Origin: a virus
Taxonomy: Duplodnaviria; Heunggongvirae; Uroviricota; Caudoviricetes
Strand: one strand, 5' to 3'
Length of the DNA: 64,000 bases
Virus record (IMG/VR): IMGVR_UViG_2795385714_000007
A program made the position numbers and the translations under genes. The notes beneath the pieces were generated by a model that ran no database searches, was not told where the DNA came from, and worked only from the letters and a program-made list of their open reading frames with translations. Positions 1-64,000 of the stretch are shown piece after piece (the first letter of the stretch is position 1; each line of letters begins with the position of its first letter).

Positions 1-27
1 CGGTTGCGGGTTGGTGGTCCAACTCAT

Positions 28-189
28 CTACGGACCGGCGAATCCTATGCAGGAGACCATTTGACCGTCTGCGTCGTTGGTGCCGGTGATCTGAATCCAG
101 GACGGGTTGAGCTTCCCGTCTGGGTCCAGGCCGCCGCGCTCGGCGGTGAAGGTGATGCCGGGTAGTTCGGGCATGGTGAATGTGGTCAT
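28..189 (-). CDS. small hypothetical protein downstream of minor tail genes
   Basis: Inner ATG (MTTFTMPELPG...) of ORF 28..348; follows tail module; no recognisable domain. Confidence 0.3.
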   Translation of the reverse strand: MTTFTMPELPGITFTAERGGLDPDGKLNPSWIQITGTNDADGQMVSCIGFAGP

Positions 190-211
190 CGCTGATGCCT
201 CTTTCGGGTGG

Positions 212-2728
212 TTATGCGATACGGCGGCCATCGAATGTGGCGATGCCGGATAGGGCTGTGATGCTTCGTGACACAACGGTTTCTGAGCCGGTTGAGCCGT
301 TGGACCGTATGTCGTAGTCGACCGCGATAAATCCCGGCTGCACGACATCTCCCGCCACGAGCGGGATCTCGAAAGGGCAACCTGAGGGAATGGCCCCGGT
401 GATGCGGGTGCCGTTCTTGTACACGACCCAATAGGGCACGGACGTGCCCTTGGCGGTGACCGATCGGTACGTTGTGCTGATGCGGTACAAGCCGGTGGTG
501 GCGATCTCGATACGTGCCGTGCCTAAGTCGTCGAGCGTGACGTCTGTGGTGTAGTCGTTGAATGTGAAGAACCCCGACGGGAACGCGCCGGAAGAATAGG
601 GGCCATAGGTGACGTCGGCGGTGCTGTCGCGTCTGATGCTCCATGAGTTTGACATCGAGAATCCCGCTCCCGCTGAGGTGTAGTCGGACATCGCGAACGC
701 GGCGATGCGGTAGGAGTCGTAGGTGAAAAACGGGCTTGCCCGCTGCACGCTGAACATCGAATACCGGTATGCGGCACCGATGTTGATGGTGTTGCCCGCG
801 TCGGTGGCGGAGAGGATTTGGCGGCCGTTGACGCGCACGAAGTAGTTGGTGCCTGAGCAGCGGATCTCGATGCGCGCGCCCTGCTTGACCGCTGAGAGTC
901 CGGTTTGCAGTGTCAGCGGCGTGTTGAATGACCAGCTGCTACCTGAGCGGGTGAACTTGCCGATACGGATCTCGCCCTCTTTGGCGAGGCAATAGGCGCC
1001 CTGTGTGCGGCCCGAGTCGCATCGGATGTAGACGCCCGAGTAGTAGTTGCCGTTCTGGGTGTCGCCCAGCACAAATGAGGCTGATTGGCCGTCGGTGGCG
1101 TAGGTGTAGTTGGGGCTGGCGAAGAAGTACCCGTCAGGGTTGCCGTTCTTGACCCCCGCATAACCGGAGTCCCCGCGGATGGTGATGTCGCCAGCGGTCG
1201 GGCCGGTGGTCCAATCAGTCGAATTCAGGGCGGAGCCGTCAGCGCCGGAGAACACGAAGCTGTAGCTGTTGCCGCCACCGGTGTTCTGCTCGGTCTCCTG
1301 TTCCTGCAACGTGGTCTGGGCCGCGATAGCGCTTTTGAGGGCGTCCTGCGACAGGCCGAGCAGGGACAGCAGGGAGTCCTTGGCCTGGTTGATCTGATCG
1401 GCGATGGTTCCCGTTGTGCCGGTGGTTGTTCCGTCGGCACCCGTCTTGACCCCGGTAAGCATGTTGCCGAGGTTGCTGACCAGATCGTTGACCCGGCTCA
1501 TGTCGAAATTGCCGACGACGTCGCCTGCGTTCAGTGTTCCGCCGCTGGTGAGCTTCTGAGTCTTGTTGTTACTCAGCCCGAACCAGTCCTTGACGGCCTG
1601 GATGGTCGAGTTGATGGGTGTGACGACAAGCCCGGCGAAGATGTCCCGTATCTGGTTCAGCTGGGCGTTGAGGTCGGGTAGGTCCGCGACCTTGGTCTGC
1701 GGGAGGAGTGGAATGTTGCCCAGGCCGAGCAAGCCCAGGATCTCTGCGGCGTCGATCTTGCCGTCGGCGGTGATGGCCGTGAGGCGGTTTTGGACGTCTC
1801 CGATTTCGGCGTTGACCTGTCCGGCGACGGTGTCGAAGAACTCCTTGAAGCGGTCCAGTCCGACCTTGTGTGCCAGCTCCTCTAGGGCGTTGCCTATGTC
1901 GGTGCCGAACTGCTCTAGCTGGGTGACGAGGTCCTGCACGTAATCCTGCGGGAGCTTCCCGGTCTTCCAGGTATCGGCGTCGTCGAACCACACGGTGCCC
2001 GCGGTGACGTCACCTGTAACCAGCAGCGTGGTGCGGACCTCGTCGACTCCGGTGTCGGGCACGGTGTAGGTCCCGTGTAGTTCCACCCATCCGCTGCTGT
2101 CGGCGGCCGACGGCTGGTGTTGTGCAACGATTGTGGATGCGACAGGGTTACCGGCGAGGTATGAGGTGATGACCAGCCGGATGGGGTTGGTGCCAGCAGC
2201 TGCCGCGAGTCCCTGCCAGCGGGTGAACGCCTCCAGCTCCAGGTGCTGCTTCTTGGCCACCGGTATGGCGTTGGAGTGCAGGTACTTTGCGGTGCCCGAC
2301 ATGATCGCCTTGACCGATCCCAATGGGCTGGTGCGGCCAACGGTGCCGTCCCACAGCCAGTCTGGGTTGTCCACAACCGCGGCGTCGGTGTCGAAGCCGC
2401 CGTTGAGAAGCAGATTCGGGAACCATTCGCCGATCTGCGACAGGGGGATAAGCGGCAGCAGTCCGGGCTTGATCCATGACAGGACGTTGGCGATGCCCTT
2501 TTTCAGCTCGTCCAGCCACTCGATGATTTCGGGGATGGGGTTGGTGGCGATTCCCAGCAGCGAGTCGATGAGCCGCTGGAGTTCCTTCTGGATCATCACC
2601 GGGAGCTGCTTGAGGACGTCGCCGAGGTTGGTGATCGTCTTCTTGAGGGCCGGGTCCTGGGCGAGTTGGTTGGTCGGGTCGTATTCCGTCTTGAAGTTCT
2701 GCGGGACCAGATCGACTGACCGAGGCAT
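212..2728 (-). CDS. minor tail protein (839 aa, possible receptor-binding/fibre protein)
   Basis: Start MPRSVDLVPQNFKTEYD at ATG overlapping upstream stop (TAATG); Gly/Thr/Ser-rich with beta-rich C-terminus; last large gene of tail module. Confidence 0.75.
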   Translation of the reverse strand: MPRSVDLVPQNFKTEYDPTNQLAQDPALKKTITNLGDVLKQLPVMIQKELQRLIDSLLGIATNPIPEIIEWLDELKKGIANVLSWIKPGLLPLIPLSQIGEWFPNLLLNGGFDTDAAVVDNPDWLWDGTVGRTSPLGSVKAIMSGTAKYLHSNAIPVAKKQHLELEAFTRWQGLAAAAGTNPIRLVITSYLAGNPVASTIVAQHQPSAADSSGWVELHGTYTVPDTGVDEVRTTLLVTGDVTAGTVWFDDADTWKTGKLPQDYVQDLVTQLEQFGTDIGNALEELAHKVGLDRFKEFFDTVAGQVNAEIGDVQNRLTAITADGKIDAAEILGLLGLGNIPLLPQTKVADLPDLNAQLNQIRDIFAGLVVTPINSTIQAVKDWFGLSNNKTQKLTSGGTLNAGDVVGNFDMSRVNDLVSNLGNMLTGVKTGADGTTTGTTGTIADQINQAKDSLLSLLGLSQDALKSAIAAQTTLQEQETEQNTGGGNSYSFVFSGADGSALNSTDWTTGPTAGDITIRGDSGYAGVKNGNPDGYFFASPNYTYATDGQSASFVLGDTQNGNYYSGVYIRCDSGRTQGAYCLAKEGEIRIGKFTRSGSSWSFNTPLTLQTGLSAVKQGARIEIRCSGTNYFVRVNGRQILSATDAGNTINIGAAYRYSMFSVQRASPFFTYDSYRIAAFAMSDYTSAGAGFSMSNSWSIRRDSTADVTYGPYSSGAFPSGFFTFNDYTTDVTLDDLGTARIEIATTGLYRISTTYRSVTAKGTSVPYWVVYKNGTRITGAIPSGCPFEIPLVAGDVVQPGFIAVDYDIRSNGSTGSETVVSRSITALSGIATFDGRRIA

Positions 2729-4131
2729 TAGACCGGCATGACCTCGACGTACAGCTGGGCGTTGGCCTTGTCGAACAGGTAGGCACCGGCCAGGCCGTCG
2801 TTGTAGAGGTTGACGTAGACGGTGCCCTGGTTGCCGGTGTGGTTGGCGGGCACCAGGGCGTAGGTGTTGTCCGGCGTGATGGCCATGGTGGGGTCCGACG
2901 GCGTCGACGCGTGCGGAGACATGTGTGCCCACTGGGAGGTGTTACCGAAGCCGCGGGCGATGAGTTGGCCGGAGGTGGGGTGTCCCAGCCGCACCTCGCA
3001 GCCGATGATGAGCGGGTCCTGGTCTAGCTCCACACCGGTCGCCTTGATCTTCCCGAAGACAATCGGCTTCCACGGGAATGGTTGCGCGGGAATGGCAAAC
3101 GACCCGATGGGTGCACGGGTGGAGAAGCCCTGGAAGTTGGTGAAGGCAGCTTCGGGCACCGTGAACGGCCTGGGCAGGATCGACCCGATGGACATGGGCC
3201 GCCACTTGCCGGACGCCCCGATGTTCTCGTCGAAGCCCAGAACCTGGAGGTGTTGTGGCGGGGTGGACATATCGACGTCCGGGGCCTGCCCGAGGCTGGC
3301 GGCGGGACCTTGCGGGCCGCGCGGGACCTTCAAGTACAGGCGGCACGACGGCGCGTATGGGGAGCCGGTCTGGTGGACGTAGGAGTCTTGGGCGCCCTCC
3401 GGCGGGAGAAGCTCAACGCTCCAGCTGATCTGGGGCACCGGCCCTGGGGGGCCTTCCGATCCCATCATGAGGATTCGGTATTCGGTGCCGAACCAGATGT
3501 AGGCGCGAGACCCGATGAGGTTGGTGACGCCCTCCTGTTCGGTGGTCACCACCACTGAGGGGCTGGTGCCACCGGTGGGCGTGCCGGTCATCTGTGGCTG
3601 CCCGATACCGGCCTTGGAACCGGCGAAGGTCACCGTGTAGGGGCCGCCGGGGTTGCCGACGACCTCGACGTCGCCGGTGGACACGTTGGGTAGGGCAACG
3701 AGCGCGTCCTCGAATGCCTGGGCGGTGGCGTTACCGGCAATGGATGCGGTCGGCTGGCCGTCGTACGCGATGGTGAAGGAGGTGGGGGCGCCGTTCAGTG
3801 TCACCGTCTGGACCTCGTTGACGGTGGCGTAGTGGTTCATGATCCAGTACTTGCCGATGTCCTCCTCGATGTCCTGGAGGTTGGTCGGCAGGTCCTCGGG
3901 GTCGTCGATCATCGACTTCTGGAGGCGCAGCGCGAAGGCGTTGGTACCGGCCGGACCCTGTGGCCCCATGAGCGCTGGCACTACCAAAGTTGCCTGGTCG
4001 CCTTGGATTTCCATGGTGACCGCGTACTGATCCGGTGTCGCCCCATCGGACACCACGGCGTAGATGTGGGTGTTCGTCAGCAGGGACTTGAGGTACACCA
4101 TCAGGCCGATGGGTGGTACCGGTGAAGTCAT
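2728..4131 (-). CDS. minor tail protein (467 aa) with collagen-like G-x-x stretches
   Basis: GPQGPAG and PPGPVP motifs; position in tail-gene run; stop overlaps next start. Confidence 0.7.
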   Translation of the reverse strand: MTSPVPPIGLMVYLKSLLTNTHIYAVVSDGATPDQYAVTMEIQGDQATLVVPALMGPQGPAGTNAFALRLQKSMIDDPEDLPTNLQDIEEDIGKYWIMNHYATVNEVQTVTLNGAPTSFTIAYDGQPTASIAGNATAQAFEDALVALPNVSTGDVEVVGNPGGPYTVTFAGSKAGIGQPQMTGTPTGGTSPSVVVTTEQEGVTNLIGSRAYIWFGTEYRILMMGSEGPPGPVPQISWSVELLPPEGAQDSYVHQTGSPYAPSCRLYLKVPRGPQGPAASLGQAPDVDMSTPPQHLQVLGFDENIGASGKWRPMSIGSILPRPFTVPEAAFTNFQGFSTRAPIGSFAIPAQPFPWKPIVFGKIKATGVELDQDPLIIGCEVRLGHPTSGQLIARGFGNTSQWAHMSPHASTPSDPTMAITPDNTYALVPANHTGNQGTVYVNLYNDGLAGAYLFDKANAQLYVEVMPV

Positions 4132-4743
4132 CTAGTCCTCCTTGGGACGGGGTGCGTCGGTGTAGCGGACCTCTGGTTTCGTGTGCCACTCGGCGGTCAA
4201 GACCGGCCCCTCGCCGTCGCGGCGTGCCGCGAGGCCGCGGACGTCGGGTGGGCGGAGTCGGTCGTCGCTGTAATCGCCTGGCTGTAGGTCTCGTTCGGCG
4301 TCGTCGGGGGCGTTGACGTCCACCCATGTGCACGCGTTCTCGTAGATGCCTGGGCCGTGCATGCGCCGCTTCTTGATGTGGGCGGCGGCGGTGCGGCGGA
4401 ATCCGTACAGCACTGCGGTCCAGGCGATTGCGAGGATGGTGGCGGACATGTGGTTGAGGTCGTGGACGCGCCCGTTCTGGTCGACTGGGTACTCCATGAC
4501 CTCCAGCAGCTCCAGGTATGCGCGCTGTATCTCACGCATTTCTGCGACCTTCGCCGCCTGCTCGATGTCCAGTCCGGCGTTGAGTCCGACCTGCATATCT
4601 GGTGTGAGGTCGCCATTTTCGGCGTCGTCAGCTGCCGCGCAGACGGCAAGGTCGCGGGGCGAAAGCGTCGCAGTGTCGGCCGCCGTTGGGGGCGCCTGGT
4701 CTGCCGGTACGCGGTGTGCCTTGCCTGGCCGGTCGGCGGCCAT
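4132..4743 (-). CDS. tail-associated hypothetical protein
   Basis: Start MAADRPGK at ATGA overlap with upstream gene; within tail module. Confidence 0.55.
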   Translation of the reverse strand: MAADRPGKAHRVPADQAPPTAADTATLSPRDLAVCAAADDAENGDLTPDMQVGLNAGLDIEQAAKVAEMREIQRAYLELLEVMEYPVDQNGRVHDLNHMSATILAIAWTAVLYGFRRTAAAHIKKRRMHGPGIYENACTWVDVNAPDDAERDLQPGDYSDDRLRPPDVRGLAARRDGEGPVLTAEWHTKPEVRYTDAPRPKED

Positions 4744-6578
4744 CAGAAGATGGTCCCTTCGCCGAGGAATTGGGACAGCGTTGTCCAAACGGCCTGCAAT
4801 GCACGAAGACCCCGCGCTGCGGGGTCTTCCTTGTCGCTGTCATCGCCGATAGCCAGTTGCACTGTGACTGGCTCACTTCGGGACCATGTCCGCTTTATCG
4901 CGGTGATCTGGTCGACGAAGATGATGCCGCCCTGCTCGAACCCGGCCCGGTCGCCCAGGCCGATATCGATGTCTATGGCGTGTGGTCGGCCGTTGACGAC
5001 CTTGACCGTAAAGCCCTGCCAGGCACGGGTTTTGTAGTGGCCGACGCGCATGGTGACGACACCGGACAGGGTGTAGGCGGTGCCGCCGCCCTTCTCGAAA
5101 TGCTCCTGCCAGGCCATGTCGCCGGTCCAGAGCGCGCGGCGCGGATCAGTGAAGCGCATCCACGCCAGCAAAGTGTTGTCCAGCTGGCCTTGGTAGAGGT
5201 TGTCCAGACCTTCAGTGCCCGGCTGCTGGTAGGCACCTATTGCATAGTTGATTACCTGCGCCAGCTGCGACAGCGCGTACCTAATAGCAAATGTCTGGGC
5301 TTGGTTGACAATCTGCGGGCTGCGGGAGCCCGTCATCACCGTCTTGACTGGACCCTTGTGTTGTCGGCGTTCCGATTCGATGATTCCGCTGAATTGGCCG
5401 TCGTACCAGATGGTTTTAGGCTTCTTGGGCGCGACGCCGAGCAGCTTTCGGAACACCGGATCGGTCTCGCCGTCACCGTCCTCATCGAGGTTGATGAGGG
5501 TTTCGGTGATCATGTCGTCCAACGTGGCGCCGATGAGGTTGATGACGCCGTCGGCCGCTGTTCCGGTTGGGCCGGTCACGCCCGACTTGTCTTCGATGGC
5601 GAAGACGATGCAGTTGCGGTGCGGCCTGGTGGCGTCGTTGACCGCGTCCTCAGCGACGGTGCCGCGCACCAGGTCTACGAGTTCGGTATGCGGAGAGTCC
5701 TTGTCTTCCTTGAGCCAGGTGTAGGCACGGAAGTCGCAGCCAGCGTCCTTCAACATGTCGTTCATCGCCGAGTGCCAGTCGGTCCATGCCGCGCCGATGA
5801 CGGAGAGGCGGGACTGATCGAGGATGGGGTTGACGAATGCGACTTGCAGTGGCCAGGACAGCGGGTCGAGTCCGCTGATGCCGCCGTTGAGCCAGCCGAA
5901 CGGGTTGAAGACGTTGGTCGGGATGGACAGGAGCGGGAAGAACAGGCGCGCCAGGTTGATGAACATGGACGCGGACAAGATGGTGCGTGTATTGCCTGGT
6001 AGCACCCACATTTTCGGCAGCTGAACCTCGGGAGGAAACACGGGGTTAGCGGCAAAGAGCAGGTTCTTTGCGTGCTGCCGGTTACTGATCGCCTCCAGTT
6101 CCAGCGTGTGGACGCCGGACGAGTCGCGCTTGGCGTTGATGCCGGTGACCTTCCCGCCCCACCGGGTCCGCCAGGTTGGCTGTGTGGGGATGGGGTCGAC
6201 GACGAGGTGCAGGTCCTCGTGGATCTTCGTCTGTTGGAGGATGAAGTCGGTGAGCCAGTTGTCGTACCGCAGTACGACATTCGCCTGACCGGAGTCCGAG
6301 TTCATCTCTTCGACCGACGCCAGCCGCTCGCCCGCGATCTGGGCGATGGGGTCCATGTTCTTGTCGAAGAGGCGCAGCATGGGGCGCTGGCGTGCCGCAC
6401 CTTCAATTGCGTCACGTCGGCCGCGCAGGTACTTGTAGGCCGACATGGGGTCTGTGGCCGGGTCCGGCTTGGTCGGCCGGTTCATCGTGTCTACGAGGGC
6501 GTCGTTGAGCCAGCGCGTGAACTCCAGTGGCGCTGTGGTCAATCCGTGCTGTACGCCATCTAGGAGTGCGCTAGTCAC
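4743..6578 (-). CDS. minor tail protein (611 aa, Tal-like)
   Basis: Large ORF second after tape measure; typical siphovirus synteny. Confidence 0.75.
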   Translation of the reverse strand: MTSALLDGVQHGLTTAPLEFTRWLNDALVDTMNRPTKPDPATDPMSAYKYLRGRRDAIEGAARQRPMLRLFDKNMDPIAQIAGERLASVEEMNSDSGQANVVLRYDNWLTDFILQQTKIHEDLHLVVDPIPTQPTWRTRWGGKVTGINAKRDSSGVHTLELEAISNRQHAKNLLFAANPVFPPEVQLPKMWVLPGNTRTILSASMFINLARLFFPLLSIPTNVFNPFGWLNGGISGLDPLSWPLQVAFVNPILDQSRLSVIGAAWTDWHSAMNDMLKDAGCDFRAYTWLKEDKDSPHTELVDLVRGTVAEDAVNDATRPHRNCIVFAIEDKSGVTGPTGTAADGVINLIGATLDDMITETLINLDEDGDGETDPVFRKLLGVAPKKPKTIWYDGQFSGIIESERRQHKGPVKTVMTGSRSPQIVNQAQTFAIRYALSQLAQVINYAIGAYQQPGTEGLDNLYQGQLDNTLLAWMRFTDPRRALWTGDMAWQEHFEKGGGTAYTLSGVVTMRVGHYKTRAWQGFTVKVVNGRPHAIDIDIGLGDRAGFEQGGIIFVDQITAIKRTWSRSEPVTVQLAIGDDSDKEDPAARGLRALQAVWTTLSQFLGEGTIF

Positions 6579-7592
6579 CTACCGAGACCTCTTATAGCGT
6601 TGCGGCAGTATCGCGGTGATCTTGGCATTGGGGTTGCTGTGCTTGACCCGGATCTGCGCGACGTGCCTGGATGGGACTGATGCTTGGAACCGCTTGTCGA
6701 ATCGCTTCCACACCGGCTCACCGGTGGCTGCCAGGTCGTGCAGTAGGAAGTCCAATATCTTTGAGCGCCTGGCGATCTGGTAGAAGATGTTGTCGACCGG
6801 GTCGTTGGATGCGGTGAGTGTCCGCTCCTTGGGGTCGGTGTCGACGAGGACGTATCCGTCGGATGGGGCGATCAGGGGTAGCTCGACCATGCGTCCGCTG
6901 TCGCCGTCCTCAACCCAGCACCGCCCGGGCGGGACTATGAATTGGGTGTAGGACTCCAGGTCGCCACGGTTGGGCAAGACGATGATGCCTTCGCCGTCGC
7001 CACCGAATTGTGCTGCGGTGGCGGGGTTGTTCTGCCACGTCGCCCAGATGGACGGCTTGCTGTAGTACGGCTTCTGGGCCAGCCACTTCATCGGCCACTT
7101 GGCGAAGTTGTTGCCGAAGGCTACGGGGTCGCGCTTCTGGCTGCCGCCTACGGTCTGGGCGGGCCGGACCCTGATCCATCGCCAGCCGGAGAAGCGGGTG
7201 TAGATGCCGAGCCATCCGTCACGGTTCTCGTCTTGGCCTCGGAACCAGCGGTCCTCAGCCATCCGGTACTGGAAGTTGTTGAACGGCACTCCCTTACCAC
7301 CGATAGAGACGGTGAAGTTGATTTCTCGTTTGAGGATGTTGGCGCGTTCGACGGTTGCCCCAAGCTCATAGGCGCCCTCGGTTAGCAGCAGCTCGAAAGG
7401 CCAGTGGTGCTCGCCCTCAATGTCTTCGGACAGCTGCACGCCCTGACGTCCGGCGTTGACGCCGCCGTACATGTCGGTGAAGTCGCCATCGGGCGAGATG
7501 TGGACTATCCGGGTGTCGAGCCCCTGGAGGGCCTTCGGCAGCTTGTCCCATTGGTCGTAGGCGGGGATCTCGGACTGCCGGATGAACCTCAC
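6579..7592 (-). CDS. minor tail protein (distal tail protein-like, 337 aa)
   Basis: First gene downstream of tape measure; start overlaps TMP stop. Confidence 0.7.
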   Translation of the reverse strand: MRFIRQSEIPAYDQWDKLPKALQGLDTRIVHISPDGDFTDMYGGVNAGRQGVQLSEDIEGEHHWPFELLLTEGAYELGATVERANILKREINFTVSIGGKGVPFNNFQYRMAEDRWFRGQDENRDGWLGIYTRFSGWRWIRVRPAQTVGGSQKRDPVAFGNNFAKWPMKWLAQKPYYSKPSIWATWQNNPATAAQFGGDGEGIIVLPNRGDLESYTQFIVPPGRCWVEDGDSGRMVELPLIAPSDGYVLVDTDPKERTLTASNDPVDNIFYQIARRSKILDFLLHDLAATGEPVWKRFDKRFQASVPSRHVAQIRVKHSNPNAKITAILPQRYKRSR

Positions 7593-10500
7593 GGCTTAGG
7601 CAGTCCCGTCATCCGGGTGTTCATCCGGTCGGGCGGCTTCACCAGGCCTCCTGGGTCGTTGATGGTGACGGGGCCGTAGAACGCGGCGCCGGTGGCGCTG
7701 CTGTTGTTGCTGTTCTGGTTGGTCGTGTAGTTGTTCCCGCCGGGGTTCTGGCTGTTGGGCAGGAAGTCGCCGACCTGAGGGAGCGCCGCCTGGAGTGCGT
7801 CACCGACTACGCCCATGCCGCCGTCGCCGAAGTCGAACTCTCCAAGGCCCCCGTTGCCGGGTCCGGGGGCGCCGCCCGGGCCATGGCGGTTGTTGCGCAT
7901 GGCCTGGGTACCCAAGGGGTTCTGCTGCTGTTGCTGCGGGCCGCCGAATGCGTTCTTGAGCATTCCGCCGATGGCGTTGGCGCCTCCGGTGAACAGCTTG
8001 AAGATTCCCCACTCCATGGGGTTGGAGAAGACGGAGCCGTCCAGGCCGAGCATCTCCATGGCGCCGGACATCATGTCCTTGGCGAAGCTCTTGCCGTCGG
8101 GGCCGCTGCCCGGTTGCTGGCCGTTGCGTCCACCGCGGCCCCGGGCGTCGGCGTCGTTGACCTGTTCCTGCTTGGTGGACAGGTCGTCCAGCGCGTCCTT
8201 GTGCTCGCGCTGCGCCCGGGATAGCCGTTCCTCGGCGGCTGCCTGCTCGGACGGCTTGACGTTCTTCTTGCCCTGGAGTTCGTCGAGCTTCCGTTGTGCC
8301 TGTTCGATGTCGAACTGCTTGTCCTGGACCTTCTGCTCTGCGTCACGCAGTTGACGTCGCTGGGCCGGGGATGCACCTCCCCCGCCGCTTCCTCCACCGC
8401 CGTAGCCGCCTGCCCCGCCCCCACCGCTGCCGGAGCCGTACATGCTGTAGCCGCCGCCCGCTGCGCCGCTGGGCCAGCCGTCGGGGTACATGGCGTTCAT
8501 GGGGATGTACGCCTGGTTGGTGAATTGGGGGTCGTCGGCGCCTGCGGCGCCCGCGCCGACGGTGAACTTGCCTACGCTGCCGCCGGATTCAGCGTTGCGG
8601 CCATCGGGCAGCGTGACGGCCATGTGGCCGCCGCCGGGGCCGCCGTTCTTCCATCCGACGCGCAGGGTGCCTGCTGGTCCGCGGCCCATGATGGCGCCTC
8701 GGGCGGCGAGCCAATCGGCTGCGTTACCGGTGGCCATCCGCTCGCCGTACAGGGGCTGCCCGACGGCGGCGTTGACGAGGACGGATGCGGCCCCGGAACA
8801 GTCGGTACCGGATGGGCCGTGGCCGCCGCGGACGTAGGGCGCACCCGCCATGTCGTTGGCTGCGTCCTCTATCGAGATGGGACCTCCGCCCGCGTATCCG
8901 GGTATACCGGTGAGGATTCGCAGGAAGTTGGCGGACGGTACCCAGCCGCGGTTCATGGCGTTGATGAGCGGCATGTTGTCGCGTGTGGACTGCGCAGTGT
9001 TGATCGACTCTCGGTTGGATACCTTGATGAATCCACCTGCGCCACCGTCTATTACACGGGCGAGGATGGAGTCACTGGTGCCCGTCCCGGGGCCACTGAT
9101 GACGCCGCGGCCGTCGACATGTCCACCGGAGGCGCGGCCTGGTACCTGCCCGGCGAGGGTGGCTGCACTGAATACGCCTTGCAATCCGGGCGGCAAGATC
9201 GCACCGAGCGAGTTGGCCAGTTTGAGATCTATAGGAAGGGTGGCGGTCGTGTTGTTGACCTTGTACACCAGGTCGTTGAAACGCTTCTGCGCCTCATCGG
9301 TTGCCGCGGTGACCTTTACGATTCCGCCGGGCAGCTGCGTGACGGTGTACCCAAGTTCTTCGAGCTTCTTCTTCGTCTCGTCGTACTTCGCCGGGTCGAC
9401 CTTGAGGTCTATCGACTTGTTGTTGGGCACCGACACGATGGCCGCGCCCAGGTCCTTGAACCGGGCGGCGCCTTCCTCGGTCGGTTTCCACAGCCCGTAC
9501 TGGGCTTGTGCCATGTCCCGCAACGACTGTGCACCCTTGTCCGTCTCACGCCGCTGCTCGTTGACGTTCTGAGTCAGCGTGATAAGCGACTCATTCGCGT
9601 CGGGCATTGCGTCGATAATCTGTTGCAGTCCAACGAGGTTCTGGTCGCCGGGGTTGGCCGTGCGGTATTTTGCGATCTTCTCGTTGACGGTGTCCCAGCC
9701 GTTGCCCTCCTTGAGGAGTGCGTTGTACAGCTCGTCGGATGACACCCCCATGGCCTGGTACTGCTGCTGGATGACCTTCCAGTCCAGCTTCGTGCCGCCT
9801 GATCCGGTGATGGAGACCTTGTCCAGGCCCTCCCGGACGCCCTTGTCTAGCGCCAGCTTTTTGATGATGTCGTACGCCTGCGCGTTGCCTGTTCCAGTTG
9901 CGGCGTCTACCAACATGTTTGGGTCGATTCCTAGGCCCTTGGCGCGCCCGATGTCGGTGGTCTTGTAGGGGTCTTCCTTGCCGAACCGCTCGGCGGCCTT
10001 CCTACGGGTCTCGTCGGTGACGCGACCGGTGTCCTGGTCCAGGGTGGCGCGCAATTCCTCTTCGGCCTGCTTCTGCTCCTGTGCCTTCTGTGCAGCCTTC
10101 TGGTGGGCGTCGGCGATCATGCCCATAGCGATGCCGACACCGGCGGCGGCGATGCCCCACGGGCCGCCGAGCATGGACAAGACCCCGGACCCGGCGAGCT
10201 TCATGCCGGTCATGGCTGCCCCGGCGGTTCCCGCGGTACGGGAGTAGAACAGGGACCGGTCGGCAGCCTGGTTGTAGCTGTCCCGCATCTGCGTGACCCA
10301 TCCGCGTTGCGCGCGTGTCGATTCGCCAGCGGCGCGTGTCGCGTTCTCCATGGCCTGCTGTGCCTGCGTAGCGGGGGTACGCCATCCCGCGAAGGCGGTG
10401 CCCCATGCCTGAGTGGCCTTAGCGGCAACCTGTAGGGCAGGGCCGGTCAACTTGGATTTGAGGTAGAGGGCGGTGAGGACTGCGACGAGGCCGGTGGTGA

Positions 10501-12298
10501 GCCACTGGTTGTTGCCGAGGATGTCGGCTACCAATTTCAGCGGCGGCTCCAACGCCTGCATGGCGAAACCTAGTGCACGCCAGCCTGCTACGGCAGTTGC
10601 CCCGGCGCCCATTGCGATGGCCTTGGATGCGGCAGCGAGGGAGGGTGCCAGGTCCTTGGCGGCGCTGGAGATGTCGCGCCAGCCCTGCCGGATCTGGTCG
10701 ACCGCGGTACCGCTGCCGCCACCGCCGGTCCTGAGGTCGCGCATCGCGTCGGCGGCCTTGTCCAGCCAGCCGGTCATCCCCCGACCGGCTGACTGCAAGG
10801 ACGGCGAAACAAGGTCGTAAAGAGCGAGTTTCGCACTCTCGGCGGTGTTCTTGAGGCCTTCGACGACCCCCGGTAGGCCCTGCATCTGGGCGGCGGCCAT
10901 CTCGCTGGCACCACCGGCGCGGCCGACAGCCCGGAACATCTCGTCGAACATCTGGACGCCGCCACCGGCTGCGACCATCGCCGCGCGCATGGCGTCCGAG
11001 CCGAACAGGATGTTGGTGTCGGCCTGGAACTCCTCTTCGGTCATCCTCTTTGACGCTGCGGCAACCTGTTCCAGCATGGAGCGGTAGCCGACAAACTTGC
11101 CGGTGGTGTCGTACAGGGTCAGTCCCAGGCTTTCGATGGCGCCCTGGGCGGGGTTTCCCTGGTCAGTGATGGCCTGGAGCGAGGTCTTGATGAGGGTGCC
11201 TGCATCGGAGCCGCGGATACCGGCGTTGGCCAGGAGCCCGAGGGCAGTGATGGTGTCCTGGGCGGTCAACCCGAAGCCGTGGGCAACGGCACCGGCCTGT
11301 TGGAGGCCGAGGGCGAAGTCGCCGATGTCGCCGGTGGATGCGTTGGCGACGTTCGCCAACATGTCGGCCATATTGGCCGCCTGGTTGGCGTCCATTCCGA
11401 AGGCATGCAGGGCGTTGGCCTGAATCTTGGCCGCCTCTGCTGCGGATACCTGTGCGGCGGTGGCCAATTGCAGGGTGCCGCGGGCCGCTGACATGGACTG
11501 GTCGACGTCGAATCCGCCCTTGGCGAGTTCGGTCATCGCCTGGGCTGCGTCGGAGGCCGATACCCCGGCGAGCTGGGTGTCGGCGCCCAGCTCGCGGGCG
11601 CGCCGCGATACGGCGGCCATTTGTTCAGGTAGGGCGCGGGTGACGCCCTGCATGGTGTTGAGCGCCGAGTCAAACGAAAGGCCCGTGTCTACAACACTTT
11701 TGACTGCGGCAATGAAACCTCCGCCTGCGGCCAGAGCGGCGCCGGTGTTGAGGGCGCGCTGGAAGCCCTGCGCGAAGCGGGCGCCGGAGTCCGACCCATA
11801 CGCCTCGGCTCGCATGATCAGCCCGGCACCGAACGGCATCTTGACCTGACTGGACGCCTGCGACTGCGCCTTCTGCGCACGCTCCAGGTCCCGGGTGGCG
11901 CGGGTCAGATTCTGTGTCGACAGCTCCTGCGCGCGCCGCGCCCGCGCCACTCCCTCCTCAGCGGTGGCCCGCTGGGTGGCTGTGGCCCTGCCCTTCTCGT
12001 TGAGTTCGTTGAGTCGTGTCTGGGCGACGGTGAGGCGGCCAGTGGCGTCCGCGTCTGCCTTCTTCGCAGTCGCCAGCGCCTTCTCCGCACGTTCGACCTG
12101 GCGAAGTGCGTCGACCGCCGACTTACCGCTGGCGGCAAGGTTGCGGGCCATGTCGGCGCCCATGGTCCGGGTGGCACGACCGAAGCGGCGTTCCGCGTCG
12201 CGGCCGATGCGTTCGACGCCCGCGGCAAGGCCGGACGCCTCGGGCATGAGTGGCACCCATACTTGCGCCAGTTCAACGGCGGCGACTGCTGGACTCAA
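7589..12298 (-). CDS. tape measure protein (1569 aa) with embedded NlpC/P60-like peptidase motif
   Basis: Very long Ala/Gly-rich coiled-coil ORF between chaperones and minor tail genes; segment GPSGTDCSGAASVLVN resembles NlpC/P60 catalytic Cys region. Confidence 0.9.
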   Translation of the reverse strand: MSPAVAAVELAQVWVPLMPEASGLAAGVERIGRDAERRFGRATRTMGADMARNLAASGKSAVDALRQVERAEKALATAKKADADATGRLTVAQTRLNELNEKGRATATQRATAEEGVARARRAQELSTQNLTRATRDLERAQKAQSQASSQVKMPFGAGLIMRAEAYGSDSGARFAQGFQRALNTGAALAAGGGFIAAVKSVVDTGLSFDSALNTMQGVTRALPEQMAAVSRRARELGADTQLAGVSASDAAQAMTELAKGGFDVDQSMSAARGTLQLATAAQVSAAEAAKIQANALHAFGMDANQAANMADMLANVANASTGDIGDFALGLQQAGAVAHGFGLTAQDTITALGLLANAGIRGSDAGTLIKTSLQAITDQGNPAQGAIESLGLTLYDTTGKFVGYRSMLEQVAAASKRMTEEEFQADTNILFGSDAMRAAMVAAGGGVQMFDEMFRAVGRAGGASEMAAAQMQGLPGVVEGLKNTAESAKLALYDLVSPSLQSAGRGMTGWLDKAADAMRDLRTGGGGSGTAVDQIRQGWRDISSAAKDLAPSLAAASKAIAMGAGATAVAGWRALGFAMQALEPPLKLVADILGNNQWLTTGLVAVLTALYLKSKLTGPALQVAAKATQAWGTAFAGWRTPATQAQQAMENATRAAGESTRAQRGWVTQMRDSYNQAADRSLFYSRTAGTAGAAMTGMKLAGSGVLSMLGGPWGIAAAGVGIAMGMIADAHQKAAQKAQEQKQAEEELRATLDQDTGRVTDETRRKAAERFGKEDPYKTTDIGRAKGLGIDPNMLVDAATGTGNAQAYDIIKKLALDKGVREGLDKVSITGSGGTKLDWKVIQQQYQAMGVSSDELYNALLKEGNGWDTVNEKIAKYRTANPGDQNLVGLQQIIDAMPDANESLITLTQNVNEQRRETDKGAQSLRDMAQAQYGLWKPTEEGAARFKDLGAAIVSVPNNKSIDLKVDPAKYDETKKKLEELGYTVTQLPGGIVKVTAATDEAQKRFNDLVYKVNNTTATLPIDLKLANSLGAILPPGLQGVFSAATLAGQVPGRASGGHVDGRGVISGPGTGTSDSILARVIDGGAGGFIKVSNRESINTAQSTRDNMPLINAMNRGWVPSANFLRILTGIPGYAGGGPISIEDAANDMAGAPYVRGGHGPSGTDCSGAASVLVNAAVGQPLYGERMATGNAADWLAARGAIMGRGPAGTLRVGWKNGGPGGGHMAVTLPDGRNAESGGSVGKFTVGAGAAGADDPQFTNQAYIPMNAMYPDGWPSGAAGGGYSMYGSGSGGGGAGGYGGGGSGGGGASPAQRRQLRDAEQKVQDKQFDIEQAQRKLDELQGKKNVKPSEQAAAEERLSRAQREHKDALDDLSTKQEQVNDADARGRGGRNGQQPGSGPDGKSFAKDMMSGAMEMLGLDGSVFSNPMEWGIFKLFTGGANAIGGMLKNAFGGPQQQQQNPLGTQAMRNNRHGPGGAPGPGNGGLGEFDFGDGGMGVVGDALQAALPQVGDFLPNSQNPGGNNYTTNQNSNNSSATGAAFYGPVTINDPGGLVKPPDRMNTRMTGLPKP

Positions 12299-13127
12299 CC
12301 GGTTACTCCTTTCTTCATACCGATGACGCGACCGGGCGACTCGCCCAGCGCGTAGTTGGCTGCGCGTAGCCGCTCGAATTCCTCAAGTGACATCTCGTCG
12401 CAGGTGAGTAGCCCCGGCGGTGGCGGTCCCACCGGCCGCTCAGGATGCGGCACAGGGGCGTTGGGGTCGACGCCCTCACGGGCGATCCGCTGGGGCATAG
12501 TGACCAGGCCCGCCTGCTGCTCCATCTGGGCAGCTAGCAGGTGAGACTCCCGGGTCCACCCGCCGTGGATGGCGTGGTAGACGGCCGTGCCAGGGGGTGC
12601 GGCCAGCACGATGGACCCGAGCTTGGCGACAGGCAGCAGCCGGTCGTCGAAATCGGAGTCCTTGTCTAGCGATATGAGGTCGCGCTCGACCGCGTGCCAG
12701 TGCTGGCCGATGGCCCGGGTGAGCGCACCTATTCCCCCGCGGTCAGTTTCGAGTCGGCGAACCAGGCGTCGAACACGGCCTTGTACTCGTCATCGCCGAG
12801 GCCGACGACGCGGAGCTGGATTTCCTTGGGAACCCCTGCCCAGTCCATCCACTCGAACGCCTGGAAGGTCTCGTCCAGTTGGTATAGCGCCCACCAGAAT
12901 TGGCGGGTAGGCGGCGTGATCTCCGAGTACTTCGGGAACTGGACGACATACCCGTCGCTGGTCGTGAATTCGAACAGGGCCGTGCCGTCGGGGTACGGAG
13001 AAGGTGCCCCCGCCGAAGCGGGGGCCTCCTTCGTCTCGTCCACCGGTGCGTCGGCTGCCGCTGGTGCGGCTGCCTTCTTCGCACCCGTCTTGCGGGGCGA
13101 TGCCTTGCGCGCGGTGGTGGTGCTCAA
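12295..13127 (-). CDS. tail assembly chaperone, long form made by -1 programmed frameshift
   Basis: The -1 frame is open with no stops from the GGGGGAA run at about 12733-12740 down to the stop at 12295, ending 4 nt inside the TMP start; classic G/GT-type arrangement. Confidence 0.6.
12729..12745 (-). promoter_or_regulatory. putative -1 ribosomal slippery site (GCGGGGGAATAG)
   Basis: Poly-G heptamer immediately before chaperone stop; downstream -1 frame stays open. Confidence 0.45.
12729..13127 (-). CDS. tail assembly chaperone (short form)
   Basis: 132-aa acidic protein between major tail protein and TMP; stop TAG at 12729-12731 preceded by GGGGGAA. Confidence 0.75.
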   Translation of the reverse strand: MSTTTARKASPRKTGAKKAAAPAAADAPVDETKEAPASAGAPSPYPDGTALFEFTTSDGYVVQFPKYSEITPPTRQFWWALYQLDETFQAFEWMDWAGVPKEIQLRVVGLGDDEYKAVFDAWFADSKLTAGE

Positions 13128-13705
13128 ATCGTCACCACGCCGTCGTTCCAGTACTGGTAACCGTGGTTACCGTCGGCGTCGGGGAACGGCTTGAGCGTGC
13201 ACTCGTAGGCCGCCAGTTCGGAGTGCGTCCACTTGATGGGCGCGACGGCGGTGATACGACCGATCGGGATGACCAGGCGCATGGAGATCAGGTTGTAGAA
13301 GCCGTCGAAAACCCAAGCGCCCGTGTCCAGGAGCTTGGCGTTCAGTTCGGCCTTGATCTCCGTGCCGGACGTGGTGCTGGCCGGGGTGACGGTGACGTTG
13401 GATGCACCGTGCACGGCCTTCTGCACGTCGACGTTGTTGACCTGGAGCAGCTTGAACTTGATTTCCAGGCCGTACTTTTCCTGGAGCACCGCGACTAGGT
13501 CGCCGCCCCAGTTGTACTCCTCCTGGTTCGACCGATCTTCGGTGCGTTCCAGGCCGTCTTTACCGACGTGGCCAAGGTTGTTGAAGGCCACGGCGGGGGC
13601 GCCGACAGCGGTGGTCGGCAGGGTCGTGCCGACCGGTGCACGCAGGACGCCGCCGGTGACCCGCGGGGACGGGGCGGCCAGCTCCAGCACATTGTTGAGA
13701 GCCAT
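13124..13705 (-). CDS. major tail protein
   Basis: 193-aa protein directly upstream of chaperone pair; synteny. Confidence 0.8.
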   Translation of the reverse strand: MALNNVLELAAPSPRVTGGVLRAPVGTTLPTTAVGAPAVAFNNLGHVGKDGLERTEDRSNQEEYNWGGDLVAVLQEKYGLEIKFKLLQVNNVDVQKAVHGASNVTVTPASTTSGTEIKAELNAKLLDTGAWVFDGFYNLISMRLVIPIGRITAVAPIKWTHSELAAYECTLKPFPDADGNHGYQYWNDGVVTI

Positions 13706-13781
13706 GCGGGGCTTTCCTCTCGTGATATGCGAAAGGCCGCCCCGGACGGGACGGCCTGATCTCCCGCGCGGGGGCGGTGAG

Positions 13782-14219
13782 TTATGGGGTGATGGGTGAG
13801 CCGATGGGCTGGCCCTGGACGCGCCAGGTGACCATCGACCGGTACCGGGGTGTCGCCACGTTCGGGTCCTTCGACTCGTGCGTCAGGCTCGTGGCGCGCG
13901 CCCAGACGACGTACCAGGTGTCGATGGTGAGACCGGTCGCGGCGTCCATGAGTGCTGTCGCGGTCCGCGAGATAGTCGACGCTTCAACCTCATCGGGGTG
14001 ATAGCCGAACAGAATGAGATCGAGGTCCCATTCGAGGAGGTTGGCTCGGGAGCCGCCACCGAACTCGACTCGCAGGAACCCGTCGGGCACCGTGGTGTCG
14101 GTGCGGGTGGGCGGCAGTTTGGAGCCGACTGGAACCGTCAGGGCGGGTTGGGGTGTCAGGTAGGTGACGGCCAGGGCCACCATGTCCGCTGGCAGCATCG
14201 CCGGATACAGGGCGGGCAT
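13782..14219 (-). CDS. head-tail connector / tail terminator protein
   Basis: 145 aa, between connector genes and major tail protein. Confidence 0.55.
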   Translation of the reverse strand: MPALYPAMLPADMVALAVTYLTPQPALTVPVGSKLPPTRTDTTVPDGFLRVEFGGGSRANLLEWDLDLILFGYHPDEVEASTISRTATALMDAATGLTIDTWYVVWARATSLTHESKDPNVATPRYRSMVTWRVQGQPIGSPITP

Positions 14220-14524
14220 CAGCGGCCCCGTAACCCAGCGATCAGTTTGAGGAGCCGCGAGTTGGCGGCGTCGTCGCGGCGCGCTGCATACGAAGCGGCG
14301 ACGATGAAGATACGCGGACGCTGCGTATTCGGATCACGTTGCACGACAATCACGTAGCCGTCCGGCAGGCCCTCGGCGGCCTGGCGCGCGATCTGTTCGA
14401 CGTACTCCCCGTATGCGTGTCGGATCTTGCGGAACCCTGCCATGTTGTACTTGATGCGTACGGCCACTAGCCGACCCGCTTGAGAGAAATTTCCCCGCCG
14501 AACATCCGCGAGTACTTCCGCCAT
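14219..14524 (-). CDS. head-tail connector protein
   Basis: 101-aa ORF from ATG; an alternative GTG start at 14467 (cactag stop/start junction) would give 82 aa. Confidence 0.55.
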   Translation of the reverse strand: MAEVLADVRRGNFSQAGRLVAVRIKYNMAGFRKIRHAYGEYVEQIARQAAEGLPDGYVIVVQRDPNTQRPRIFIVAASYAARRDDAANSRLLKLIAGLRGR

Positions 14525-14844
14525 GGCCCGTTGCGCCAGTCACCGTCAGCTCCCATACCGACGACATCGAAGCGGGCGCCGTGGATGTCGACCTGGTCCT
14601 GGGTTTTGTAGACGGTTGGGTCCTTCACCAGCATCGTCAACTCGGCGATGTGCCGGGCCACGTACTCCGGAGCTACCGGCTCGACTCTGTCGGCGGCGCG
14701 TTCACCGCGGGGGTAGAACGCCATTGCCCGCCGGGTTGTCGGGGTCTGCGCCACGCCACCAATGGTGTTGCCGTGCGCGTTCTTCCCTGTTGTCGCGCTG
14801 TACGGGTAGTGCGCGATGTCGTAGGGCTCGGGGATGATGCTCAC
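14467..14844 (-). CDS. head-tail connector protein (head closure-like)
   Basis: Real C-terminal 125 aa of ORF 14467..15255, from GTG overlapping upstream stop (GTGA); the N-terminal 137 codons of the ORF are Arg/Pro-rich off-frame artefact. Confidence 0.5.
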   Translation of the reverse strand: MSIIPEPYDIAHYPYSATTGKNAHGNTIGGVAQTPTTRRAMAFYPRGERAADRVEPVAPEYVARHIAELTMLVKDPTVYKTQDQVDIHGARFDVVGMGADGDWRNGPWRKYSRMFGGEISLKRVG

Positions 14845-15395
14845 GCGATGGCCTGGATGCGGTAGTCGGCCAGCCGGGACCGGTGGTCGTTGTTGAGCGA
14901 CAGGCCCGCAGTGCCCTTGAATTTGATGCGGAACGGGCCGCCGGTGGCCTCGGTGGCTACCGATGACGGCAGCTCGATGCCGCTGGAGGCCAGCTCCAGG
15001 ATCACAGCCTTCACGGCCAGCGGTACCTCCGGGTAGCCGTGGGTGAAAGTGACCTCGGCGTAGCGGGGGGACGGCAGTCCGAACACTGGCCAGTACCGGC
15101 CGCGCGGCCAGGTGGTGCGGGTTCGGGTGATGAATCCCGCTTCGTCCCAGTCGTATTCGTCTGGTTCGAGCACCTGGCCGTCGACCTTCACGGACTCGAC
15201 ATCGGTGACATGCAGGGAGTGCAGCATGATGATGCCGCGCTCCCCTATCTCGCATCGCCGGTCGACCTCGCGCCGCGACGGTGCGATGTGCCAGTCGCAG
15301 TAGTCCCGCACCGCCGATTCAGCGGTGTCTAGGAACCACTGCGGGTCACCGGCCTCGAACTTGCCGAGGTCAGTTGTCGTTACCAGGTCCGCCAT
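14841..15395 (-). CDS. head-to-tail adaptor protein
   Basis: Inner ATG (MADLVTTTDLGKFEAG...) of ORF 14841..15578; N-terminal 61 codons are Arg/Pro junk. Confidence 0.6.
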   Translation of the reverse strand: MADLVTTTDLGKFEAGDPQWFLDTAESAVRDYCDWHIAPSRREVDRRCEIGERGIIMLHSLHVTDVESVKVDGQVLEPDEYDWDEAGFITRTRTTWPRGRYWPVFGLPSPRYAEVTFTHGYPEVPLAVKAVILELASSGIELPSSVATEATGGPFRIKFKGTAGLSLNNDHRSRLADYRIQAIA

Positions 15396-15708
15396 TAGCG
15401 GCCTTGGTCTCCTCGGTCTTCGCCTGTGCCGGTGCGGGTTCCGCCTTGGCGGGGGCCTTTGCCGGAGCAGCCTTGGCGGGCTTGGCGGAGGCGTTCTCGG
15501 ATGCGGGCGGGGTTGCCTTCTCCGGCGCCGCGGGGGCGGCCTTGTTCTCGACCGGCGGAGCGGGCTCGACCGGGTCAATGTCTGCGCGCCACTCGGCGAG
15601 CTTGGCGTCGATGACGGAGGTGTCCTCGCCGAGGGACGCCAGCAGCTCGCGCTTGGTCTCCAGTGCGGCGACGGTGTCGGCGACGGCGTCGCGCTTCTTT
15701 AGTGCCAT
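15370..15708 (-). CDS. hypothetical Ala/Pro/Lys-rich protein downstream of capsid
   Basis: 112 aa; MALKKRD...; common position of a small capsid-adjacent gene. Confidence 0.5.
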   Translation of the reverse strand: MALKKRDAVADTVAALETKRELLASLGEDTSVIDAKLAEWRADIDPVEPAPPVENKAAPAAPEKATPPASENASAKPAKAAPAKAPAKAEPAPAQAKTEETKAANGGPGNDN

Positions 15709-15795
15709 GGGATTTCAGCTCCTCTGTTGTCGTGTCGTGGTGCTGGGCGCACCCACCGCCCCGGGTTACGGGGCGGTGGGTGGCCTAGCGGTGGG

Positions 15796-17175
15796 TCAGA
15801 AAGCGGGCGGGGTCAGTCCGCCGATCTCGACCACGGACTGCGGGTAGCGCCCGGCGGTGAAGGCCAGGTAGCCGTACACCTGGAGGCACACCGTCAGGTT
15901 CTTCGCGCCCGGCTCCGGCAGGGTGCGGGTACGGATACCCGACTCGAACAGCAGCAGGTCCGAGGAGCGCTGCACGTAGACAACGTCCTCGTTGGTGCCG
16001 GTGCCGTATGCGGTGCCGATGTTGGGGTCGGTCACCACGGGCAGGCCCTGGAGCTGGCCGACCACCTGCTGGGACGCAACGGCGTCCAGGGTGGCCACCG
16101 CGTTCTGCGGCGCGTTGGCCGCGGGCAGAACGAGCGGACGCTGGTCGCCGTCCAGCGACGCGGTGAGCCAGCCCCAACGGCGGGGGTGCATCACGATGTG
16201 CGTCGGGGGCAGGAACCGGCTGGTGTGGACCCGCTGGATGGCGTCGGCGATGGCCGCGTAGAACGAGGCCACGGTCAGCGCGGTAATGGCGATGGTGCCG
16301 ATGCCCGGGGTGCCGTGAACACCCAGTACCTGGCCGCTGCTGCCGGAACCTCCGAGGACCTGGAGGTCCAGTTTGGTGCCGAAGTCTGCGATCAGATCCT
16401 GGAAGACGACCTCGTCGAAGTTGACGGGCGACTGGTCCAGGAGCTGGATTGCGACGTCCTGCTGACCGGCGACGGTCCGCACCTTGGCCTCGATGAAGTT
16501 GTCGTCGAGGTCCTGCTCGGTGACGGCCGCGTTGTCGGCGGTCTGGACAGCAGTAGCGGTCCCCGCGGTGACCTTGGGGATGTTGATGCTGTCGGTGCCG
16601 GACGGCAGCGGCTGCGCGGTGACCAGGTTGGCGTAGGCGCGGCCAGCGCGCGCCAGGGGCACGTACTGGTTGACCAGCCAGGCCGGGGGCACGAAGTAGC
16701 CGCCGTTGTCGTCGGTGCGGTCCAGGTCGCGGTACTCGGAGTCGTTGGCGACGTCCTGGGCGTGACGCTGGAGCCGTTCCAGGCTCTTGCCGTTGTCGTC
16801 CATGTTCCGCTGGACCCGCATGAGGTCCTGGAGGTAGGACCGGCCGTTGCCCTTGGCGTAGGCGGCTGCTTCCTTGACCGACTCGACGCGGGACTGTGCG
16901 CGACGGACCTTGGCGGCCTCGTCGCTCAGCTTCCCGGACCGCTCGATTTCGTCGGACAGCTCCTGGATGCGCTCGTTGTAGCCCGCGATCTCGCCCTGCT
17001 TGGCCTTGATCTCGGCGGACTTGGCGCGGAATTCGACGTCTTCCTCAGGGGTGAGGTCCTGGCGGGCCTCTTCCTTGACGATGTCGGTGATGGCCGTGCG
17101 CTTCGCGAGCAGGGTTTCCAGCTCGGCCTCGGCCTTGGCGCGCAGCTCCATGAGCCGCTTGAGACGCTCCTCCAT
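15796..17175 (-). CDS. major capsid protein, HK97 fold with N-terminal coiled-coil delta (scaffold) domain
   Basis: 459 aa; first ~120 aa strongly coiled-coil then capsid-like body; follows prohead protease. Confidence 0.85.
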   Translation of the reverse strand: MEERLKRLMELRAKAEAELETLLAKRTAITDIVKEEARQDLTPEEDVEFRAKSAEIKAKQGEIAGYNERIQELSDEIERSGKLSDEAAKVRRAQSRVESVKEAAAYAKGNGRSYLQDLMRVQRNMDDNGKSLERLQRHAQDVANDSEYRDLDRTDDNGGYFVPPAWLVNQYVPLARAGRAYANLVTAQPLPSGTDSINIPKVTAGTATAVQTADNAAVTEQDLDDNFIEAKVRTVAGQQDVAIQLLDQSPVNFDEVVFQDLIADFGTKLDLQVLGGSGSSGQVLGVHGTPGIGTIAITALTVASFYAAIADAIQRVHTSRFLPPTHIVMHPRRWGWLTASLDGDQRPLVLPAANAPQNAVATLDAVASQQVVGQLQGLPVVTDPNIGTAYGTGTNEDVVYVQRSSDLLLFESGIRTRTLPEPGAKNLTVCLQVYGYLAFTAGRYPQSVVEIGGLTPPAF

Positions 17176-17368
17176 GGAGGTTCGTTCCTTTCGTGGATGC
17201 CCTTGTGGGCGTTTGGATTTGCAATGGGGCGGCCCGAGCGGGGCACCGGCGGCCCCGAGCGGGGGCAGGCCGTTCGACCCGGCGCACGAAAAAGGCCCCC
17301 GGGGGTGTCGGGGGCCTTGTGGTTGGTGCGTCGGGTGGAATTAGTGGGGCGCCTACCGGCGCCGGGTG

Positions 17369-18253
17369 TTACTGGTCGACGACTGCAAGCGCGTCACTGA
17401 GGGACAACACGGAGCCATCCTCAGACGCAAAGCCCTGGCGGGCCATGGCTTCTCGTAGCGACATGCCCTTGGGGGCGTCATCCTCGGACCGAGATTGCAG
17501 AACCTGGGCTGCGGCAGACGCAGCGTCTGCGGCGGCGCGGGCGGTGGTATGGGCCGCCTGTACCGCGGCAACCTTGTCGATGCTGCCGAGGGAGTTCAGG
17601 ACAGCGCGTGCTCGGCGGAGAAGTTCCCCGTCGGATCGGATTTCAGCGAGCGCGCCGGGGTCGCAGTCGGCCAGGAACGCGAGGGCCTGGTCGACTGACT
17701 TGAGTTCGGCGCTGGTGGTGGGGTTGGCGCCGAAGTTGACCACGGACACATCTCCCTTGTGCAGCGAGACCTCAGTGATGGTGCGGAGGGCGTAGTTGTC
17801 CTCCGGGAATTCCTCGGTGCACTCCCACTTCTGGCCCTTCACGCGGAACGCGAAGGACATCTCGTCCATGTCCTTGCGGCGCATCTTCGGCTCCAGCCGT
17901 TGTACGTCGGGGTCGGACCGGTCGAGCTGGGCTGTGACCTTGAGGCCGTGCCGGTCGACGCTCAGCTGGAGGGTGTCGGACTTGGTGCGCGCAAGCGGCA
18001 TGCCCTCGTGGTTGATCAGCAGGTGGAGGTCCGGCTTCTCACGGAGGGTGTTAGTGAAAGCGGCCCTGTCCAGCTGCTCGATCCAGCCGCCAGCGTCGGG
18101 GCCGCCGTACATCTCGTAGGGCTCGAACGTCGACGCGTACCCGGTGAGGGTGATGGTGTCGCTGTCCTCGCGGACTTCGAACGAGGATGTCCGGCGGTGC
18201 TCCCAGACGTCCTTGCGGTTGTCGCGGTCGGCGCGAATGGTGTTGGTGGTCAT
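17369..18253 (-). CDS. capsid maturation (prohead) protease, HK97 family
   Basis: GYASTFEPYEMYGG...HEGMPLARTK motifs; between portal and capsid. Confidence 0.85.
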   Translation of the reverse strand: MTTNTIRADRDNRKDVWEHRRTSSFEVREDSDTITLTGYASTFEPYEMYGGPDAGGWIEQLDRAAFTNTLREKPDLHLLINHEGMPLARTKSDTLQLSVDRHGLKVTAQLDRSDPDVQRLEPKMRRKDMDEMSFAFRVKGQKWECTEEFPEDNYALRTITEVSLHKGDVSVVNFGANPTTSAELKSVDQALAFLADCDPGALAEIRSDGELLRRARAVLNSLGSIDKVAAVQAAHTTARAAADAASAAAQVLQSRSEDDAPKGMSLREAMARQGFASEDGSVLSLSDALAVVDQ

Positions 18254-19557
18254 TGGTCCTCCTGTCCCGTGCCTTCTTCGTCCTCGTCGTCCTCGTCGGC
18301 CGGTTCTTCTTCGGGGGTCTCGTCGTCCTCGGGTTCTGGCTCTGCCTCGGACGTCCCGGGTGGGTCCGGGGGCGTCCAGCCCAGGGGCGCCATGTTGGTA
18401 GGTTGCAGCCGGATGTCGCCGCCCTCAACCGGTTCCATGTCCTCGCGTTCGCGGATGTCGTTGACGCTGTAGACACCGGCGTCGCGACCGGCCTTGTAGG
18501 ACGTCCATAGGGACTTGATGTCGCCGCGGAGCAGGTCGTTGACGTCGAACTTCACGAAAACGCCGCGCGGAAGCAGTGCGGACAGTTGCTGCTCAATGCA
18601 GGTGAGCCAGGGGCGCAGGGTGTACCGGACGAAGCCGGTGGACTGCTGCTCGATGCCAGTACCCCATGAGGTCGTCTTCTCGGTGTCGCCGATCATGTGG
18701 GGCGGGATACGGAACAGCATGGCGATCTCACCGCGCTGGTACTTGCGCGTCTCCAGGAACTGGGACTCGTTGGGCGATATGGCGATTGGACGCCACTTCA
18801 CCCCGCCAGACAGGATCGCGGGGCGGCGACGGCCGCCATGGCTGGCGATCCATTGCTGTTGCAGATTCTTGGTTGCGGTGGCGTCTAGGACGAGGTCTGT
18901 TTCAAGGACGGAGCTGGGGTTGGCTGAGTCGCGGAAGTAGTTGAGGCCGTATCGTTCTGCGGCAAGGGCGATGCCCACGGCTGCTGCTGCGCGTTGTACA
19001 GGGGACAGTCCGAGTGCCGCTCCGGCGATGGGGTAACGCTTAATGTGGAGGATGTCGGAGCGGTCGACCTTGCTGCCCTCAACGTAATAGTTGGGGTTGG
19101 GCCACCGGTCCTTGTCGGGCATCTCCACTGTGATGCAGTCGGGATGGACGGGCATGATGCCACGTGGCCGGTCGTCTGGTCCGCGAGATGTTATGTAGCC
19201 GTAGCCGTTTCCAGTTACAGCCAGCGCTTCAACCAGCATCCAGACCCAGTCGAAGATCGTGTTTTCGACGTAAGGCTGTTGGACGATGACGGGCTGGGGA
19301 TCGAGGGCCACCTTGGTCTTGCCCTGACGCCGGTACGCGACAAGCGGCAGTGCGGCGATGGTGTCGGCGAGAAGCGTTACGCAGGCGGAGAAGGCGGCGA
19401 CCTGCATCTCGCGGGTGCCCGTCGGCGTCATGGACCCGTACCCGTACATGCCGTTCATCGCGGCGTCCTCGGCCGGGGTGGGCACAAACGACGAGCTGGT
19501 GATGGCCCGCTCCTCCACCGCGGGCGCGCCGGTGAAGATGCGGGACAGGAAGCTCAC
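18250..19557 (-). CDS. portal protein
   Basis: 435 aa with acidic C-terminal tail; GTG start overlapping upstream small ORF stop; synteny. Confidence 0.85.
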   Translation of the reverse strand: MSFLSRIFTGAPAVEERAITSSSFVPTPAEDAAMNGMYGYGSMTPTGTREMQVAAFSACVTLLADTIAALPLVAYRRQGKTKVALDPQPVIVQQPYVENTIFDWVWMLVEALAVTGNGYGYITSRGPDDRPRGIMPVHPDCITVEMPDKDRWPNPNYYVEGSKVDRSDILHIKRYPIAGAALGLSPVQRAAAAVGIALAAERYGLNYFRDSANPSSVLETDLVLDATATKNLQQQWIASHGGRRRPAILSGGVKWRPIAISPNESQFLETRKYQRGEIAMLFRIPPHMIGDTEKTTSWGTGIEQQSTGFVRYTLRPWLTCIEQQLSALLPRGVFVKFDVNDLLRGDIKSLWTSYKAGRDAGVYSVNDIREREDMEPVEGGDIRLQPTNMAPLGWTPPDPPGTSEAEPEPEDDETPEEEPADEDDEDEEGTGQEDQ

Positions 19558-19727
19558 TGCTCAGTCCGCCGCTCACGGCTAGGAGGCGGGTCTATCGCTA
19601 AACCTATTGCTACACAACCTATTCCGGTGACAATTAACCCTGCTGGGGGGTAAATTACCCACACGCCAGCGACAATCGCGAAGATTCCTAGCAGCTCAAC
19701 GAGCGTTGCTACGGCAAACCTGATCAC
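19554..19727 (-). CDS. small membrane protein (2 predicted TM helices)
   Basis: 57-codon GTG-initiated ORF with GAGGGGAG RBS; GTGA overlap with terminase stop and GTGA overlap with portal start; not in ORF track (<60 aa). Confidence 0.35.
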   Translation of the reverse strand: MIRFAVATLVELLGIFAIVAGVWVIYPPAGLIVTGIGCVAIGLAIDPPPSRERRTEQ

Positions 19728-21334
19728 TCAAACTCCCCTCGTTCCCATCGCGCGATCTCCTCGTCGTCGGGCCATTCATGGATTACGGGTACCGGTTCTG
19801 GCTCTGGTATCCCCTTGGATTCGGCCCACGCCGCCGCGGCGCAGGCAACCAGCGGAGAGGCGTCGACCGGGCTTCCCTTGCGGTCGAATACCCATGCGTC
19901 GCCTAGTGATTTCGCTGCGGCGGATGCGGCGGCGGTGTCTAGTGCTGCCTGGGGCCGGTGCTTGATGCCGCGTTGCACGAGGCCGTCGTAGAAGTCGCCG
20001 CACGCCTTCGCGAGGTCCGGGCCGCCCCACTCCAGCACTGGGATTTCGGCCTTTTCCATGCCCTCGATCAGCCCGGAGGCTGGCGCACCGCGGACCTGTA
20101 CAGCCACTGCGACGAACTTTCCGGCGCGTGTGGAGTCGGTGAACCACGGGATGATCCAGTCGGTTCCGCGTCCGGCCTTCACGACTTCGACGTGTAGAAG
20201 GCCGTCCGCGCGGCGCGCCGCGATGGCGATATATGCGCGGGAGCGTTGGAAGTTGACGTCTACGGCAGCCCACACAGGCGCCCCCTCAGCCCTGCGTGAG
20301 TCCGGGTCCATCGTTTCCGCCCAGTGCTCGGGCTCGATGATTCCGGGCAACAAGGTGTCGACCCATTGGCATAGGTGCTCGGTCTTGAATCCGGCGATGT
20401 CGCCGCGCTTCGCCTCGTACTTGGCGGCCAGTGACTCCTCGTCGTGGCCCGGCAGCCAGCCGAGGGCGGGGTTGGCCATGGGCCACACCGACCGGTTGCT
20501 CGGCTCGGCGTCGTCCGGTGCCGACCACTCGAATAGGCCGGTGCTGGTGCCGTCGGTGTCCCGCCGGTAGATGTCTTCTAGGCAGCCCTGCCGGACAGAA
20601 CGAAGCACCATGGACCGCTTGTCACCGGCGTTGGATGCGCAGACAACTTGGCTGTTCGGCCGGGCCGTAGTGGTCGGGACGATGGCATCCCAGGCCAGCC
20701 AGTCGTGGTGCTCGCGCAGCTCGTCCAGCTGCGCCAGATCGACGGAGAAGGAACGGCCGCCCTTGCGGTTTGCGGCGACCGCGCGCCATGACCGGCGGCC
20801 AGTCAGCAGCATGCGGTGCTTGCCGTTCGTCTGTACGTGCTTGACGAATTCCCGCTTGAGGGCTGGGCATTCGTCGACGTTGATGACGACTTCGCCCAGC
20901 GTCGCCTCGGCGTACTCCAGGCCCTGCGCGGCGATCAGGACCGTTTTCGCCGCCGGTGGCTTCCCGACCATCGGGCGGCCGGTCTTGTTGAGGTACAGGC
21001 GCCAGAGGCCGAGGCCGCGCAGCCACTGGGTTTTGCCGTTCTGGCGGGCGATCAAAATGCAGACGGTGCGGAACCTGAATCCGGTTCCGTTGGCGCCCTT
21101 CTCCAGGGCGTGGATGTAAAGCCACTTCTGGTACGGCAGAAGCTCCCAGTTGACGACGTTCTCGAGAAAGTCGATGCAGCCAAAGCCCCACGAGGTAGCG
21201 GGGTTTAGGCCACACCCGCATTCGCAGGTCTCGGGTAGGTCGGGGTCGCAGTGATCAGCTAGGGGTGGCGTGAACAGCCTGGGGACCGTGTGTCCCCTAA
21301 GCGTTCTGTCGAGAACGCCACTCGTCGAGGTCAC
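19724..21334 (-). CDS. terminase large subunit
   Basis: 536 aa; ATPase plus nuclease architecture; follows small terminase and precedes portal. Confidence 0.9.
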   Translation of the reverse strand: MTSTSGVLDRTLRGHTVPRLFTPPLADHCDPDLPETCECGCGLNPATSWGFGCIDFLENVVNWELLPYQKWLYIHALEKGANGTGFRFRTVCILIARQNGKTQWLRGLGLWRLYLNKTGRPMVGKPPAAKTVLIAAQGLEYAEATLGEVVINVDECPALKREFVKHVQTNGKHRMLLTGRRSWRAVAANRKGGRSFSVDLAQLDELREHHDWLAWDAIVPTTTARPNSQVVCASNAGDKRSMVLRSVRQGCLEDIYRRDTDGTSTGLFEWSAPDDAEPSNRSVWPMANPALGWLPGHDEESLAAKYEAKRGDIAGFKTEHLCQWVDTLLPGIIEPEHWAETMDPDSRRAEGAPVWAAVDVNFQRSRAYIAIAARRADGLLHVEVVKAGRGTDWIIPWFTDSTRAGKFVAVAVQVRGAPASGLIEGMEKAEIPVLEWGGPDLAKACGDFYDGLVQRGIKHRPQAALDTAAASAAAKSLGDAWVFDRKGSPVDASPLVACAAAAWAESKGIPEPEPVPVIHEWPDDEEIARWERGEFE

Positions 21335-21749
21335 TCACGTTGTCACCGGTGGCATCGCCACTGCCCTCGGTGCTCTCGTCGTCTTCGGTGCCGTCGGGGT
21401 CCGGCGGGTCTCCGCCAACCCGGCTTCCGGCGGCGGGCTCAAGCCCGAATAGCCGGGCCTCCTGTTGAGCGACGCGGCGGCAGTGTTCAGCAGCTCGGGT
21501 GTCCCCGGCGACAGCCCGCGGGTAGTGGGCGGCCCACAACGCCTCCAGCCGCTCCAGGTAGACGTCGAAAGCCTTGTCGCGGAGCAGGTCGCGCCGCTCT
21601 GACTTCGCCATCTCGCGGCGTACCGCCTTGTGGCAGGCGGCCAGGGTGTTGTAGCCGCACGCCTCCTGGATGGCGCGGAATGACTTCCCCGCGATGAACA
21701 GCCGCACCGCCTTCATATCCCGCTCCAGGCGCTCGGCAGCGCGCATCAA
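21297..21749 (-). CDS. terminase small subunit (HTH)
   Basis: 150 aa, basic N-terminal HTH-like, acidic C-terminus; directly upstream of terL. Confidence 0.6.
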   Translation of the reverse strand: MMRAAERLERDMKAVRLFIAGKSFRAIQEACGYNTLAACHKAVRREMAKSERRDLLRDKAFDVYLERLEALWAAHYPRAVAGDTRAAEHCRRVAQQEARLFGLEPAAGSRVGGDPPDPDGTEDDESTEGSGDATGDNVSDLDEWRSRQNA

Positions 21750-23257
21750 TCCTCACCGTCCTCGTCCAGCTCGGGTTCCGCGATCAAGGTGACTTCCTCC
21801 CCGCAACGGCGTGCAGCCCGTATCCGGTCGCCCTTCACCAACACCAAGATGTCCTGGTGCACCCGGCCCAGTGCGCGACCTTTGGAGAAGGGGCGCGCCG
21901 CGCGGGCGGCGTTGGACCCGATGGCGGTCAGGAGTACGGCGTCGTTGGCGAGCTTCATTCCGGTGGCCTCGGCCGCGCGGGAAACCAGGGATCGCATATC
22001 GCGTAGGTCCCCGCGCTTGTCGCGGGCTGACCCGACCACGAGTGCCGCGAACGAGTCGGGCCGCAGCACCCGGGCCACCTCGGCGATGGTCTCGATGAAG
22101 GCGGCGTCGAACTCGTCCGTGGACATGGCCGACAGGTCGGCCGGGTCCTTGGAGTACTGCTCCAGGTCGTAGTAGGGCGGGCAGCCGATCATCATGTCGA
22201 ACGACTCGTCATCCAGGGTCTTGAGAACGTCGCGAGAGTCGCCCTGAATCCACTGCGGTGCCGTGACGGTCGTGGCCATCTGCGGGAGTCGCGGTTCCAC
22301 CACCGCCCACTGTTCCCCGTTCACCGCCAGCTGGTCACCGGACAGGTCGATGCCGGTGTACCTGCGGCCGAGGGCGGCCGATACGACACCCCGGACCGAG
22401 CCGCCGGACCATGGGTCGATGACGTCGGCCTCCACCGGTGAGAACCACGACACCAGCAGCTCGGCGAGCACCGGGTCGAATACCGAGATGGCGCCGCCCT
22501 CGGCGTAGAACTTCAGCTCGTCGCCGTAGCGCTCCATGATCTCGGCGGTGGTCAACGTCCGGCCGATCTTCTTCTCAGCGGCGTTCTTGATCTCGTACCA
22601 GTTGGCGTAGATCGACTGAGGCGCCTTGAACGCCATGATGCCCGTTGCGGCACGGGCATCCGACCCACCTTCTGTATCGACCGAGCGGCCGGACGCCGAG
22701 GCGATTCCGAGCGCCTTCCACGCCTTAACCCGTTGCTTCCAGGCGCCCTGCTTGGCATCGAGCACCGTGAACGGTGGAACCCCGAACCGGGAGGCCAGCG
22801 TGCTCTTGGCATCGGACACCGCACCGTCTCCGTCCGGCACGGTCAGCTCGGACGCCAGCTCCTCCAGGTCGGCCGCCGTGTAACCGGTACCGTCCAGCTC
22901 GTCCAAGCCCTCCAGGAGCGCCAGCAGTTCGGCGGTGTCGTAGTCGCCCAGGTCGGACAAACGGTTGTCGGCCGCGACGATGGCCTTGGCCTGCTGCTCG
23001 GACACGTCCAGCAACGTGGCACTGATGGTGTCCCAGCCCAGCTTGCGGGCCGCCAGGAGGGTGTGGTTGCCCGCCAGCACCTCCATCGGGCGACCTGTCT
23101 TAGTGCCCGCATTGACGACAATCGGCCGGTACTGGCCATGACGGGACAGCGACTGGACGATGGCGTCGACCTGGCCCCGGCGCGGATTGCCGGCGAAAGT
23201 CCTCAAGTCGGTTACAGCAAACACTCGGACGACCAGGTCCTCGGGGGTCATGGCCAT
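21746..23257 (-). CDS. ParB-like nuclease domain / DNA methyltransferase fusion
   Basis: N-terminal ParB-like region (AGNHTLLAARKLGW) and C-terminal SAM-MTase motif IV-like CPPY; inner ATG (MAMTPEDL). Confidence 0.75.
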   Translation of the reverse strand: MAMTPEDLVVRVFAVTDLRTFAGNPRRGQVDAIVQSLSRHGQYRPIVVNAGTKTGRPMEVLAGNHTLLAARKLGWDTISATLLDVSEQQAKAIVAADNRLSDLGDYDTAELLALLEGLDELDGTGYTAADLEELASELTVPDGDGAVSDAKSTLASRFGVPPFTVLDAKQGAWKQRVKAWKALGIASASGRSVDTEGGSDARAATGIMAFKAPQSIYANWYEIKNAAEKKIGRTLTTAEIMERYGDELKFYAEGGAISVFDPVLAELLVSWFSPVEADVIDPWSGGSVRGVVSAALGRRYTGIDLSGDQLAVNGEQWAVVEPRLPQMATTVTAPQWIQGDSRDVLKTLDDESFDMMIGCPPYYDLEQYSKDPADLSAMSTDEFDAAFIETIAEVARVLRPDSFAALVVGSARDKRGDLRDMRSLVSRAAEATGMKLANDAVLLTAIGSNAARAARPFSKGRALGRVHQDILVLVKGDRIRAARRCGEEVTLIAEPELDEDGED

Positions 23258-23436
23258 GTGGATTCCGTCAACTTTCGTCGGGGGGGGAGGACACAAGCCG
23301 GGCGGCATGGGCCTCGGCTGGGCGTTTGAAGTTTCGGAGGCCCCTTACCCCTCTGGTTGGCCCTGAGACGGCCGTTTGTGGGGTGTCGGGTGTCATCGGT
23401 CCTCTGTGGCACGGGGGCGTACAGGGCGTTTCAGCG

Positions 23437-24189
23437 TCACCACTGCTCTGAGGGCAAACCGATGTCGATGTGGGCGTCGTCGGTGCCGCGTTTGAGGTTG
23501 CAGTCGCGATGGGAGGGCCGGAGGTTGTTGATGTCCATGGCCAGCTCGGGGCGTTCCTTGACGGGTGCGGCGTGGTCGGCGTTGAAGACGTCGGGGTGGT
23601 AGGGGTCGGTGATGGTGTAGTCGATGGGGTGGTGGCAGATCCAGCAGGGTGCGCCGGTGGTGCCGTCGTCGTTGGTGTGGTGGGCGCAGGCTGTGCGGAA
23701 GTCGGCGACGAGCTTGCGGTAGGCGCGGGAGCGTGGGCGTCCGTCTGCATCCAGGCCCTGGACGTTGGCGGGGTCCACGGGTGTGGTGGGCGCTTCGTCG
23801 TGGGTCTCGTACCAGTGGCGTGCTGCCTGCTGGATGTTGTGGGGCCGCTGCTGCTGGGCGCGGGCGAGTACTACGTCCTTGCCGGGGTTGATGGTGACGA
23901 CCTCTGCGCCCAGTGCCCGGTACTTGGTGAGCAGGGCCTCGCTGGGGGTGGAGTGGATGACGTACACGTCGGTGGTGGCGATCAGTAGGACGGCGGCGTC
24001 TATGGCTGCCTGCCGGGCTGCCTTCGTTACGGCCTTCACATGCTCGGGGTGGCTGTGGGGGTCACCGTGGGGCGGGGTGAGGACGCTGGCGATGGCGTCG
24101 TAGTCGATGGTGATGTCGCCGGGCTGGGCGTTGGCCTGTACCCACGTGGACTTGCCAGCGGCAGGCGGGCCAGTCACCACGTACAGCAC
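23437..24189 (-). CDS. P-loop kinase (PNK/zeta-like) - HNH endonuclease fusion
   Basis: Walker A GPPAAGKST near N-terminus; C-terminal CWICHH...ADHAAPV...HRDCN HNH motif; GTG start overlapping upstream stop. Confidence 0.7.
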   Translation of the reverse strand: MLYVVTGPPAAGKSTWVQANAQPGDITIDYDAIASVLTPPHGDPHSHPEHVKAVTKAARQAAIDAAVLLIATTDVYVIHSTPSEALLTKYRALGAEVVTINPGKDVVLARAQQQRPHNIQQAARHWYETHDEAPTTPVDPANVQGLDADGRPRSRAYRKLVADFRTACAHHTNDDGTTGAPCWICHHPIDYTITDPYHPDVFNADHAAPVKERPELAMDINNLRPSHRDCNLKRGTDDAHIDIGLPSEQW

Positions 24190-24434
24190 TAGACCGCCAC
24201 CAGGTGGCCGCACTCCAGGCAGCGGGGTGTGCCGCAGTAGCCGGTGATGCGGATGCGGTCGTCCGCGGCCAGGACCACGGCGCCGTGGGCGGGTGCGCCG
24301 GGTCCGGCCAGGGTGCCGTCCAGCCGGAACCACTCACTACCGCACTTGATGCAGCGGTGGTTAGAGGTGGCCACGGTGCGGTGGTCGTCCAGACGGATGA
24401 CGGAACCGCTCGACTGGGTGACCTGCTCCTTCAC
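24189..24434 (-). CDS. small zinc-ribbon protein
   Basis: CIKCGSEW...CGTPRCLECG; GTG start at cactag junction. Confidence 0.45.
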   Translation of the reverse strand: MKEQVTQSSGSVIRLDDHRTVATSNHRCIKCGSEWFRLDGTLAGPGAPAHGAVVLAADDRIRITGYCGTPRCLECGHLVAV

Positions 24435-24736
24435 TAGGAACGCCCAGGTTGCAGGAGCCGGAGTGCTCGACCGCGGCAATGCTTGTGTTTGGTGAGCATG
24501 CGCAGCAGTGGCCGCTTCCAGCGGGGCGCGGTCAGATAGCGGACCGTGTCGTGAGCGTCGGTGATGAGCGCGAGGGCACGGGCGAGTGGGTCCGGTGACC
24601 GGCGCGACGGGCAGGCGGATGGTTCTAAATCAGGTGTAAGTCCGTCAGTGACGTGGACCCCTGAATATTTCTTGCCACTCACGTGGTCGATGTACACAAC
24701 GCCGTCGATCACGACGCCTACGCGCTGGCCGGTCAT
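24434..24736 (-). CDS. hypothetical protein
   Basis: 100-aa ORF, translationally coupled. Confidence 0.45.
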   Translation of the reverse strand: MTGQRVGVVIDGVVYIDHVSGKKYSGVHVTDGLTPDLEPSACPSRRSPDPLARALALITDAHDTVRYLTAPRWKRPLLRMLTKHKHCRGRALRLLQPGRS

Positions 24737-25167
24737 CAGTGGAGACCCACGGGTTTATGGCCGCGGACGTCGGCGTCACCGGGGCAGCTGGTGCACAGGG
24801 CGTCTGGGCCGCCGAGCCAGTCGGGTGCCGGGTGCTCGCACTTGCCGTCGGCGTGGGAGGGGTGTCCGCAGTAGCCGCATGGGGGGTTACTGGTGTCAGC
24901 CTCGGGTCGCTCCACGGTCGCTACAAACTCGCAGAACGTGTACTCGGCGAGTGGCCGGTCAAGGTTGGCGGCTGCGAGCGGTACACCGGTGTTCGGGTCC
25001 TTCGGCAGGGCGTCGACCGGTATTACGGCCGACGTGACCGCGACAACGGTGAGGCCGTCGGCCGCCGCGGTGGTCTCAATCGACTCGCGGGTGTGCCAGA
25101 GCACCTGGTCCATGTCCATGTCGGGAAGGACCGGGATGACGGCGCGGATGGTGCGCTGGTTGCTCAC
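24736..25167 (-). CDS. hypothetical protein with Cys-rich C-terminus
   Basis: 143 aa; CGYCGH...CEH...CTSC. Confidence 0.45.
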   Translation of the reverse strand: MSNQRTIRAVIPVLPDMDMDQVLWHTRESIETTAAADGLTVVAVTSAVIPVDALPKDPNTGVPLAAANLDRPLAEYTFCEFVATVERPEADTSNPPCGYCGHPSHADGKCEHPAPDWLGGPDALCTSCPGDADVRGHKPVGLH

Positions 25168-25607
25168 CAGAACGGCCGATCATCGGCGCGGGGCGCGTGA
25201 TATATGCGGGCGGGCGGACCGTATAGCAGCTCCCGCGGTACCGGGACGTCGTCGAAGACGTACGTGTCGGCCCGGTAGTGCGCGCCGCTGCGGGTCCGGC
25301 CGATGGACAGGAACTGGACCCGGCCGCCGGAGCGGTGTCGGACGGACAGGTCGTTAGCACTGCGGCGGACCCGCTCCAGCACGTCGATGCCCGGTATGAG
25401 ATGGATGTCGACGAGGTTGCGGTGGTGTTCCTGTGCCATGGGCCAGTCCGACGTCTCGTACAGCACGAACCGGCCGCGCCGAAGCTCACCGGCGACGAGG
25501 TCGAGCAGGATGTGCGTCTTGCCGTGCTGGCGGTCGCCGCTGACGGTGACCACGGTGACCTTCGGGCCAGCGACGGCGTCCTGGTGGACCTGCTCTGCGG
25601 TGGTCAT
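25164..25607 (-). CDS. small P-loop NTPase
   Basis: Inner ATG MTTAEQ; Walker A SGDRQHGKT and Walker B-like VFDDV. Confidence 0.5.
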   Translation of the reverse strand: MTTAEQVHQDAVAGPKVTVVTVSGDRQHGKTHILLDLVAGELRRGRFVLYETSDWPMAQEHHRNLVDIHLIPGIDVLERVRRSANDLSVRHRSGGRVQFLSIGRTRSGAHYRADTYVFDDVPVPRELLYGPPARIYHAPRADDRPFW

Positions 25608-25921
25608 GCGTGGTGGTCCTGGATGACGGGCTGGTGGGCGTTGGCGATCGGCTCCCGTGGGACCTCGCGGGCGATGGCTGCGTTGCCCCACATCAGGACT
25701 TCCTCCAGCTTGGTCAACGCGAGGGACTTCTCGCGGCCCGGCGGGAGGATCGAGTCGAGGTCGTGCGCCAGGTCCTTGCATTTCCCGCGGATGCTCTCGT
25801 GTCGGGTGACCTGGTCGACATCGGGTCGGTGGTAGTTGAACCGGTGGTCGATGTCGGCGTGACTGGCGGGGGTGCTGTGGAACATGGCTGGGTCTCCTTG
25901 GAGCCATAGGTTGCAGGTCAT
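25604..25921 (-). CDS. hypothetical protein (His-rich conserved core)
   Basis: Inner ATG MTCNLW with GAGG RBS; HADIDHRFNYHRPD motif; no family assigned. Confidence 0.45.
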   Translation of the reverse strand: MTCNLWLQGDPAMFHSTPASHADIDHRFNYHRPDVDQVTRHESIRGKCKDLAHDLDSILPPGREKSLALTKLEEVLMWGNAAIAREVPREPIANAHQPVIQDHHA

Positions 25922-25980
25922 GGTCAGACCTGCCTCGTCGATCACTGCTCGCAGCAGCGGGTCGTGGAGGGCGGGTTGGG

Positions 25981-26352
25981 TCAGCACAGGTAGCACTTCT
26001 TCTTGGTGTGGTCGTGCTGGCGGCGGTGGCAACCGGGGCATGTGCCGCCGAGCTGCTGGCCGCAGTGCCTGCACACCTCTGGGGCGCGCGGTGCCGGTGC
26101 GGCGGGGGTGGGCAGTGTGAGGAGCAGGGTGTAGAAGGTCAGCGGCTGGGACGCCGGGTACGCCATGCCTGCGACGGTGGCCACGACGTCCGGGGTGAGG
26201 AGGTCGGGGTCGGTGGTGATCACCACGGGCTTGCAGCGGCGCCCCTGGCTGGACTGTCCCGGTGTGATGATCTGCCAGCCGGTCAGGTCCAGTAGTTCGG
26301 CCAGCCGCTCGCCGTCCTCACGGCTGCGTGCGACTACGACACCGGCGCGCAT
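25981..26352 (-). CDS. hypothetical protein with C-terminal zinc ribbon
   Basis: Inner ATG MRAGVVVA; CRHCGQQLGGTCPGCH. Confidence 0.45.
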   Translation of the reverse strand: MRAGVVVARSREDGERLAELLDLTGWQIITPGQSSQGRRCKPVVITTDPDLLTPDVVATVAGMAYPASQPLTFYTLLLTLPTPAAPAPRAPEVCRHCGQQLGGTCPGCHRRQHDHTKKKCYLC

Positions 26353-26834
26353 CAGACGGGCGCCGGGTGGTTCTGGAACCAGCCCTCGTACTGCTGCGGT
26401 GTGAGGAACGGGTACCGCTGCACCGTGGTGAGGTTGACCGTCCCACCGCCGGTGGTGGGGGCGACGATGGCGAAGTTTCGCCATGACCGGTCACCGCGGT
26501 TGAACACGATGTTGGAGAAGCTGATGTCGATGTACAGCGGCTGATCCCACGCCAGGAGCGGGGTGTTGGCGATGAGCTTGACGTTGACCGTGCCATCCAG
26601 CTGCTTCAACCGTCCCTCGTCGAGGCGGGCGGTGAAGGTGTCGAGCGCGAAGTCGGTGGGGCGTGGGTCGTACTCGGCGGCGCGGAACGCCCAGCCGGAC
26701 GGCACCCGGTACCGGAACAGGATGGTGCCGGTGACGGGTCGGATGTCCGGCTCGTTGTCCGGGTCGGTCTGGCGGTCGGTGACACCTGCCCAGGTGTCGT
26801 AGCTGACCGTGAACGACTCTGGCAGAGCGCTCAC
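26352..26834 (-). CDS. hypothetical protein
   Basis: 160-aa ORF, coupled. Confidence 0.5.
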   Translation of the reverse strand: MSALPESFTVSYDTWAGVTDRQTDPDNEPDIRPVTGTILFRYRVPSGWAFRAAEYDPRPTDFALDTFTARLDEGRLKQLDGTVNVKLIANTPLLAWDQPLYIDISFSNIVFNRGDRSWRNFAIVAPTTGGGTVNLTTVQRYPFLTPQQYEGWFQNHPAPV

Positions 26835-27181
26835 TTGCCCTTGGCGCCCTTACCGGTGTCCGCCGCCGGGGTGTCGTCCTCGCCGCCGGTCGTCGTGTAC
26901 GCCTCGCCGGTGTGCACGGTCTCCAGCACCTCAGGGTCCTGGATGGTGGCGTCGCTGAGGTGGGCGTCCGGCGCGATGACGACGGACTCTGGCGGCAGGT
27001 TGTCGAGGCTGATGACGCCGTCCATGACGGTGCCGGTCGGGATTGCGGGGTCGGCGCGATGCCCGGACTCGATGGCGGCCAGCGTTACCGTGCCTTCCGC
27101 GGTGGTGTCGATGGTGTATTCGTCGACGTCCTGCAAGTAGATGACGCGGTCGTTGAAGCGGATCTCAAGGCGTGCGGCCAT
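26831..27181 (-). CDS. hypothetical acidic protein
   Basis: 116-aa ORF. Confidence 0.45.
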   Translation of the reverse strand: MAARLEIRFNDRVIYLQDVDEYTIDTTAEGTVTLAAIESGHRADPAIPTGTVMDGVISLDNLPPESVVIAPDAHLSDATIQDPEVLETVHTGEAYTTTGGEDDTPAADTGKGAKGK

Positions 27182-27470
27182 CGGAGTCTCCTAGGTTGGG
27201 GAAGAGGTTCTTGAAGGGGATGGACGGGAGACCGCGTAGGCGTGAAAGTAGCTCTGTCACAATGGTTTTTGCGAGTTCGTCGAGCTTGTTGAGGCCAGTG
27301 CGGTCCAGGATTGCGCGGGTAACGGCGTCGGCGATCACGGGCAGCTTGTCGTCCAGCTCGCCGATTCGCGCGAATACGCGGTTCAGTACCCGGTCAATCA
27401 GCTTGTCCAGCAGGCGGTCGACGAATGTGGTCGAAGGACGCTGACCGGGCAGGATCGAAGAATCGTCCAT
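27165..27470 (-). CDS. hypothetical protein
   Basis: Inner ATG MDDSSILPG with GGGAGA RBS; first gene after a ~430-bp non-coding region. Confidence 0.45.
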   Translation of the reverse strand: MDDSSILPGQRPSTTFVDRLLDKLIDRVLNRVFARIGELDDKLPVIADAVTRAILDRTGLNKLDELAKTIVTELLSRLRGLPSIPFKNLFPNLGDSDGRTP

Positions 27471-27807
27471 TGCGTGTATCTCCCTGCGTAACAACATGTT
27501 TGGGGCGCACCGGGCCTAGTTACCCGTTCGGCCGTGACGCGATAGCTGCCCAGCTTGTTCCACGCGAGGGCAAATGGCGGCCCGGTGCACCAGCCTTGGG
27601 GCTTCCCGCCAGCGCGGCGCAGCGCGCCCTCACCCCCAAGGAGTTGGGGCGTCCTGGGCATCGGCGTACCACCCGCCCGACAGGCCGGGCGGCGATGTGG
27701 TGGCGTACCTGGTGACCCTGGCGCCGAGCACGCGGCGAACCTGGGGTCGCGCGCTTACCGGCAGTATCAGCGGTACCGGGTTGACGCGGCGCGGGGGCGG
27801 GAAGCGG

Positions 27808-27848
27808 ATAAACGAAACGCCCCCGGGGTGAGGTCCGGGGGCGTTTAG
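27808..27848. terminator. GC-rich perfect hairpin, intrinsic terminator (bidirectional; T-tract stronger on minus strand)
   Basis: AAACGCCCCCGG-ggtgaggt-CCGGGGGCGTTT, followed on minus strand by TTTCGTTTAT. Confidence 0.6.
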
Positions 27849-27865
27849 GGCACAGCGGTGCCAAC

Positions 27866-27885
27866 GACATATGTATAACACGTGA
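27866..27885. terminator. second hairpin just downstream of gene 27927..28253
   Basis: ATACGGGC-gcag-GCCCGTAT next to an unusually AT-rich stretch (catatgtataacacgtg). Confidence 0.4.
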
Positions 27886-27926
27886 TACGGGCGCAGGCCC
27901 GTATGCAGGTCAGACGGGAGTGTCGG

Positions 27927-28253
27927 TCAGCCGGTATATGGGAATCCCCGCCACAGCCGGGCGCACTGGCGGTTGATCTCAAGCTGGGTCTGTTCGGCGG
28001 CGCGGGCCGCCTTCCAGAGCACGTCGCCAAAGAACTGGATCACGTCGGCAGGGACAGGTGTTTCCCGGTAGGTGTGCAGCAGTTGATCGAGCGACGACGT
28101 CATGGCGTCGTGGCTGCTGACCCCGACTGAATCGGCTATGCGTTCAAGCTGATTGAACGCCTGGTATTCGGGGTCTCTGCGGACCTCGGCCTCAAGCTGG
28201 AGCACCTTCTCCGCGGCGTCGTGCAACTCGCCTGCATTCCATGTCAGCGCCAT
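27927..28253 (-). CDS. hypothetical protein
   Basis: 108-aa ORF ending just before tandem hairpins. Confidence 0.45.
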   Translation of the reverse strand: MALTWNAGELHDAAEKVLQLEAEVRRDPEYQAFNQLERIADSVGVSSHDAMTSSLDQLLHTYRETPVPADVIQFFGDVLWKAARAAEQTQLEINRQCARLWRGFPYTG

Positions 28254-28321
28254 GTCGACATGGTGCCAGACTGTGTCCGAGACGTCTTCGGGCCACGAGG
28301 GACATCACTATGACCAGGGGC

Positions 28322-28927
28322 CTAGTCGTTAGACCTATTGTCATCGTCGGGGTCGGTGGGCTGCCCCGGCAGCTCACGTAATCGTTGATCTAGCTCCAAC
28401 GCTTCCCGCTGGTTCCTGATCTCCTCGGCCATGATGCGGACGGCCCGTTCGCGCCTGGCTAGGTCGGCGTCCCGCTGCTCCTGTTCCAGTTGGAACTCGG
28501 CACGGTCGTTGGCAATCGTCTTCTCTCTGAGTGCTTCCTGCGCCAGCAGCTTGTCGGTGTGACCGTCGGTCAGATCGAACGACAACCGACTCAGCCTGTG
28601 CCCCATCCACATTGCGTAGCTGCCGAATACGGCGGACGCGCTGAAGACGGCAGGGTTGAGGCCAAGGACCAGGGTCGCGATACCACCGACAACGACGGCC
28701 GCTGCGCCGAGGAGAAAAAGAGCCGTCGAAAGGCCCCGGGTTAAACGTGAGTGGTGCGCTAGCTGCTTCGCAACCTCGTGGAACGCGCCCACGGAGATGG
28801 TGGCAGCGAGCCCGCCCCCGAAGGTTGCATACAGGAGTACCTGTAGCCATGACGGCATACCAAGCTCGGAGTTCCCGCCCTGGCCGTCTGCGAGTAGAAC
28901 CGTGACGGTTTCCCACTCCGTGAACAT
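28322..28927 (-). CDS. membrane protein (3-4 TM) with C-terminal coiled coil
   Basis: Hydrophobic segments followed by a charged E/R/Q-rich helix. Confidence 0.5.
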   Translation of the reverse strand: MFTEWETVTVLLADGQGGNSELGMPSWLQVLLYATFGGGLAATISVGAFHEVAKQLAHHSRLTRGLSTALFLLGAAAVVVGGIATLVLGLNPAVFSASAVFGSYAMWMGHRLSRLSFDLTDGHTDKLLAQEALREKTIANDRAEFQLEQEQRDADLARRERAVRIMAEEIRNQREALELDQRLRELPGQPTDPDDDNRSND

Positions 28928-28933
28928 CAGGCC

Positions 28934-29233
28934 CTATCGGATCGTGTTGACGGCGTCGTCGACCATGTCCGCCAGGTCAGGCTCGGGCGGTTCAACGGCG
29001 TCGACATTCACCCAGTCGTGTGGCGCGTAGACGAACCAGCGCGGCGTCCGTGGTGTTGGGTTCGGCGGCATCAGCGGGTTGTCAATCAGCTGCTGCTTCG
29101 TCCCCATGGGGTCGTGCACCAGCAAGGAGCCGTCCTCCAGGACGATCCATTGCGAGCCGACGCCGTACCGGTCGTATATCGGGTTGTCGGTGCGGTAAAC
29201 GGTTATCCCGATGTATGCCTCAGCCATGGCCAC
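28934..29233 (-). CDS. hypothetical protein
   Basis: 99-aa ORF. Confidence 0.45.
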   Translation of the reverse strand: MAMAEAYIGITVYRTDNPIYDRYGVGSQWIVLEDGSLLVHDPMGTKQQLIDNPLMPPNPTPRTPRWFVYAPHDWVNVDAVEPPEPDLADMVDDAVNTIR

Positions 29234-29236
29234 AAA

Positions 29237-29635
29237 CTACCTGCGGCGACGCTGCGCCGTTGTGTGGATGGCCAGCAGCGCGGCAGCCAGCCCTAGCGCG
29301 TCGCGGAGCGGTATGCGTGAGGGGAATCCGGAAAGGGCGAGGCGGCCGGTCTGTTCAATGAATACCTCGCCGTCTGCGCATGGCTGCTCGCTCAACGGCA
29401 CCCTGACCGACCAGCCTCCGTACCCATCCGGGTCGATGTTGGGCAGCTGGACCAGCACGTAGCCTTCAGCGGCTAGGAGCGCTGGCAGTACCGAGGCAAT
29501 GCGGTCCGCTACCTCATCAGTCGAGCGGACGTGTACGTGGGCCGCGGGGTCGACGATGAAGTTCGGCGTGACGGTGCGGCCCAGTAGGTCTGGGATGCCT
29601 GCAATGAGCCGGGTCAACACCGCGCGGGCGGACAT
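29237..29635 (-). CDS. hypothetical protein
   Basis: Inner ATG MSARAVLTRL (alternative GTG at 29662). Confidence 0.4.
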   Translation of the reverse strand: MSARAVLTRLIAGIPDLLGRTVTPNFIVDPAAHVHVRSTDEVADRIASVLPALLAAEGYVLVQLPNIDPDGYGGWSVRVPLSEQPCADGEVFIEQTGRLALSGFPSRIPLRDALGLAAALLAIHTTAQRRRR

Positions 29636-29663
29636 GGCCCCGTTGTACTCGGGGCCACCGACA

Positions 29664-29972
29664 TCACAACCAGCCGATGCAGATGCCGCAGTCCACGCAC
29701 TCCCAGGCCGATGGCACCGCAATCAGGTCGCGGCGCATGCGGGTTTGGTGGCCATGCAGGCGATGCCACCACTGGAAACGGCGCACACCAAGCGCCGGTT
29801 GCTGGGTACGTACCGCGCGGATGGCTGCGGCGGCGACCTTGTCCATGTCCAGCTCGATGCTGTTCATGTCGATGATCGAGTGGACGCGGTCGACGTGCCC
29901 GAATCGTGCGGCCTGGCGCTCCAGCTCGTTCCAAATAGCGTCGCGCACCCTGGACACGTGCGCGTCAGCCAT
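29664..29972 (-). CDS. hypothetical protein (C-terminal CxxC pair)
   Basis: 102-aa ORF. Confidence 0.45.
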   Translation of the reverse strand: MADAHVSRVRDAIWNELERQAARFGHVDRVHSIIDMNSIELDMDKVAAAAIRAVRTQQPALGVRRFQWWHRLHGHQTRMRRDLIAVPSAWECVDCGICIGWL

Positions 29973-30306
29973 CGGACCTGTCCGCCTCGGGGTCGGGGGT
30001 GGCGTGCTGCGTGAACACCGGTGCGGTCGCGGCGTTGACGACGCACAGGGAGCCCAGCTCCGGTAGGTAGATGACCACGTTGCCGCTGGGTAGCTGGACT
30101 GGTAAGCCGGGGGCTAGAACGCGCACGGGGATGGAACCGAGGGCGATGTAGGACGTCACGGTCGTCGGCAGACCGGGGCTGGTGGCCTCGATAGCCTCCA
30201 GCTGCCGCCGGGTGATGTAGAGGGTGCCTTCGATGTACTGCGGGTGCTCGATCTGCGCTAACGGTGTGCAGTCGATCAGTGCTTGGATGTCCCGAGTCGT
30301 TGTCAT
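29965..30306 (-). CDS. hypothetical protein
   Basis: Inner ATG MTTTRDIQ at ATGA overlap. Confidence 0.45.
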   Translation of the reverse strand: MTTTRDIQALIDCTPLAQIEHPQYIEGTLYITRRQLEAIEATSPGLPTTVTSYIALGSIPVRVLAPGLPVQLPSGNVVIYLPELGSLCVVNAATAPVFTQHATPDPEADRSDG

Positions 30307-30665
30307 GTGGTCGGCGCTTTCCGCTCGATCACCAGCGCGAAGTCGGCGGTGCCGGTCGCCCATTTGTAGGTCGGGCAGGGCCAGGAGTAGCAGCAATGTT
30401 TCGCCTTGCACGTGAACCTGGGTTGATGGTCGCCGAACAGCGAGATGGTCTTGTCGAAGCCGGGGAGGCTGTCCTCGGATGTGGCGTCGATCTGGGGAAG
30501 GTGCTCCAGAGCTAGGTTGACGATGCGGTGGTGCTCATCCTCGTAGCGCTGCTCCCACTCATCACGCTCTGTGCGCAGGCCGGTGATGGTGGCGCGGTAT
30601 CGCGCCAGCAGGCGGCGTAGCCCGTTCTTGGTGAGGGGTGGTTTCCAGTCGGCGTCTACGACCAT
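30303..30665 (-). CDS. hypothetical protein
   Basis: 120-aa ORF. Confidence 0.45.
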   Translation of the reverse strand: MVVDADWKPPLTKNGLRRLLARYRATITGLRTERDEWEQRYEDEHHRIVNLALEHLPQIDATSEDSLPGFDKTISLFGDHQPRFTCKAKHCCYSWPCPTYKWATGTADFALVIERKAPTT

Positions 30666-31102
30666 GGGTTGTCATACCTCCAGTTGTGCATGTCTTCGCC
30701 GGGGTGGTCGTGGTCACCCCGGCGGGTTATCTGCTGCCAGTCCAGCGGGATACGAAGCAGGGGCGGTCGCGCCATCAGAAGGTCGAGCGCCTTCAAACGT
30801 TGTGGCACAACACGTGTCGGTGGATACAACTCAATGTTGTCTGGGTCGGTCAGCACCACGTTGTAGGCGGACGGCCAGACATCTTGTGTGTAGCCGTCGC
30901 GCAGCTCGATAGTGAGGTAGAAGCCCCTACTAAAGCCCCTGCTGTCGAAGTCGACGTGTTGCACCACGTTGACCAAGCCGCGGTCCTCCGCAGTCCTGCT
31001 GCTACGGATATTGGGACCGAGGCGCCACCAGCAGTCGGCCGGGCCTGGCAGTCGACGCGGGATCACCGACTGCGGCGCGGGGGCGGGCAGGTTGTCGGTC
31101 AC
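30656..31102 (-). CDS. hypothetical protein
   Basis: GTG start at GTGA overlap with upstream stop. Confidence 0.4.
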   Translation of the reverse strand: MTDNLPAPAPQSVIPRRLPGPADCWWRLGPNIRSSRTAEDRGLVNVVQHVDFDSRGFSRGFYLTIELRDGYTQDVWPSAYNVVLTDPDNIELYPPTRVVPQRLKALDLLMARPPLLRIPLDWQQITRRGDHDHPGEDMHNWRYDNPWS

Positions 31103-31773
31103 GGATGCCCCAGCCCTGCGAAACGTAGGCGCAGTTGAACGGCGCCGCCTTTGATGCGGAACCATGCGACAACCCCGTAGGTGGAGTGGGTGAACAACTC
31201 CACGTAGCTGTCCGCCAGGTTCGGAATCGAGGTATGGAGCAGGCGGACGCCAGGACGCGCACCGTACACGGCTTCGTACGGGACGATGTGCCTCAGATAT
31301 TGGTCGCCGAACCGTATCCGAAGCCAGAGCATGTCTGTTGCATGGGCGTAGGACGACTCACACCTGATGTCGACTGTCCGGTGGTGGCTCGGAAGTAGCC
31401 GGTATTCCTCGGGCGTCTCAACTGCTCGGAACTCGGTGGGCACCGGTTCAGCGATGACCAGAATGAACTCTGATAGGAGCGGTTGGTCGTCGCTGGGAAT
31501 GATGGGGTACGAGTGACGCTGCTCAGTCCAGGGCCGCGGCGTGGCAGGAATGGTCAGCTGGGCAAGGAGAGGCGCTGGTAGTTGCTCCGGGTCACTTCCC
31601 CGGATGCCGGTCGCGCCAGGGCAGGTGCCGCGCACGAGGCCGTGCCAGGGGCCGCCACACTGCGGGCAGGTGTCCTGGTTGATGTTGTGGTCGTAGCCCG
31701 ACCGTTCCTGCTCCAGCTGCTCGTCGACGAGCGCGGCTATCGCGTCGACGACATCGGCCTCCGGGTTCTTCAC
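31099..31773 (-). CDS. hypothetical protein with zinc-finger motif
   Basis: GTG start at GTGA overlap; CPQCGGPWHG...C. Confidence 0.45.
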   Translation of the reverse strand: MKNPEADVVDAIAALVDEQLEQERSGYDHNINQDTCPQCGGPWHGLVRGTCPGATGIRGSDPEQLPAPLLAQLTIPATPRPWTEQRHSYPIIPSDDQPLLSEFILVIAEPVPTEFRAVETPEEYRLLPSHHRTVDIRCESSYAHATDMLWLRIRFGDQYLRHIVPYEAVYGARPGVRLLHTSIPNLADSYVELFTHSTYGVVAWFRIKGGAVQLRLRFAGLGHP

Positions 31774-32075
31774 CGGTGCGCTGCCTCCCAGGCGCGCAGC
31801 CGCGCCCACGCGGTCATCGAGTGGAGGTCGTGCGGGAAGTTGGGCTCGCCGTCGAAGATGTGCAGCGCGGTATAGCCGGGTGCGAAGTGGGTGAGGCCGG
31901 TCTGGCTGGACACACCGCTGCCGTAGGCGTCTCCCTCGATCTCCCACTCAACGACCGGGCCGCCGTCGGGCGCGACGATCACGATGCGCTCCGTGACCGT
32001 GGTGTCGGCGATGCGGTGGGCCAGCTGCATCAGCCGCCACGCCAGCCACCGACGGAGGCCCAACTCCCGGATCAT
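31770..32075 (-). CDS. hypothetical protein
   Basis: 101-aa ORF. Confidence 0.45.
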   Translation of the reverse strand: MIRELGLRRWLAWRLMQLAHRIADTTVTERIVIVAPDGGPVVEWEIEGDAYGSGVSSQTGLTHFAPGYTALHIFDGEPNFPHDLHSMTAWARLRAWEAAHR

Positions 32076-32506
32076 TGGCCGTCCCTGATGAATCTGGCCA
32101 GCTTGGCGGCGTGGGCCGCTATGGCGTCGAGGGCGTCCGGAGTTTCCGGCGCCGCCGCGTCGTCGATGCTGTCGACCGCCTTCTTGAGGAGTTTGACTCC
32201 GCCCCGCACCTTCGACCGATAGATGGCTGTCGCGGCGCGGCGGTCGTCGGCCCTGTACATCCTGTGCGTGGTGCCGTCCCAGGTGCCGTAGCCGGATGAG
32301 CGGTAGTACTCGTCATCCCTTGGGATGTAGTCGTTGCGGCGGAACCGCATCAGCTCTGACCCGCCCGCTCCGACAACGACGATGTCGCGGGCCAGGATGC
32401 GGGTGACCGTGCCTGCACTGACTATGTCGCCGTGGTATCGGTTGGGTCGCACCTGCACTACGTTGGCGCCGACATGCATCCAGCACGGCAGCTCGTCAGC
32501 GCTCAT
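32072..32506 (-). CDS. hypothetical protein
   Basis: 144-aa ORF. Confidence 0.45.
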   Translation of the reverse strand: MSADELPCWMHVGANVVQVRPNRYHGDIVSAGTVTRILARDIVVVGAGGSELMRFRRNDYIPRDDEYYRSSGYGTWDGTTHRMYRADDRRAATAIYRSKVRGGVKLLKKAVDSIDDAAAPETPDALDAIAAHAAKLARFIRDGQ

Positions 32507-32889
32507 GGTGTGACCACCGCGATTACGGGCTTGCCGGGCATCATGTCGGCCAACTCTGTCAACGGGTCTATGTGGGTGTGGGCGTCGGATGGCAGGGGCG
32601 TCACGGCTAGCTCGGTCCCGTAGGTCTCCTCCAGCCTGGCCAGGTACGCCATGTATGCGTCTGCGTCCGGCAGGTCGGGTACGTCAACGTCGGCCAATTG
32701 AGGGTGTTGCTCCAGCAGCGCTGGCTTGCATTCGCCTGCGGCGCGGGGCAATTGGTGGGTGAAGAGGTTGTCGCCGGTCATGTAGTTGAGGAGCGCGTAG
32801 ATGTCGCCGATGTCGGCTACCAGGAACACGTCTGTGGTGACGGTCAGGATGGCGCCGAGGCCGAACATGCGCGGGACGGGCGTGATCAT
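32503..32889 (-). CDS. hypothetical protein (paralogue of 53495..53896)
   Basis: Shares L..MTG..F.HQ.PRA core with the gene at 53.5 kb. Confidence 0.45.
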   Translation of the reverse strand: MITPVPRMFGLGAILTVTTDVFLVADIGDIYALLNYMTGDNLFTHQLPRAAGECKPALLEQHPQLADVDVPDLPDADAYMAYLARLEETYGTELAVTPLPSDAHTHIDPLTELADMMPGKPVIAVVTP

Positions 32890-32895
32890 GGTCGT

Positions 32896-33225
32896 CTAGT
32901 CCTCTCCGGCAGTGTTGGGAGCCTTGATGTTTGGCCAGTAGATGACGGTGCGGCGGCCCATGCTGTCGGTGTAGGTGGGAAGCGACCAAATACGGTCTAC
33001 GAGATCTGCGACGTCATCGTCAGTGTCTGCCAGGACGTAGGCCAGTTCGGCGGTGACCGCGGGAGTGAGGGCGGAGTCGTCGAGTACGACGGCCAGGCAT
33101 TCCTTGCCGTACATGCCTCGCCCGCTGTAGTCCGTTCGTACAGTGGGCAATTCGCCGTCGCCCGCGTAGTTGTTGAGGCTGTCCTCAAAGGAGGTCAGCT
33201 GCTGGGCGGTCAGGGTCTCATTCAT
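32896..33225 (-). CDS. hypothetical acidic protein
   Basis: 109-aa ORF; 16-bp palindrome 10 nt upstream of its ATG. Confidence 0.45.
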   Translation of the reverse strand: MNETLTAQQLTSFEDSLNNYAGDGELPTVRTDYSGRGMYGKECLAVVLDDSALTPAVTAELAYVLADTDDDVADLVDRIWSLPTYTDSMGRRTVIYWPNIKAPNTAGED

Positions 33226-33235
33226 GATATAGACT

Positions 33236-33251
33236 GTATAGTGCGCTATAC
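33236..33251. promoter_or_regulatory. 16-bp palindromic operator GTATAGTGCGCTATAC
   Basis: Perfect inverted repeat; identical copy at 36917..36932; both lie 10 nt upstream of a start codon. Confidence 0.5.
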
Positions 33252-33264
33252 GGTGTGTCGAGGG

Positions 33265-33378
33265 TTAGTCGGCGCGGATAACCGCGACGATCACGGCGGT
33301 CACGCAGAGCACCGCGACGACAAGGACGACCGCGGCGGGCCATCCGTTCAGGCTCTGGAGTGGGGTGTTGAAATCCAT
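33265..33378 (-). CDS. small single-TM membrane peptide (37 aa)
   Basis: Inner ATG MDFNTPLQSLNGWPAAVVLVVAVLCVTAVIVAV. Confidence 0.3.
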   Translation of the reverse strand: MDFNTPLQSLNGWPAAVVLVVAVLCVTAVIVAVIRAD

Positions 33379-33395
33379 TGCGGCGTCTGCCTTCC

Positions 33396-33626
33396 TCACC
33401 TGGTTACGTGCTGGGCTGTTGGGGTGCGGCCGTCGAGAATCTTCTGGATCAGTCCCGGGCTGCACGTCACCGCCGCGGCCAGCGTGGCGTAGGTCCACTT
33501 CTCTCGTTCGGTGGTCCACAGTTCACGAACTAGCCGGTCTCGTTCGTACCGGTGTTGTTCGCCGACGCGGGAGGCATCACGCTGCAACCGGTGATGCTCC
33601 CGCGCCTGCTGTGCCCTCGGGTCCAC
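33396..33626 (-). CDS. helix-turn-helix DNA-binding protein
   Basis: 76 aa; TYATLAAAVTCSPGLIQKI resembles an HTH; sits between Ro60 gene and operator palindrome. Confidence 0.55.
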   Translation of the reverse strand: MDPRAQQAREHHRLQRDASRVGEQHRYERDRLVRELWTTEREKWTYATLAAAVTCSPGLIQKILDGRTPTAQHVTR

Positions 33627-33632
33627 GCCTTC

Positions 33633-35348
33633 CTACAGTCCGGCCGAGAAGTCCGAGATCAGCTGCGGGACAGCCGAGTCGAAACCGGACACGTCCAGCT
33701 GGCCGGGGTCGGCGGGGTCGGCGATGGTGAAGCGGGTTGCCGTCATGCCGACAACGATCAGGCGGGCGTTGATGCCCGTCTTGTTGCGGTAGTCGCGGAG
33801 CGCCTGGTGTGGGTGGACGTCGCCGAACCAGGTTTCGTTGTCGGTGATGACCACGAACGTGTCGAACTCGCGCTTGGACTGCTGTGCCCACAGCATGGGG
33901 AGTGCGCAGTCGGTGGCGCCGAAGCTGAGTCCGGCGGTGTACCGGCACACGTCGTCGAGGCGGCGGCGCGGTGTGATGTCCAGCGGGGTGATGTGGTGCT
34001 GGGACCGGTAGCCGTAGCCCGAGCGCGCGGCCTGTCGTCCGTCGGTGAAGCCGACGACCTCGTGGTCGGGCTCGACGTTGGTGGTGACGAGTGCGAGTGC
34101 GGCTGCGGCCTCGCGGCATGTCAGCGGCATACCTGAGATAACGGCGCCCATGGAGCCGGACACGTCCAGCGCCAGCAGGGTGCGCTTGCCCGACGGCTCT
34201 ACCACGCCGTAGGCGTTGTAGAACGCGGCGTCCAGGGCGTCCACGACCTTGCGTTCCGGCGTCCAGGTGGAGTCGCCGCGCGCCGAATGCCCGGACGCGT
34301 AGGTGCGCTGTGCGATCAGGACGTTGACCGGGTGGACGCGGCCCTTGCGTAGGCGGTCGGCGTCCTGGAGCTGAGCAACGACACGATCCAGATATTCACC
34401 ATGCAGGACCCCATGCCGGGTCAGGCGAGGAAGTTGGCGCATCAATGCGGTCTGCGGCAGACCGTGCTCAATCAGCGCTTCCCACACAGCGGTGAAGTTG
34501 AGCGCGACGTCTGGCAACGCTTCCCAGGGAAGGCCGTTGCCACGTCGAATGATGCTCACCCATTCCTTGGGCTGGGTGGCGCGCTGGGCATCCTCGAAGT
34601 CCTCGATGATCGCCAGGGGGTGGTCAACCACAAGCTCGACGTTAGGCAGCTTGGGCCGGGAGGCATTGCGCTCCCCTGCCTTCAACTGCTCGGCAGTGAG
34701 GGGCTGGACCTTACCGATGTAGTCGTTCAGGCCCTTGCCGACTGCCCAGTTGAAGGCGAGGCGGCGGGCCGGGTCCGCCGTGGTGGGGCCGGACAGGCGT
34801 AGTAGGTCCCGGTGCATCCAGCCTTCGCGCTGTCGGTACTTGACCAGCTGGTAGGCGAGGCGGTCGACGGGCTTGTCGAGGTACCAGCCGCCGACGGCGC
34901 GCTGCATGGCGCGGCCCCACCCGCGGAACTGCTCCATGTACTTGACGAACGTGTAGAGCTGGGTGCCGGTGCGGGCGACCGTGGGCAGGGCTGCTGCTGC
35001 GGCGCGGCGGCCGTCGACGTCCTCTGCTGCGGCGGCGATGGCGAGGGCGAACAGGGCCGGGTTCTGCCGGGGTGCGCGTCCGTCCACAGACACCTCGACG
35101 ATGTGCTGGACGAGGCGGACTGGGTCGGCCGCTGCTGCGCGGAGCACGACGGCCGCTGTTTCCTTGGTGAGGTCGGGGGCGGTGGTGTAGTAGGTGCCGC
35201 CGTCGGTGCCGAGGGTGAGGAAGCGGTGCAGCAGGGCCTCGTCGTCGATGGTGAAGGTGTAGCCACCGGCGGAGTTCTTCACCTGCCGGGGGTCCGCCTG
35301 CTGCGACTGCGGCGTCTTACGGGTTCCGATAGTGGTGAGAACGTCCAC
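33633..35348 (-). CDS. rsr: Ro60-like ribonucleoprotein (TROVE domain + vWA domain), Rsr orthologue
   Basis: 571 aa; N-terminal TROVE/HEAT-like region; C-terminal vWA with MIDAS motif LALDVSGSM; adjacent permuted tRNA-like RNAs. Confidence 0.85.
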   Translation of the reverse strand: MDVLTTIGTRKTPQSQQADPRQVKNSAGGYTFTIDDEALLHRFLTLGTDGGTYYTTAPDLTKETAAVVLRAAAADPVRLVQHIVEVSVDGRAPRQNPALFALAIAAAAEDVDGRRAAAAALPTVARTGTQLYTFVKYMEQFRGWGRAMQRAVGGWYLDKPVDRLAYQLVKYRQREGWMHRDLLRLSGPTTADPARRLAFNWAVGKGLNDYIGKVQPLTAEQLKAGERNASRPKLPNVELVVDHPLAIIEDFEDAQRATQPKEWVSIIRRGNGLPWEALPDVALNFTAVWEALIEHGLPQTALMRQLPRLTRHGVLHGEYLDRVVAQLQDADRLRKGRVHPVNVLIAQRTYASGHSARGDSTWTPERKVVDALDAAFYNAYGVVEPSGKRTLLALDVSGSMGAVISGMPLTCREAAAALALVTTNVEPDHEVVGFTDGRQAARSGYGYRSQHHITPLDITPRRRLDDVCRYTAGLSFGATDCALPMLWAQQSKREFDTFVVITDNETWFGDVHPHQALRDYRNKTGINARLIVVGMTATRFTIADPADPGQLDVSGFDSAVPQLISDFSAGL

Positions 35349-35479
35349 CGTGCATCTCCTTGTTAGAGGGTGCGGGCGGCGCGAACGTGTGAAGGGCGGC
35401 CGGGGTTCGTCATCCTTGCGAGGGGTGGGGTAACCGACTGCGATCCTGCTCGTGCCACCCGCGAGGGCTATTGGGCGGG

Positions 35480-35600
35480 TGATGTGAACGTGTTTGTGCT
35501 GACCGGGATTTCGCTTTTACACCCGCACTGGGTGCGGGCGACAGGGATTGAACCTGCATTAACCAATTGAGTGATAACCGACCGAGCGTCCTGTTCACAT
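35480..35600 (-). ncRNA. YrlA-like Y RNA module 1 (permuted tRNA-like)
   Basis: Minus strand: 9-bp closing stem GATGTGAAC/GTTCACATC; T-arm-like GCAGGTTCAATCCCTG; 7-bp acceptor-like hairpin CCCGCAC-CCA-GTGCGGG capped by a CCA loop. Confidence 0.6.
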
Positions 35601-35619
35601 CGGGTTGTCTGTAGTGCGT

Positions 35620-35775
35620 GCGCGTAGGTGGTGTGGGCGTGTGGGGTGCTGACCGGCGTATGTGGACAATTGCCTCTACCAATTGGGCTACACCCCGCGG
35701 GCGAGGTGGTGGGGCTCGAACCCACACCTGACTGTTTTGGTAACCGACCTGCGTCCTGTCCACACCGCCTGCGCG
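35620..35775 (-). ncRNA. YrlA-like Y RNA module 2
   Basis: T-arm GTGGGTTCGAGCCCCAC then D-arm-like GCCCAATTGGTAGAGGC; flanked by conserved GGTCGGTTACC / CCGGTCAGCAC arms. Confidence 0.55.
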
Positions 35776-35799
35776 CGTGCGTCTGCTGGCGTTTGAGGC

Positions 35800-35940
35800 G
35801 GTGTGAGCGTGTGGGTGTCTGCCGGGGTTAAGCGCTCTAGGCCACTGAGCTACAACCACTTTCGTGGTCGACGGGATTCGAACCCGCGTCTCTCTCGTGA
35901 AAGGAGTTAACCGACTGACGTCCTGTTCACACCGTGCTGC
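35800..35940 (-). ncRNA. YrlA-like Y RNA module 3
   Basis: T-arm CGGGTTCGAATCCCG; acceptor stem CGACCAC-GAAA-GTGGTTG; canonical D-arm TAGCTCAGTGGCCTAGAGCGC; T-arm/3' acceptor strand precedes 5' acceptor/D-arm. Confidence 0.65.
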
Positions 35941-35964
35941 GTCTATGGAGTTGTGTCAGGGGGC

Positions 35965-36115
35965 CGCGACCGTGTGTGTGCCGACCGGTGTTTTAGGCGC
36001 TCTGCCAGGCTGAGCTACCCCGGACATGTGATGCCGGGGGCAGGATTTGAACCTGCGACCTCCCGCTCCGAATGCGATAACCGACCATGCGTCCTGGTCG
36101 CACCCTGATGCGTAT
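35965..36115 (-). ncRNA. YrlA-like Y RNA module 4
   Basis: T-arm GCAGGTTCAAATCCTGC; hairpin CCCCGG-(10 nt)-CCGGGG; D-arm TAGCTCAGCCTGGCAGAGCGCC. Confidence 0.6.
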
Positions 36116-36139
36116 ATGGAGTTGTGTTGGGTGATGGGG

Positions 36140-36280
36140 CGAACGTGTGTGTGCTGACCGGGGTTTAGCGCTCTGCCAACTGAGCTACAGCCGGGGGCTG
36201 GCTGGCGGGACTCGAACCCGCGACCTCTCCATTACAAGTGGTAACCGACCTGCGTCCTGCTCGCACCATCTGGTGTCTAT
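36140..36280 (-). ncRNA. YrlA-like Y RNA module 5
   Basis: T-arm CGGGTTCGAGTCCCG; D-arm TAGCTCAGTTGGCAGAGCGC; same conserved flanking arms. Confidence 0.6.
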
Positions 36281-36298
36281 GTAGTTGTGGTCTGGGGG

Positions 36299-36418
36299 AC
36301 GACGTGAACGTGGTTGGCGCTGGGCGGGTTTGGCTCCATTTCCCCGCTTGGCTCGGGGCGTTCTAACTTGAACTACGGGGGCGTACCCCGAGATAACCGA
36401 CCTGCATTCTGTTCACGT
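36299..36418 (-). ncRNA. divergent Y RNA-like module 6
   Basis: Same 9-bp closing stem (GACGTGAAC/GTTCACGTC) and GGTCGGTTATC arm, but the internal domain is two GC hairpins rather than a tRNA-like T/D pair. Confidence 0.4.
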
Positions 36419-36446
36419 CGTCCGTTGTTTTGTTGTCTGAAAACGA

Positions 36447-36464
36447 AGCTATACCGCGGTATAG
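36447..36464. promoter_or_regulatory. 18-bp palindrome GCTATACCGCGGTATAGC
   Basis: Perfect inverted repeat using the same TATAG/CTATA half-sites in swapped order; lies just upstream (on the minus strand) of the Y RNA array. Confidence 0.4.
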
Positions 36465-36519
36465 CGGTGCTGCAACAGGATTGAGGCTTGTCTGTATAGC
36501 CGCTCGGTAGCCGCGACCA

Positions 36520-36858
36520 TCACCGTCCGGCGCCAGCTCCTCCGCTCGCCGAGGAACCACCGCTACTAGCAGACCCGCTACCAGCGCTGTTACCTCCAGT
36601 TTCGCCCGCGCCAGGACCTGCCGGAGCTGTAGATGAACGGTGCTGGCCCTCAGGGCATTCCGGGTCCTCCGGGGGTTTGTATCCGCCGCCACCCGCTGGC
36701 GTGAAGGGTGCCGGTCGGGCGCCCAGGCAGGTCTTAGCGTCTGTCGCGGCATACAGGCAACGGTCGGGGAACGCGGAGGCGGTCGCAGTTGGGAGCACCG
36801 TTAGGGCCGCGATGGCGGCACCGATGACGGCAATACGTTTTACATAAAGGTTTTTCAT
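36520..36858 (-). CDS. secreted protein with Gly/Ser-rich C-terminus
   Basis: Inner ATG MKNLYVKRIAVIGAAIAALTVLPTATASA = signal peptide with AXA site; N-terminal codons unusually AT-rich for this genome; GTATAG-N4-GTATAC motif 8 nt upstream. Confidence 0.5.
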   Translation of the reverse strand: MKNLYVKRIAVIGAAIAALTVLPTATASAFPDRCLYAATDAKTCLGARPAPFTPAGGGGYKPPEDPECPEGQHRSSTAPAGPGAGETGGNSAGSGSASSGGSSASGGAGAGR

Positions 36859-36868
36859 GACTCGGAAC

Positions 36869-36887
36869 GTATACAGAACTATACATA
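36869..36887. promoter_or_regulatory. operator-like repeat GTATACAGAACTATACA in divergent promoter region
   Basis: Between minus-strand gene start 36858 and plus-strand gene start 36943. Confidence 0.4.
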
Positions 36888-36916
36888 GAAGCAAGGTCGT
36901 TAAGGCTTGTCCTTTC

Positions 36917-36932
36917 GTATAGTGCGCTATAC
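36917..36932. promoter_or_regulatory. 16-bp palindromic operator GTATAGTGCGCTATAC (second copy)
   Basis: Identical to the site at 33236..33251; 10 nt upstream of ATG 36943; no SD, so leaderless promoter/operator likely. Confidence 0.5.
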
Positions 36933-36942
36933 ATTCTGAGTC

Positions 36943-37194
36943 ATGGCAAGAGTGATACTCACAGCGAAAGCGCGGATGCGCGCCAACAAGCGCCGCGTCA
37001 CGTCGGCACTCCGCAACGCAGGTATGCCGCTCCTCGTCGACAACCGCGACGGCATCTGGCGCCTCTACTTCATCGGCACCGACGACACCGGTGTCGAGCT
37101 GGAGCTGATCCTGGTCCCACACGCCACCCAGGACTGGACCTGGGTATGTATCCACGCCATGCCCACCAAGTACCGGAAAGGAGGGGCACAATGA
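36943..37194 (+). CDS. BrnT-like (RelE-fold, DUF497-like) toxin candidate
   Basis: 83 aa; RLYFIGTDDTGVELELILVPHATQDWTWVCIHAMPT resembles the BrnT core (R..IG...G.L.VV......IRIISAR); plus strand in a minus-strand genome. Confidence 0.45.
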   Translation: MARVILTAKARMRANKRRVTSALRNAGMPLLVDNRDGIWRLYFIGTDDTGVELELILVPHATQDWTWVCIHAMPTKYRKGGAQ

Positions 37195-37394
37195 CCCTCA
37201 TGAGCAGTCACAGCGAAGCCGACCTCAAGCGCCTCACCTTCGGCGATGACCTGGTCGTCGACGACATCGACCTCGACAAGGAAGAGTTCCTTGTCGGCGA
37301 CGGAGTCCGGCTGACCAACGAAGCGGCCGACAAGCTCGCAGCCGAAACCCTAGCCGAGGTCGAACGGCGAAACATCCAGGCAGAGAAAGGCTAG
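37191..37394 (+). CDS. small acidic antitoxin-like protein (BrnA/RHH-like C-terminus)
   Basis: 67 aa; ATGA overlap with toxin gene; GGAGG RBS; C-terminal GVRLTNEAADKLAAETL is consistent with a ribbon-helix-helix. Confidence 0.4.
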   Translation: MTLMSSHSEADLKRLTFGDDLVVDDIDLDKEEFLVGDGVRLTNEAADKLAAETLAEVERRNIQAEKG

Positions 37395-37398
37395 CCAG

Positions 37399-37560
37399 AT
37401 GGACGCGGTATACGTAGTAGATACAGGCAGCGAAGAGATCTACGTTATCGCTGACCACGAATGCGCCGCGGCCGAGAAAGCGGCGGCGATGGTCGGTCAC
37501 GAGGTCAACTACGCCGAGCACTATTCGGACGATCTAGACGATATGCCCGGGACGGACTAA
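37399..37560 (+). CDS. small acidic protein (53 aa)
   Basis: ATG 4 nt after previous stop; not in ORF track (<60 aa). Confidence 0.3.
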   Translation: MDAVYVVDTGSEEIYVIADHECAAAEKAAAMVGHEVNYAEHYSDDLDDMPGTD

Positions 37561-37994
37561 CCAGGGGTGCTTCGGACTGCCATCACTCGGCTGTACCAGC
37601 GTGCCTCTTCCTCGGGTGTGGTCGGCGCTGGCGGGTCGTTGTTCCGCATGTAGCGTTCCCACGCGGAACGGCGGCGGGTCTCGGCGTGGTGTTTCTCAGC
37701 GGCCTTGCGGGCGGCGCGTAGGTCGTTGCCGCAGTAGAGGTCCCGGGATGACGGAATAGCGTCCCAGTCGCGCGAGCCGGGCACGTATTCAGTGATCCAG
37801 CAGCGTTTAACGACCTCGGTGGTGGTGTTGGTTGACGGGTCCCAGAGGCGGTACTCCGTTGTCCGCGGCAACAGGGTGTACGTCCCGCCGATGTCGTCGC
37901 GGTGGTGGGCGACCCACAACCAGCGGACCTTGTGCCAACGATCCTCGATGCGTTTCCATGCCAGGGTCACGTCAACGAAGGCGATGCCGGTCAT
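37557..37994 (-). CDS. hypothetical protein
   Basis: 145-aa ORF; its stop converges on the plus-strand island. Confidence 0.45.
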   Translation of the reverse strand: MTGIAFVDVTLAWKRIEDRWHKVRWLWVAHHRDDIGGTYTLLPRTTEYRLWDPSTNTTTEVVKRCWITEYVPGSRDWDAIPSSRDLYCGNDLRAARKAAEKHHAETRRRSAWERYMRNNDPPAPTTPEEEARWYSRVMAVRSTPG

Positions 37995-38335
37995 GATGTT
38001 CCGCCATTCTGGGGTGCGGCGATTGCCGCTGCGGTCATGCTCTTGACCTCTGCCATGTACCGCTCAAACCGCAGGCGCTGGGCTTTCTCGTAGGGGCGTT
38101 CTACACGTTGGGTTGGCCAGTCGGGCTCCATAATGCGGCGTTGGGCCTCGTCCTCGGCGGCGTCCATCACGCCGGTGATCCACCTGCCGTCGTTGATCAG
38201 TGGCCGGGCGTCGGCGGGCAGCGTCTCCACTGTCTCGCGGCCGTTCGTGGAGGGTACGCATTTGTAGAAGCCACCCCAGTTGTCGAGCTGCCAGAAGATC
38301 TGGCCGGACGGGGTTGCCCATAGTTCCCAGATCAT
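37991..38335 (-). CDS. hypothetical protein
   Basis: Inner ATG MIWELWATPSG at ATGA overlap. Confidence 0.45.
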   Translation of the reverse strand: MIWELWATPSGQIFWQLDNWGGFYKCVPSTNGRETVETLPADARPLINDGRWITGVMDAAEDEAQRRIMEPDWPTQRVERPYEKAQRLRFERYMAEVKSMTAAAIAAPQNGGTS

Positions 38336-38757
38336 GCGCTGGTGCCTCCCTGTCGGCGGACGCGTTGGCGGGTGAGGTAGGCCAGGACGTCGGCGACGTT
38401 GTATTCCGGTTTGCCTTCCTGCCCGGTACGCTCGGTTATGCCGTCGCCCAGTCCCTTTCGTCGCCGGTACGCCCAGTTGCGGACCTGATGCTCGGTGAGT
38501 TGGACGATGTGGGCGAGGTGGATGACGAGGTCGGCGGCCGACAACCACGCCTCCTGGTCGATGGGGGCGACGGATGGCACCGACCAGTAGACGCCGAGGT
38601 CTTGCCAGTACCTGTCGCGTTCGATGAGGGCCTGCATGGGGTCGGTGATGCGTCCGGCGGCGACATCTTCAAGGAGCTGGCGATAGGACAGGGCGACGCG
38701 TTTCGCCTTGTCCTCGCGGCTGTCGCCGGTCCACTTCCAAACCTTCTGATCAGTCAT
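38332..38757 (-). CDS. hypothetical protein with possible MerR/Xis-like HTH
   Basis: 141 aa; HIVQLTEHQVRNWAYRRRKG. Confidence 0.45.
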   Translation of the reverse strand: MTDQKVWKWTGDSREDKAKRVALSYRQLLEDVAAGRITDPMQALIERDRYWQDLGVYWSVPSVAPIDQEAWLSAADLVIHLAHIVQLTEHQVRNWAYRRRKGLGDGITERTGQEGKPEYNVADVLAYLTRQRVRRQGGTSA

Positions 38758-38841
38758 AGTCGTGCCCTATCGCTGGGCTGCGGCACACGTTGGTATGTCC
38801 CGTCTCTGGATTCCATGGAAGCAGGTGCGGGGTACGCGGTT

Positions 38842-39162
38842 TCATGCCTCGCGGCTCCGTCCCCCGAAGGTCAACAGGATGCCAACCATGGCGAGCCAGT
38901 CGTGCGCGGTGTTGCCGCCGTTGATGCGGTTGAGCATTTCGTCAGCCAGCATCAGCGACACGCGGCGCCGGGCTGGGTACGTGATCCAGCGTTCGGGCGG
39001 GAACTGCGGAACCTCGGTGACGGTGTCGGGGCATACCAGCGCGGTGTCGACGGTGTACTTGGTTGGCGCGGACAGCATGTCCAGCCAGTCGGAGAAGTCC
39101 GGCATAGCGGGGATGCTGGCGGCGACTGCCTCGGCGTACCGGCGGTAGACCCGTGTCTCCAT
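38842..39162 (-). CDS. hypothetical protein
   Basis: ATG METRVYRRY with GGAGG RBS (alternative GTG at 39195). Confidence 0.45.
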   Translation of the reverse strand: METRVYRRYAEAVAASIPAMPDFSDWLDMLSAPTKYTVDTALVCPDTVTEVPQFPPERWITYPARRRVSLMLADEMLNRINGGNTAHDWLAMVGILLTFGGRSREA

Positions 39163-39191
39163 AACGTGCAGGTCCTCCACCGCGGCGCCGG

Positions 39192-39548
39192 TCACGTGGT
39201 CTGCCCCGCGCTGACGACCTTGTGCCGGGTGATGCTGCGGTAGTCCCACGACCCCGGCTCCAGCCCTGAATACCACGCCTGGGCGGTGCTCTCGTCGCCG
39301 AACACCACTTGCAGCCGGGAGCCTCCCTGGAGGGCGGGGCCGTCGCCCTGGTACCCCAGCCAGACCTCCTGCGTGGTGCCCTGGTTAGCGGCGAACCGGA
39401 GGAAGGCGGTGTAGCAGGCGGCGCACCACCAGTACTTCTCACCCTTGGCGCCTGCGTGGGCGCCGCGCTCATAGTCCCGGGAGCTGGTGGACTCGGACCC
39501 GCACCGGTCGCATTTGTAGATCGTGCTGACGACCGTCTGCACGCCCAT
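39192..39548 (-). CDS. hypothetical zinc-ribbon protein
   Basis: CDRCGSES...CAACY. Confidence 0.45.
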   Translation of the reverse strand: MGVQTVVSTIYKCDRCGSESTSSRDYERGAHAGAKGEKYWWCAACYTAFLRFAANQGTTQEVWLGYQGDGPALQGGSRLQVVFGDESTAQAWYSGLEPGSWDYRSITRHKVVSAGQTT

Positions 39549-40597
39549 CAGTTACCGCCCGCCGGGGTGGTCTGCCGCTGCTCGGGTGTCTGGTGCGGTA
39601 CCAGCCCGTCGTTGAGTATCGCGGTCACCTTGTCGACGACCAGTCGTCCGGCGCCCGCCTCGTCCAGCAGCGGCTCGTCGGCGACACGCTGGACCATGTC
39701 GTTGATGCCGTCGAGGCGCCAGTATGCCTCGGCTAGTAGGTGTTTGAGTTGGTCGAGTAGTTGCATGTTTTTCTCCCGTTCTTCGAGTTCGCGCATGAGG
39801 TCGATGACGCCGCGCTGGAGCCAGGGGTATTCCCGTTCGCCATATGTTCGGCCGCAGGTGGTGCAGTCGTATTGGGAGGTGCCGTCCCAGCGGCCGACGG
39901 TGTAGGCGCCGCACTGCTGGCCGTCCCGTTTGACTGCGGGGCAGGGCATGGCGGAGTGGTGGCGTAGTCGGGGTAGTCCGAGGGCCTGGTAGACGTTGCG
40001 GGACAGCTCGATTAGTTGGAGGGCGATGTCGACGCCGTCGCGGTCTACGAGGTGGCGGGGTTGTCCGTGCTGGGGATGCCAGCCCTCGTCGCCGTCGGGT
40101 ACTCGGCCCCAGACGAGCATGGGTTGGGCGGGTTGAGCCAGGAGTACGTCCAGGTTTTCGCCGACGACGGCGACGGAACGGGCGACTACCTGACGTTGGT
40201 GGACGGTGAAGCCCTGGCGGCCGTGGCGCTGCCTGCCGGTCAGGTTCATCGCGTGTTCAACCATTTCCGCTGCGCGGTCGGCGGTCTCGACGATGTCGCG
40301 TTGGAGAGCGTCGCGTTGGGTGTTGAGGTTGATGGCTGCGGTAGAGGTCATGGTGACGCGTGCTCGGTCGACGTACACGCGTTCGCCGATGCCTTCGTGG
40401 AGCCGGTCCCAGTCCCGGGGTAGGCCGTTGACGGCGTACCGCAGGCGGGTTAGGCAGCCGCCGCAGATCACACCGTCGGCAATGAGTTGGCCGGAGGGTG
40501 CGTCATCTTCGTCGACGACGGTTGACCAGTCGTGGTTTACGCATCGGTGTCCGAACGCGCAGCGGTGCGGATCACGTTGCGTCACAGGGTTACTCAT
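39548..40597 (-). CDS. hypothetical protein with multiple zinc-finger motifs (350 aa)
   Basis: Inner ATG MSNPVTQRD; several CxxC/HxxC clusters. Confidence 0.45.
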   Translation of the reverse strand: MSNPVTQRDPHRCAFGHRCVNHDWSTVVDEDDAPSGQLIADGVICGGCLTRLRYAVNGLPRDWDRLHEGIGERVYVDRARVTMTSTAAINLNTQRDALQRDIVETADRAAEMVEHAMNLTGRQRHGRQGFTVHQRQVVARSVAVVGENLDVLLAQPAQPMLVWGRVPDGDEGWHPQHGQPRHLVDRDGVDIALQLIELSRNVYQALGLPRLRHHSAMPCPAVKRDGQQCGAYTVGRWDGTSQYDCTTCGRTYGEREYPWLQRGVIDLMRELEEREKNMQLLDQLKHLLAEAYWRLDGINDMVQRVADEPLLDEAGAGRLVVDKVTAILNDGLVPHQTPEQRQTTPAGGN

Positions 40598-40599
40598 GC

Positions 40600-41052
40600 T
40601 CACTGCGCCTCGCCCTGTTCCCATGAGTTGCGGCATGTGATGCAGGTGCGGAGGACGTACCTGCGGTGCGGGAACTCGGCGGTTAGCGGGCTGTCCCACC
40701 ACGTCTCGTACTCGGGTATCTCGACCTGGTGTGCTGCCTGGGTGTCGCATTGGGGGCAGGTGTCGAAGGCGTGGAATTGCAGGTCGATTCGGTATGGGTG
40801 GGTCTTGCGTGCGAACCAGTGGCCGTCGTTGTCGCGGGCTTTCGGCGGCCATACGGCGATCTCCACTATGGTGCCGGTGACGTTGAAGGGCAGGTCCAGG
40901 ATGTCGCCGGGGTGCAGGGTGTCGGTCAGCCTGGCGCGAACGAAATCGTCGTGTGCGAGATTCAGGCGGAAGGGTACTGGCCACTTCTTACCGTTGCGGT
41001 GCAACGCAACTGGGGTTGTCGGATCGTCCAGGCGAACGGTCTGATAGGTCAC
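40600..41052 (-). CDS. hypothetical protein
   Basis: GTG start with GGAGG RBS at GTGA overlap. Confidence 0.4.
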   Translation of the reverse strand: MTYQTVRLDDPTTPVALHRNGKKWPVPFRLNLAHDDFVRARLTDTLHPGDILDLPFNVTGTIVEIAVWPPKARDNDGHWFARKTHPYRIDLQFHAFDTCPQCDTQAAHQVEIPEYETWWDSPLTAEFPHRRYVLRTCITCRNSWEQGEAQ

Positions 41053-41660
41053 TGCTGCCTCCAAGTCTGTCCACACTCCGTGCACTCCCGGGTGACAGAG
41101 CCGGTGTCCTGTGTGCATGGCTGGATGTAGTGGGTGTTGATGAATCCGCAACGGGGGCAGGCGCATTGTGCGGCGAACTCAGATATTCGGTAGGTGTCGG
41201 GTCGTGTCGGTTTGGCTATCTCGGGTGCGCCTAGGACCTTGTAGCCCTGGCCGAGCCAGAGGTATGCGACCTCGCTAGTGCGGTCCCACCACCACTTGCC
41301 GATGTGGTCGGTGGCCGCGTTGACCATGCTGGGCAACTCGTCGTAGGAGTCGACCTCGCCGAACATGTACAGCGGCTGGCCTGGACCGGAGCGGGCAAGT
41401 AGTGCACGCCGTAGCGGGTTCGGTTCGACTCCGACCCAGCGCTCACCACCGACGTTCACGTTGCCGACGATGGTGTGGGCGGCGATGCTACCGCGGCTGG
41501 CCTGCACCGTGATGGTCCCGCCAGCCTGGATAGCGACGGAATTGTCGCCGGAGATCTGGATCTGGTTGCCGCGTCGGCGATGCCCGAGCGTCAACAGGTA
41601 CGCGGTGAATCCGCCACTAGCCGCAAGAAATAGCGCCAGGGCCTCAAGAATCACGCTCAC
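41049..41660 (-). CDS. membrane-anchored protein with C-terminal zinc ribbon
   Basis: N-terminal TM helix; CACPRCG...CTECGQ. Confidence 0.5.
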   Translation of the reverse strand: MSVILEALALFLAASGGFTAYLLTLGHRRRGNQIQISGDNSVAIQAGGTITVQASRGSIAAHTIVGNVNVGGERWVGVEPNPLRRALLARSGPGQPLYMFGEVDSYDELPSMVNAATDHIGKWWWDRTSEVAYLWLGQGYKVLGAPEIAKPTRPDTYRISEFAAQCACPRCGFINTHYIQPCTQDTGSVTRECTECGQTWRQQ

Positions 41661-41974
41661 GACTCCAACCCCCGCGGCCGGTTGTTGATGCGTGCTAGCT
41701 CCATGCCCTGTCGCTCCAGTTCCTCCCGCTCAGCCGCGCGTAGGTACGCACTCTGCAACTGGAGGATGACGTGCCGTATGGCGTCTTGCTGGGTGTCGAC
41801 GCAGGCGATGGGGTGTTGCTCCCAGGGCCGCCATATGCACCATTGCGGCGATGCGGTCAGGACGTCGTCGGGCAGTGCGGACCAGTCCCGGCGCTGCCAG
41901 GGTGTCTGTTCGCCGTTCTGCGCTTTGCGTATGCGCCAACGCTTTAGCTGCTCCGGGGTCCACTCACGGTGCAT
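41657..41974 (-). CDS. hypothetical protein
   Basis: Inner ATG MHREWTPEQL with GGAGG RBS. Confidence 0.45.
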   Translation of the reverse strand: MHREWTPEQLKRWRIRKAQNGEQTPWQRRDWSALPDDVLTASPQWCIWRPWEQHPIACVDTQQDAIRHVILQLQSAYLRAAEREELERQGMELARINNRPRGLES

Positions 41975-42389
41975 TGAAAACCTCCTCGTATTTGCGTACA
42001 TCGCGGACGATGTGCGATGGCTTGACGACCGGTGCCTGGCACGTAGAGCACATGGGTATGACGCCAGCACGGGTAGCGGCGACGGTGCGTTCGCGTACCT
42101 CCCACATGGCCGCCATCCACAGCGCCCGTGCGCAATTCGTGCACAACAGGAACACCTCGTTGCCGAACTCGTCGGCCTCCTCGCCGTCGCAGTTGTCCAG
42201 GACATGCACCGAGACGACCGCGGTGACCGGCCGCCTGCACGTGCGTTGCGGGTGCTGGCAGGTGGGGCGACGACCGACAAACTGGTCGTTGAGCCCGACC
42301 AGCTGGGTATCTACTAGGGCTGCGATCTGCTGTTCGGTGAGGCGGTCTCCGGTCATCACAGGCAGCCCCCGGCGTGCACGGTCCAGCAT
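41964..42389 (-). CDS. hypothetical zinc-finger protein
   Basis: 141 aa; CTNCARALW...CSTCQ. Confidence 0.45.
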   Translation of the reverse strand: MLDRARRGLPVMTGDRLTEQQIAALVDTQLVGLNDQFVGRRPTCQHPQRTCRRPVTAVVSVHVLDNCDGEEADEFGNEVFLLCTNCARALWMAAMWEVRERTVAATRAGVIPMCSTCQAPVVKPSHIVRDVRKYEEVFNAP

Positions 42390-42402
42390 GTCGCGCTGGC
42401 GG

Positions 42403-43347
42403 TCATCCTGCTGCCCTCTGCGCGTCGGTGGGGTGTGGGACGAGCTGTAGGGGTTTACGGCACGTGCAGGGCAGGACGCCGGAACCGTCGTCGGCCTCGA
42501 TCCAGCCGCCGCCCTGACAGCGGGTGCACGCCTCGCGTCGGGCCAGGGCTGCTGCCCGGTCTGACTTCTGACGTTCAGCTGCCTCCTGGGCGGCTGCCTC
42601 GGATGCCAGTCGGGCTGTCATGCAGTCGCGGCAGTTTGGGGGGTGTGGGTCGTTGATGTGCTTAGGGCAGCGGGTGGGCGCCTCCCCAACGTAACCACCT
42701 ACCCAAGGTGACCCCTTCCCCCTCCCCTTCCCCTTCCCCCTAGTGATCCCGATGCCATCGGAATGGCATTCCAATGGCACATCGGTTTGCGATGGGTTTT
42801 CGATGCCATTGGGGTCGGTTTCAGATGGCATCGAAATGCCGTCGAGGTCACTGTCTGGGGACGTTGGGTCGTCGTCCGGCCTAGGGTCTGTCGGGGTGCC
42901 GTCTGGGCCGGGGCCAGACGGGTCGATCTGGTTGGCGACCGTCACCGCATCGGCACGGCGGGTGCGCCGCAACTCGGCCGCCAGTACCGCACGCAGGCTA
43001 GGTGATTCGACGGCCTGGGCGCATTTCAGAGCGTTAGCGAACAGGTACTTGTGCTTAAGCACGCCGTCGTTGCGAATATACGAGCGGACCAGCAGTTCCT
43101 CGGTGTCCTCGTCGTAGGCCACATAGAGGTGCTCGGCGAGTTCGTTTGTAGCGCGGCGTACATCGGCGACGCTGGTCTGCTCGCAGCCCTTCGCCCACTT
43201 GCTTAGTTGCAGCGGCAGGACACCGGCATTGTTCACATTCGGCTGCGACAACAGAAGCATGTACATGCGCTGTGCCTCCACGGAACGCTGCTGAAAGTCT
43301 TTGTCCCGCCAAATGATTGTAAGAATCCGACCATGGTCGCGCGGCAC
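42403..43347 (-). CDS. replication initiator-like DNA-binding protein (ori embedded in coding sequence)
   Basis: GTG start with GAAGGAGA RBS; N-terminal winged-helix-like region, low-complexity linker that encodes the iteron array, C-terminal Cys clusters. Confidence 0.45.
   Translation of the reverse strand: MPRDHGRILTIIWRDKDFQQRSVEAQRMYMLLLSQPNVNNAGVLPLQLSKWAKGCEQTSVADVRRATNELAEHLYVAYDEDTEELLVRSYIRNDGVLKHKYLFANALKCAQAVESPSLRAVLAAELRRTRRADAVTVANQIDPSGPGPDGTPTDPRPDDDPTSPDSDLDGISMPSETDPNGIENPSQTDVPLECHSDGIGITRGKGKGRGKGSPWVGGYVGEAPTRCPKHINDPHPPNCRDCMTARLASEAAAQEAAERQKSDRAAALARREACTRCQGGGWIEADDGSGVLPCTCRKPLQLVPHPTDAQRAAG
42712..42845. repeat. iteron array with 11-bp phasing plus polypyrimidine tract: candidate origin of replication
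   Basis: cccttccccctccccttccccttccccc, then alternating ATGCCAT/ATGGCAT heptamers at 42752, 42763, 42774, 42802, 42824, 42835 (spacings 11, 11, 28, 22, 11). Confidence 0.55.
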
Positions 43348-43349
43348 AG

Positions 43350-43733
43350 CTATATCTCCTTCTCGTTGGCTAGTTCTAGTAGGACGTCCGCGTGGCAGGG
43401 GGCGTCGAGTCGGCACCAGCAGCAAAGGTCGTGGCCTCGGAGAAGGGGCACCAGATCCTCCACGCGCTTCATGGAGCTGAGGAGCCAGCGGCGGTACAGG
43501 CGCACTGCGTAGACTGCTGCCCACTCGTGTGTCCCGGTGCCCTGGAAGAACTTTCCGGGTCCTTCGACGGTCCAGACACGTTCGCGACGGCGGCTGAAAA
43601 GGCCGGGCTCCGTCCCGGTGCACACGACCTTGAACGGGTTGCCCCATCGCGATGGCCGGGCAACTACTATCGCCCCTTCCGGTTTCCGCCACCCTGCGCT
43701 ACGCCGCAACTGAATACGTTGGGGCATGCTCAC
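43350..43733 (-). CDS. DUF4326 family protein
   Basis: PSRWGNPF signature. Confidence 0.65.
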   Translation of the reverse strand: MSMPQRIQLRRSAGWRKPEGAIVVARPSRWGNPFKVVCTGTEPGLFSRRRERVWTVEGPGKFFQGTGTHEWAAVYAVRLYRRWLLSSMKRVEDLVPLLRGHDLCCWCRLDAPCHADVLLELANEKEI

Positions 43734-43740
43734 CAGCCGG

Positions 43741-44163
43741 TCACTGGGTCACGGCCCATTCCACGGGGTGGACGGTCCAGCTGAAACCTGGCAGCTCCTT
43801 GCCGCTGTCTACCTCCAGTGGCGCGTCACTGGGGGGTTGAATCACTAACCAGGTCAACCGCTTCCCGGTGGCCGAGTAGTAGCGGCGGGCCAGGCGACCG
43901 TCCGTGTGGACGGCCACGCTGCCCTCGGCGTAGCCCAGGCGCTTGACGTTGAGGGCGCGGAGCAACCCGACCACTAGCTGTTTGGCGATGTTGTAATCCA
44001 GCTTCTGCGGGAAGCTGGGTATCTCCCTCTGTAGCCAAACGATCATGGCAGCCAGCTCGGTGTCGCTAACGGTCACACGGCCGTCCAGATATTCAAGTGG
44101 AGCCTCCGGCGAGGCTGGGGTCTGCGCCGGTGTGTCGTTGTCCAGTGTCGCGTTGAGGTTCAC
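43741..44163 (-). CDS. hypothetical protein
   Basis: 140-aa ORF. Confidence 0.45.
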   Translation of the reverse strand: MNLNATLDNDTPAQTPASPEAPLEYLDGRVTVSDTELAAMIVWLQREIPSFPQKLDYNIAKQLVVGLLRALNVKRLGYAEGSVAVHTDGRLARRYYSATGKRLTWLVIQPPSDAPLEVDSGKELPGFSWTVHPVEWAVTQ

Positions 44164-44516
44164 GCTGTCTCCTTGTTGTGGGTTGCGTTGCCGGACATGG
44201 GCGCCCAGCTGAGCAGCCCGTTGTGGTTGCTGCGGTAGTTGTCGACGGCCGCCTGTGCCTTATCTCGGCTGTAGTCCATGGACATCCACCACTCGACGTC
44301 GTGCCAGACGTCCCGTAGCGCCCTCATCTGCTCGGACTCCCACGCGGTCAACGCCTCGTTAATGCGGGCGATGAGTGCGCGGGTGTCCCGTGCGGCGCGA
44401 GTTCCCGGAAAGGACGAGTCCAGGGCGTCGGCCATGTCGTTGAGGGTGGACATGTGGCACATGACTTCGTCTAGGGCGTCCGAGTACAGGTAGTTGAAGC
44501 TGCCGCCGCTCACCAC
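44160..44516 (-). CDS. hypothetical protein
   Basis: 118-aa ORF. Confidence 0.45.
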   Translation of the reverse strand: MVSGGSFNYLYSDALDEVMCHMSTLNDMADALDSSFPGTRAARDTRALIARINEALTAWESEQMRALRDVWHDVEWWMSMDYSRDKAQAAVDNYRSNHNGLLSWAPMSGNATHNKETA

Positions 44517-45145
44517 TCGGCTCCCAGCTGCTCTATGCCGTCAGCCAGCACGTCGATGTTCACGGGCGCCATCTGCCATGCGTCTACGCCCACGTGGAGC
44601 TGCCGTTGGTGCACATGTGGGAGGAAGCTGGCGCGGGAATGGGTGTGCCCGTGTAGAAGCCACTCGCCCTCGTCGCGGAGCCGGTACTGGTTGTAGCGCT
44701 GCTCCGTGGTGTGGTCGCCGCGGTAGGGCAGGTGCGACAGCAACGCGGTGTGTCCGCCCACGCGGCGACGGGCGAACGGCTGCACCGACTGGAACACCTC
44801 CAGGTAGTGCGCCTGCCACTTGTGGGCGTCCCGATACATGGGGTGGACGCGGTCGTGGTTCCCGGAAACCAGGTGCTTCTCGCCGGGCCTTTGCTCGATC
44901 CATTTCAGCGCGTTCCTTTGTGCTCCAGATGATCCGGCGCTGAGGTCGCCCAGCACCCACACCTGGTCGTGCGGCTGAACGACTGCGTCCCAATTCTCGG
45001 CGAGGGTCCGGTCGTGCCACCGGATGCAGTGCTCACTACGTTCTGTAGGGGCCAGCGGGACCGCGATGTTGGCGCGGTTGGCGCGTTCCTCCGCGACCAG
45101 GGCATGCCCGATGTGTAGGTCGGAGGTGAACCAGACGGTCGTCAT
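44510..45145 (-). CDS. metallophosphoesterase (calcineurin-like Ser/Thr phosphatase fold)
   Basis: FTSDLHIGH, GDL, GNHD motifs; inner ATG at ATGA overlap. Confidence 0.7.
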   Translation of the reverse strand: MTTVWFTSDLHIGHALVAEERANRANIAVPLAPTERSEHCIRWHDRTLAENWDAVVQPHDQVWVLGDLSAGSSGAQRNALKWIEQRPGEKHLVSGNHDRVHPMYRDAHKWQAHYLEVFQSVQPFARRRVGGHTALLSHLPYRGDHTTEQRYNQYRLRDEGEWLLHGHTHSRASFLPHVHQRQLHVGVDAWQMAPVNIDVLADGIEQLGAEW

Positions 45146-45342
45146 CAGAAGCACTCCCCTGCGTGGATTGTGTGGCAGTCCGGGCACTTTCGCTCCTGCC
45201 GCCCGGGCTGTGCCGGATCGACCGCGTCAGGGCATTGGTCATGGACGATGTGATCGTGCATGTAGGTCGCCAAGTCACCCGGCTCGATCTGCTCACCGCA
45301 GTTACGGCACTGCCCGCGGTATTTAGCCTGAAACGCCATCAC
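45145..45342 (-). CDS. small zinc-ribbon protein
   Basis: CRNCGEQ...CPDCH. Confidence 0.45.
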   Translation of the reverse strand: MMAFQAKYRGQCRNCGEQIEPGDLATYMHDHIVHDQCPDAVDPAQPGRQERKCPDCHTIHAGECF

Positions 45343-46355
45343 GCCAACACCTGGGGGTAGCCGTCGAAGGTCCGGCCGTCGTGGTACAGCTCGCGGCCCG
45401 CCGCCTTCTTCCCGACGCGGTACATGGAGGTCGGGTGGTGGTGTGGGAAGTCGGCGCGTATCGCCTCACCACGGCGCGGGCCGTCAGGCCAGTCCAGATC
45501 ACCCGCGTTGTAGGTGTTTCCGTCGTCGGTCATCGCGATACCGTTCGAGAAGTCGAAACGGCCCTTCTTCAACGGCGCCATGGGTGTCCAATCGCCCCAT
45601 TGCTTGAACAGGAACGGGACACCGGCTGCCACACACTGGCGGTGCAGGCTCTCCGCCCACCACGGATGCATCGGCCGCGCGCCCGACCCGGACTCGCCGC
45701 CGACGATCACCCAGTCCAGACGCCCGATCCAGAACACCGAGTCTTTCCCGATCGGGTCGGCATGTAGGTCGATCGGCCCGAGAAGCGGCTCGGCACTGAT
45801 GAACCGCACGGCGGCCGGGGTGTCCAGCAGCGCCGGGATGCGGAGGTCGGCGCGCTTCTGATCTTCTGCGCTCACTCCCAACCAGACGTTGGGCAGGTAG
45901 TGCTGATCTAGCGAAACACCGGCCTGGGGCAACCAAACATCGCGGTCGAGCCCCGCCACGCCAACCCGCGCCCAGAAGGCATGACTACTCAGGAGCGACC
46001 GCATGCGGTCGTGGCGTTTGGTGAGCACCTGGAAGGTGTGGTGCGGGGCGAGCGCCATGACGGCGAACACCTTCGCGATGTACTCGTCGGGCACATCAGA
46101 GTGGAAAAGGTCGGCTTGTGAGCAGACGAAGATCTTCTTCCCGTCACGCTTTCGGAGTGGCCAGTCCAGACGGTTCGGGTGGAGTTGTACCGCCAGACTC
46201 GACCCGATGCCTTCACCGTCAAACTTTCGGCCTGCGATACGAATTGGTGTCGATCGTTCGATGTAGCAGTTCAGGCATCCATCACTGACACGGGTGCAAC
46301 CGGTCACTGGTGACCAAGTGGCATCAGTCCATTCGATGCCTGTTTTGTCCCCCAT
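45339..46355 (-). CDS. phage Gp37/Gp68 family protein
   Basis: Inner ATG MGDKTGIEWTDATWSPVTGCTRVSDGCLNCY, the characteristic N-terminus of this family. Confidence 0.7.
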   Translation of the reverse strand: MGDKTGIEWTDATWSPVTGCTRVSDGCLNCYIERSTPIRIAGRKFDGEGIGSSLAVQLHPNRLDWPLRKRDGKKIFVCSQADLFHSDVPDEYIAKVFAVMALAPHHTFQVLTKRHDRMRSLLSSHAFWARVGVAGLDRDVWLPQAGVSLDQHYLPNVWLGVSAEDQKRADLRIPALLDTPAAVRFISAEPLLGPIDLHADPIGKDSVFWIGRLDWVIVGGESGSGARPMHPWWAESLHRQCVAAGVPFLFKQWGDWTPMAPLKKGRFDFSNGIAMTDDGNTYNAGDLDWPDGPRRGEAIRADFPHHHPTSMYRVGKKAAGRELYHDGRTFDGYPQVLA

Positions 46356-46960
46356 CAGAACGCCGCCTCTGCTGCCGCGGTGCGCAGTTTGTTGAGCATT
46401 CGCCAGTTCCACCGGGCGTCGGAAAGAGCGTCGTGGGCGGTACCAGGTTTCGGTACAGTGCTGCCGCTGATACTGAGGCGGTCCATCTCCTGCTTGAGGT
46501 CCAGGGTGTACATGGGCATGAACCGAGGGTGGTGAATCATCCGACCCCATAGCTGGCACAGGGCCACGTGGTCGTAGGCGCCGTAGTAAGCCCAGAGCAC
46601 CGGTAGCTCGTGGTCGGCGACAGCCTCGTTTCGGTCTGCGAGGTCACCGATGATGAACTGGCGAACCTCGTTGGCAATTACCCACTTTGGCTTTACCAGC
46701 GGGGAGCGCATGTCTATTCCTCCCCACGACCAACCGGTAGCGCTGAATCCTTGACGCTTCTTCACCTCCCCGGTTGGGTGGGTGGGCAAGTGGCGTACGA
46801 CGTTGTCCATGAGCCAGTCGTCCTTGCGGATACGGTCCCAATCGGCCTCGCTGTTGACGGCGTAGTATTCGCGGCCGTCCTCGCACACGATTCCGATTGA
46901 GATCAGGTCTATGGTGCGGCCGTCTTCCAGGAACTCTGTGTCGTAGCAGTAGATGGTCAT
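46355..46960 (-). CDS. DnaQ-like (DEDDh) 3'-5' exonuclease
   Basis: Exo I motif IYCYDTEFLE; inner ATG MTIYCYD. Confidence 0.65.
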   Translation of the reverse strand: MTIYCYDTEFLEDGRTIDLISIGIVCEDGREYYAVNSEADWDRIRKDDWLMDNVVRHLPTHPTGEVKKRQGFSATGWSWGGIDMRSPLVKPKWVIANEVRQFIIGDLADRNEAVADHELPVLWAYYGAYDHVALCQLWGRMIHHPRFMPMYTLDLKQEMDRLSISGSTVPKPGTAHDALSDARWNWRMLNKLRTAAAEAAF

Positions 46961-47169
46961 TGCTCGCTCGTTTCTGCGGGGTTGTCCGCCCACGGCTGGT
47001 AGTGCTCGGGGCAGCGAAGGCCGCCCTGGCCGTCAAGGTCTATGGCGATCATCGCGGTCTGCCCACAGTGGGTTATGCCGCATACGCCTAGATCGGTGTC
47101 GTTGACGGTGAAAGTGATTCCGCCGCTGGTGGTGTAGATGCCGGTGCGGATGTGGACTGTCTGGCTCAC
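46957..47169 (-). CDS. hypothetical protein
   Basis: GTG start with AAGGGGA RBS. Confidence 0.35.
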   Translation of the reverse strand: MSQTVHIRTGIYTTSGGITFTVNDTDLGVCGITHCGQTAMIAIDLDGQGGLRCPEHYQPWADNPAETSEQ

Positions 47170-47171
47170 CG

Positions 47172-47642
47172 TTATTCCCCTTGGTCCGGTCGTACTTCGA
47201 CGGATGGGGTGACGTCGTGGCCAGTGCCCTTGTGGTGGCCGTCGGCCCATAGGTCACGGTCGTCCTCGGCGCCAAACGGGAGCTTCATATCGACGCACTC
47301 CTGGCAGGTGGCGAGGTAGTACACCGCGGGGCGGCCGGGGAATACCGTTGGAAGGTTGACCTTTACGGCAATAGCGGAGGCTAGGCGCTCCCCGTCAGCG
47401 TCCAGAGGCAGGGCCATGTACCCCGCTCCATTGTCGCGCAGGGTCGCCTCCATGACGTACTGCTCGCTGACGTAAGTGCGGTGACCTTGCAGCGAGTTGT
47501 GGCGGACGGCAAATGCTTCCGCGTGAACCTTGCCTTCATCGGTGCCTGGGAATGCCCAGGTTTGGCCGTCGCTGTCACCGGGTCCGGGTGGGCATACGGT
47601 GCACACGACGGCCCATTGCCGTTGTGTATCAATGATCTTCAT
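47172..47642 (-). CDS. hypothetical protein
   Basis: Inner ATG MKIIDTQRQW at ATGA overlap. Confidence 0.45.
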   Translation of the reverse strand: MKIIDTQRQWAVVCTVCPPGPGDSDGQTWAFPGTDEGKVHAEAFAVRHNSLQGHRTYVSEQYVMEATLRDNGAGYMALPLDADGERLASAIAVKVNLPTVFPGRPAVYYLATCQECVDMKLPFGAEDDRDLWADGHHKGTGHDVTPSVEVRPDQGE

Positions 47643-48427
47643 CGGTTTACGTCGCCGTCTACGTCGCTGTGCACGTGCTCGATGGCCTTGTTGGGGTCTG
47701 CGGTGCGCCAGTCGGGCCACGTGCGTTGCTCGTTCCTGGTCTGCTTCGCAAGGATCGCGTCGATGATCTGTTGCGGTTCCCAGCCCGCGCGCCAGGCTCC
47801 GTCGAAGGCCAGGATGATGACGTCTACCCATTCGGAGATGTCGTCAGGGGCGTCCCGTATCTCGTTCAGCTCTTTGCCGATGTGGTCCAAGACTCCGTTG
47901 GTTCGGGCACCCGGGCCGAAGGTTGCGAGGCTGAATGCACGCTGTCGCGCCAGGTGTGCTGCGTCTATTACGCGGGTGGGTGACGTGCCCGGTCGCTGCT
48001 GTTCGTCCACCGTTGTGGGCTCACCGCACCCAGCCGCCCCGAACTCGTCCCATGGGATAAACCGGTCTACTTCGAAGACCTCACCGCGCCGCACGCGCAT
48101 ACGGTCGATGGCGTTGTCGACGTTGGTTTCATCCGCGCGGTCTTTGCACCAGAACCCCCAAAGGCGTACCCGCCGCCCTGTCACGATGAGTGTCCAGCAC
48201 GGGAGCTTGCGCTGATCGCGGCGCGCGAGGAACTGATTTGAGTGCGTCGCGGCCGGTACCAACTCCACGCGGTGCCGCCATGTGCCTCGCCGGAATGCCA
48301 GCGGCCGGTCGCCCCAGAAGAAGCGCCACGGCTCCGGGGCGGACCTGACGGACCGACCCTCCTCAGTGACCTCCACGACTGGGGAAGTACACGTATTCGA
48401 TATGTGCGCTATTCCGGTAGGGATCAT
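47639..48427 (-). CDS. MazG-like dATP/dGTP pyrophosphohydrolase domain protein
   Basis: C-terminal EWVDVIILAFDGAWRAGWEPQQIIDAILAKQTRNEQRTW resembles phage MazG-like/DUF550 core. Confidence 0.55.
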   Translation of the reverse strand: MIPTGIAHISNTCTSPVVEVTEEGRSVRSAPEPWRFFWGDRPLAFRRGTWRHRVELVPAATHSNQFLARRDQRKLPCWTLIVTGRRVRLWGFWCKDRADETNVDNAIDRMRVRRGEVFEVDRFIPWDEFGAAGCGEPTTVDEQQRPGTSPTRVIDAAHLARQRAFSLATFGPGARTNGVLDHIGKELNEIRDAPDDISEWVDVIILAFDGAWRAGWEPQQIIDAILAKQTRNEQRTWPDWRTADPNKAIEHVHSDVDGDVNR

Positions 48428-50724
48428 GGCTGGACCGCCTTCGACTGGCGGATGTGTTCTGTTGCTTCGAGGTATGCCGCCCAGCTGTTCTGTGCGTATT
48501 CAGCCCATCGATAGGCAGTGGATGGCGCGATGCCGAACAGGTCTGTCATGACTGGGGGTGGCAGCGTCGAGGCCGAGGCGATCATCGCGGCGTTGCGTGC
48601 GTGGATGACGGGGAGGCCGTAGCGGGTCAGTCGCTGCTGCAGCGATCTTGGATGGATGGGCCTGCTCGGTGGTCGCCCGGGGAACAGGTATCGCGGGATC
48701 TCATCAGAAGCGTTGTGCACCATACTGCTTACGGATCGTCGTTCGATGAGCTGTTCAATGAGCCGCGCTAGAGATGGCGGCAGGAGAACGGGATTGCGGT
48801 CGAAAGTGATGAAGGATCCGTGTTCGTCTGCGTGGTAGCGATCGGTGGTGAGTTCGATCATCCGGACGGTCATCGGCGCGTAGAGCCGGATCAGTGCTCC
48901 CGCAACGCGGACTTCCAGTGGGAGTGTTTCGTCAGTGAGGCATCGGCGAAGCTGCTGGTGCAGTTCGTCTTCGGGCAGCAGTCGTGACGGTGGTCCGGTG
49001 GGCCGCGATGGGACGGTGAGGGCGGCGCCGGCCAGGCGCTGTTTGGTCAACCACTTCGCGAAGACGACCAGGTGTTTTTGCGAGGTTGGGTTGGCGGCGA
49101 GCCACTCCTCGAGGTGCGGCTGTCCGATGGCCTCGAGCGAGTATTGCTTCTGGTCGATCCAGTCGAGAAAATCGATCGCGGTAAGGATCTTGGCGCGGTC
49201 GGAGGCGGCAGCACCGTCGGTGTAGTTGCGGCGTCGCGATCGCGCCCGGGCGTCACGGACGACTCTCCATTCAGCGAACGGTCGGATGATCCGGGCTTGG
49301 TGGCTGGGCAGCGCGGCGGTCGTGCGCGTCGCCCACAGCATCAGTTGTGTCAGCTGTTCAGGGCGCGAAGGCAATACCCCTGTTGCGACGAGTAGTTGCC
49401 GAATGTAGCGGGTGGCTCCGTCCTGGTTGAGGTCATCGAGCAGTTCGTGGGTGATCGGCTGCTGATCGGCGACCAGGCCGGCCAGCAGCCGCGAGGACTT
49501 GCCGACGCGTAGCCAGGTGAGGATCGAATTGGGGTGGGCCGTGGCGAGGGCGTCGACGAGCGGTTGCAGCTGTGTAGGGACCTGTCCGGTGTCGTCGCTG
49601 AGCAAGTCAGTGACACGGCTGGCGGCCACGCATCGAGCGCATTTACCGGCGCTGTAGTGCATGCCTTCGGCCCCGCAGGTTTTGCAGGCGAAGTCGAGGT
49701 CGGCGCCCGAGCATGCAGTGCAGATCTCTTTGCCGTCGGTGTTCAAGCCGACCATGACCGCGGTGCGTTGGCACGTTGCGCAGGTTGTTGGGTTGTGCAG
49801 GCGCCGCTGGTAGCAGCTTCGACAGATGGTGCCCAGTGGCCATGTGGCGCAGGCGGTGCCGTACTCACCGCAGTAGTGGCAGTGGCGAGGACGCATCGGC
49901 CAGCAGGAGATGCAGTGAAACGGGCCGCCGCGGTATTTTCCTCCAGCTCGGGTTCGCCCGCAGGCGACACATTCGCCGATGTTTCGGTAGCAGCGTCGGC
50001 AGATGTCTGGGGTGGTGTCTGTTGCCCGGGCCTGTATTTCGTTGATCTCGCCGCATAGTCCGCATCGTCGTGCTGGTGTGCTGTAGCAGGCCCGGCAAAG
50101 CGGGCCTTCGGCGGTGAGGGCATGGGTCTGGCGGGTTTGGCCGCACTGGCTGCATTGTCGCGGCGGCGGCAGGCTGCATCCCTGACACAGCACCGTGCCG
50201 TCGGCGCGTCGAACATTGGGCGGGCGGGTCCGGCCGCAGCCGGCGCACTGTTGAAGGAACTCGGGATCGTTGTTGTAGCAGCGTCGGCAGATCGCTCCTT
50301 CTTTGCGGCGTGCCGTGAGGAGACCGGGCTCGCCGCAGCGCGCGCAGGGCCGTCGGTCGTTCTTTATCGCGCACCAGTTGCAGCAGCGGCCCTCGGGGCT
50401 GGTGCGGCGCAGCCGCACGTCGGTTCGGCCGCATCGAGCGCAGCCCAGCAGCGTCACCGAATCGGCGTATCCGTTGGCGGCCAACAGTTGCAGTAGCGCT
50501 GGTAGCGACGCGGGCCCTGCGTGAGTGGGTGCAGTGAACGCGTCAGCGTTCTCGGCGAGGTGCCGCTGCAGCTCGGCGACCCGCCCGCGGGAGTTCCACG
50601 CCTTCGCCTCGATCAGGAACTGCTGAGCGCGATCGCGCGGCATCTGCGGGTCGATGGCATCGACCACTTTTCTCACGAGGGCTTCGCGGGCTTCGTCCAG
50701 CGACAAGTTGGCTGTGGTGGTCAT
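48424..50724 (-). CDS. multi-zinc-ribbon protein fused to a divergent tyrosine recombinase-like domain (766 aa)
   Basis: 8-9 tandem C-x2-C...C-x2-C units in N-terminal half; C-terminal half has a core-binding-like segment (ATRYIRQLLVATGVLP), a catalytic-like segment (HPRSLQQRLTRYG...HARNAA...STAYRW) and a candidate Tyr; coupled (ATGA) at both ends. Confidence 0.55.
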   Translation of the reverse strand: MTTTANLSLDEAREALVRKVVDAIDPQMPRDRAQQFLIEAKAWNSRGRVAELQRHLAENADAFTAPTHAGPASLPALLQLLAANGYADSVTLLGCARCGRTDVRLRRTSPEGRCCNWCAIKNDRRPCARCGEPGLLTARRKEGAICRRCYNNDPEFLQQCAGCGRTRPPNVRRADGTVLCQGCSLPPPRQCSQCGQTRQTHALTAEGPLCRACYSTPARRCGLCGEINEIQARATDTTPDICRRCYRNIGECVACGRTRAGGKYRGGPFHCISCWPMRPRHCHYCGEYGTACATWPLGTICRSCYQRRLHNPTTCATCQRTAVMVGLNTDGKEICTACSGADLDFACKTCGAEGMHYSAGKCARCVAASRVTDLLSDDTGQVPTQLQPLVDALATAHPNSILTWLRVGKSSRLLAGLVADQQPITHELLDDLNQDGATRYIRQLLVATGVLPSRPEQLTQLMLWATRTTAALPSHQARIIRPFAEWRVVRDARARSRRRNYTDGAAASDRAKILTAIDFLDWIDQKQYSLEAIGQPHLEEWLAANPTSQKHLVVFAKWLTKQRLAGAALTVPSRPTGPPSRLLPEDELHQQLRRCLTDETLPLEVRVAGALIRLYAPMTVRMIELTTDRYHADEHGSFITFDRNPVLLPPSLARLIEQLIERRSVSSMVHNASDEIPRYLFPGRPPSRPIHPRSLQQRLTRYGLPVIHARNAAMIASASTLPPPVMTDLFGIAPSTAYRWAEYAQNSWAAYLEATEHIRQSKAVQP

Positions 50725-51056
50725 GACCGGCCTGGTCTGCGCACGATGGAACGTTTCGGCACCACGGGCGGCGCCGATGGCGCTGCGCCGGTGCCGTCGG
50801 CGGTCTTTCGGGCCGATCCGGCCACGACTTCGGGAACGATGAGATCGTTGGGTGTGCATCCCAAGATGTCGCACAAGGCGACGAGGGTGTCCATGCTCAG
50901 CCGTTGTGGTGGTTGGGTCACCAGCCGATAGACCTGCTCCCGCGACAGCGTGATGCCGCGCTCCACCAGGTGCGGAATCAGGTCCGATGTTTGAAACATG
51001 TCCTGCTCAGCCATCAGGGCCCGAAGTCGCCACTGAAACGTCATCTTCTTCGTCAT
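50721..51056 (-). CDS. Xre-like helix-turn-helix protein
   Basis: 111 aa; SREQVYRLVTQPPQRLSMDTLVALCDILGCTPNDL; ATGA overlaps on both sides. Confidence 0.6.
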   Translation of the reverse strand: MTKKMTFQWRLRALMAEQDMFQTSDLIPHLVERGITLSREQVYRLVTQPPQRLSMDTLVALCDILGCTPNDLIVPEVVAGSARKTADGTGAAPSAPPVVPKRSIVRRPGRS

Positions 51057-52171
51057 TGGCTCACTCCATCCCAGTGCTGGCCCAGGCGCCCCAGCAGGGA
51101 CGCTTTGAGCAGTTCGTTGCGGTACTCGTTGGTCACGTGGGTGTAGATCGATGTCGTCGAGGCATGGGCGTGGCCCACTTGCTCCTGGACAAACCTTGGT
51201 GGATAACCGAATTCGGTCCAATGAGTCACTGCCGAGTGACGAAGGCAATGCGGCGTGAGCACCGGATCGAGCCCAGCGTCATTGCGGGCAGCCACGAAGG
51301 CCTCGTTGATCGAGCGCGGGGAAAGCCGCCCACCACGTTCGGTCACCCACAAAGCCGGATACCGCTCGGGCAGACCGAACCGTGGCCGAATCTCGTCCAC
51401 CCACTGCGCAAGCGTGTCGACAATCCAATCCATCTCCGGGACGAGAAGCACACTGCGGCGCTTGGTCGCCGAACCCTTTGACGGCTTGCCGTGCCGCACC
51501 GTCACCACGCCGAACCCTCTGAACTCAGGGGCCAGCTTGTTCGAATGCAGATCTCCGATATCGAGTCGCGAGGCCTCGGTGCGTCGAAGTCCAAACGCGT
51601 ACAGCGTCTTTAAGACTGCCGCATCCCGAGCGGCGCCCAATGCCCCCTTCACGCCGCGCTCCCTGATCGTCGCGACCCGTCCGTCGGCGGCGTCGAACAA
51701 TGCCTGCACTTCGTCGTAGTTGAGTGGCCGACGCCCAGGATCGGACTCGTTCTCGACCCGGTGCTGAACGGAGTTTCCCTCGTGGAAAATCTGCTGAGGC
51801 GCCTGACCGAACTGCTCAAGGCATACGGTGACCCAGTCATAGCGCGGATCCAGCAGATACTCGACGAACAAGGTGATCGCGATCTCGTAGGACCGCGCTG
51901 TCGACACCGCTTTCACCGTCGTCGACCGCAAATGATCGATGAACGCCTCCCCCTCTGCCGGCGTCCACTGCCACGGATACAGGCCGGTGAACTCCTCCAA
52001 CCGGCGCATCAATGCGAGCCGCGACCCGATCGTTCCCGCCCGCAGAAACCGCGACGACTGTTGTCTTCGCCAGCCTTCGAGCATCGCCGAGAACACCGCT
52101 GCGGGAGGGTCCAGAGGAACCACGTTCTGCGCCAACATCAACCGCGCCGATCCCGGCGCCAAATCCGTCAC
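51053..52171 (-). CDS. int: tyrosine integrase/recombinase
   Basis: 372 aa; GLRRTEASRL, HCLRHSAVTHW and GHAHASTTSIYTHV (R-H-R-H-Y) motifs; GTG start. Confidence 0.85.
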   Translation of the reverse strand: MTDLAPGSARLMLAQNVVPLDPPAAVFSAMLEGWRRQQSSRFLRAGTIGSRLALMRRLEEFTGLYPWQWTPAEGEAFIDHLRSTTVKAVSTARSYEIAITLFVEYLLDPRYDWVTVCLEQFGQAPQQIFHEGNSVQHRVENESDPGRRPLNYDEVQALFDAADGRVATIRERGVKGALGAARDAAVLKTLYAFGLRRTEASRLDIGDLHSNKLAPEFRGFGVVTVRHGKPSKGSATKRRSVLLVPEMDWIVDTLAQWVDEIRPRFGLPERYPALWVTERGGRLSPRSINEAFVAARNDAGLDPVLTPHCLRHSAVTHWTEFGYPPRFVQEQVGHAHASTTSIYTHVTNEYRNELLKASLLGRLGQHWDGVSQ

Positions 52172-52178
52172 CGACCTG

Positions 52179-52193
52179 TTGTATCAGATGCAA
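52179..52193. promoter_or_regulatory. palindrome TTGTATCAGATGCAA 8 nt upstream of integrase start
   Basis: Near-perfect inverted repeat; second perfect copy 129 bp away. Confidence 0.45.
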
Positions 52194-52307
52194 CGATGAT
52201 GCGTTGGATTCAAGGCCGCAGGTCAAGGCCGTGTCAGCGCGGTCGACTAGAAGGCAGTCACGCCGGCCAACCAGCACCGTAGAGTGATCCTCAGACCGTG
52301 CCGAATG

Positions 52308-52322
52308 TTGCATCAGATGCAA
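52308..52322. promoter_or_regulatory. palindrome TTGCATCAGATGCAA (perfect copy)
   Basis: TTGCATC-A-GATGCAA. Confidence 0.45.
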
Positions 52323-52565
52323 TTCCGCGCATTTGTACTGCCCCCACAACATCAGGGAGACGAACCACCAGGGGTGGTCGTGCAGGGCGCGGTCGTCGTC
52401 GTCACGCAGGAACTTGTGTAGGTAGATGTTGAGCCACCGGTTGCGCGGGATTACGTACCAGCGCAATAGGTACGGCGCCTCGCCTTCGGCGCCGATGGGT
52501 TGATGCGGTTCCAGGCGCAACCACTTGCGCAGCAAGTGGTGGTTGTTGGGGCCGGTGGCGGTCAT
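52322..52565 (-). CDS. hypothetical protein (C-terminal end uncertain)
   Basis: MTATGPNNHHLLRKWLRLEP...LHDHPWW; ATGA-coupled to upstream gene; the frame stays open to 51837 across the palindrome and integrase start, so true stop or frameshift unclear. Confidence 0.3.
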
Positions 52566-52927
52566 CGCTTCTCCCCCGCCCCAACAACTCGCAGGTGTGT
52601 TGAAACCTGCGGTGCGACACCGTCCCAGCGGCACCATTGGCGGGCGCAAGGCTGGCATACCCACAGCGGGTTACGCCCGTCGGTCTTGACGCGGTACACG
52701 CCCTGGCAGGTGACGCACCGCACCGCGGTCCTTACATACACGGTCTGAGCTGGCGCAGGTTTCGTGCCGGGGTGGACTGTGGCCCGCATACCGGTGATCG
52801 CGTCGGCCAGTGCTTCCGTATCAACACTCTGGACGAATGTATCGATCCGGTTGGCTACTCCATGGAGGAGTCGGTTGGTGACGTCAGCTGCTGCCTTCAC
52901 CACGCGCTCAATATCGTTGGTAGTCAA
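52562..52927 (-). CDS. hypothetical protein with C-terminal zinc ribbon
   Basis: TTG start with AAGGGGAAGAAG RBS at TTGA overlap. Confidence 0.4.
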   Translation of the reverse strand: MTTNDIERVVKAAADVTNRLLHGVANRIDTFVQSVDTEALADAITGMRATVHPGTKPAPAQTVYVRTAVRCVTCQGVYRVKTDGRNPLWVCQPCARQWCRWDGVAPQVSTHLRVVGAGEKR

Positions 52928-53220
52928 TACTTCTTCCCCTTGCTTCGGCGCTGGCGCCGGTTGCCGTCCGGATGTGCCAACGGGATCTCGTCGCGCTGGT
53001 GGGCGCGTTGTGGTTGTGGGCGTGGGATAGACCGGAAGGTGACCTTTGTCTGGTCGGCCTCGGGGTCGTAGACCGCCGCCACGGGTGTGTAGAGGGCACC
53101 GAACATGTCCGGCCCCCATCGCTGGTTCACACTCATGACGTGGTCGGCGATGTCGCCCCGGTAATTGAGGGTGTTCCGCTTCGCTGTGGGGAACATGTCG
53201 GCCTGGGTGAGGGTGGCCAT
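52924..53220 (-). CDS. hypothetical protein
   Basis: 98-aa ORF. Confidence 0.45.
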   Translation of the reverse strand: MATLTQADMFPTAKRNTLNYRGDIADHVMSVNQRWGPDMFGALYTPVAAVYDPEADQTKVTFRSIPRPQPQRAHQRDEIPLAHPDGNRRQRRSKGKKY

Positions 53221-53498
53221 CAGGGCTCCTTGGCTGGGTCTAGGGCTTCAATGACCGGGTGGATGACCTGAGACGGGTCGAGGGTGATCGCGATTTCTGC
53301 TGTTATGGGCGAGAATTCAGCCGCATCCACTGTCACCCCGACCTTGACGGTGATCTGGTCCCGCGCCAGCTTCGCCGGGCGGTTGGCCCGGTATCCGGCG
53401 ATGCGTAGGCCGTTGACGACCTTGAGTCCGTCGTCACCCATGCGCCAGCCGCGGGACGCCTCCAAGATCAAGTAGCCGGTGGCGGAGTGTGTGGTCAC
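53220..53498 (-). CDS. hypothetical protein
   Basis: GTG start at GTGA overlap. Confidence 0.4.
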   Translation of the reverse strand: MTTHSATGYLILEASRGWRMGDDGLKVVNGLRIAGYRANRPAKLARDQITVKVGVTVDAAEFSPITAEIAITLDPSQVIHPVIEALDPAKEP

Positions 53499-53896
53499 CC
53501 TGCCGCCGCCTTCTCCTTGGCTGCCTGCTCCGCGGCCTTGATGTTGACCGCGTTCTCGATGATCGGGTCCATGTAGGTGTACGCGTCCCCGGGCAACACG
53601 CTGACCTTCACCGTTTCGCCGCGCACCTTCTCCACTGCATTCGCCCAGCGCCGCAACTTGGCGACGTCGGCCAGCTGCTCGGACGACGGGCAGGTGTTGT
53701 CTAGCCAGGTGTGCTGGTCGCGGAGGAACTTTCCGCACACGTCCTTCGCCCGCGGTATCTGATGCAGGAAGATGCGGTTACCGGTCATGTGCGACAACAG
53801 GTCCTGCACCTGCACCACGGTGCAGATGGCGCCTTCGGGGAGTCCGTTGGTGACGGCTAACACCGCCACCAACGGGAACTCCTTCCTCCTGCTCAC
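53495..53896 (-). CDS. hypothetical protein (paralogue of 32503..32889)
   Basis: Shared MTGN.IF.HQ.PRA core. Confidence 0.45.
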   Translation of the reverse strand: MSRRKEFPLVAVLAVTNGLPEGAICTVVQVQDLLSHMTGNRIFLHQIPRAKDVCGKFLRDQHTWLDNTCPSSEQLADVAKLRRWANAVEKVRGETVKVSVLPGDAYTYMDPIIENAVNIKAAEQAAKEKAAAG

Positions 53897-54717
53897 AGCT
53901 CGCGGATCGTGTCGGGCGCGGGACCAAACACGGACTTGATGACGGCCAGCTTCGCCACCTCAGCGTCGAACGCTGCGTCCTTGACGTCCCCGGCGCGGTC
54001 CAGCTTGTAGCCGAGGAGCAAGCCGTCCTGGCCGATGCGGAACCGCAGGCGGGCGGTCAGGTCGTACACGTCGCCGCGCTCGTAGACCGGGATGCGGAGG
54101 GTGAAGTGCTCGGGCACCTCGATATGCCCGCCCTTGCCGCCAGCGGTTGCGGTGGCCTCCTCCTTGTACTGGAACTGCACCTCGCCGGACTGGGTGCGGT
54201 GGCCGGACTGGAACTCGACCTTGCGCTTCGTCTGGAAGTTCTGCACGACCTCCATCAGGTCCGCCGCCGGTGGCGACGTGATGGCGGCCAGGCCGTCCTC
54301 GATGTGCTCGGCGAACGCAATCTGGTTGAGCAGCTTGCCGTCGGCTGCCGCCCAGTGGTTCCACTCGCGGGACAGCTGGAGCGCCACCACGATGCGGTGG
54401 TCACGCCAGCCCTTGTCGTTCAGTACCGCGGTGATCCGGCTGGGGCCGCGGTCGGCGTACGCGACGGCATCGAGTTGCAGGACGCCGTCGGTCAGCTTGT
54501 TGAAGCTGTCGACGTCCAGCACGGTGGTGGTGCCGCGGTCGCGTCGAGGGTTCGGCAGGTACCGCTCCAGCGAGTCGAAGTCGCGGCCCTCGTCGTCGCG
54601 GGTGACGAACGACAGGACGTGCTCGGTGTCGGGCACAACCTGCTCAGTGCTGTAACGCTCCGCCGCGTTGGCGAGTTCGGCGACAGCATCTGCCTCGGTA
54701 CGGATTTCGTCGGTCAT
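53893..54717 (-). CDS. conserved phage protein (possibly DUF2303/YfdQ-like)
   Basis: 274 aa; position next to the recombination genes; family call tentative. Confidence 0.4.
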   Translation of the reverse strand: MTDEIRTEADAVAELANAAERYSTEQVVPDTEHVLSFVTRDDEGRDFDSLERYLPNPRRDRGTTTVLDVDSFNKLTDGVLQLDAVAYADRGPSRITAVLNDKGWRDHRIVVALQLSREWNHWAAADGKLLNQIAFAEHIEDGLAAITSPPAADLMEVVQNFQTKRKVEFQSGHRTQSGEVQFQYKEEATATAGGKGGHIEVPEHFTLRIPVYERGDVYDLTARLRFRIGQDGLLLGYKLDRAGDVKDAAFDAEVAKLAVIKSVFGPAPDTIREL

Positions 54718-54720
54718 GGG

Positions 54721-55086
54721 TCAGGCTTCCTTTCGGATGTTCGTGGTGCTCTCGGCGACCGCTTTCATGGACTCGAACTGGAGTTGCGCCGGGTCGGTGC
54801 GGGTGACGTTGCCCTCGCGGTCGACGAACCAGAGGGATACCTGGCGGTCGGCCTGCGGCGCCTTGACAGTCACGTCGTCCTTGATGACCAACATGGAGGT
54901 GTTGGCCTGCTCAGAAACGCTGAGCTTCAACGTGAGTGACCCGGCCTTGCCGGTCGCGCGGACGGCGGCAACAACTTCCTTGAGGCCGTCGGACAGCTCG
55001 TCGTGCACGCGGCCCTTCTGTAGTTCCCGCAGGAAGTCGGCGAACGGGCGTACCCGGTCCGCTTCCTCGGGGGCTGGAGTGGTCAT
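54721..55086 (-). CDS. hypothetical protein
   Basis: Inner ATG MTTPAPEEADRVRPF. Confidence 0.45.
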   Translation of the reverse strand: MTTPAPEEADRVRPFADFLRELQKGRVHDELSDGLKEVVAAVRATGKAGSLTLKLSVSEQANTSMLVIKDDVTVKAPQADRQVSLWFVDREGNVTRTDPAQLQFESMKAVAESTTNIRKEA

Positions 55087-55112
55087 ATGGGCGGTGTTCC
55101 TTTCGTGGGGTG

Positions 55113-56000
55113 TTACTTGATGGGTGCGGTGATGGTGGCGAGGGCGCCGGTGCCGGGCCAGCAGCCCCACGGCGACATGCCCTTGTCCAGTGCCTTCGTG
55201 ATGCAGTTCTGCACAATCACGTTGGGGTCGTTGGATACTGATGAGGAGAGGATGCGGTTGGCCTCGGCCTGTTCGGTGGCCGTCTTCTTCGCCTGTTCGG
55301 CCTTCGCGGTGTTCGCACGCTCTGCGTTCAGCTCGTTGATACGGGCCTCGGTGCCGTCGTCATAGTCGATGGTGGGGACGGCGACGTCCAGGATGTCGAC
55401 CTGGTCACCTACCAGGGCGCGTAGCTTCTCGGACGCTTCCTTGGCGAAGGTCTCCAGCGGTAATCCGTTGGCCCACTTGGTTGCCAGTGGGTCGAGCTTG
55501 GAGAACACGTCGTTGAGTGAGACCTGGAGGTTGCGGGTGATGAGGTTGGTGCGAACGTTGTCGAATGACCGGTATTGCACGTACAGCTCGTCGGCGGCGT
55601 CCTGCTTGATCTGCCAGCGCACGGATACGTCAGCGTCGGCGGTGGACGAGTTGCCCAGGCGGACCTTGATGCGGCCGGTGCCCTCGTATTTATCGATCTG
55701 GACTGCCGCGTCCATCTCGTCGACCGTCGCCCACGGCTTCTTCCAGTGAAAGCCGTTGGACAGCGTCTCGCCGGAGGGCTTTCCGAACACGGTCTCGATA
55801 CCGACCTTGCGGGTGCCTACGACCGTGAAGCAGCCGATCAGGAGGACCGCGAAGGCCAACACAACGCCTATGACACCGACGCCCATCGAGACAACGGCGC
55901 CCTCAGAGTTACGGTCTAGGAATTTGACGCCTAGACCGCCCAGAAATAGCAGCAGTGCGATGCCGCCGACGATGAGGAATGTTACGAATTCCCAGGACAT
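55113..56000 (-). CDS. SPFH/band-7 (stomatin/prohibitin-like) membrane protein
   Basis: Two N-terminal TM helices followed by an SPFH-like domain and coiled coil. Confidence 0.6.
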   Translation of the reverse strand: MSWEFVTFLIVGGIALLLFLGGLGVKFLDRNSEGAVVSMGVGVIGVVLAFAVLLIGCFTVVGTRKVGIETVFGKPSGETLSNGFHWKKPWATVDEMDAAVQIDKYEGTGRIKVRLGNSSTADADVSVRWQIKQDAADELYVQYRSFDNVRTNLITRNLQVSLNDVFSKLDPLATKWANGLPLETFAKEASEKLRALVGDQVDILDVAVPTIDYDDGTEARINELNAERANTAKAEQAKKTATEQAEANRILSSSVSNDPNVIVQNCITKALDKGMSPWGCWPGTGALATITAPIK

Positions 56001-56004
56001 TTGG

Positions 56005-57213
56005 TTAGTTCTCCTTGTTGTTGAGTGCGGCGATGAGGTTTGCCGCTTCGTTTTCGGACAGGTCGTTGATGTCCGATATGTCCCTGCTGATGACCGTCTT
56101 GAGGTAGGCCAGTGCGTCGACAGCGGATTCTTTGGTGCGGAACGAGTACTTGGCGTTGCCTAGAAGGCCGCGGACGGTGCCGATGTCCTTCTTCGTTGCC
56201 AGGTACTCGCCTCGGCTGTTCACTTCTGCCGGGTCGGCTCCGTCAGGTGTTCCGCTGCCGGACGGCGGGATGAGGTCACCGCCGTCCGGCACGGGGACCT
56301 CCTCGGCCGCGGGTTCTGTAGCGCCCGAACCCGTTTCCGGGTCCCCGATGGTGGGCGCCAGATCACCGGTGGTCGTTGACGCGGGGTCCGTCTTCGGAGT
56401 GGCCTTTGTTTCTGTTGCACGGGCGGTGATTTCGTCTTGGGTGGACTGTGAGGCGGGCGGGAAGATCTCGCGCTGGTCCATGCCGTCGCGGGTGATGGAG
56501 GTGTACGTGATGCCCATCTGGGCGACGTCTCCGGCGTCCCAGGCGCCGCGCTTCTTCCCGATCCGGGCCTCCATCTGGGCCTCAGTGACACCGAGTTCCT
56601 GCCGGAACTTGGCGACCATGGTTTCGATGCGGTCCTTGAGGGGGACGCCTTCGCCCTTTTCCAAGGTGTTGCGGCACAGGTCCTGCGCCATCTCGGTAAA
56701 CCACTTCGGCAGCACCGACGAAATGCATTCGCGGACAGCGCGGGCACCGGCATTGTTGTTGTTGTTCGTGATGTCGCCGAGGTCGTTTAGCTCCTCGCGG
56801 CGCCCCTGCTTCATACGGGCGTGCGGCACGATGAACGTACGTGTGGAGCGCGTGTTGGTCTGGACGTCCCAGGCGAATGCCTGGATCTCGGACTCAGCTT
56901 TGAGGTCGTCGCGGTGCAGCTCGTTGACGCCGTATTGAACGTTGCCCCACAGCCGGGCCAGCTCGCGCATGAGGTGCACGGAGGGGCCGGTGCCGCGGTT
57001 GGGCACCTGGTAGAACGCCTGTACCGCCATGGCCATGCGGCTGCACGCGTCCCGCATTTCCGCCTCGGCGCGCTGGAGGTCACGGGGAATCTGTTGCGCA
57101 ACAATGACTGCTGACTGGACCTCGGCGACGGCACGGGACTGTTCCACCGAGGTGGCTTGGCTGATCGCGGTCCGGGGTGCAGCGGCGATGGGCTGGTACT
57201 GCGAGACGGTCAT
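56005..57213 (-). CDS. ssDNA annealing protein (RecT-like SSAP) with acidic low-complexity C-terminus
   Basis: 402 aa; paired with the upstream RecE/YqaJ-like exonuclease. Confidence 0.5.
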   Translation of the reverse strand: MTVSQYQPIAAAPRTAISQATSVEQSRAVAEVQSAVIVAQQIPRDLQRAEAEMRDACSRMAMAVQAFYQVPNRGTGPSVHLMRELARLWGNVQYGVNELHRDDLKAESEIQAFAWDVQTNTRSTRTFIVPHARMKQGRREELNDLGDITNNNNNAGARAVRECISSVLPKWFTEMAQDLCRNTLEKGEGVPLKDRIETMVAKFRQELGVTEAQMEARIGKKRGAWDAGDVAQMGITYTSITRDGMDQREIFPPASQSTQDEITARATETKATPKTDPASTTTGDLAPTIGDPETGSGATEPAAEEVPVPDGGDLIPPSGSGTPDGADPAEVNSRGEYLATKKDIGTVRGLLGNAKYSFRTKESAVDALAYLKTVISRDISDINDLSENEAANLIAALNNKEN

Positions 57214-58109
57214 TAGTCAAGGTCTCCTTCTTGCTGGTAGATGGCGTAGCTGGGCAGGGATATGGAGTTGATGCCCTGGCCGTAGTCCGGCCAGTGGTCG
57301 TTGGCAACGCATTGCGCGTAGAGGTCGATGGCCTTGCGGTTGCGTCGTCGGCCGAGATCGATTGCGGCGGGGTCTAGTTCGTTGACCGACACGAGGTAGG
57401 GCGGGTTCTTGGACTGGACGATGAACACGAACGCGGCGTCGTCGGCTATCTCGCATGCCGCCAGCCCGTCGAGGTACCAGGGGGCCTGCATGTGGTACCC
57501 GTATTCGGCTGCCGCCTTGGCGAAGTGACCTGGGTGCGCCGATGTCGAGGTCTTGTAGTCGACAACCACCAGGCGGTGGCGGCCGGGGTTGGGGAGCCAG
57601 TCGGGCCGGAGGCGCAGTCGCACCCCGGTTTCAGGGTCGTGCCAGTACCCGGATAGCTCGGGTGTTCCGTCTGCCAGCAGGATGCGGGCAATGGGGTGCT
57701 CGCGGACCTTGGCGGCCATAGCCTTTGCCTCCGCGACATCGTCGATGTGCATGGGTATCTGGCCGTTAGCGCGGGCCTCCTTCGCCGCCTCCTTCCACAT
57801 AGCGGTCGATGTAGGCGAGTCGGACACCTTGCCGTCTTTCGTCAACCCGTGTTCCTTCGGGTCTAGCGCGACGATCTCCCCGCCCTCGCCGAGTACGTAC
57901 AGGTGGGCAGCGTGGCCGAAGTCGTACTCCTTCTTCGGTGTCCGCGGCTGGTCCTGGTAGTGGCGGAATATCGCTGGGCATGACGGCGCCAGGAGCGCGC
58001 GGGCGCCGGAGGAGGACAGGCTGCCGCGGTCTGCGTGGTAGGCCTCGTCGGGGATACCGGCATACATACCGTCCACGGCAGGGATCAGCTTGGTGTCGGC
58101 GGCGGTCAT
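57213..58109 (-). CDS. RecE/YqaJ-like PD-(D/E)xK exonuclease
   Basis: Inner ATG MTAADTKLIP; VVVDYKTS (D-x-K) and QAPWYLDG motifs. Confidence 0.6.
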   Translation of the reverse strand: MTAADTKLIPAVDGMYAGIPDEAYHADRGSLSSSGARALLAPSCPAIFRHYQDQPRTPKKEYDFGHAAHLYVLGEGGEIVALDPKEHGLTKDGKVSDSPTSTAMWKEAAKEARANGQIPMHIDDVAEAKAMAAKVREHPIARILLADGTPELSGYWHDPETGVRLRLRPDWLPNPGRHRLVVVDYKTSTSAHPGHFAKAAAEYGYHMQAPWYLDGLAACEIADDAAFVFIVQSKNPPYLVSVNELDPAAIDLGRRRNRKAIDLYAQCVANDHWPDYGQGINSISLPSYAIYQQEGDLD

Positions 58110-58456
58110 GCGTTGCGGCCCTTCGGTAGGTAGTTGTCGTGCAGGTAGATGTCGTGCAGAGGCAGCGCGATGGGGGTGTCGTAGAGGTCCTGGCCGTGGG
58201 TGAGGGTGAGTCCGACTGCTTCGGCGTCCACCGGGTTGGTGGTGACCCAGTGGTGGCAGTCGCGGCACAGGTGCACGATGTTGGCCGGGTGCCACTGGCC
58301 GCCTTGTGACCGATTGCGGCGGTGGTGCATGTCTGTCCCGTGCTGCTTGCCGCACCACTCGCACCAGCCCATTGACCGGCCCTTGACGTGCTCACGAGTC
58401 AGGTCTTCGGTCCACTGGTATATGTACGGCTCTGCCCAAATGTCGTCTGTTGTCAC
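58106..58456 (-). CDS. HNH endonuclease
   Basis: GWCEWCGKQHGTDMHHRRNRSQGG...HLCRDCHHW; GTG start at GTGA overlap. Confidence 0.65.
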   Translation of the reverse strand: MTTDDIWAEPYIYQWTEDLTREHVKGRSMGWCEWCGKQHGTDMHHRRNRSQGGQWHPANIVHLCRDCHHWVTTNPVDAEAVGLTLTHGQDLYDTPIALPLHDIYLHDNYLPKGRNA

Positions 58457-58638
58457 GCTGCGGCTCGCCGTTCCCAGATGTGTTTGACGCGTGGGGTCCA
58501 CGGCTCGCACAGGTCGAACTTCTCGTATGACATGGGGCAGCGCGCGATGCCGTGTGGGTCGTGATGCGCGAGGACGTTGCCCTTGGGTGTGCGGAACACG
58601 GTTGCACCGCAGACCGGGCAGCGTCGACGCGCGCTCAT
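58453..58638 (-). CDS. small zinc-ribbon protein
   Basis: CPVCG...CPMS...C. Confidence 0.45.
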   Translation of the reverse strand: MSARRRCPVCGATVFRTPKGNVLAHHDPHGIARCPMSYEKFDLCEPWTPRVKHIWERRAAA

Positions 58639-58847
58639 TCGTCGTCACCGGGCGCCTCGCGAAGGACGTTGTCTCGTACCCACTTACGGGCTGCGGCGCG
58701 CGCAGCAGCGGTAGTTGGGAACGGTCCCGGGTGAAAGTGCACGTTGCCCTTGTTGGAGAACCAGCGCCAGCTCCAACCGGTGCCGTCGTTGCGTTCCTGA
58801 GTGGTTATGGCACCAGGTAGCGGCTCGGCCTTTTTGCGTGCCGTCAT
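58635..58847 (-). CDS. hypothetical protein (70 aa)
   Basis: Only the last 70 codons of the Arg-rich ORF 58635..59666 look protein-like (MTARKKAEPLPG...). Confidence 0.4.
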   Translation of the reverse strand: MTARKKAEPLPGAITTQERNDGTGWSWRWFSNKGNVHFHPGPFPTTAAARAAARKWVRDNVLREAPGDDE

Positions 58848-59629
58848 GCCGCTATGCCCTTCTTGCGTAGCCGCTTGAGTCGTGCCTCGACGGATTCCGT
58901 TGTGACTCCCATGCGTTCGGCGATCTCGTCGTTGGACAGTCCGAGGTCGAGGTAGTCGCGGTACAGGTCGATCCACACGACCTGCCCTCCGCGGACGTGG
59001 GCCGTTGCCGCTGGGTCGTCGATTTCGGTGTCGTCCCATGCCACCGGCGGCGGCCATCCCCTCTGCGTGGCGATGCGCCGTGCGACGTCGGAAGGACCTG
59101 GTACCTCCTGCAACTCGCGGTACAGCGCGTCGATCTCTCGGGCGCGGGCCACCGTGACCTTCTTGACGGCGCCCGTCGCGACCTTGGACAGGCCGCCGGG
59201 GTCTAGCCCGAGGCGTACCGAGAGGTGCTGTTGAGACCATCCGACCGCGGAAAGGGCCAGGACGCGGCGCCGTGAACCGGTGGCATCGATCCGCGCGCCA
59301 GCGGCCATCTGCGGCCCAAACGGACATACAGGCACCGGGATAGCGAGGATGGCGGCGCGGGTGGTCCGTTTCACCAGCCGTTGGTCTTCCCTGGTCAGGA
59401 AGTCGATGGCCCGGTGGGTCACTCCAGCTAGTTCTGCGATTCGGGATATGCCGACGCCCGCTGCCATGAGGGCGAGGACGCGGGTGCGGGTGTCGTCCGC
59501 TGGTACGTGTAGTGGGCTCCAGCGGCCGTCGGAGACGGCGAGGCGCCGGTACTTTGCGTAGTGGGTGGGGCACAGCCCGCGGGCCTGCACCAACTCGGTG
59601 CAGTTGGGGCGGGTGCATTCTTTCCTCAT
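58844..59629 (-). CDS. multi-HTH DNA-binding protein
   Basis: Inner ATG MRKECTRPNCT; at least three HTH-like segments including a sigma-70 region-4-like C-terminus (LSNDEIAERMGVTTESVEARLKRLRKKG). Confidence 0.55.
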   Translation of the reverse strand: MRKECTRPNCTELVQARGLCPTHYAKYRRLAVSDGRWSPLHVPADDTRTRVLALMAAGVGISRIAELAGVTHRAIDFLTREDQRLVKRTTRAAILAIPVPVCPFGPQMAAGARIDATGSRRRVLALSAVGWSQQHLSVRLGLDPGGLSKVATGAVKKVTVARAREIDALYRELQEVPGPSDVARRIATQRGWPPPVAWDDTEIDDPAATAHVRGGQVVWIDLYRDYLDLGLSNDEIAERMGVTTESVEARLKRLRKKGIAA

Positions 59630-59880
59630 GCTGCGCGGTTCCTGCGGCGCGCCTTGCGGGCCGCACGGTTCCGGCGGCGCCGACGCTGGACCTCGTCTGC
59701 GGGCACTGTCCCGGCGTAGGTGTTGGCCTGTCGTTGCAGTCCCAGGAAGACGGCGTACCCGAGGGTGTTGGAATTGGCGGCTGTCTGCTTCCGCAGCCGC
59801 TCCATGGGAGACAACTTGCTCATGGCGATTTCGATGTTCTTGCTCACCAGCTGGTTGTGGCGTGCGACGGGGTCGTTCAT
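59626..59880 (-). CDS. hypothetical protein with basic C-terminus
   Basis: Inner ATG MNDPVARHN. Confidence 0.4.
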   Translation of the reverse strand: MNDPVARHNQLVSKNIEIAMSKLSPMERLRKQTAANSNTLGYAVFLGLQRQANTYAGTVPADEVQRRRRRNRAARKARRRNRAA

Positions 59881-60449
59881 TGGTCCTTCCCGGGGTAGAG
59901 GCGGCGGAAGCATTGGACGGTTGCGCGGGCGTCACCTATCGCGGTGTGCTCGGCCTCGTTGGTGACGCCAAGTAGTTGGCACACCCCGGCGAGGCCGGGT
60001 ATGTCGTCTGGCGAGATGTCGAGTTGTCCTGCGGTGTAGGCACATAGGTCTGCGAGCCGATGGTGCCACGGCTCCTCGATGCGGGTGCTGACCCCGGCTA
60101 CGAGTGGCCCCTGTTCTAGCTGCCACGCGTATCCGTTGAGGAGCATGTCGGCGTCGAACCTGGGGTTTGCCCCTGCCAATGTTTGGCCGTGCAACAACTC
60201 GAAAAGGTCTTGGTAGCTGCGAATCGAGTTGTTGCGGTCGAGCTGATCTTTGTACAGCGCCCGCTCGTGGTACTTGTTGATCCGCATGGCTTCTCGGTCC
60301 GCTTGTCCTAGTGCCTCGCCAGTGATGAAGGGCACGAAGTGGATTTCGCGTCCGTTCTTGAGGTTGATCGCGGCCACTTCCACGGGTAGGTGGACATTCC
60401 GGTCGAGTCCGGTTGTCTCCAGGTCGATGACCCATACGTCGCGGCTCAT
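59877..60449 (-). CDS. DnaQ-like (DEDDh) 3'-5' exonuclease, second copy
   Basis: Exo I motif VWVIDLETTGLD; inner ATG MSRDVWV. Confidence 0.6.
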   Translation of the reverse strand: MSRDVWVIDLETTGLDRNVHLPVEVAAINLKNGREIHFVPFITGEALGQADREAMRINKYHERALYKDQLDRNNSIRSYQDLFELLHGQTLAGANPRFDADMLLNGYAWQLEQGPLVAGVSTRIEEPWHHRLADLCAYTAGQLDISPDDIPGLAGVCQLLGVTNEAEHTAIGDARATVQCFRRLYPGKDQ

Positions 60450-60745
60450 GCAGTCCTCCAGCGGGATGCCTTGGTGTACAGGTCGATGAGTGGTTGATGC
60501 CATGGGCAGTAGGCGGATACCGAGAGAGCGATGACGCGTCCGGCGGCCTGGTCGGTGAACCCCCGTAGGTTGAGCGCCTGGCCGATGCTGTTGATGCCGT
60601 GGAAGGTTGGGTCGGCGCCGACGATGACGCAGACTGCGCCGCCGATGTCATTGGCGACGTCGTTGACCCTGTCGGCCGACGCAGGTGCTGCGGTGGCGAG
60701 CGCCAGCGCGGCAGCCATAGCGACGGTGGGAAGTTGGCGAATCAT
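60446..60745 (-). CDS. small secreted protein
   Basis: Signal peptide MIRQLPTVAMAAALALATAAPASA; two Cys in mature part. Confidence 0.5.
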   Translation of the reverse strand: MIRQLPTVAMAAALALATAAPASADRVNDVANDIGGAVCVIVGADPTFHGINSIGQALNLRGFTDQAAGRVIALSVSAYCPWHQPLIDLYTKASRWRTA

Positions 60746-61356
60746 GCGGCGGCCTCCACCAGCGCCAGGAGGCTACGCACGCGGGGCACTCGGTCCTCGT
60801 AGATGTCTGGATACTCGTCGGCTCGACGCAGATAGCTATCGAGCGCGCCTCGGAATCCGTCGCGCTCTTCGGTGGTGAGCACCGCCCATTCGTCCGGCAG
60901 GGCCACGGCGGCGTCGCTATAGATCGCGGTGCTTCCGAGATTGCCTCCGGGGTCGGTGATCACGGACATACTGGCGCGGCGGTCATAGAAGGCAGCCTTG
61001 TAGAAGACACTGACGCGTTCTACGCCGCGGTCGTCGACGATGGTTGAGTGCATGGCGTGTTCACTGCCCTTGCGTGACCACCCTTCCGGGAGGGTGGCCC
61101 GAACGAATAGCGGATCGCCCTCAACGCGTTCGCTGCGTTGGAATCCCCACTGTTCCAGAACATCCCAGCCACTGATGTCGAGCATTGCGTCGCCCTCGCC
61201 TGACCACACTCGCCCGGCATTGGCAGGGAGGAGGTCGGACGTGAGGAGCTGCTGTTGCCCAGTTCGCTCCATGCCCTCGATGTAGTTGGAGGTGTTGCCG
61301 TCCAGGCAGCCAACTAGATGCTCGATGGGGTGGCGTTGCGAGGTGTTCTCAATCAT
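60742..61356 (-). CDS. hypothetical protein
   Basis: ORF 60742..61371, likely start MIENTSQ. Confidence 0.45.
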   Translation of the reverse strand: MIENTSQRHPIEHLVGCLDGNTSNYIEGMERTGQQQLLTSDLLPANAGRVWSGEGDAMLDISGWDVLEQWGFQRSERVEGDPLFVRATLPEGWSRKGSEHAMHSTIVDDRGVERVSVFYKAAFYDRRASMSVITDPGGNLGSTAIYSDAAVALPDEWAVLTTEERDGFRGALDSYLRRADEYPDIYEDRVPRVRSLLALVEAAA

Positions 61357-61502
61357 GCTGCTGTACCCCATATTTCAGCCGGGATGCCATGCTTGGCGGC
61401 CAGCTCGTCCCAGATTGGGTTGGGACTTGGGGGCGTCGGTGGCGGTGTCGGTTGGACACCGAATAGGGCGCGGCGCCACCACTTGGATTCTCGTACGGGC
61501 AT
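61354..61502 (-). CDS. small Pro-rich protein (49 aa)
   Basis: ATG with AAGGAGA RBS; stop overlaps next start; not in ORF track. Confidence 0.25.
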
Positions 61503-61533
61503 AGCTGTCTCCTTGTGCTGAGTGAGTGGTTGA

Positions 61534-61890
61534 TCAGGTCAGTGCTAGTTGTTGGCTGCCGCCGAGGCGGTAGTGCATTTCCGCGACACCGTTAGGGGTT
61601 AGGTAGATCTGTTTGGGACGTTCTCTGGTTTGTCCTGCGGGCGTTTGGTATTCGCCTCCGTCGTGGAGTGCGAGGTAGCCGAGGGTTACGGATTCGGCGT
61701 AGGCGATCCAGCGGTGGTCACGGCCGCGGAATATCCATTCCTCGCGGGCCATGGCGTCGAAGAGTTGGTCGCGGCCGACGGCGATTGCCGGGTCGAGGGA
61801 TAGCAGGCGCGCAGCGTCGGCCACGGTTTGGTCGCCGGTGATGTCCGTGAGATGCATTGGCAACTCGGGTCGTTGGTGGATGCGCGCCAT
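61534..61890 (-). CDS. KilAC-domain antirepressor-like protein
   Basis: Inner ATG MARIHQRPEL; AARLLSLDPAIAVGRDQLFDAMAREEWIF...QIYLTPNGVAEM resembles KilA-C. Confidence 0.45.
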   Translation of the reverse strand: MARIHQRPELPMHLTDITGDQTVADAARLLSLDPAIAVGRDQLFDAMAREEWIFRGRDHRWIAYAESVTLGYLALHDGGEYQTPAGQTRERPKQIYLTPNGVAEMHYRLGGSQQLALT

Positions 61891-61895
61891 GTCAT

Positions 61896-61990
61896 CACCG
61901 GGCGGCCATGACGTTGACCGTGAGGACGACGCCAACGAAGGCACCGAACAGGAGCATCCAGAACATGGGGACGACTACCTCGCGGATCAC
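61896..61990 (-). CDS. tiny hydrophobic peptide (31 aa)
   Basis: GTGA-coupled to upstream gene; single TM segment. Confidence 0.2.
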
Positions 61991-62850
61991 CGGAGTACTT
62001 CCTGTGCTGGTGCGCCTACGAGCTGCGGGAAGTTGGTCTTATTCCAGCCTCCCTTGGGCTGCTGCAACCGGGCCACGTGGTGGTCGGATAGCCAGTGGTT
62101 GAAGGCGGCGACGAAGTAGCCGATGGCCTCGGCGTCGGGCATCTTGAAGCCCTCGCCACGAACGCGGTCGAACCTGTTGCGCAGTGCAAGGATTGGCGAG
62201 CCGATTTCGAGGCCGACGCCGTCGAGGGTGCGTTGGAAGAATTCTGAGGTGACCTCCACGCCGTGGATGCGTCCGATGCCTGCGTAGACGGCCATGATGA
62301 GTCCGCGGCGCGCCTTGATGCGCGTGTAGTGTGTGCCGCGCCTGATCAACTCAAAGGTGTCGGGGTTGCCAAGGGTCCAAGCGACAATCTCAGAGCTGGT
62401 GACCGAGCCAGTGGCGCGGTCGGTGTAGAACCAGCCGCGCTCCCAGATGATCAGCGTCTTAACGGCCGAAGCGTCGGACTTGGAGGCGGTGATGCCGGAC
62501 AGGTTGAGTTGGTCGCTGGGTGACCGTTTGGTGCCCTGGTCCATGGTGATCTGGGTTTCCGGCGGCAGGTTGCGGATTACGACCGAGTCGATGGATACAC
62601 CGCACAGGGAGATCGCGTGGAGGCGGTGTTGGCCGTCCAGCAGGGCGCCTGCGGTATCGAATTTGATTGCCTCGCCGTTCATCTGCCAACGGCCCGCCTC
62701 CATGTCGGCGGCCAGCTGGATGACCTTGCGCTCGTTGAGGGGCCGGTTGTGGGTGTTGAACTTGAGGTATTCGTCGGCGGTCGTGCCGTCGATGGTTTCG
62801 ATGTCCGTCGTGATGGCCGGGGGCCGGTGCAGCGGTATAGCATTCGACAT
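61987..62850 (-). CDS. ParB-like nuclease domain protein
   Basis: ALLDGQHRLHAI (DGQHR) motif. Confidence 0.6.
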   Translation of the reverse strand: MSNAIPLHRPPAITTDIETIDGTTADEYLKFNTHNRPLNERKVIQLAADMEAGRWQMNGEAIKFDTAGALLDGQHRLHAISLCGVSIDSVVIRNLPPETQITMDQGTKRSPSDQLNLSGITASKSDASAVKTLIIWERGWFYTDRATGSVTSSEIVAWTLGNPDTFELIRRGTHYTRIKARRGLIMAVYAGIGRIHGVEVTSEFFQRTLDGVGLEIGSPILALRNRFDRVRGEGFKMPDAEAIGYFVAAFNHWLSDHHVARLQQPKGGWNKTNFPQLVGAPAQEVLR

Positions 62851-62870
62851 GAAGCAACTCCTTGTTGTGG

Positions 62871-63770
62871 TTACGAGGGGAACTTCTCGATGACGCGTTG
62901 CAGCGCGTCCCGTGCGCGGACCAGGTCGCTCTTGCGTAGGGCGAGTTGGTCCGCGTTCTTGTCGAAGCGGTCGTCGGCCGCCAGTGCCTCTACCCGCTTC
63001 ACCGCCTTCGTGACTGCCGTGGTGGCGTCGTCGAAGGAGTCTGTGATCGGCTTCCGGCGCGCCGGGGCGGGCGCGGTCTCGGGCTCCGGATCGTCTTGCT
63101 CAGGGCAGTAGTCGTGGATGACGCCGAACTCGTCGAACCGCTCGCGGTCCTCTTGAGTGGCGTTGTCGTACAGGTCGGCTCGGGCACCGCAGTGGCAGAT
63201 AGCGAAGGACGTGAGCTGTGGCTCGACGCCGTCGGCCTGGGGTGCGTTGTGCACGACTGAGTACCCGTCGCCGGAGATAAGTAGCGACGGGGTCAGTGGT
63301 GGCCCGGAGGCCGTCCCGCCGTGGGGCAAGGGGGCGGTCTCCGGGTGGTCTTCGGTTGTGGGGAGGTCTGGCACGACGGCCAGGTGAGGGCGGACGGGCT
63401 GGGTAGACGCGTAGGTCTTGCCGTCGGTGCCCATGACCGCCGCAGGTGCGGCAGATGCCGCGCCTGACAGGTCGCGGCGGACTGTGCGGTCATCGACCCC
63501 TATTGCGGAGCCGATGGCACGTGTGGACAGGCCGAGGTCGCGCAGGGACTGCACTACCTCGCCGCGGGTCTCGCGGGGGAGCTTGAACCAGGTGGACCCG
63601 AACTCGCGTTCGCAGTAGACGTCCCAGGTCGGGTATCCGAGGACTGCCCAGGCGCGGTCTGTGTATGCCTTGGCGATGAGGTCCCAGGTGCGGTCAATTG
63701 TGGTGCGGATGCGCTCGGTGAGGTCACGAGCGGCCGACGGGGACATGGCGGTGGCCGCGATGGTGCTCAT
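62871..63770 (-). CDS. helix-turn-helix DNA-binding protein
   Basis: LGLSTRAIGSAIGVDDRTVRRD HTH; 299 aa. Confidence 0.5.
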   Translation of the reverse strand: MSTIAATAMSPSAARDLTERIRTTIDRTWDLIAKAYTDRAWAVLGYPTWDVYCEREFGSTWFKLPRETRGEVVQSLRDLGLSTRAIGSAIGVDDRTVRRDLSGAASAAPAAVMGTDGKTYASTQPVRPHLAVVPDLPTTEDHPETAPLPHGGTASGPPLTPSLLISGDGYSVVHNAPQADGVEPQLTSFAICHCGARADLYDNATQEDRERFDEFGVIHDYCPEQDDPEPETAPAPARRKPITDSFDDATTAVTKAVKRVEALAADDRFDKNADQLALRKSDLVRARDALQRVIEKFPS

Positions 63771-64000
63771 GAGGCGGCCTGGGCGTAGTCGTTGAGGTCG
63801 CGGGTGGCCTGGCGTGCCTGTGCATATAGGCGGACGGCCTGGTGGTCGAGCAGGTAGGTCTTGCCGACGAGTCGGGCGGGGATGCGGCCGGACACGGCGA
63901 GTGCCTGGAGAGTCCGTTTGGAGACGTCATACAAGGTGGCGGCCTTGCTGACCGTGATCTCGTCGGAGGCGGTGCTCGACTCATCGGGGCGTGCGGGCAT
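63767..64000 (-). CDS. excisionase/MerR-type HTH DNA-binding protein
   Basis: ATLYDVSKRTLQALAVSGRIPARLVGKTYLLD; ATG at window edge. Confidence 0.5.
   Translation of the reverse strand: MPARPDESSTASDEITVSKAATLYDVSKRTLQALAVSGRIPARLVGKTYLLDHQAVRLYAQARQATRDLNDYAQAAS

What the first reader, a model, noticed from the sequence alone, without database searches (positions are those of the whole stretch)
48424..52330. Integration module with two tyrosine recombinases flanking an HTH gene; the larger one carries 8-9 tandem zinc ribbons
A classical 372-aa tyrosine integrase (R/H-x-x-R/H/Y motifs intact) is ATGA-coupled to a 111-aa Xre-like HTH gene, which is ATGA-coupled to a 766-aa protein. The N-terminal half of the large protein is an array of C-x2-C...C-x2-C zinc ribbons (about 9 repeats). 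Its C-terminal half looks like a divergent tyrosine recombinase (core-binding-like segment, HPRSLQQRLTRYG, HARNAA, STAYRW). Two co-transcribed tyrosine recombinases plus a small protein resemble Tn554-type TnpA/TnpB/TnpC modules rather than a lone phage Int/Xis. The zinc-ribbon array fused to a recombinase is unusual. The module is translationally coupled into the downstream MazG-like gene, so it is native to the operon and not a recent insertion.
Basis: partly seen in the sequence, partly recalled or inferred. Interest (0 to 1): 0.7.

Follow-up and report, generated by a model that had tools for sequence, protein, structure and literature searches.

The report
Tsy-type transposon inserted in prophage
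The three genes are not the prophage's own integration module but a 3,958-bp jumping element of the recently described Tsy type (recombinase, small DNA-binding protein, zinc-finger 'target selector'), caught freshly inserted in a prophage gene; its large protein has a tryptophan where the one tested relative has its essential catalytic tyrosine.

Summary

The claim that the module is native to the operon is wrong. Mycobacterium phage prophiT37-1 is 99.9-100% identical on both sides and lacks exactly window 52334-48377 (3,958 bp). There is no target duplication and no terminal inverted repeats. The identical element is a stand-alone contig in Mycolicibacterium setense.

The same trio, with the same conserved ends, occurs across Actinobacteria. 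It recurs at the same codon of ligD, yraN and ssb genes, sometimes with 2-2.6 kb of cargo.

All three proteins are homologous to YRec, HTH and TnsF of the Tsy transposon (Faure et al. 2023). The end junction matches too: CCCAGTC(G)|AA.

What is new:
- Tyr584, essential in ZooTsy TnsF, aligns with Trp740 here. It is Trp in 100/101 homologues.
- This protein has nine ribbons, against six in ZooTsy TnsF.
- The targets differ from ZooTsy's comM.

Verdict: a new variant of a known kind, and recently mobile.

The parts
48377..52334 (-). Whole mobile element: 3,958 bp, a Tsy-type transposon. The G at 48376 is ambiguous between element and flank.
   Evidence: Absent from the otherwise 99.9-100% identical prophiT37-1. 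Window 52334..48376 equals M. setense contig LZSL01000052.1 with 0 mismatches. Ends defined by conservation across loci.
52172..52334 (-). Left end (end1): 163 nt of non-coding DNA. The terminus reads AAATGCGCGG and is followed by a GGAAT box.
   Evidence: Conservation in 27 loci begins exactly at AAA(Y)(R)GG..GGAATTGCAT. The ZooTsy end1 starts AAGTTCTGAT.
52308..52322 (.). Palindrome 1, TTGCATCTGATGCAA, 12 nt from the left terminus. Candidate operator or recombination site.
   Evidence: The window holds only two sites, against 0.16 expected by chance. Conserved in all aligned loci.
52179..52193 (.). Palindrome 2, TTGCATCTGATACAA, just upstream of the Int GTG start codon.
51053..52171 (-). Tyrosine recombinase (Int; YRec homologue), 372 aa, with a complete catalytic set.
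   Evidence: PF00589 E=2e-22. R197, K229/K237, H308, R311, H334 and Y343 are invariant in 15 intact loci. 32% identity over 343 aa to ZooTsy YRec, E=1e-42; both proteins are 372 aa.
50721..51056 (-). Small Cro/C1-type HTH protein, 111 aa (Tsy HTH homologue).
   Evidence: HTH_26 E=5e-15. 32% identity over 75 aa to ZooTsy HTH, E=5e-10.
48424..50724 (-). TnsF-like protein, 766 aa: an N-terminal helical domain, nine zinc ribbons, then a recombinase-fold CB+CAT.
   Evidence: BLASTP against ZooTsy TnsF: E=4e-22 over 595 columns. hhalign of family profile against TnsF: probability 99.7%. 8,943 cluster representatives at E<=1e-3.
49630..50442 (-). Array of nine CxxC…CxxC zinc ribbons (residues 95-365).
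48427..49629 (-). Tyrosine-recombinase-fold half (residues 366-766).
48505..48507 (-). Codon TGG = Trp740, at the position of the catalytic Tyr584 of ZooTsy TnsF.
   Evidence: FGIAPSTAYRW aligns with FGITDTTAIKY. Trp in 100/101 homologues. No Tyr in any of the 266 fetched sequences whose C-terminus could be read.
48377..48423 (-). Right end (end2), 47 nt. The box GGAATAGCGCAcataTCGAATAC starts at 48415; the terminus reads TTCCCCAGTC.
   Evidence: The motif lies at a fixed 39 nt from the end in about 35 loci. The ZooTsy end2 reads …GAATCCCAGTC.
52335..52565 (-). 5' part (77 codons) of the interrupted prophage gene, the homologue of prophiT37-1 gene 24 (cupin / 'cysteine dioxygenase' N-terminus).
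   Evidence: phrog_4786 profile positions 16-86 match here and positions 110-147 match downstream of the element. T37 gene 24 is intact.
47639..48376 (-). 3' part of the interrupted prophage gene (rest of the cupin plus the dATP/dGTP pyrophosphohydrolase domain). It is read in frame from an ATG at 48427 inside end2.

Best explanation
Window 52334..48377 (minus strand) is an actinobacterial member of the Tsy class of tyrosine-recombinase transposons. It has inserted precisely, without target duplication, into a prophage gene.

By analogy with the reconstituted Zoogloea element (ZooTsy), the proposed mechanism is as follows.
- Int, the YRec homologue with a complete R-K-H-R-H-Y set, excises the element as a circle. 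End2 (…CCCCAGTC) is joined to end1 (AAATGC…).
- Int then recombines that junction with a target site.
- The 766-aa TnsF-like protein uses its nine zinc ribbons and its recombinase-fold DNA-binding half to choose and hold the target, and probably the element's ends.
- The small HTH protein is a required accessory. It most likely binds the two TTGCAT-N3-ATGCAA palindromes in end1, for autoregulation, assembly or directionality.

In this clade the TnsF-like protein has Trp in place of the catalytic Tyr. I therefore infer that it is a non-catalytic partner and that Int alone performs the DNA chemistry.

Shown here: the insertion, the ends, the homology to all three Tsy proteins, the folds, recurrent site-specific targets, cargo, and recent mobility.
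Inferred: the circular intermediate, the roles of the HTH and TnsF-like proteins, and the catalytic inactivity.
For: Insertion:
- prophiT37-1 matches the left flank up to 52335 (100%) and the right flank from 48381 (99.9%). Its gene 24 is intact.
- One PHROG family (phrog_4786) is split across the element.
- The joined flanks restore the frame DHPWWFVSLMLWGQY|VEVTEEGRSV.

Mobility:
- An identical 3,959-nt contig exists in M. setense, with 0 mismatches.
- The trio is intact and syntenic in at least 16 fetched loci from Mycobacterium, Mycolicibacterium, Nocardia, Amycolatopsis, Kribbella and Streptomyces. Decayed copies are also present.
- The large protein matches 257 plasmid records.

Ends and insertion sites:
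- Both ends are conserved across loci.
- A second true empty site exists: ligD of pREL1, against Rhodococcus plasmids pDJL1 and pYLC1. Those two carry the same trio (96.6% identical) with different cargo.
- Different elements sit at the same codon of ligD (5 loci) and yraN (2 loci). Another sits in ssb. Joined flanks restore the reading frame.

Tsy membership:
- Gene order matches, and there are no inverted repeats. In Tsy, cargo lies downstream of tnsF, end1 is long (135 bp) and end2 short (20 bp), and the circle junction reads …GAATCCCAGTCG|AAGTTC (PMC10293859).
- Int vs YRec E=1e-42. HTH vs HTH E=5e-10. Large protein vs TnsF E=4e-22, and hhalign probability 99.7%.

Loss of the nucleophile: Y584 aligns with W740, which is Trp in 100/101 homologues. 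The Int catalytic residues are invariant in 15 intact loci.
Against: - No circular junction, excision product or activity was observed; everything is comparative.
- In ZooTsy the catalytic Tyr of both YRec and TnsF is reported as essential (PMC10293859). A clade that works without the TnsF Tyr would need a different strand-exchange scheme, which I cannot show.
- Two arginines at recombinase box I and box II positions are retained (R621 in 88/101, R710 in 97/101), and Y751 is Tyr in 95/101. Residual or relocated catalysis is therefore not excluded.
- The exact right boundary is ambiguous by 1 nt.
- The target consensus around the insertion point is weak.
- The window's cupin gene is not one of the recurrent targets.
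Confidence: 0.85

Rival explanations
1. The trio is the prophage's own integration/excision module (Int, Xis or regulator, plus an accessory protein), co-transcribed with neighbouring early genes.
For: It lies in a prophage, reads in the same direction as its neighbours, and has ATGA overlaps including one into the downstream ORF.
Against: prophiT37-1 is 99.9-100% identical on both sides, lacks the trio and has an intact gene at the site. That prophage has its own repressor and excise genes at its attachment end. The large protein has no match in 50,697 phage records. The same trio occurs in chromosomes and 257 plasmids with conserved ends.
Confidence: 0.02
2. It is a Tn554-family transposon: TnpA and TnpB are two active tyrosine recombinases, and TnpC is a small accessory protein.
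For: It has no inverted repeats and no target duplication, its ends are asymmetric, it has three co-oriented genes, and it targets specific sites. Tn554-like pairs with one 'abnormally long' recombinase are reported in Actinobacteria (PMC3414803).
Against: The reported actinobacterial Tn554-like pair tested here (Arthrobacter FB24 plasmid 1: 400 aa + 803 aa) has PF00589 in both proteins and no HTH gene between them. Its long protein has no similarity to the 766-aa protein (E=2.9), and its short protein is only marginally similar to Int (E=4e-5 over 89 aa). The gene order differs, with the small gene in the middle. All three proteins instead match Tsy proteins. Tn554 proteins themselves were not available for direct comparison.
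Confidence: 0.04
3. The large protein is a second active recombinase, as in ZooTsy, but uses a relocated nucleophile such as Tyr751 or Tyr743 in the same C-terminal helix.
For: In ZooTsy both catalytic tyrosines are needed. Y751 is Tyr in 95/101 homologues and is conserved in distant plasmid relatives. The two arginines R621 and R710 are largely retained, and H733 is His in 68/101.
Against: Y751 is Phe in otherwise intact elements (L019/P0033, P0109, P0112). It lies 11 residues, about three helical turns, beyond the nucleophile position. Y743 is Tyr in only 55/101. The beta-hairpin Lys position and the His of HxxR are not conserved. The nucleophile position itself holds a strictly conserved Trp, which points to a structural or DNA-contact role.
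Confidence: 0.15
4. The large protein is mainly a repressor or regulator of the element built on a recombinase fold (like the SPbeta-type MrpR and SroF proteins) and is not part of the recombination machine.
Against: Its homologue TnsF is required for ZooTsy transposition and binds the target. It always sits in the Int-HTH-large operon next to defined transposon ends. A dedicated HTH protein and two palindromic operator-like sites already account for regulation.
Confidence: 0.07

Closest known systems
Tsy transposon (ZooTsy, Zoogloea sp. LCSB751; Faure et al. 2023, Mol Cell 83:2122, PMC10293859)
   Same: - Gene order is YRec-HTH-TnsF-like, with overlapping genes, and all three proteins are homologous (E=1e-42, 5e-10, 4e-22).
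- The TnsF-like protein has zinc fingers followed by a CB+CAT recombinase fold.
- There are no inverted repeats.
- End1 is long and end2 short.
- The termini are conserved: …CCCAGTC(G)|AA….
- Cargo lies between tnsF and end2.
- Insertion is site-specific, into conserved genes.
   Different: - The host phylum is Actinobacteria.
- There are nine zinc ribbons plus a 94-aa N-terminal helical domain, against six ribbons in ZooTsy TnsF.
- There is no GIY-YIG nuclease.
- The targets are ligD, yraN, ssb and others, not comM; here the target is a prophage cupin gene.
- Tyr584, essential in ZooTsy TnsF, is replaced by an invariant Trp.
TnsF of Tn6022-type Tn7-like transposons
   Same: It is a zinc-finger plus recombinase-fold protein that has lost catalytic capacity and acts as a DNA-binding target selector.
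   Different: Tn6022 TnsF has lost most of the CAT domain and works with TniQ and TnsABC. Here the full CB+CAT fold is kept (264 residues superpose on XerH) and the partner is a tyrosine recombinase. No Tn7 genes are present.
Tn554 and the actinobacterial Tn554-like pairs (Van Houdt et al. 2012, PMC3414803)
   Same: It is a tyrosine-recombinase transposon with three genes, no inverted repeats, no target duplication and a preferred attachment site.
   Different: Both Tn554-type recombinases have detectable PF00589 domains. The small gene (tnpC) comes last and is not an HTH_26 protein. The long protein of the tested pair shows no sequence similarity to the large protein here.
Recombinase-fold DNA-binding proteins without catalysis (SPbeta/phi3T MrpR and SroF)
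   Different: They are phage repressors. They have no zinc-ribbon array and are not part of a transposition operon.

Membership tests
Tsy transposons (YRec-HTH-TnsF) | Operon order: tyrosine recombinase, small HTH protein, TnsF-like protein | tested here: met
   Window. The same order is found in at least 16 actinobacterial loci and in the ZooTsy-identical locus L075.
Tsy transposons (YRec-HTH-TnsF) | Sequence homology of each of the three proteins to the ZooTsy proteins | tested here: met
   Int vs YRec: 32% identity, E=1e-42. HTH vs HTH: 32% identity, E=5e-10. Large protein vs TnsF: E=4e-22, with hhalign probability 99.7%.
Tsy transposons (YRec-HTH-TnsF) | TnsF-like architecture: N-terminal zinc fingers followed by a XerH-like CB and CAT | tested here: met
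Tsy transposons (YRec-HTH-TnsF) | No terminal inverted repeats; long end1 and short end2; termini …CCCAGTC and AA(G/A)T… | tested here: met
   compared with Data S3 of PMC10293859.
Tsy transposons (YRec-HTH-TnsF) | Active tyrosine nucleophile in TnsF (Y584, reported essential) | tested here: not met
   The aligned residue is W740, Trp in 100/101 homologues.
Tsy transposons (YRec-HTH-TnsF) | Insertion into comM at the Walker B region | tested here: not met
   The targets here are a prophage cupin gene, ligD, yraN, ssb and others.
Tsy transposons (YRec-HTH-TnsF) | YRec-dependent circular intermediate | not testable with these tools
   The only indirect hint is that the M. setense contig equals the element plus one G, which reproduces the CCCAGTCG|AA junction of the ZooTsy circle.
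Tn554 family | Two tyrosine recombinases with recognisable catalytic domains (TnpA, TnpB) | tested here: not met
   The large protein has no PF00589 hit and no nucleophile. The Tn554-like pair in Arthrobacter FB24 has PF00589 in both proteins.
Tn554 family | Homology to Tn554-like TnpA/TnpB | tested here: not met
   Large protein vs the 803-aa FB24 protein: E=2.9. Int vs the 400-aa partner: E=4e-5, over the catalytic motifs only. Tn554 itself was not available.
Tn554 family | No inverted repeats and no target duplication | tested here: met
Phage Int/Xis integration module | Belongs to the phage genome and flanks or uses its attachment site | tested here: not met
   It is absent from the isogenic prophiT37-1, whose own repressor and excise genes lie elsewhere.
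RIT (recombinase-in-trio) elements | Three adjacent tyrosine recombinases (RitA/B/C) with catalytic motifs | tested here: not met
   The middle gene is an HTH_26 protein. Only one protein carries PF00589.

The most novel reading that the evidence does not exclude
A very large actinobacterial clade of Tsy-type transposons moves with only one catalytic recombinase. The evidence for its size and activity is 1,820 cluster representatives at E<=1e-30, all inspected members with Trp at the nucleophile position, and identical copies in two species.

On this reading, its TnsF-like partner is a full-length but catalytically dead recombinase paralogue that serves as the zinc-ribbon target selector. It would be a natural intermediate between the active TnsF of ZooTsy and the truncated TnsF co-opted by Tn7-like elements.

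Strand exchange would then need either Int acting at all four half-sites, or a single pair of exchanges with the Holliday junction resolved by the host. The recurrent choice of DNA-repair genes (ligD, yraN, ssb) as targets may be connected with that.
Probability: 0.5. Interest if true: 0.7.

Novelty: new variant of a known kind. Interest (0 to 1): 0.6.

Why it matters
1. It corrects the reading of this locus. A prophage early gene is interrupted by a transposon that is still active. This is relevant because these M. abscessus-type prophages are studied for phage therapy and lysogeny.

2. It extends Tsy elements to Actinobacteria on a large scale. Tsy is known from one reconstituted proteobacterial example; here there are thousands of protein clusters, in chromosomes, 257 plasmids and a prophage. 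The work supplies defined ends, cargo positions and several recurrent attachment sites (ligD, yraN, ssb).

3. It shows a clade in which the residue reported as essential for TnsF catalysis is systematically Trp. This makes a concrete question testable: can a tyrosine-recombinase transposon run on one active and one dead recombinase-fold subunit? It also bears on how Tn7-like elements could have recruited TnsF.

4. Public annotation of these proteins is inconsistent and could be corrected. Current names include 'XRE family transcriptional regulator', 'recombinase XerD' and 'hypothetical protein'.

Tried and rejected
- **Sequence libraries.** Pfam, PHROGs, NCBIfam and PDB-sequence searches of the large protein gave nothing. 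Only structure and the ZooTsy sequence revealed its relatives.
- **Profile comparison within the trio.** hhalign of the large-protein family against the trio's own Int family gave no signal, so catalytic residues could not be mapped that way.
- **Repeat search.** No terminal inverted or direct repeats were found at the ends.
- **An error I made and corrected.** I first placed the right end of the Rhodococcus element L069 just after the large gene, from a reading-frame argument. Comparison with the empty ligD of pREL1 showed the real end 2 kb further on, beyond cargo genes.
- **A crossover core.** I considered a 6-7 bp crossover 'core' or coupling sequence (CAGTAC versus CAGTCG). No register fits both junctions, and a precise insertion with 0-1 nt ambiguity fits all reconstructed sites.
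- **Van Houdt's 'long TBSSR' class.** I suspected it was this family. It is not. SCP1 was not in the plasmid collection.
- **Database searches that failed.** The first genome-contig scan with the single protein, and one with too diverse an alignment, both failed. A search of the protein collection with the ZooTsy YRec fragment found nothing. The ZooTsy locus was recovered instead by an exact end1 24-mer in metagenome contigs.
- **Promoter scan.** It found no sigma-70-like site in end1.
- **Fold search of the zinc-ribbon half.** It gave only weak LIM-domain matches.

Full report
**1. What is in the sequence.**
On the minus strand, three ORFs are chained by ATGA stop/start overlaps. The first, 52171..51053, encodes a 372-aa protein with a Phage_integrase domain (PF00589, E=2e-22). 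The second, 51056..50721, encodes a 111-aa Cro/C1-type HTH protein (HTH_26, E=5e-15). The third, 50724..48424, encodes a 766-aa protein with no hit in Pfam, PHROGs, NCBIfam or PDB sequences.

The large protein contains 18 CxxC motifs paired into nine CxxC-N15-21-CxxC units between residues 95 and 365. These cysteines are invariant or nearly invariant in alignments of 30 to 101 homologues.

**2. The trio is an insertion, not part of the operon.**
PHROG family phrog_4786 matches the ORF upstream of the trio with profile positions 16-86. It matches the ORF downstream with positions 110-147. A gene has been split.

Mycobacterium phage prophiT37-1 (OQ417969.1, from M. abscessus T37) matches the upstream flank at 100% identity up to window 52335. 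It matches the downstream flank at 99.9% from 48381 onward. In that record the two flanks are contiguous inside an intact gene 24. The junctions read as follows:
- empty site: GGGGGCAGTAC|GTGGAGG
- left junction: …CAGTAC|AAATGCGCGG…
- right junction: …TTCCCCAGTC|GTGGAGG

The inserted DNA is window 52334..48377, 3,958 bp. There is 1 nt of ambiguity, no target duplication and no terminal inverted repeats. prophiT37-1 has its own repressor and excise genes at its attachment end. Neither the element's DNA nor the large protein matches any of 50,697 phage records.

The 'ATGA coupling into the MazG-like gene' is an ORF that starts at an ATG inside the element's right end. It happens to be in frame with the 3' part of the interrupted gene.

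**3. It is a mobile element with many relatives.**
A 3,959-nt contig of Mycolicibacterium setense (LZSL01000052.1) is identical, with 0 mismatches, to window 52334..48376. It begins and ends at the element's boundaries.

The large protein has 204 scored homologues, all those named being from Actinobacteria. Many lie on contigs of about 3.9-4.0 kb. An exhaustive profile search finds 8,943 cluster representatives at E<=1e-3 and 1,820 at E<=1e-30. It also matches 257 plasmid records, from Streptomyces, Rhodococcus, Arthrobacter, Mycobacterium and others.

In 63 genomic loci fetched with a family alignment, the Int-HTH-large order is intact in at least 16. Many others are decayed.

**4. The ends.**
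Alignment of the upstream regions shows that conservation starts exactly at AAA(Y)(R)GG..GGAATTGCAT-N3-ATGCAACAT. A second copy of the TTGCAT-N3-AT(G/A)CAA palindrome lies about 20 nt before the Int start codon. In the window these are the only two such sites, against 0.16 expected by chance.

The right end carries GGAATAGCGCA-N4-TCGAATAC. The terminus, (T/C)TC(C/A)CCAGTN, lies at a fixed 39 nt from the start of that box.

**5. Targets and cargo.**
A second true empty site was found. The intact ligD of plasmid pREL1 reads GAATACCGCGAG|TACACCGGTGG. Rhodococcus plasmids pDJL1 and pYLC1 carry the element at exactly this point. The trio parts of those two copies are 96.6% identical. They carry different cargo between the large gene and the right end: a PNPOx-family gene plus a FolD-like gene in one, and MerR, DUF4188 and transglutaminase-like genes in the other.

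Across loci with both ends, element sizes run from 3.9 kb to 6.6 kb. Joining the flanks restores clean reading frames.

Of 27 left junctions, five lie at the same codon of LigD-type ligase genes (…V(Y/F)(R/S)E|), in Mycolicibacterium, Nocardia, Mycobacterium and Rhodococcus. Two lie at the same codon of yraN-family genes. One lies in ssb, and two in another shared gene. The elements are therefore site-specific for conserved genes. The window's cupin gene is a different site.

**6. Fold of the large protein.**

The model of residues 1-372 (pLDDT 93.8) is a four-helix domain followed by beta-hairpin modules. These resemble tandem LIM zinc fingers only weakly.

**7. What it is related to.**
The actinobacterial 'Tn554-like' transposons of Van Houdt et al. 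2012 (PMC3414803) looked like candidates. I examined one of their listed examples, Arthrobacter FB24 plasmid 1. It has a 400-aa and an 803-aa protein, both with PF00589 domains, and no HTH gene between them. The long one shows no similarity to the large protein here (BLASTP E=2.9).

The true match is the Tsy transposon of Faure et al. 2023 (PMC10293859). Its properties, as reported there, are:
- an operon of YRec, a small HTH protein and a TnsF-like protein, the last having several zinc fingers followed by XerH-like CB and CAT domains;
- no inverted repeats;
- a YRec-dependent circular intermediate;
- cargo downstream of tnsF;
- 135 bp of end1 and only 20 bp of end2 required;
- insertion into comM.

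I recovered a ZooTsy-identical locus (L075) from a metagenome contig, using an exact 24-mer of end1. The comparisons are:
- Int vs YRec: 32% identity over 343 aa, E=1e-42. Both proteins are 372 aa.
- HTH vs HTH: 32% identity over 75 aa, E=5e-10.
- Large protein vs TnsF: 24% identity over 595 columns, E=4e-22. The family profile against TnsF gives hhalign probability 99.7%.

The published circle junction, …GAGAATCCCAGTCG|AAGTTCTGAT…, corresponds to this element's …ACTTCCCCAGTC(G)|AAATGCGCGG….

**8. What differs from ZooTsy.**
ZooTsy TnsF has six ribbons and 607 aa. This protein has nine ribbons, plus a 94-aa N-terminal helical domain. There is no GIY-YIG gene, and the targets differ.

The most important difference concerns the nucleophile. 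[quoted passage not shown] In the alignments Y584 (FGITDTTAIKY) pairs with W740 (FGIAPSTAYRW). That position is Trp in 100 of 101 homologues. I saw no Tyr there in any of the 266 fetched sequences whose C-terminus could be read, including the 150 best cluster representatives.

Y743 is Tyr in 55/101. Y751 is Tyr in 95/101 but is Phe in otherwise intact elements. The beta-hairpin Lys and the His of HxxR are not conserved. Two arginines are largely kept: R621 in 88/101 and R710 in 97/101. By contrast, the Int catalytic residues R197, K229/K237, H308, R311, H334 and Y343 are invariant in 15 intact loci.

**9. Most likely mechanism.**
Int excises the element as a circle and integrates it. The TnsF-like protein selects and holds the target, and probably the ends, through its ribbons and recombinase-fold half without cutting DNA. 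The HTH protein is a required accessory and probably binds the two palindromes in end1.

Shown here: the insertion, the ends, the homology, the folds, the recurrent targets, the cargo and the recent mobility. Inferred: the circle, the protein roles and the catalytic inactivity. Rivals are scored in the Rival explanations section.

**10. Verdict.**
It is wrong on nativeness and on the Tn554 assignment.

The element is a new variant of a known kind (Tsy). It is abundant in Actinobacteria and recently active, and it has a systematic Tyr-to-Trp change at the TnsF nucleophile position. In the searchable literature I found no description of these actinobacterial elements or of this substitution.

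Noticed in passing
window 47639-48427 (minus strand): The ORF that looked translationally coupled to the large gene starts at an ATG inside the transposon's right end. It is in frame with the 3' part of the interrupted prophage gene. The dATP/dGTP pyrophosphohydrolase half could therefore still be expressed as a fusion with 17 element-encoded residues.
   Followed up: partly
L008, L011, L015, L069, L071 (ligD); L003, L035 (yraN); L018 (ssb); L031, L066: Different elements of this family sit at the same codon of conserved DNA-repair or replication genes in different genera. ZooTsy targets comM and, from memory, Tn554 targets radC, so DNA-repair genes recur as attachment sites.
   Followed up: partly
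L069 2368-8283; L071 3001-9403; L008, L006, L032, L043: Elements of 5.9-6.6 kb carry 2-2.6 kb of passenger genes between the large gene and the right end. Two Rhodococcus plasmids have the same trio (96.6% identical) at the same ligD site with different cargo.
   Followed up: partly
L071 1-2547 and 3001-9403; L013 159-3924; L004; L022 597-5064: Elements cluster or nest. Plasmid pYLC1 has two trios head-to-head. L013 and L004 hold a second, distant trio (Int 47%, large protein about 30% identity) next to a truncated one. In L022 the Int gene is split by a 4.4-kb insert.
   Followed up: no
L070 (pREL1) 6567-6609; L044 8058, 9896, 10343: Solitary right-end-like motifs (GGAATA..GCA-N4-TCGAATAC…CCAGTCG) occur without a trio. 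One lies about 380 nt downstream of the intact ligD of pREL1. They may be remnants or pseudo-ends.
   Followed up: no
L002 3959 (M. setense contig end) and window 48376: The stand-alone contig ends with one extra G after …CCCCAGTC. This reproduces the CCCAGTCG|AA junction reported for the ZooTsy circular intermediate. The right junctions of L069 and L071 also differ by one nucleotide (GGTT|TAC versus GGTCT|TAC). A 1-nt coupling base may be carried along.
   Followed up: partly
window 1-6000 versus 46300-54800: The tail-gene region is only 93.6% identical to prophiT37-1, while the early region around the insertion is 99.9-100% identical. The prophage in the window is a mosaic relative of prophiT37-1 and prophiGD43A-5.
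   Followed up: no
protein annotations of homologues: Public annotation names the TnsF-like proteins inconsistently: 'XRE family transcriptional regulator', 'recombinase XerD', 'site-specific integrase', 'Fis family transcriptional regulator' or 'hypothetical protein'. Distant relatives have as few as three ribbons (Arthrobacter, 505 aa).
   Followed up: partly
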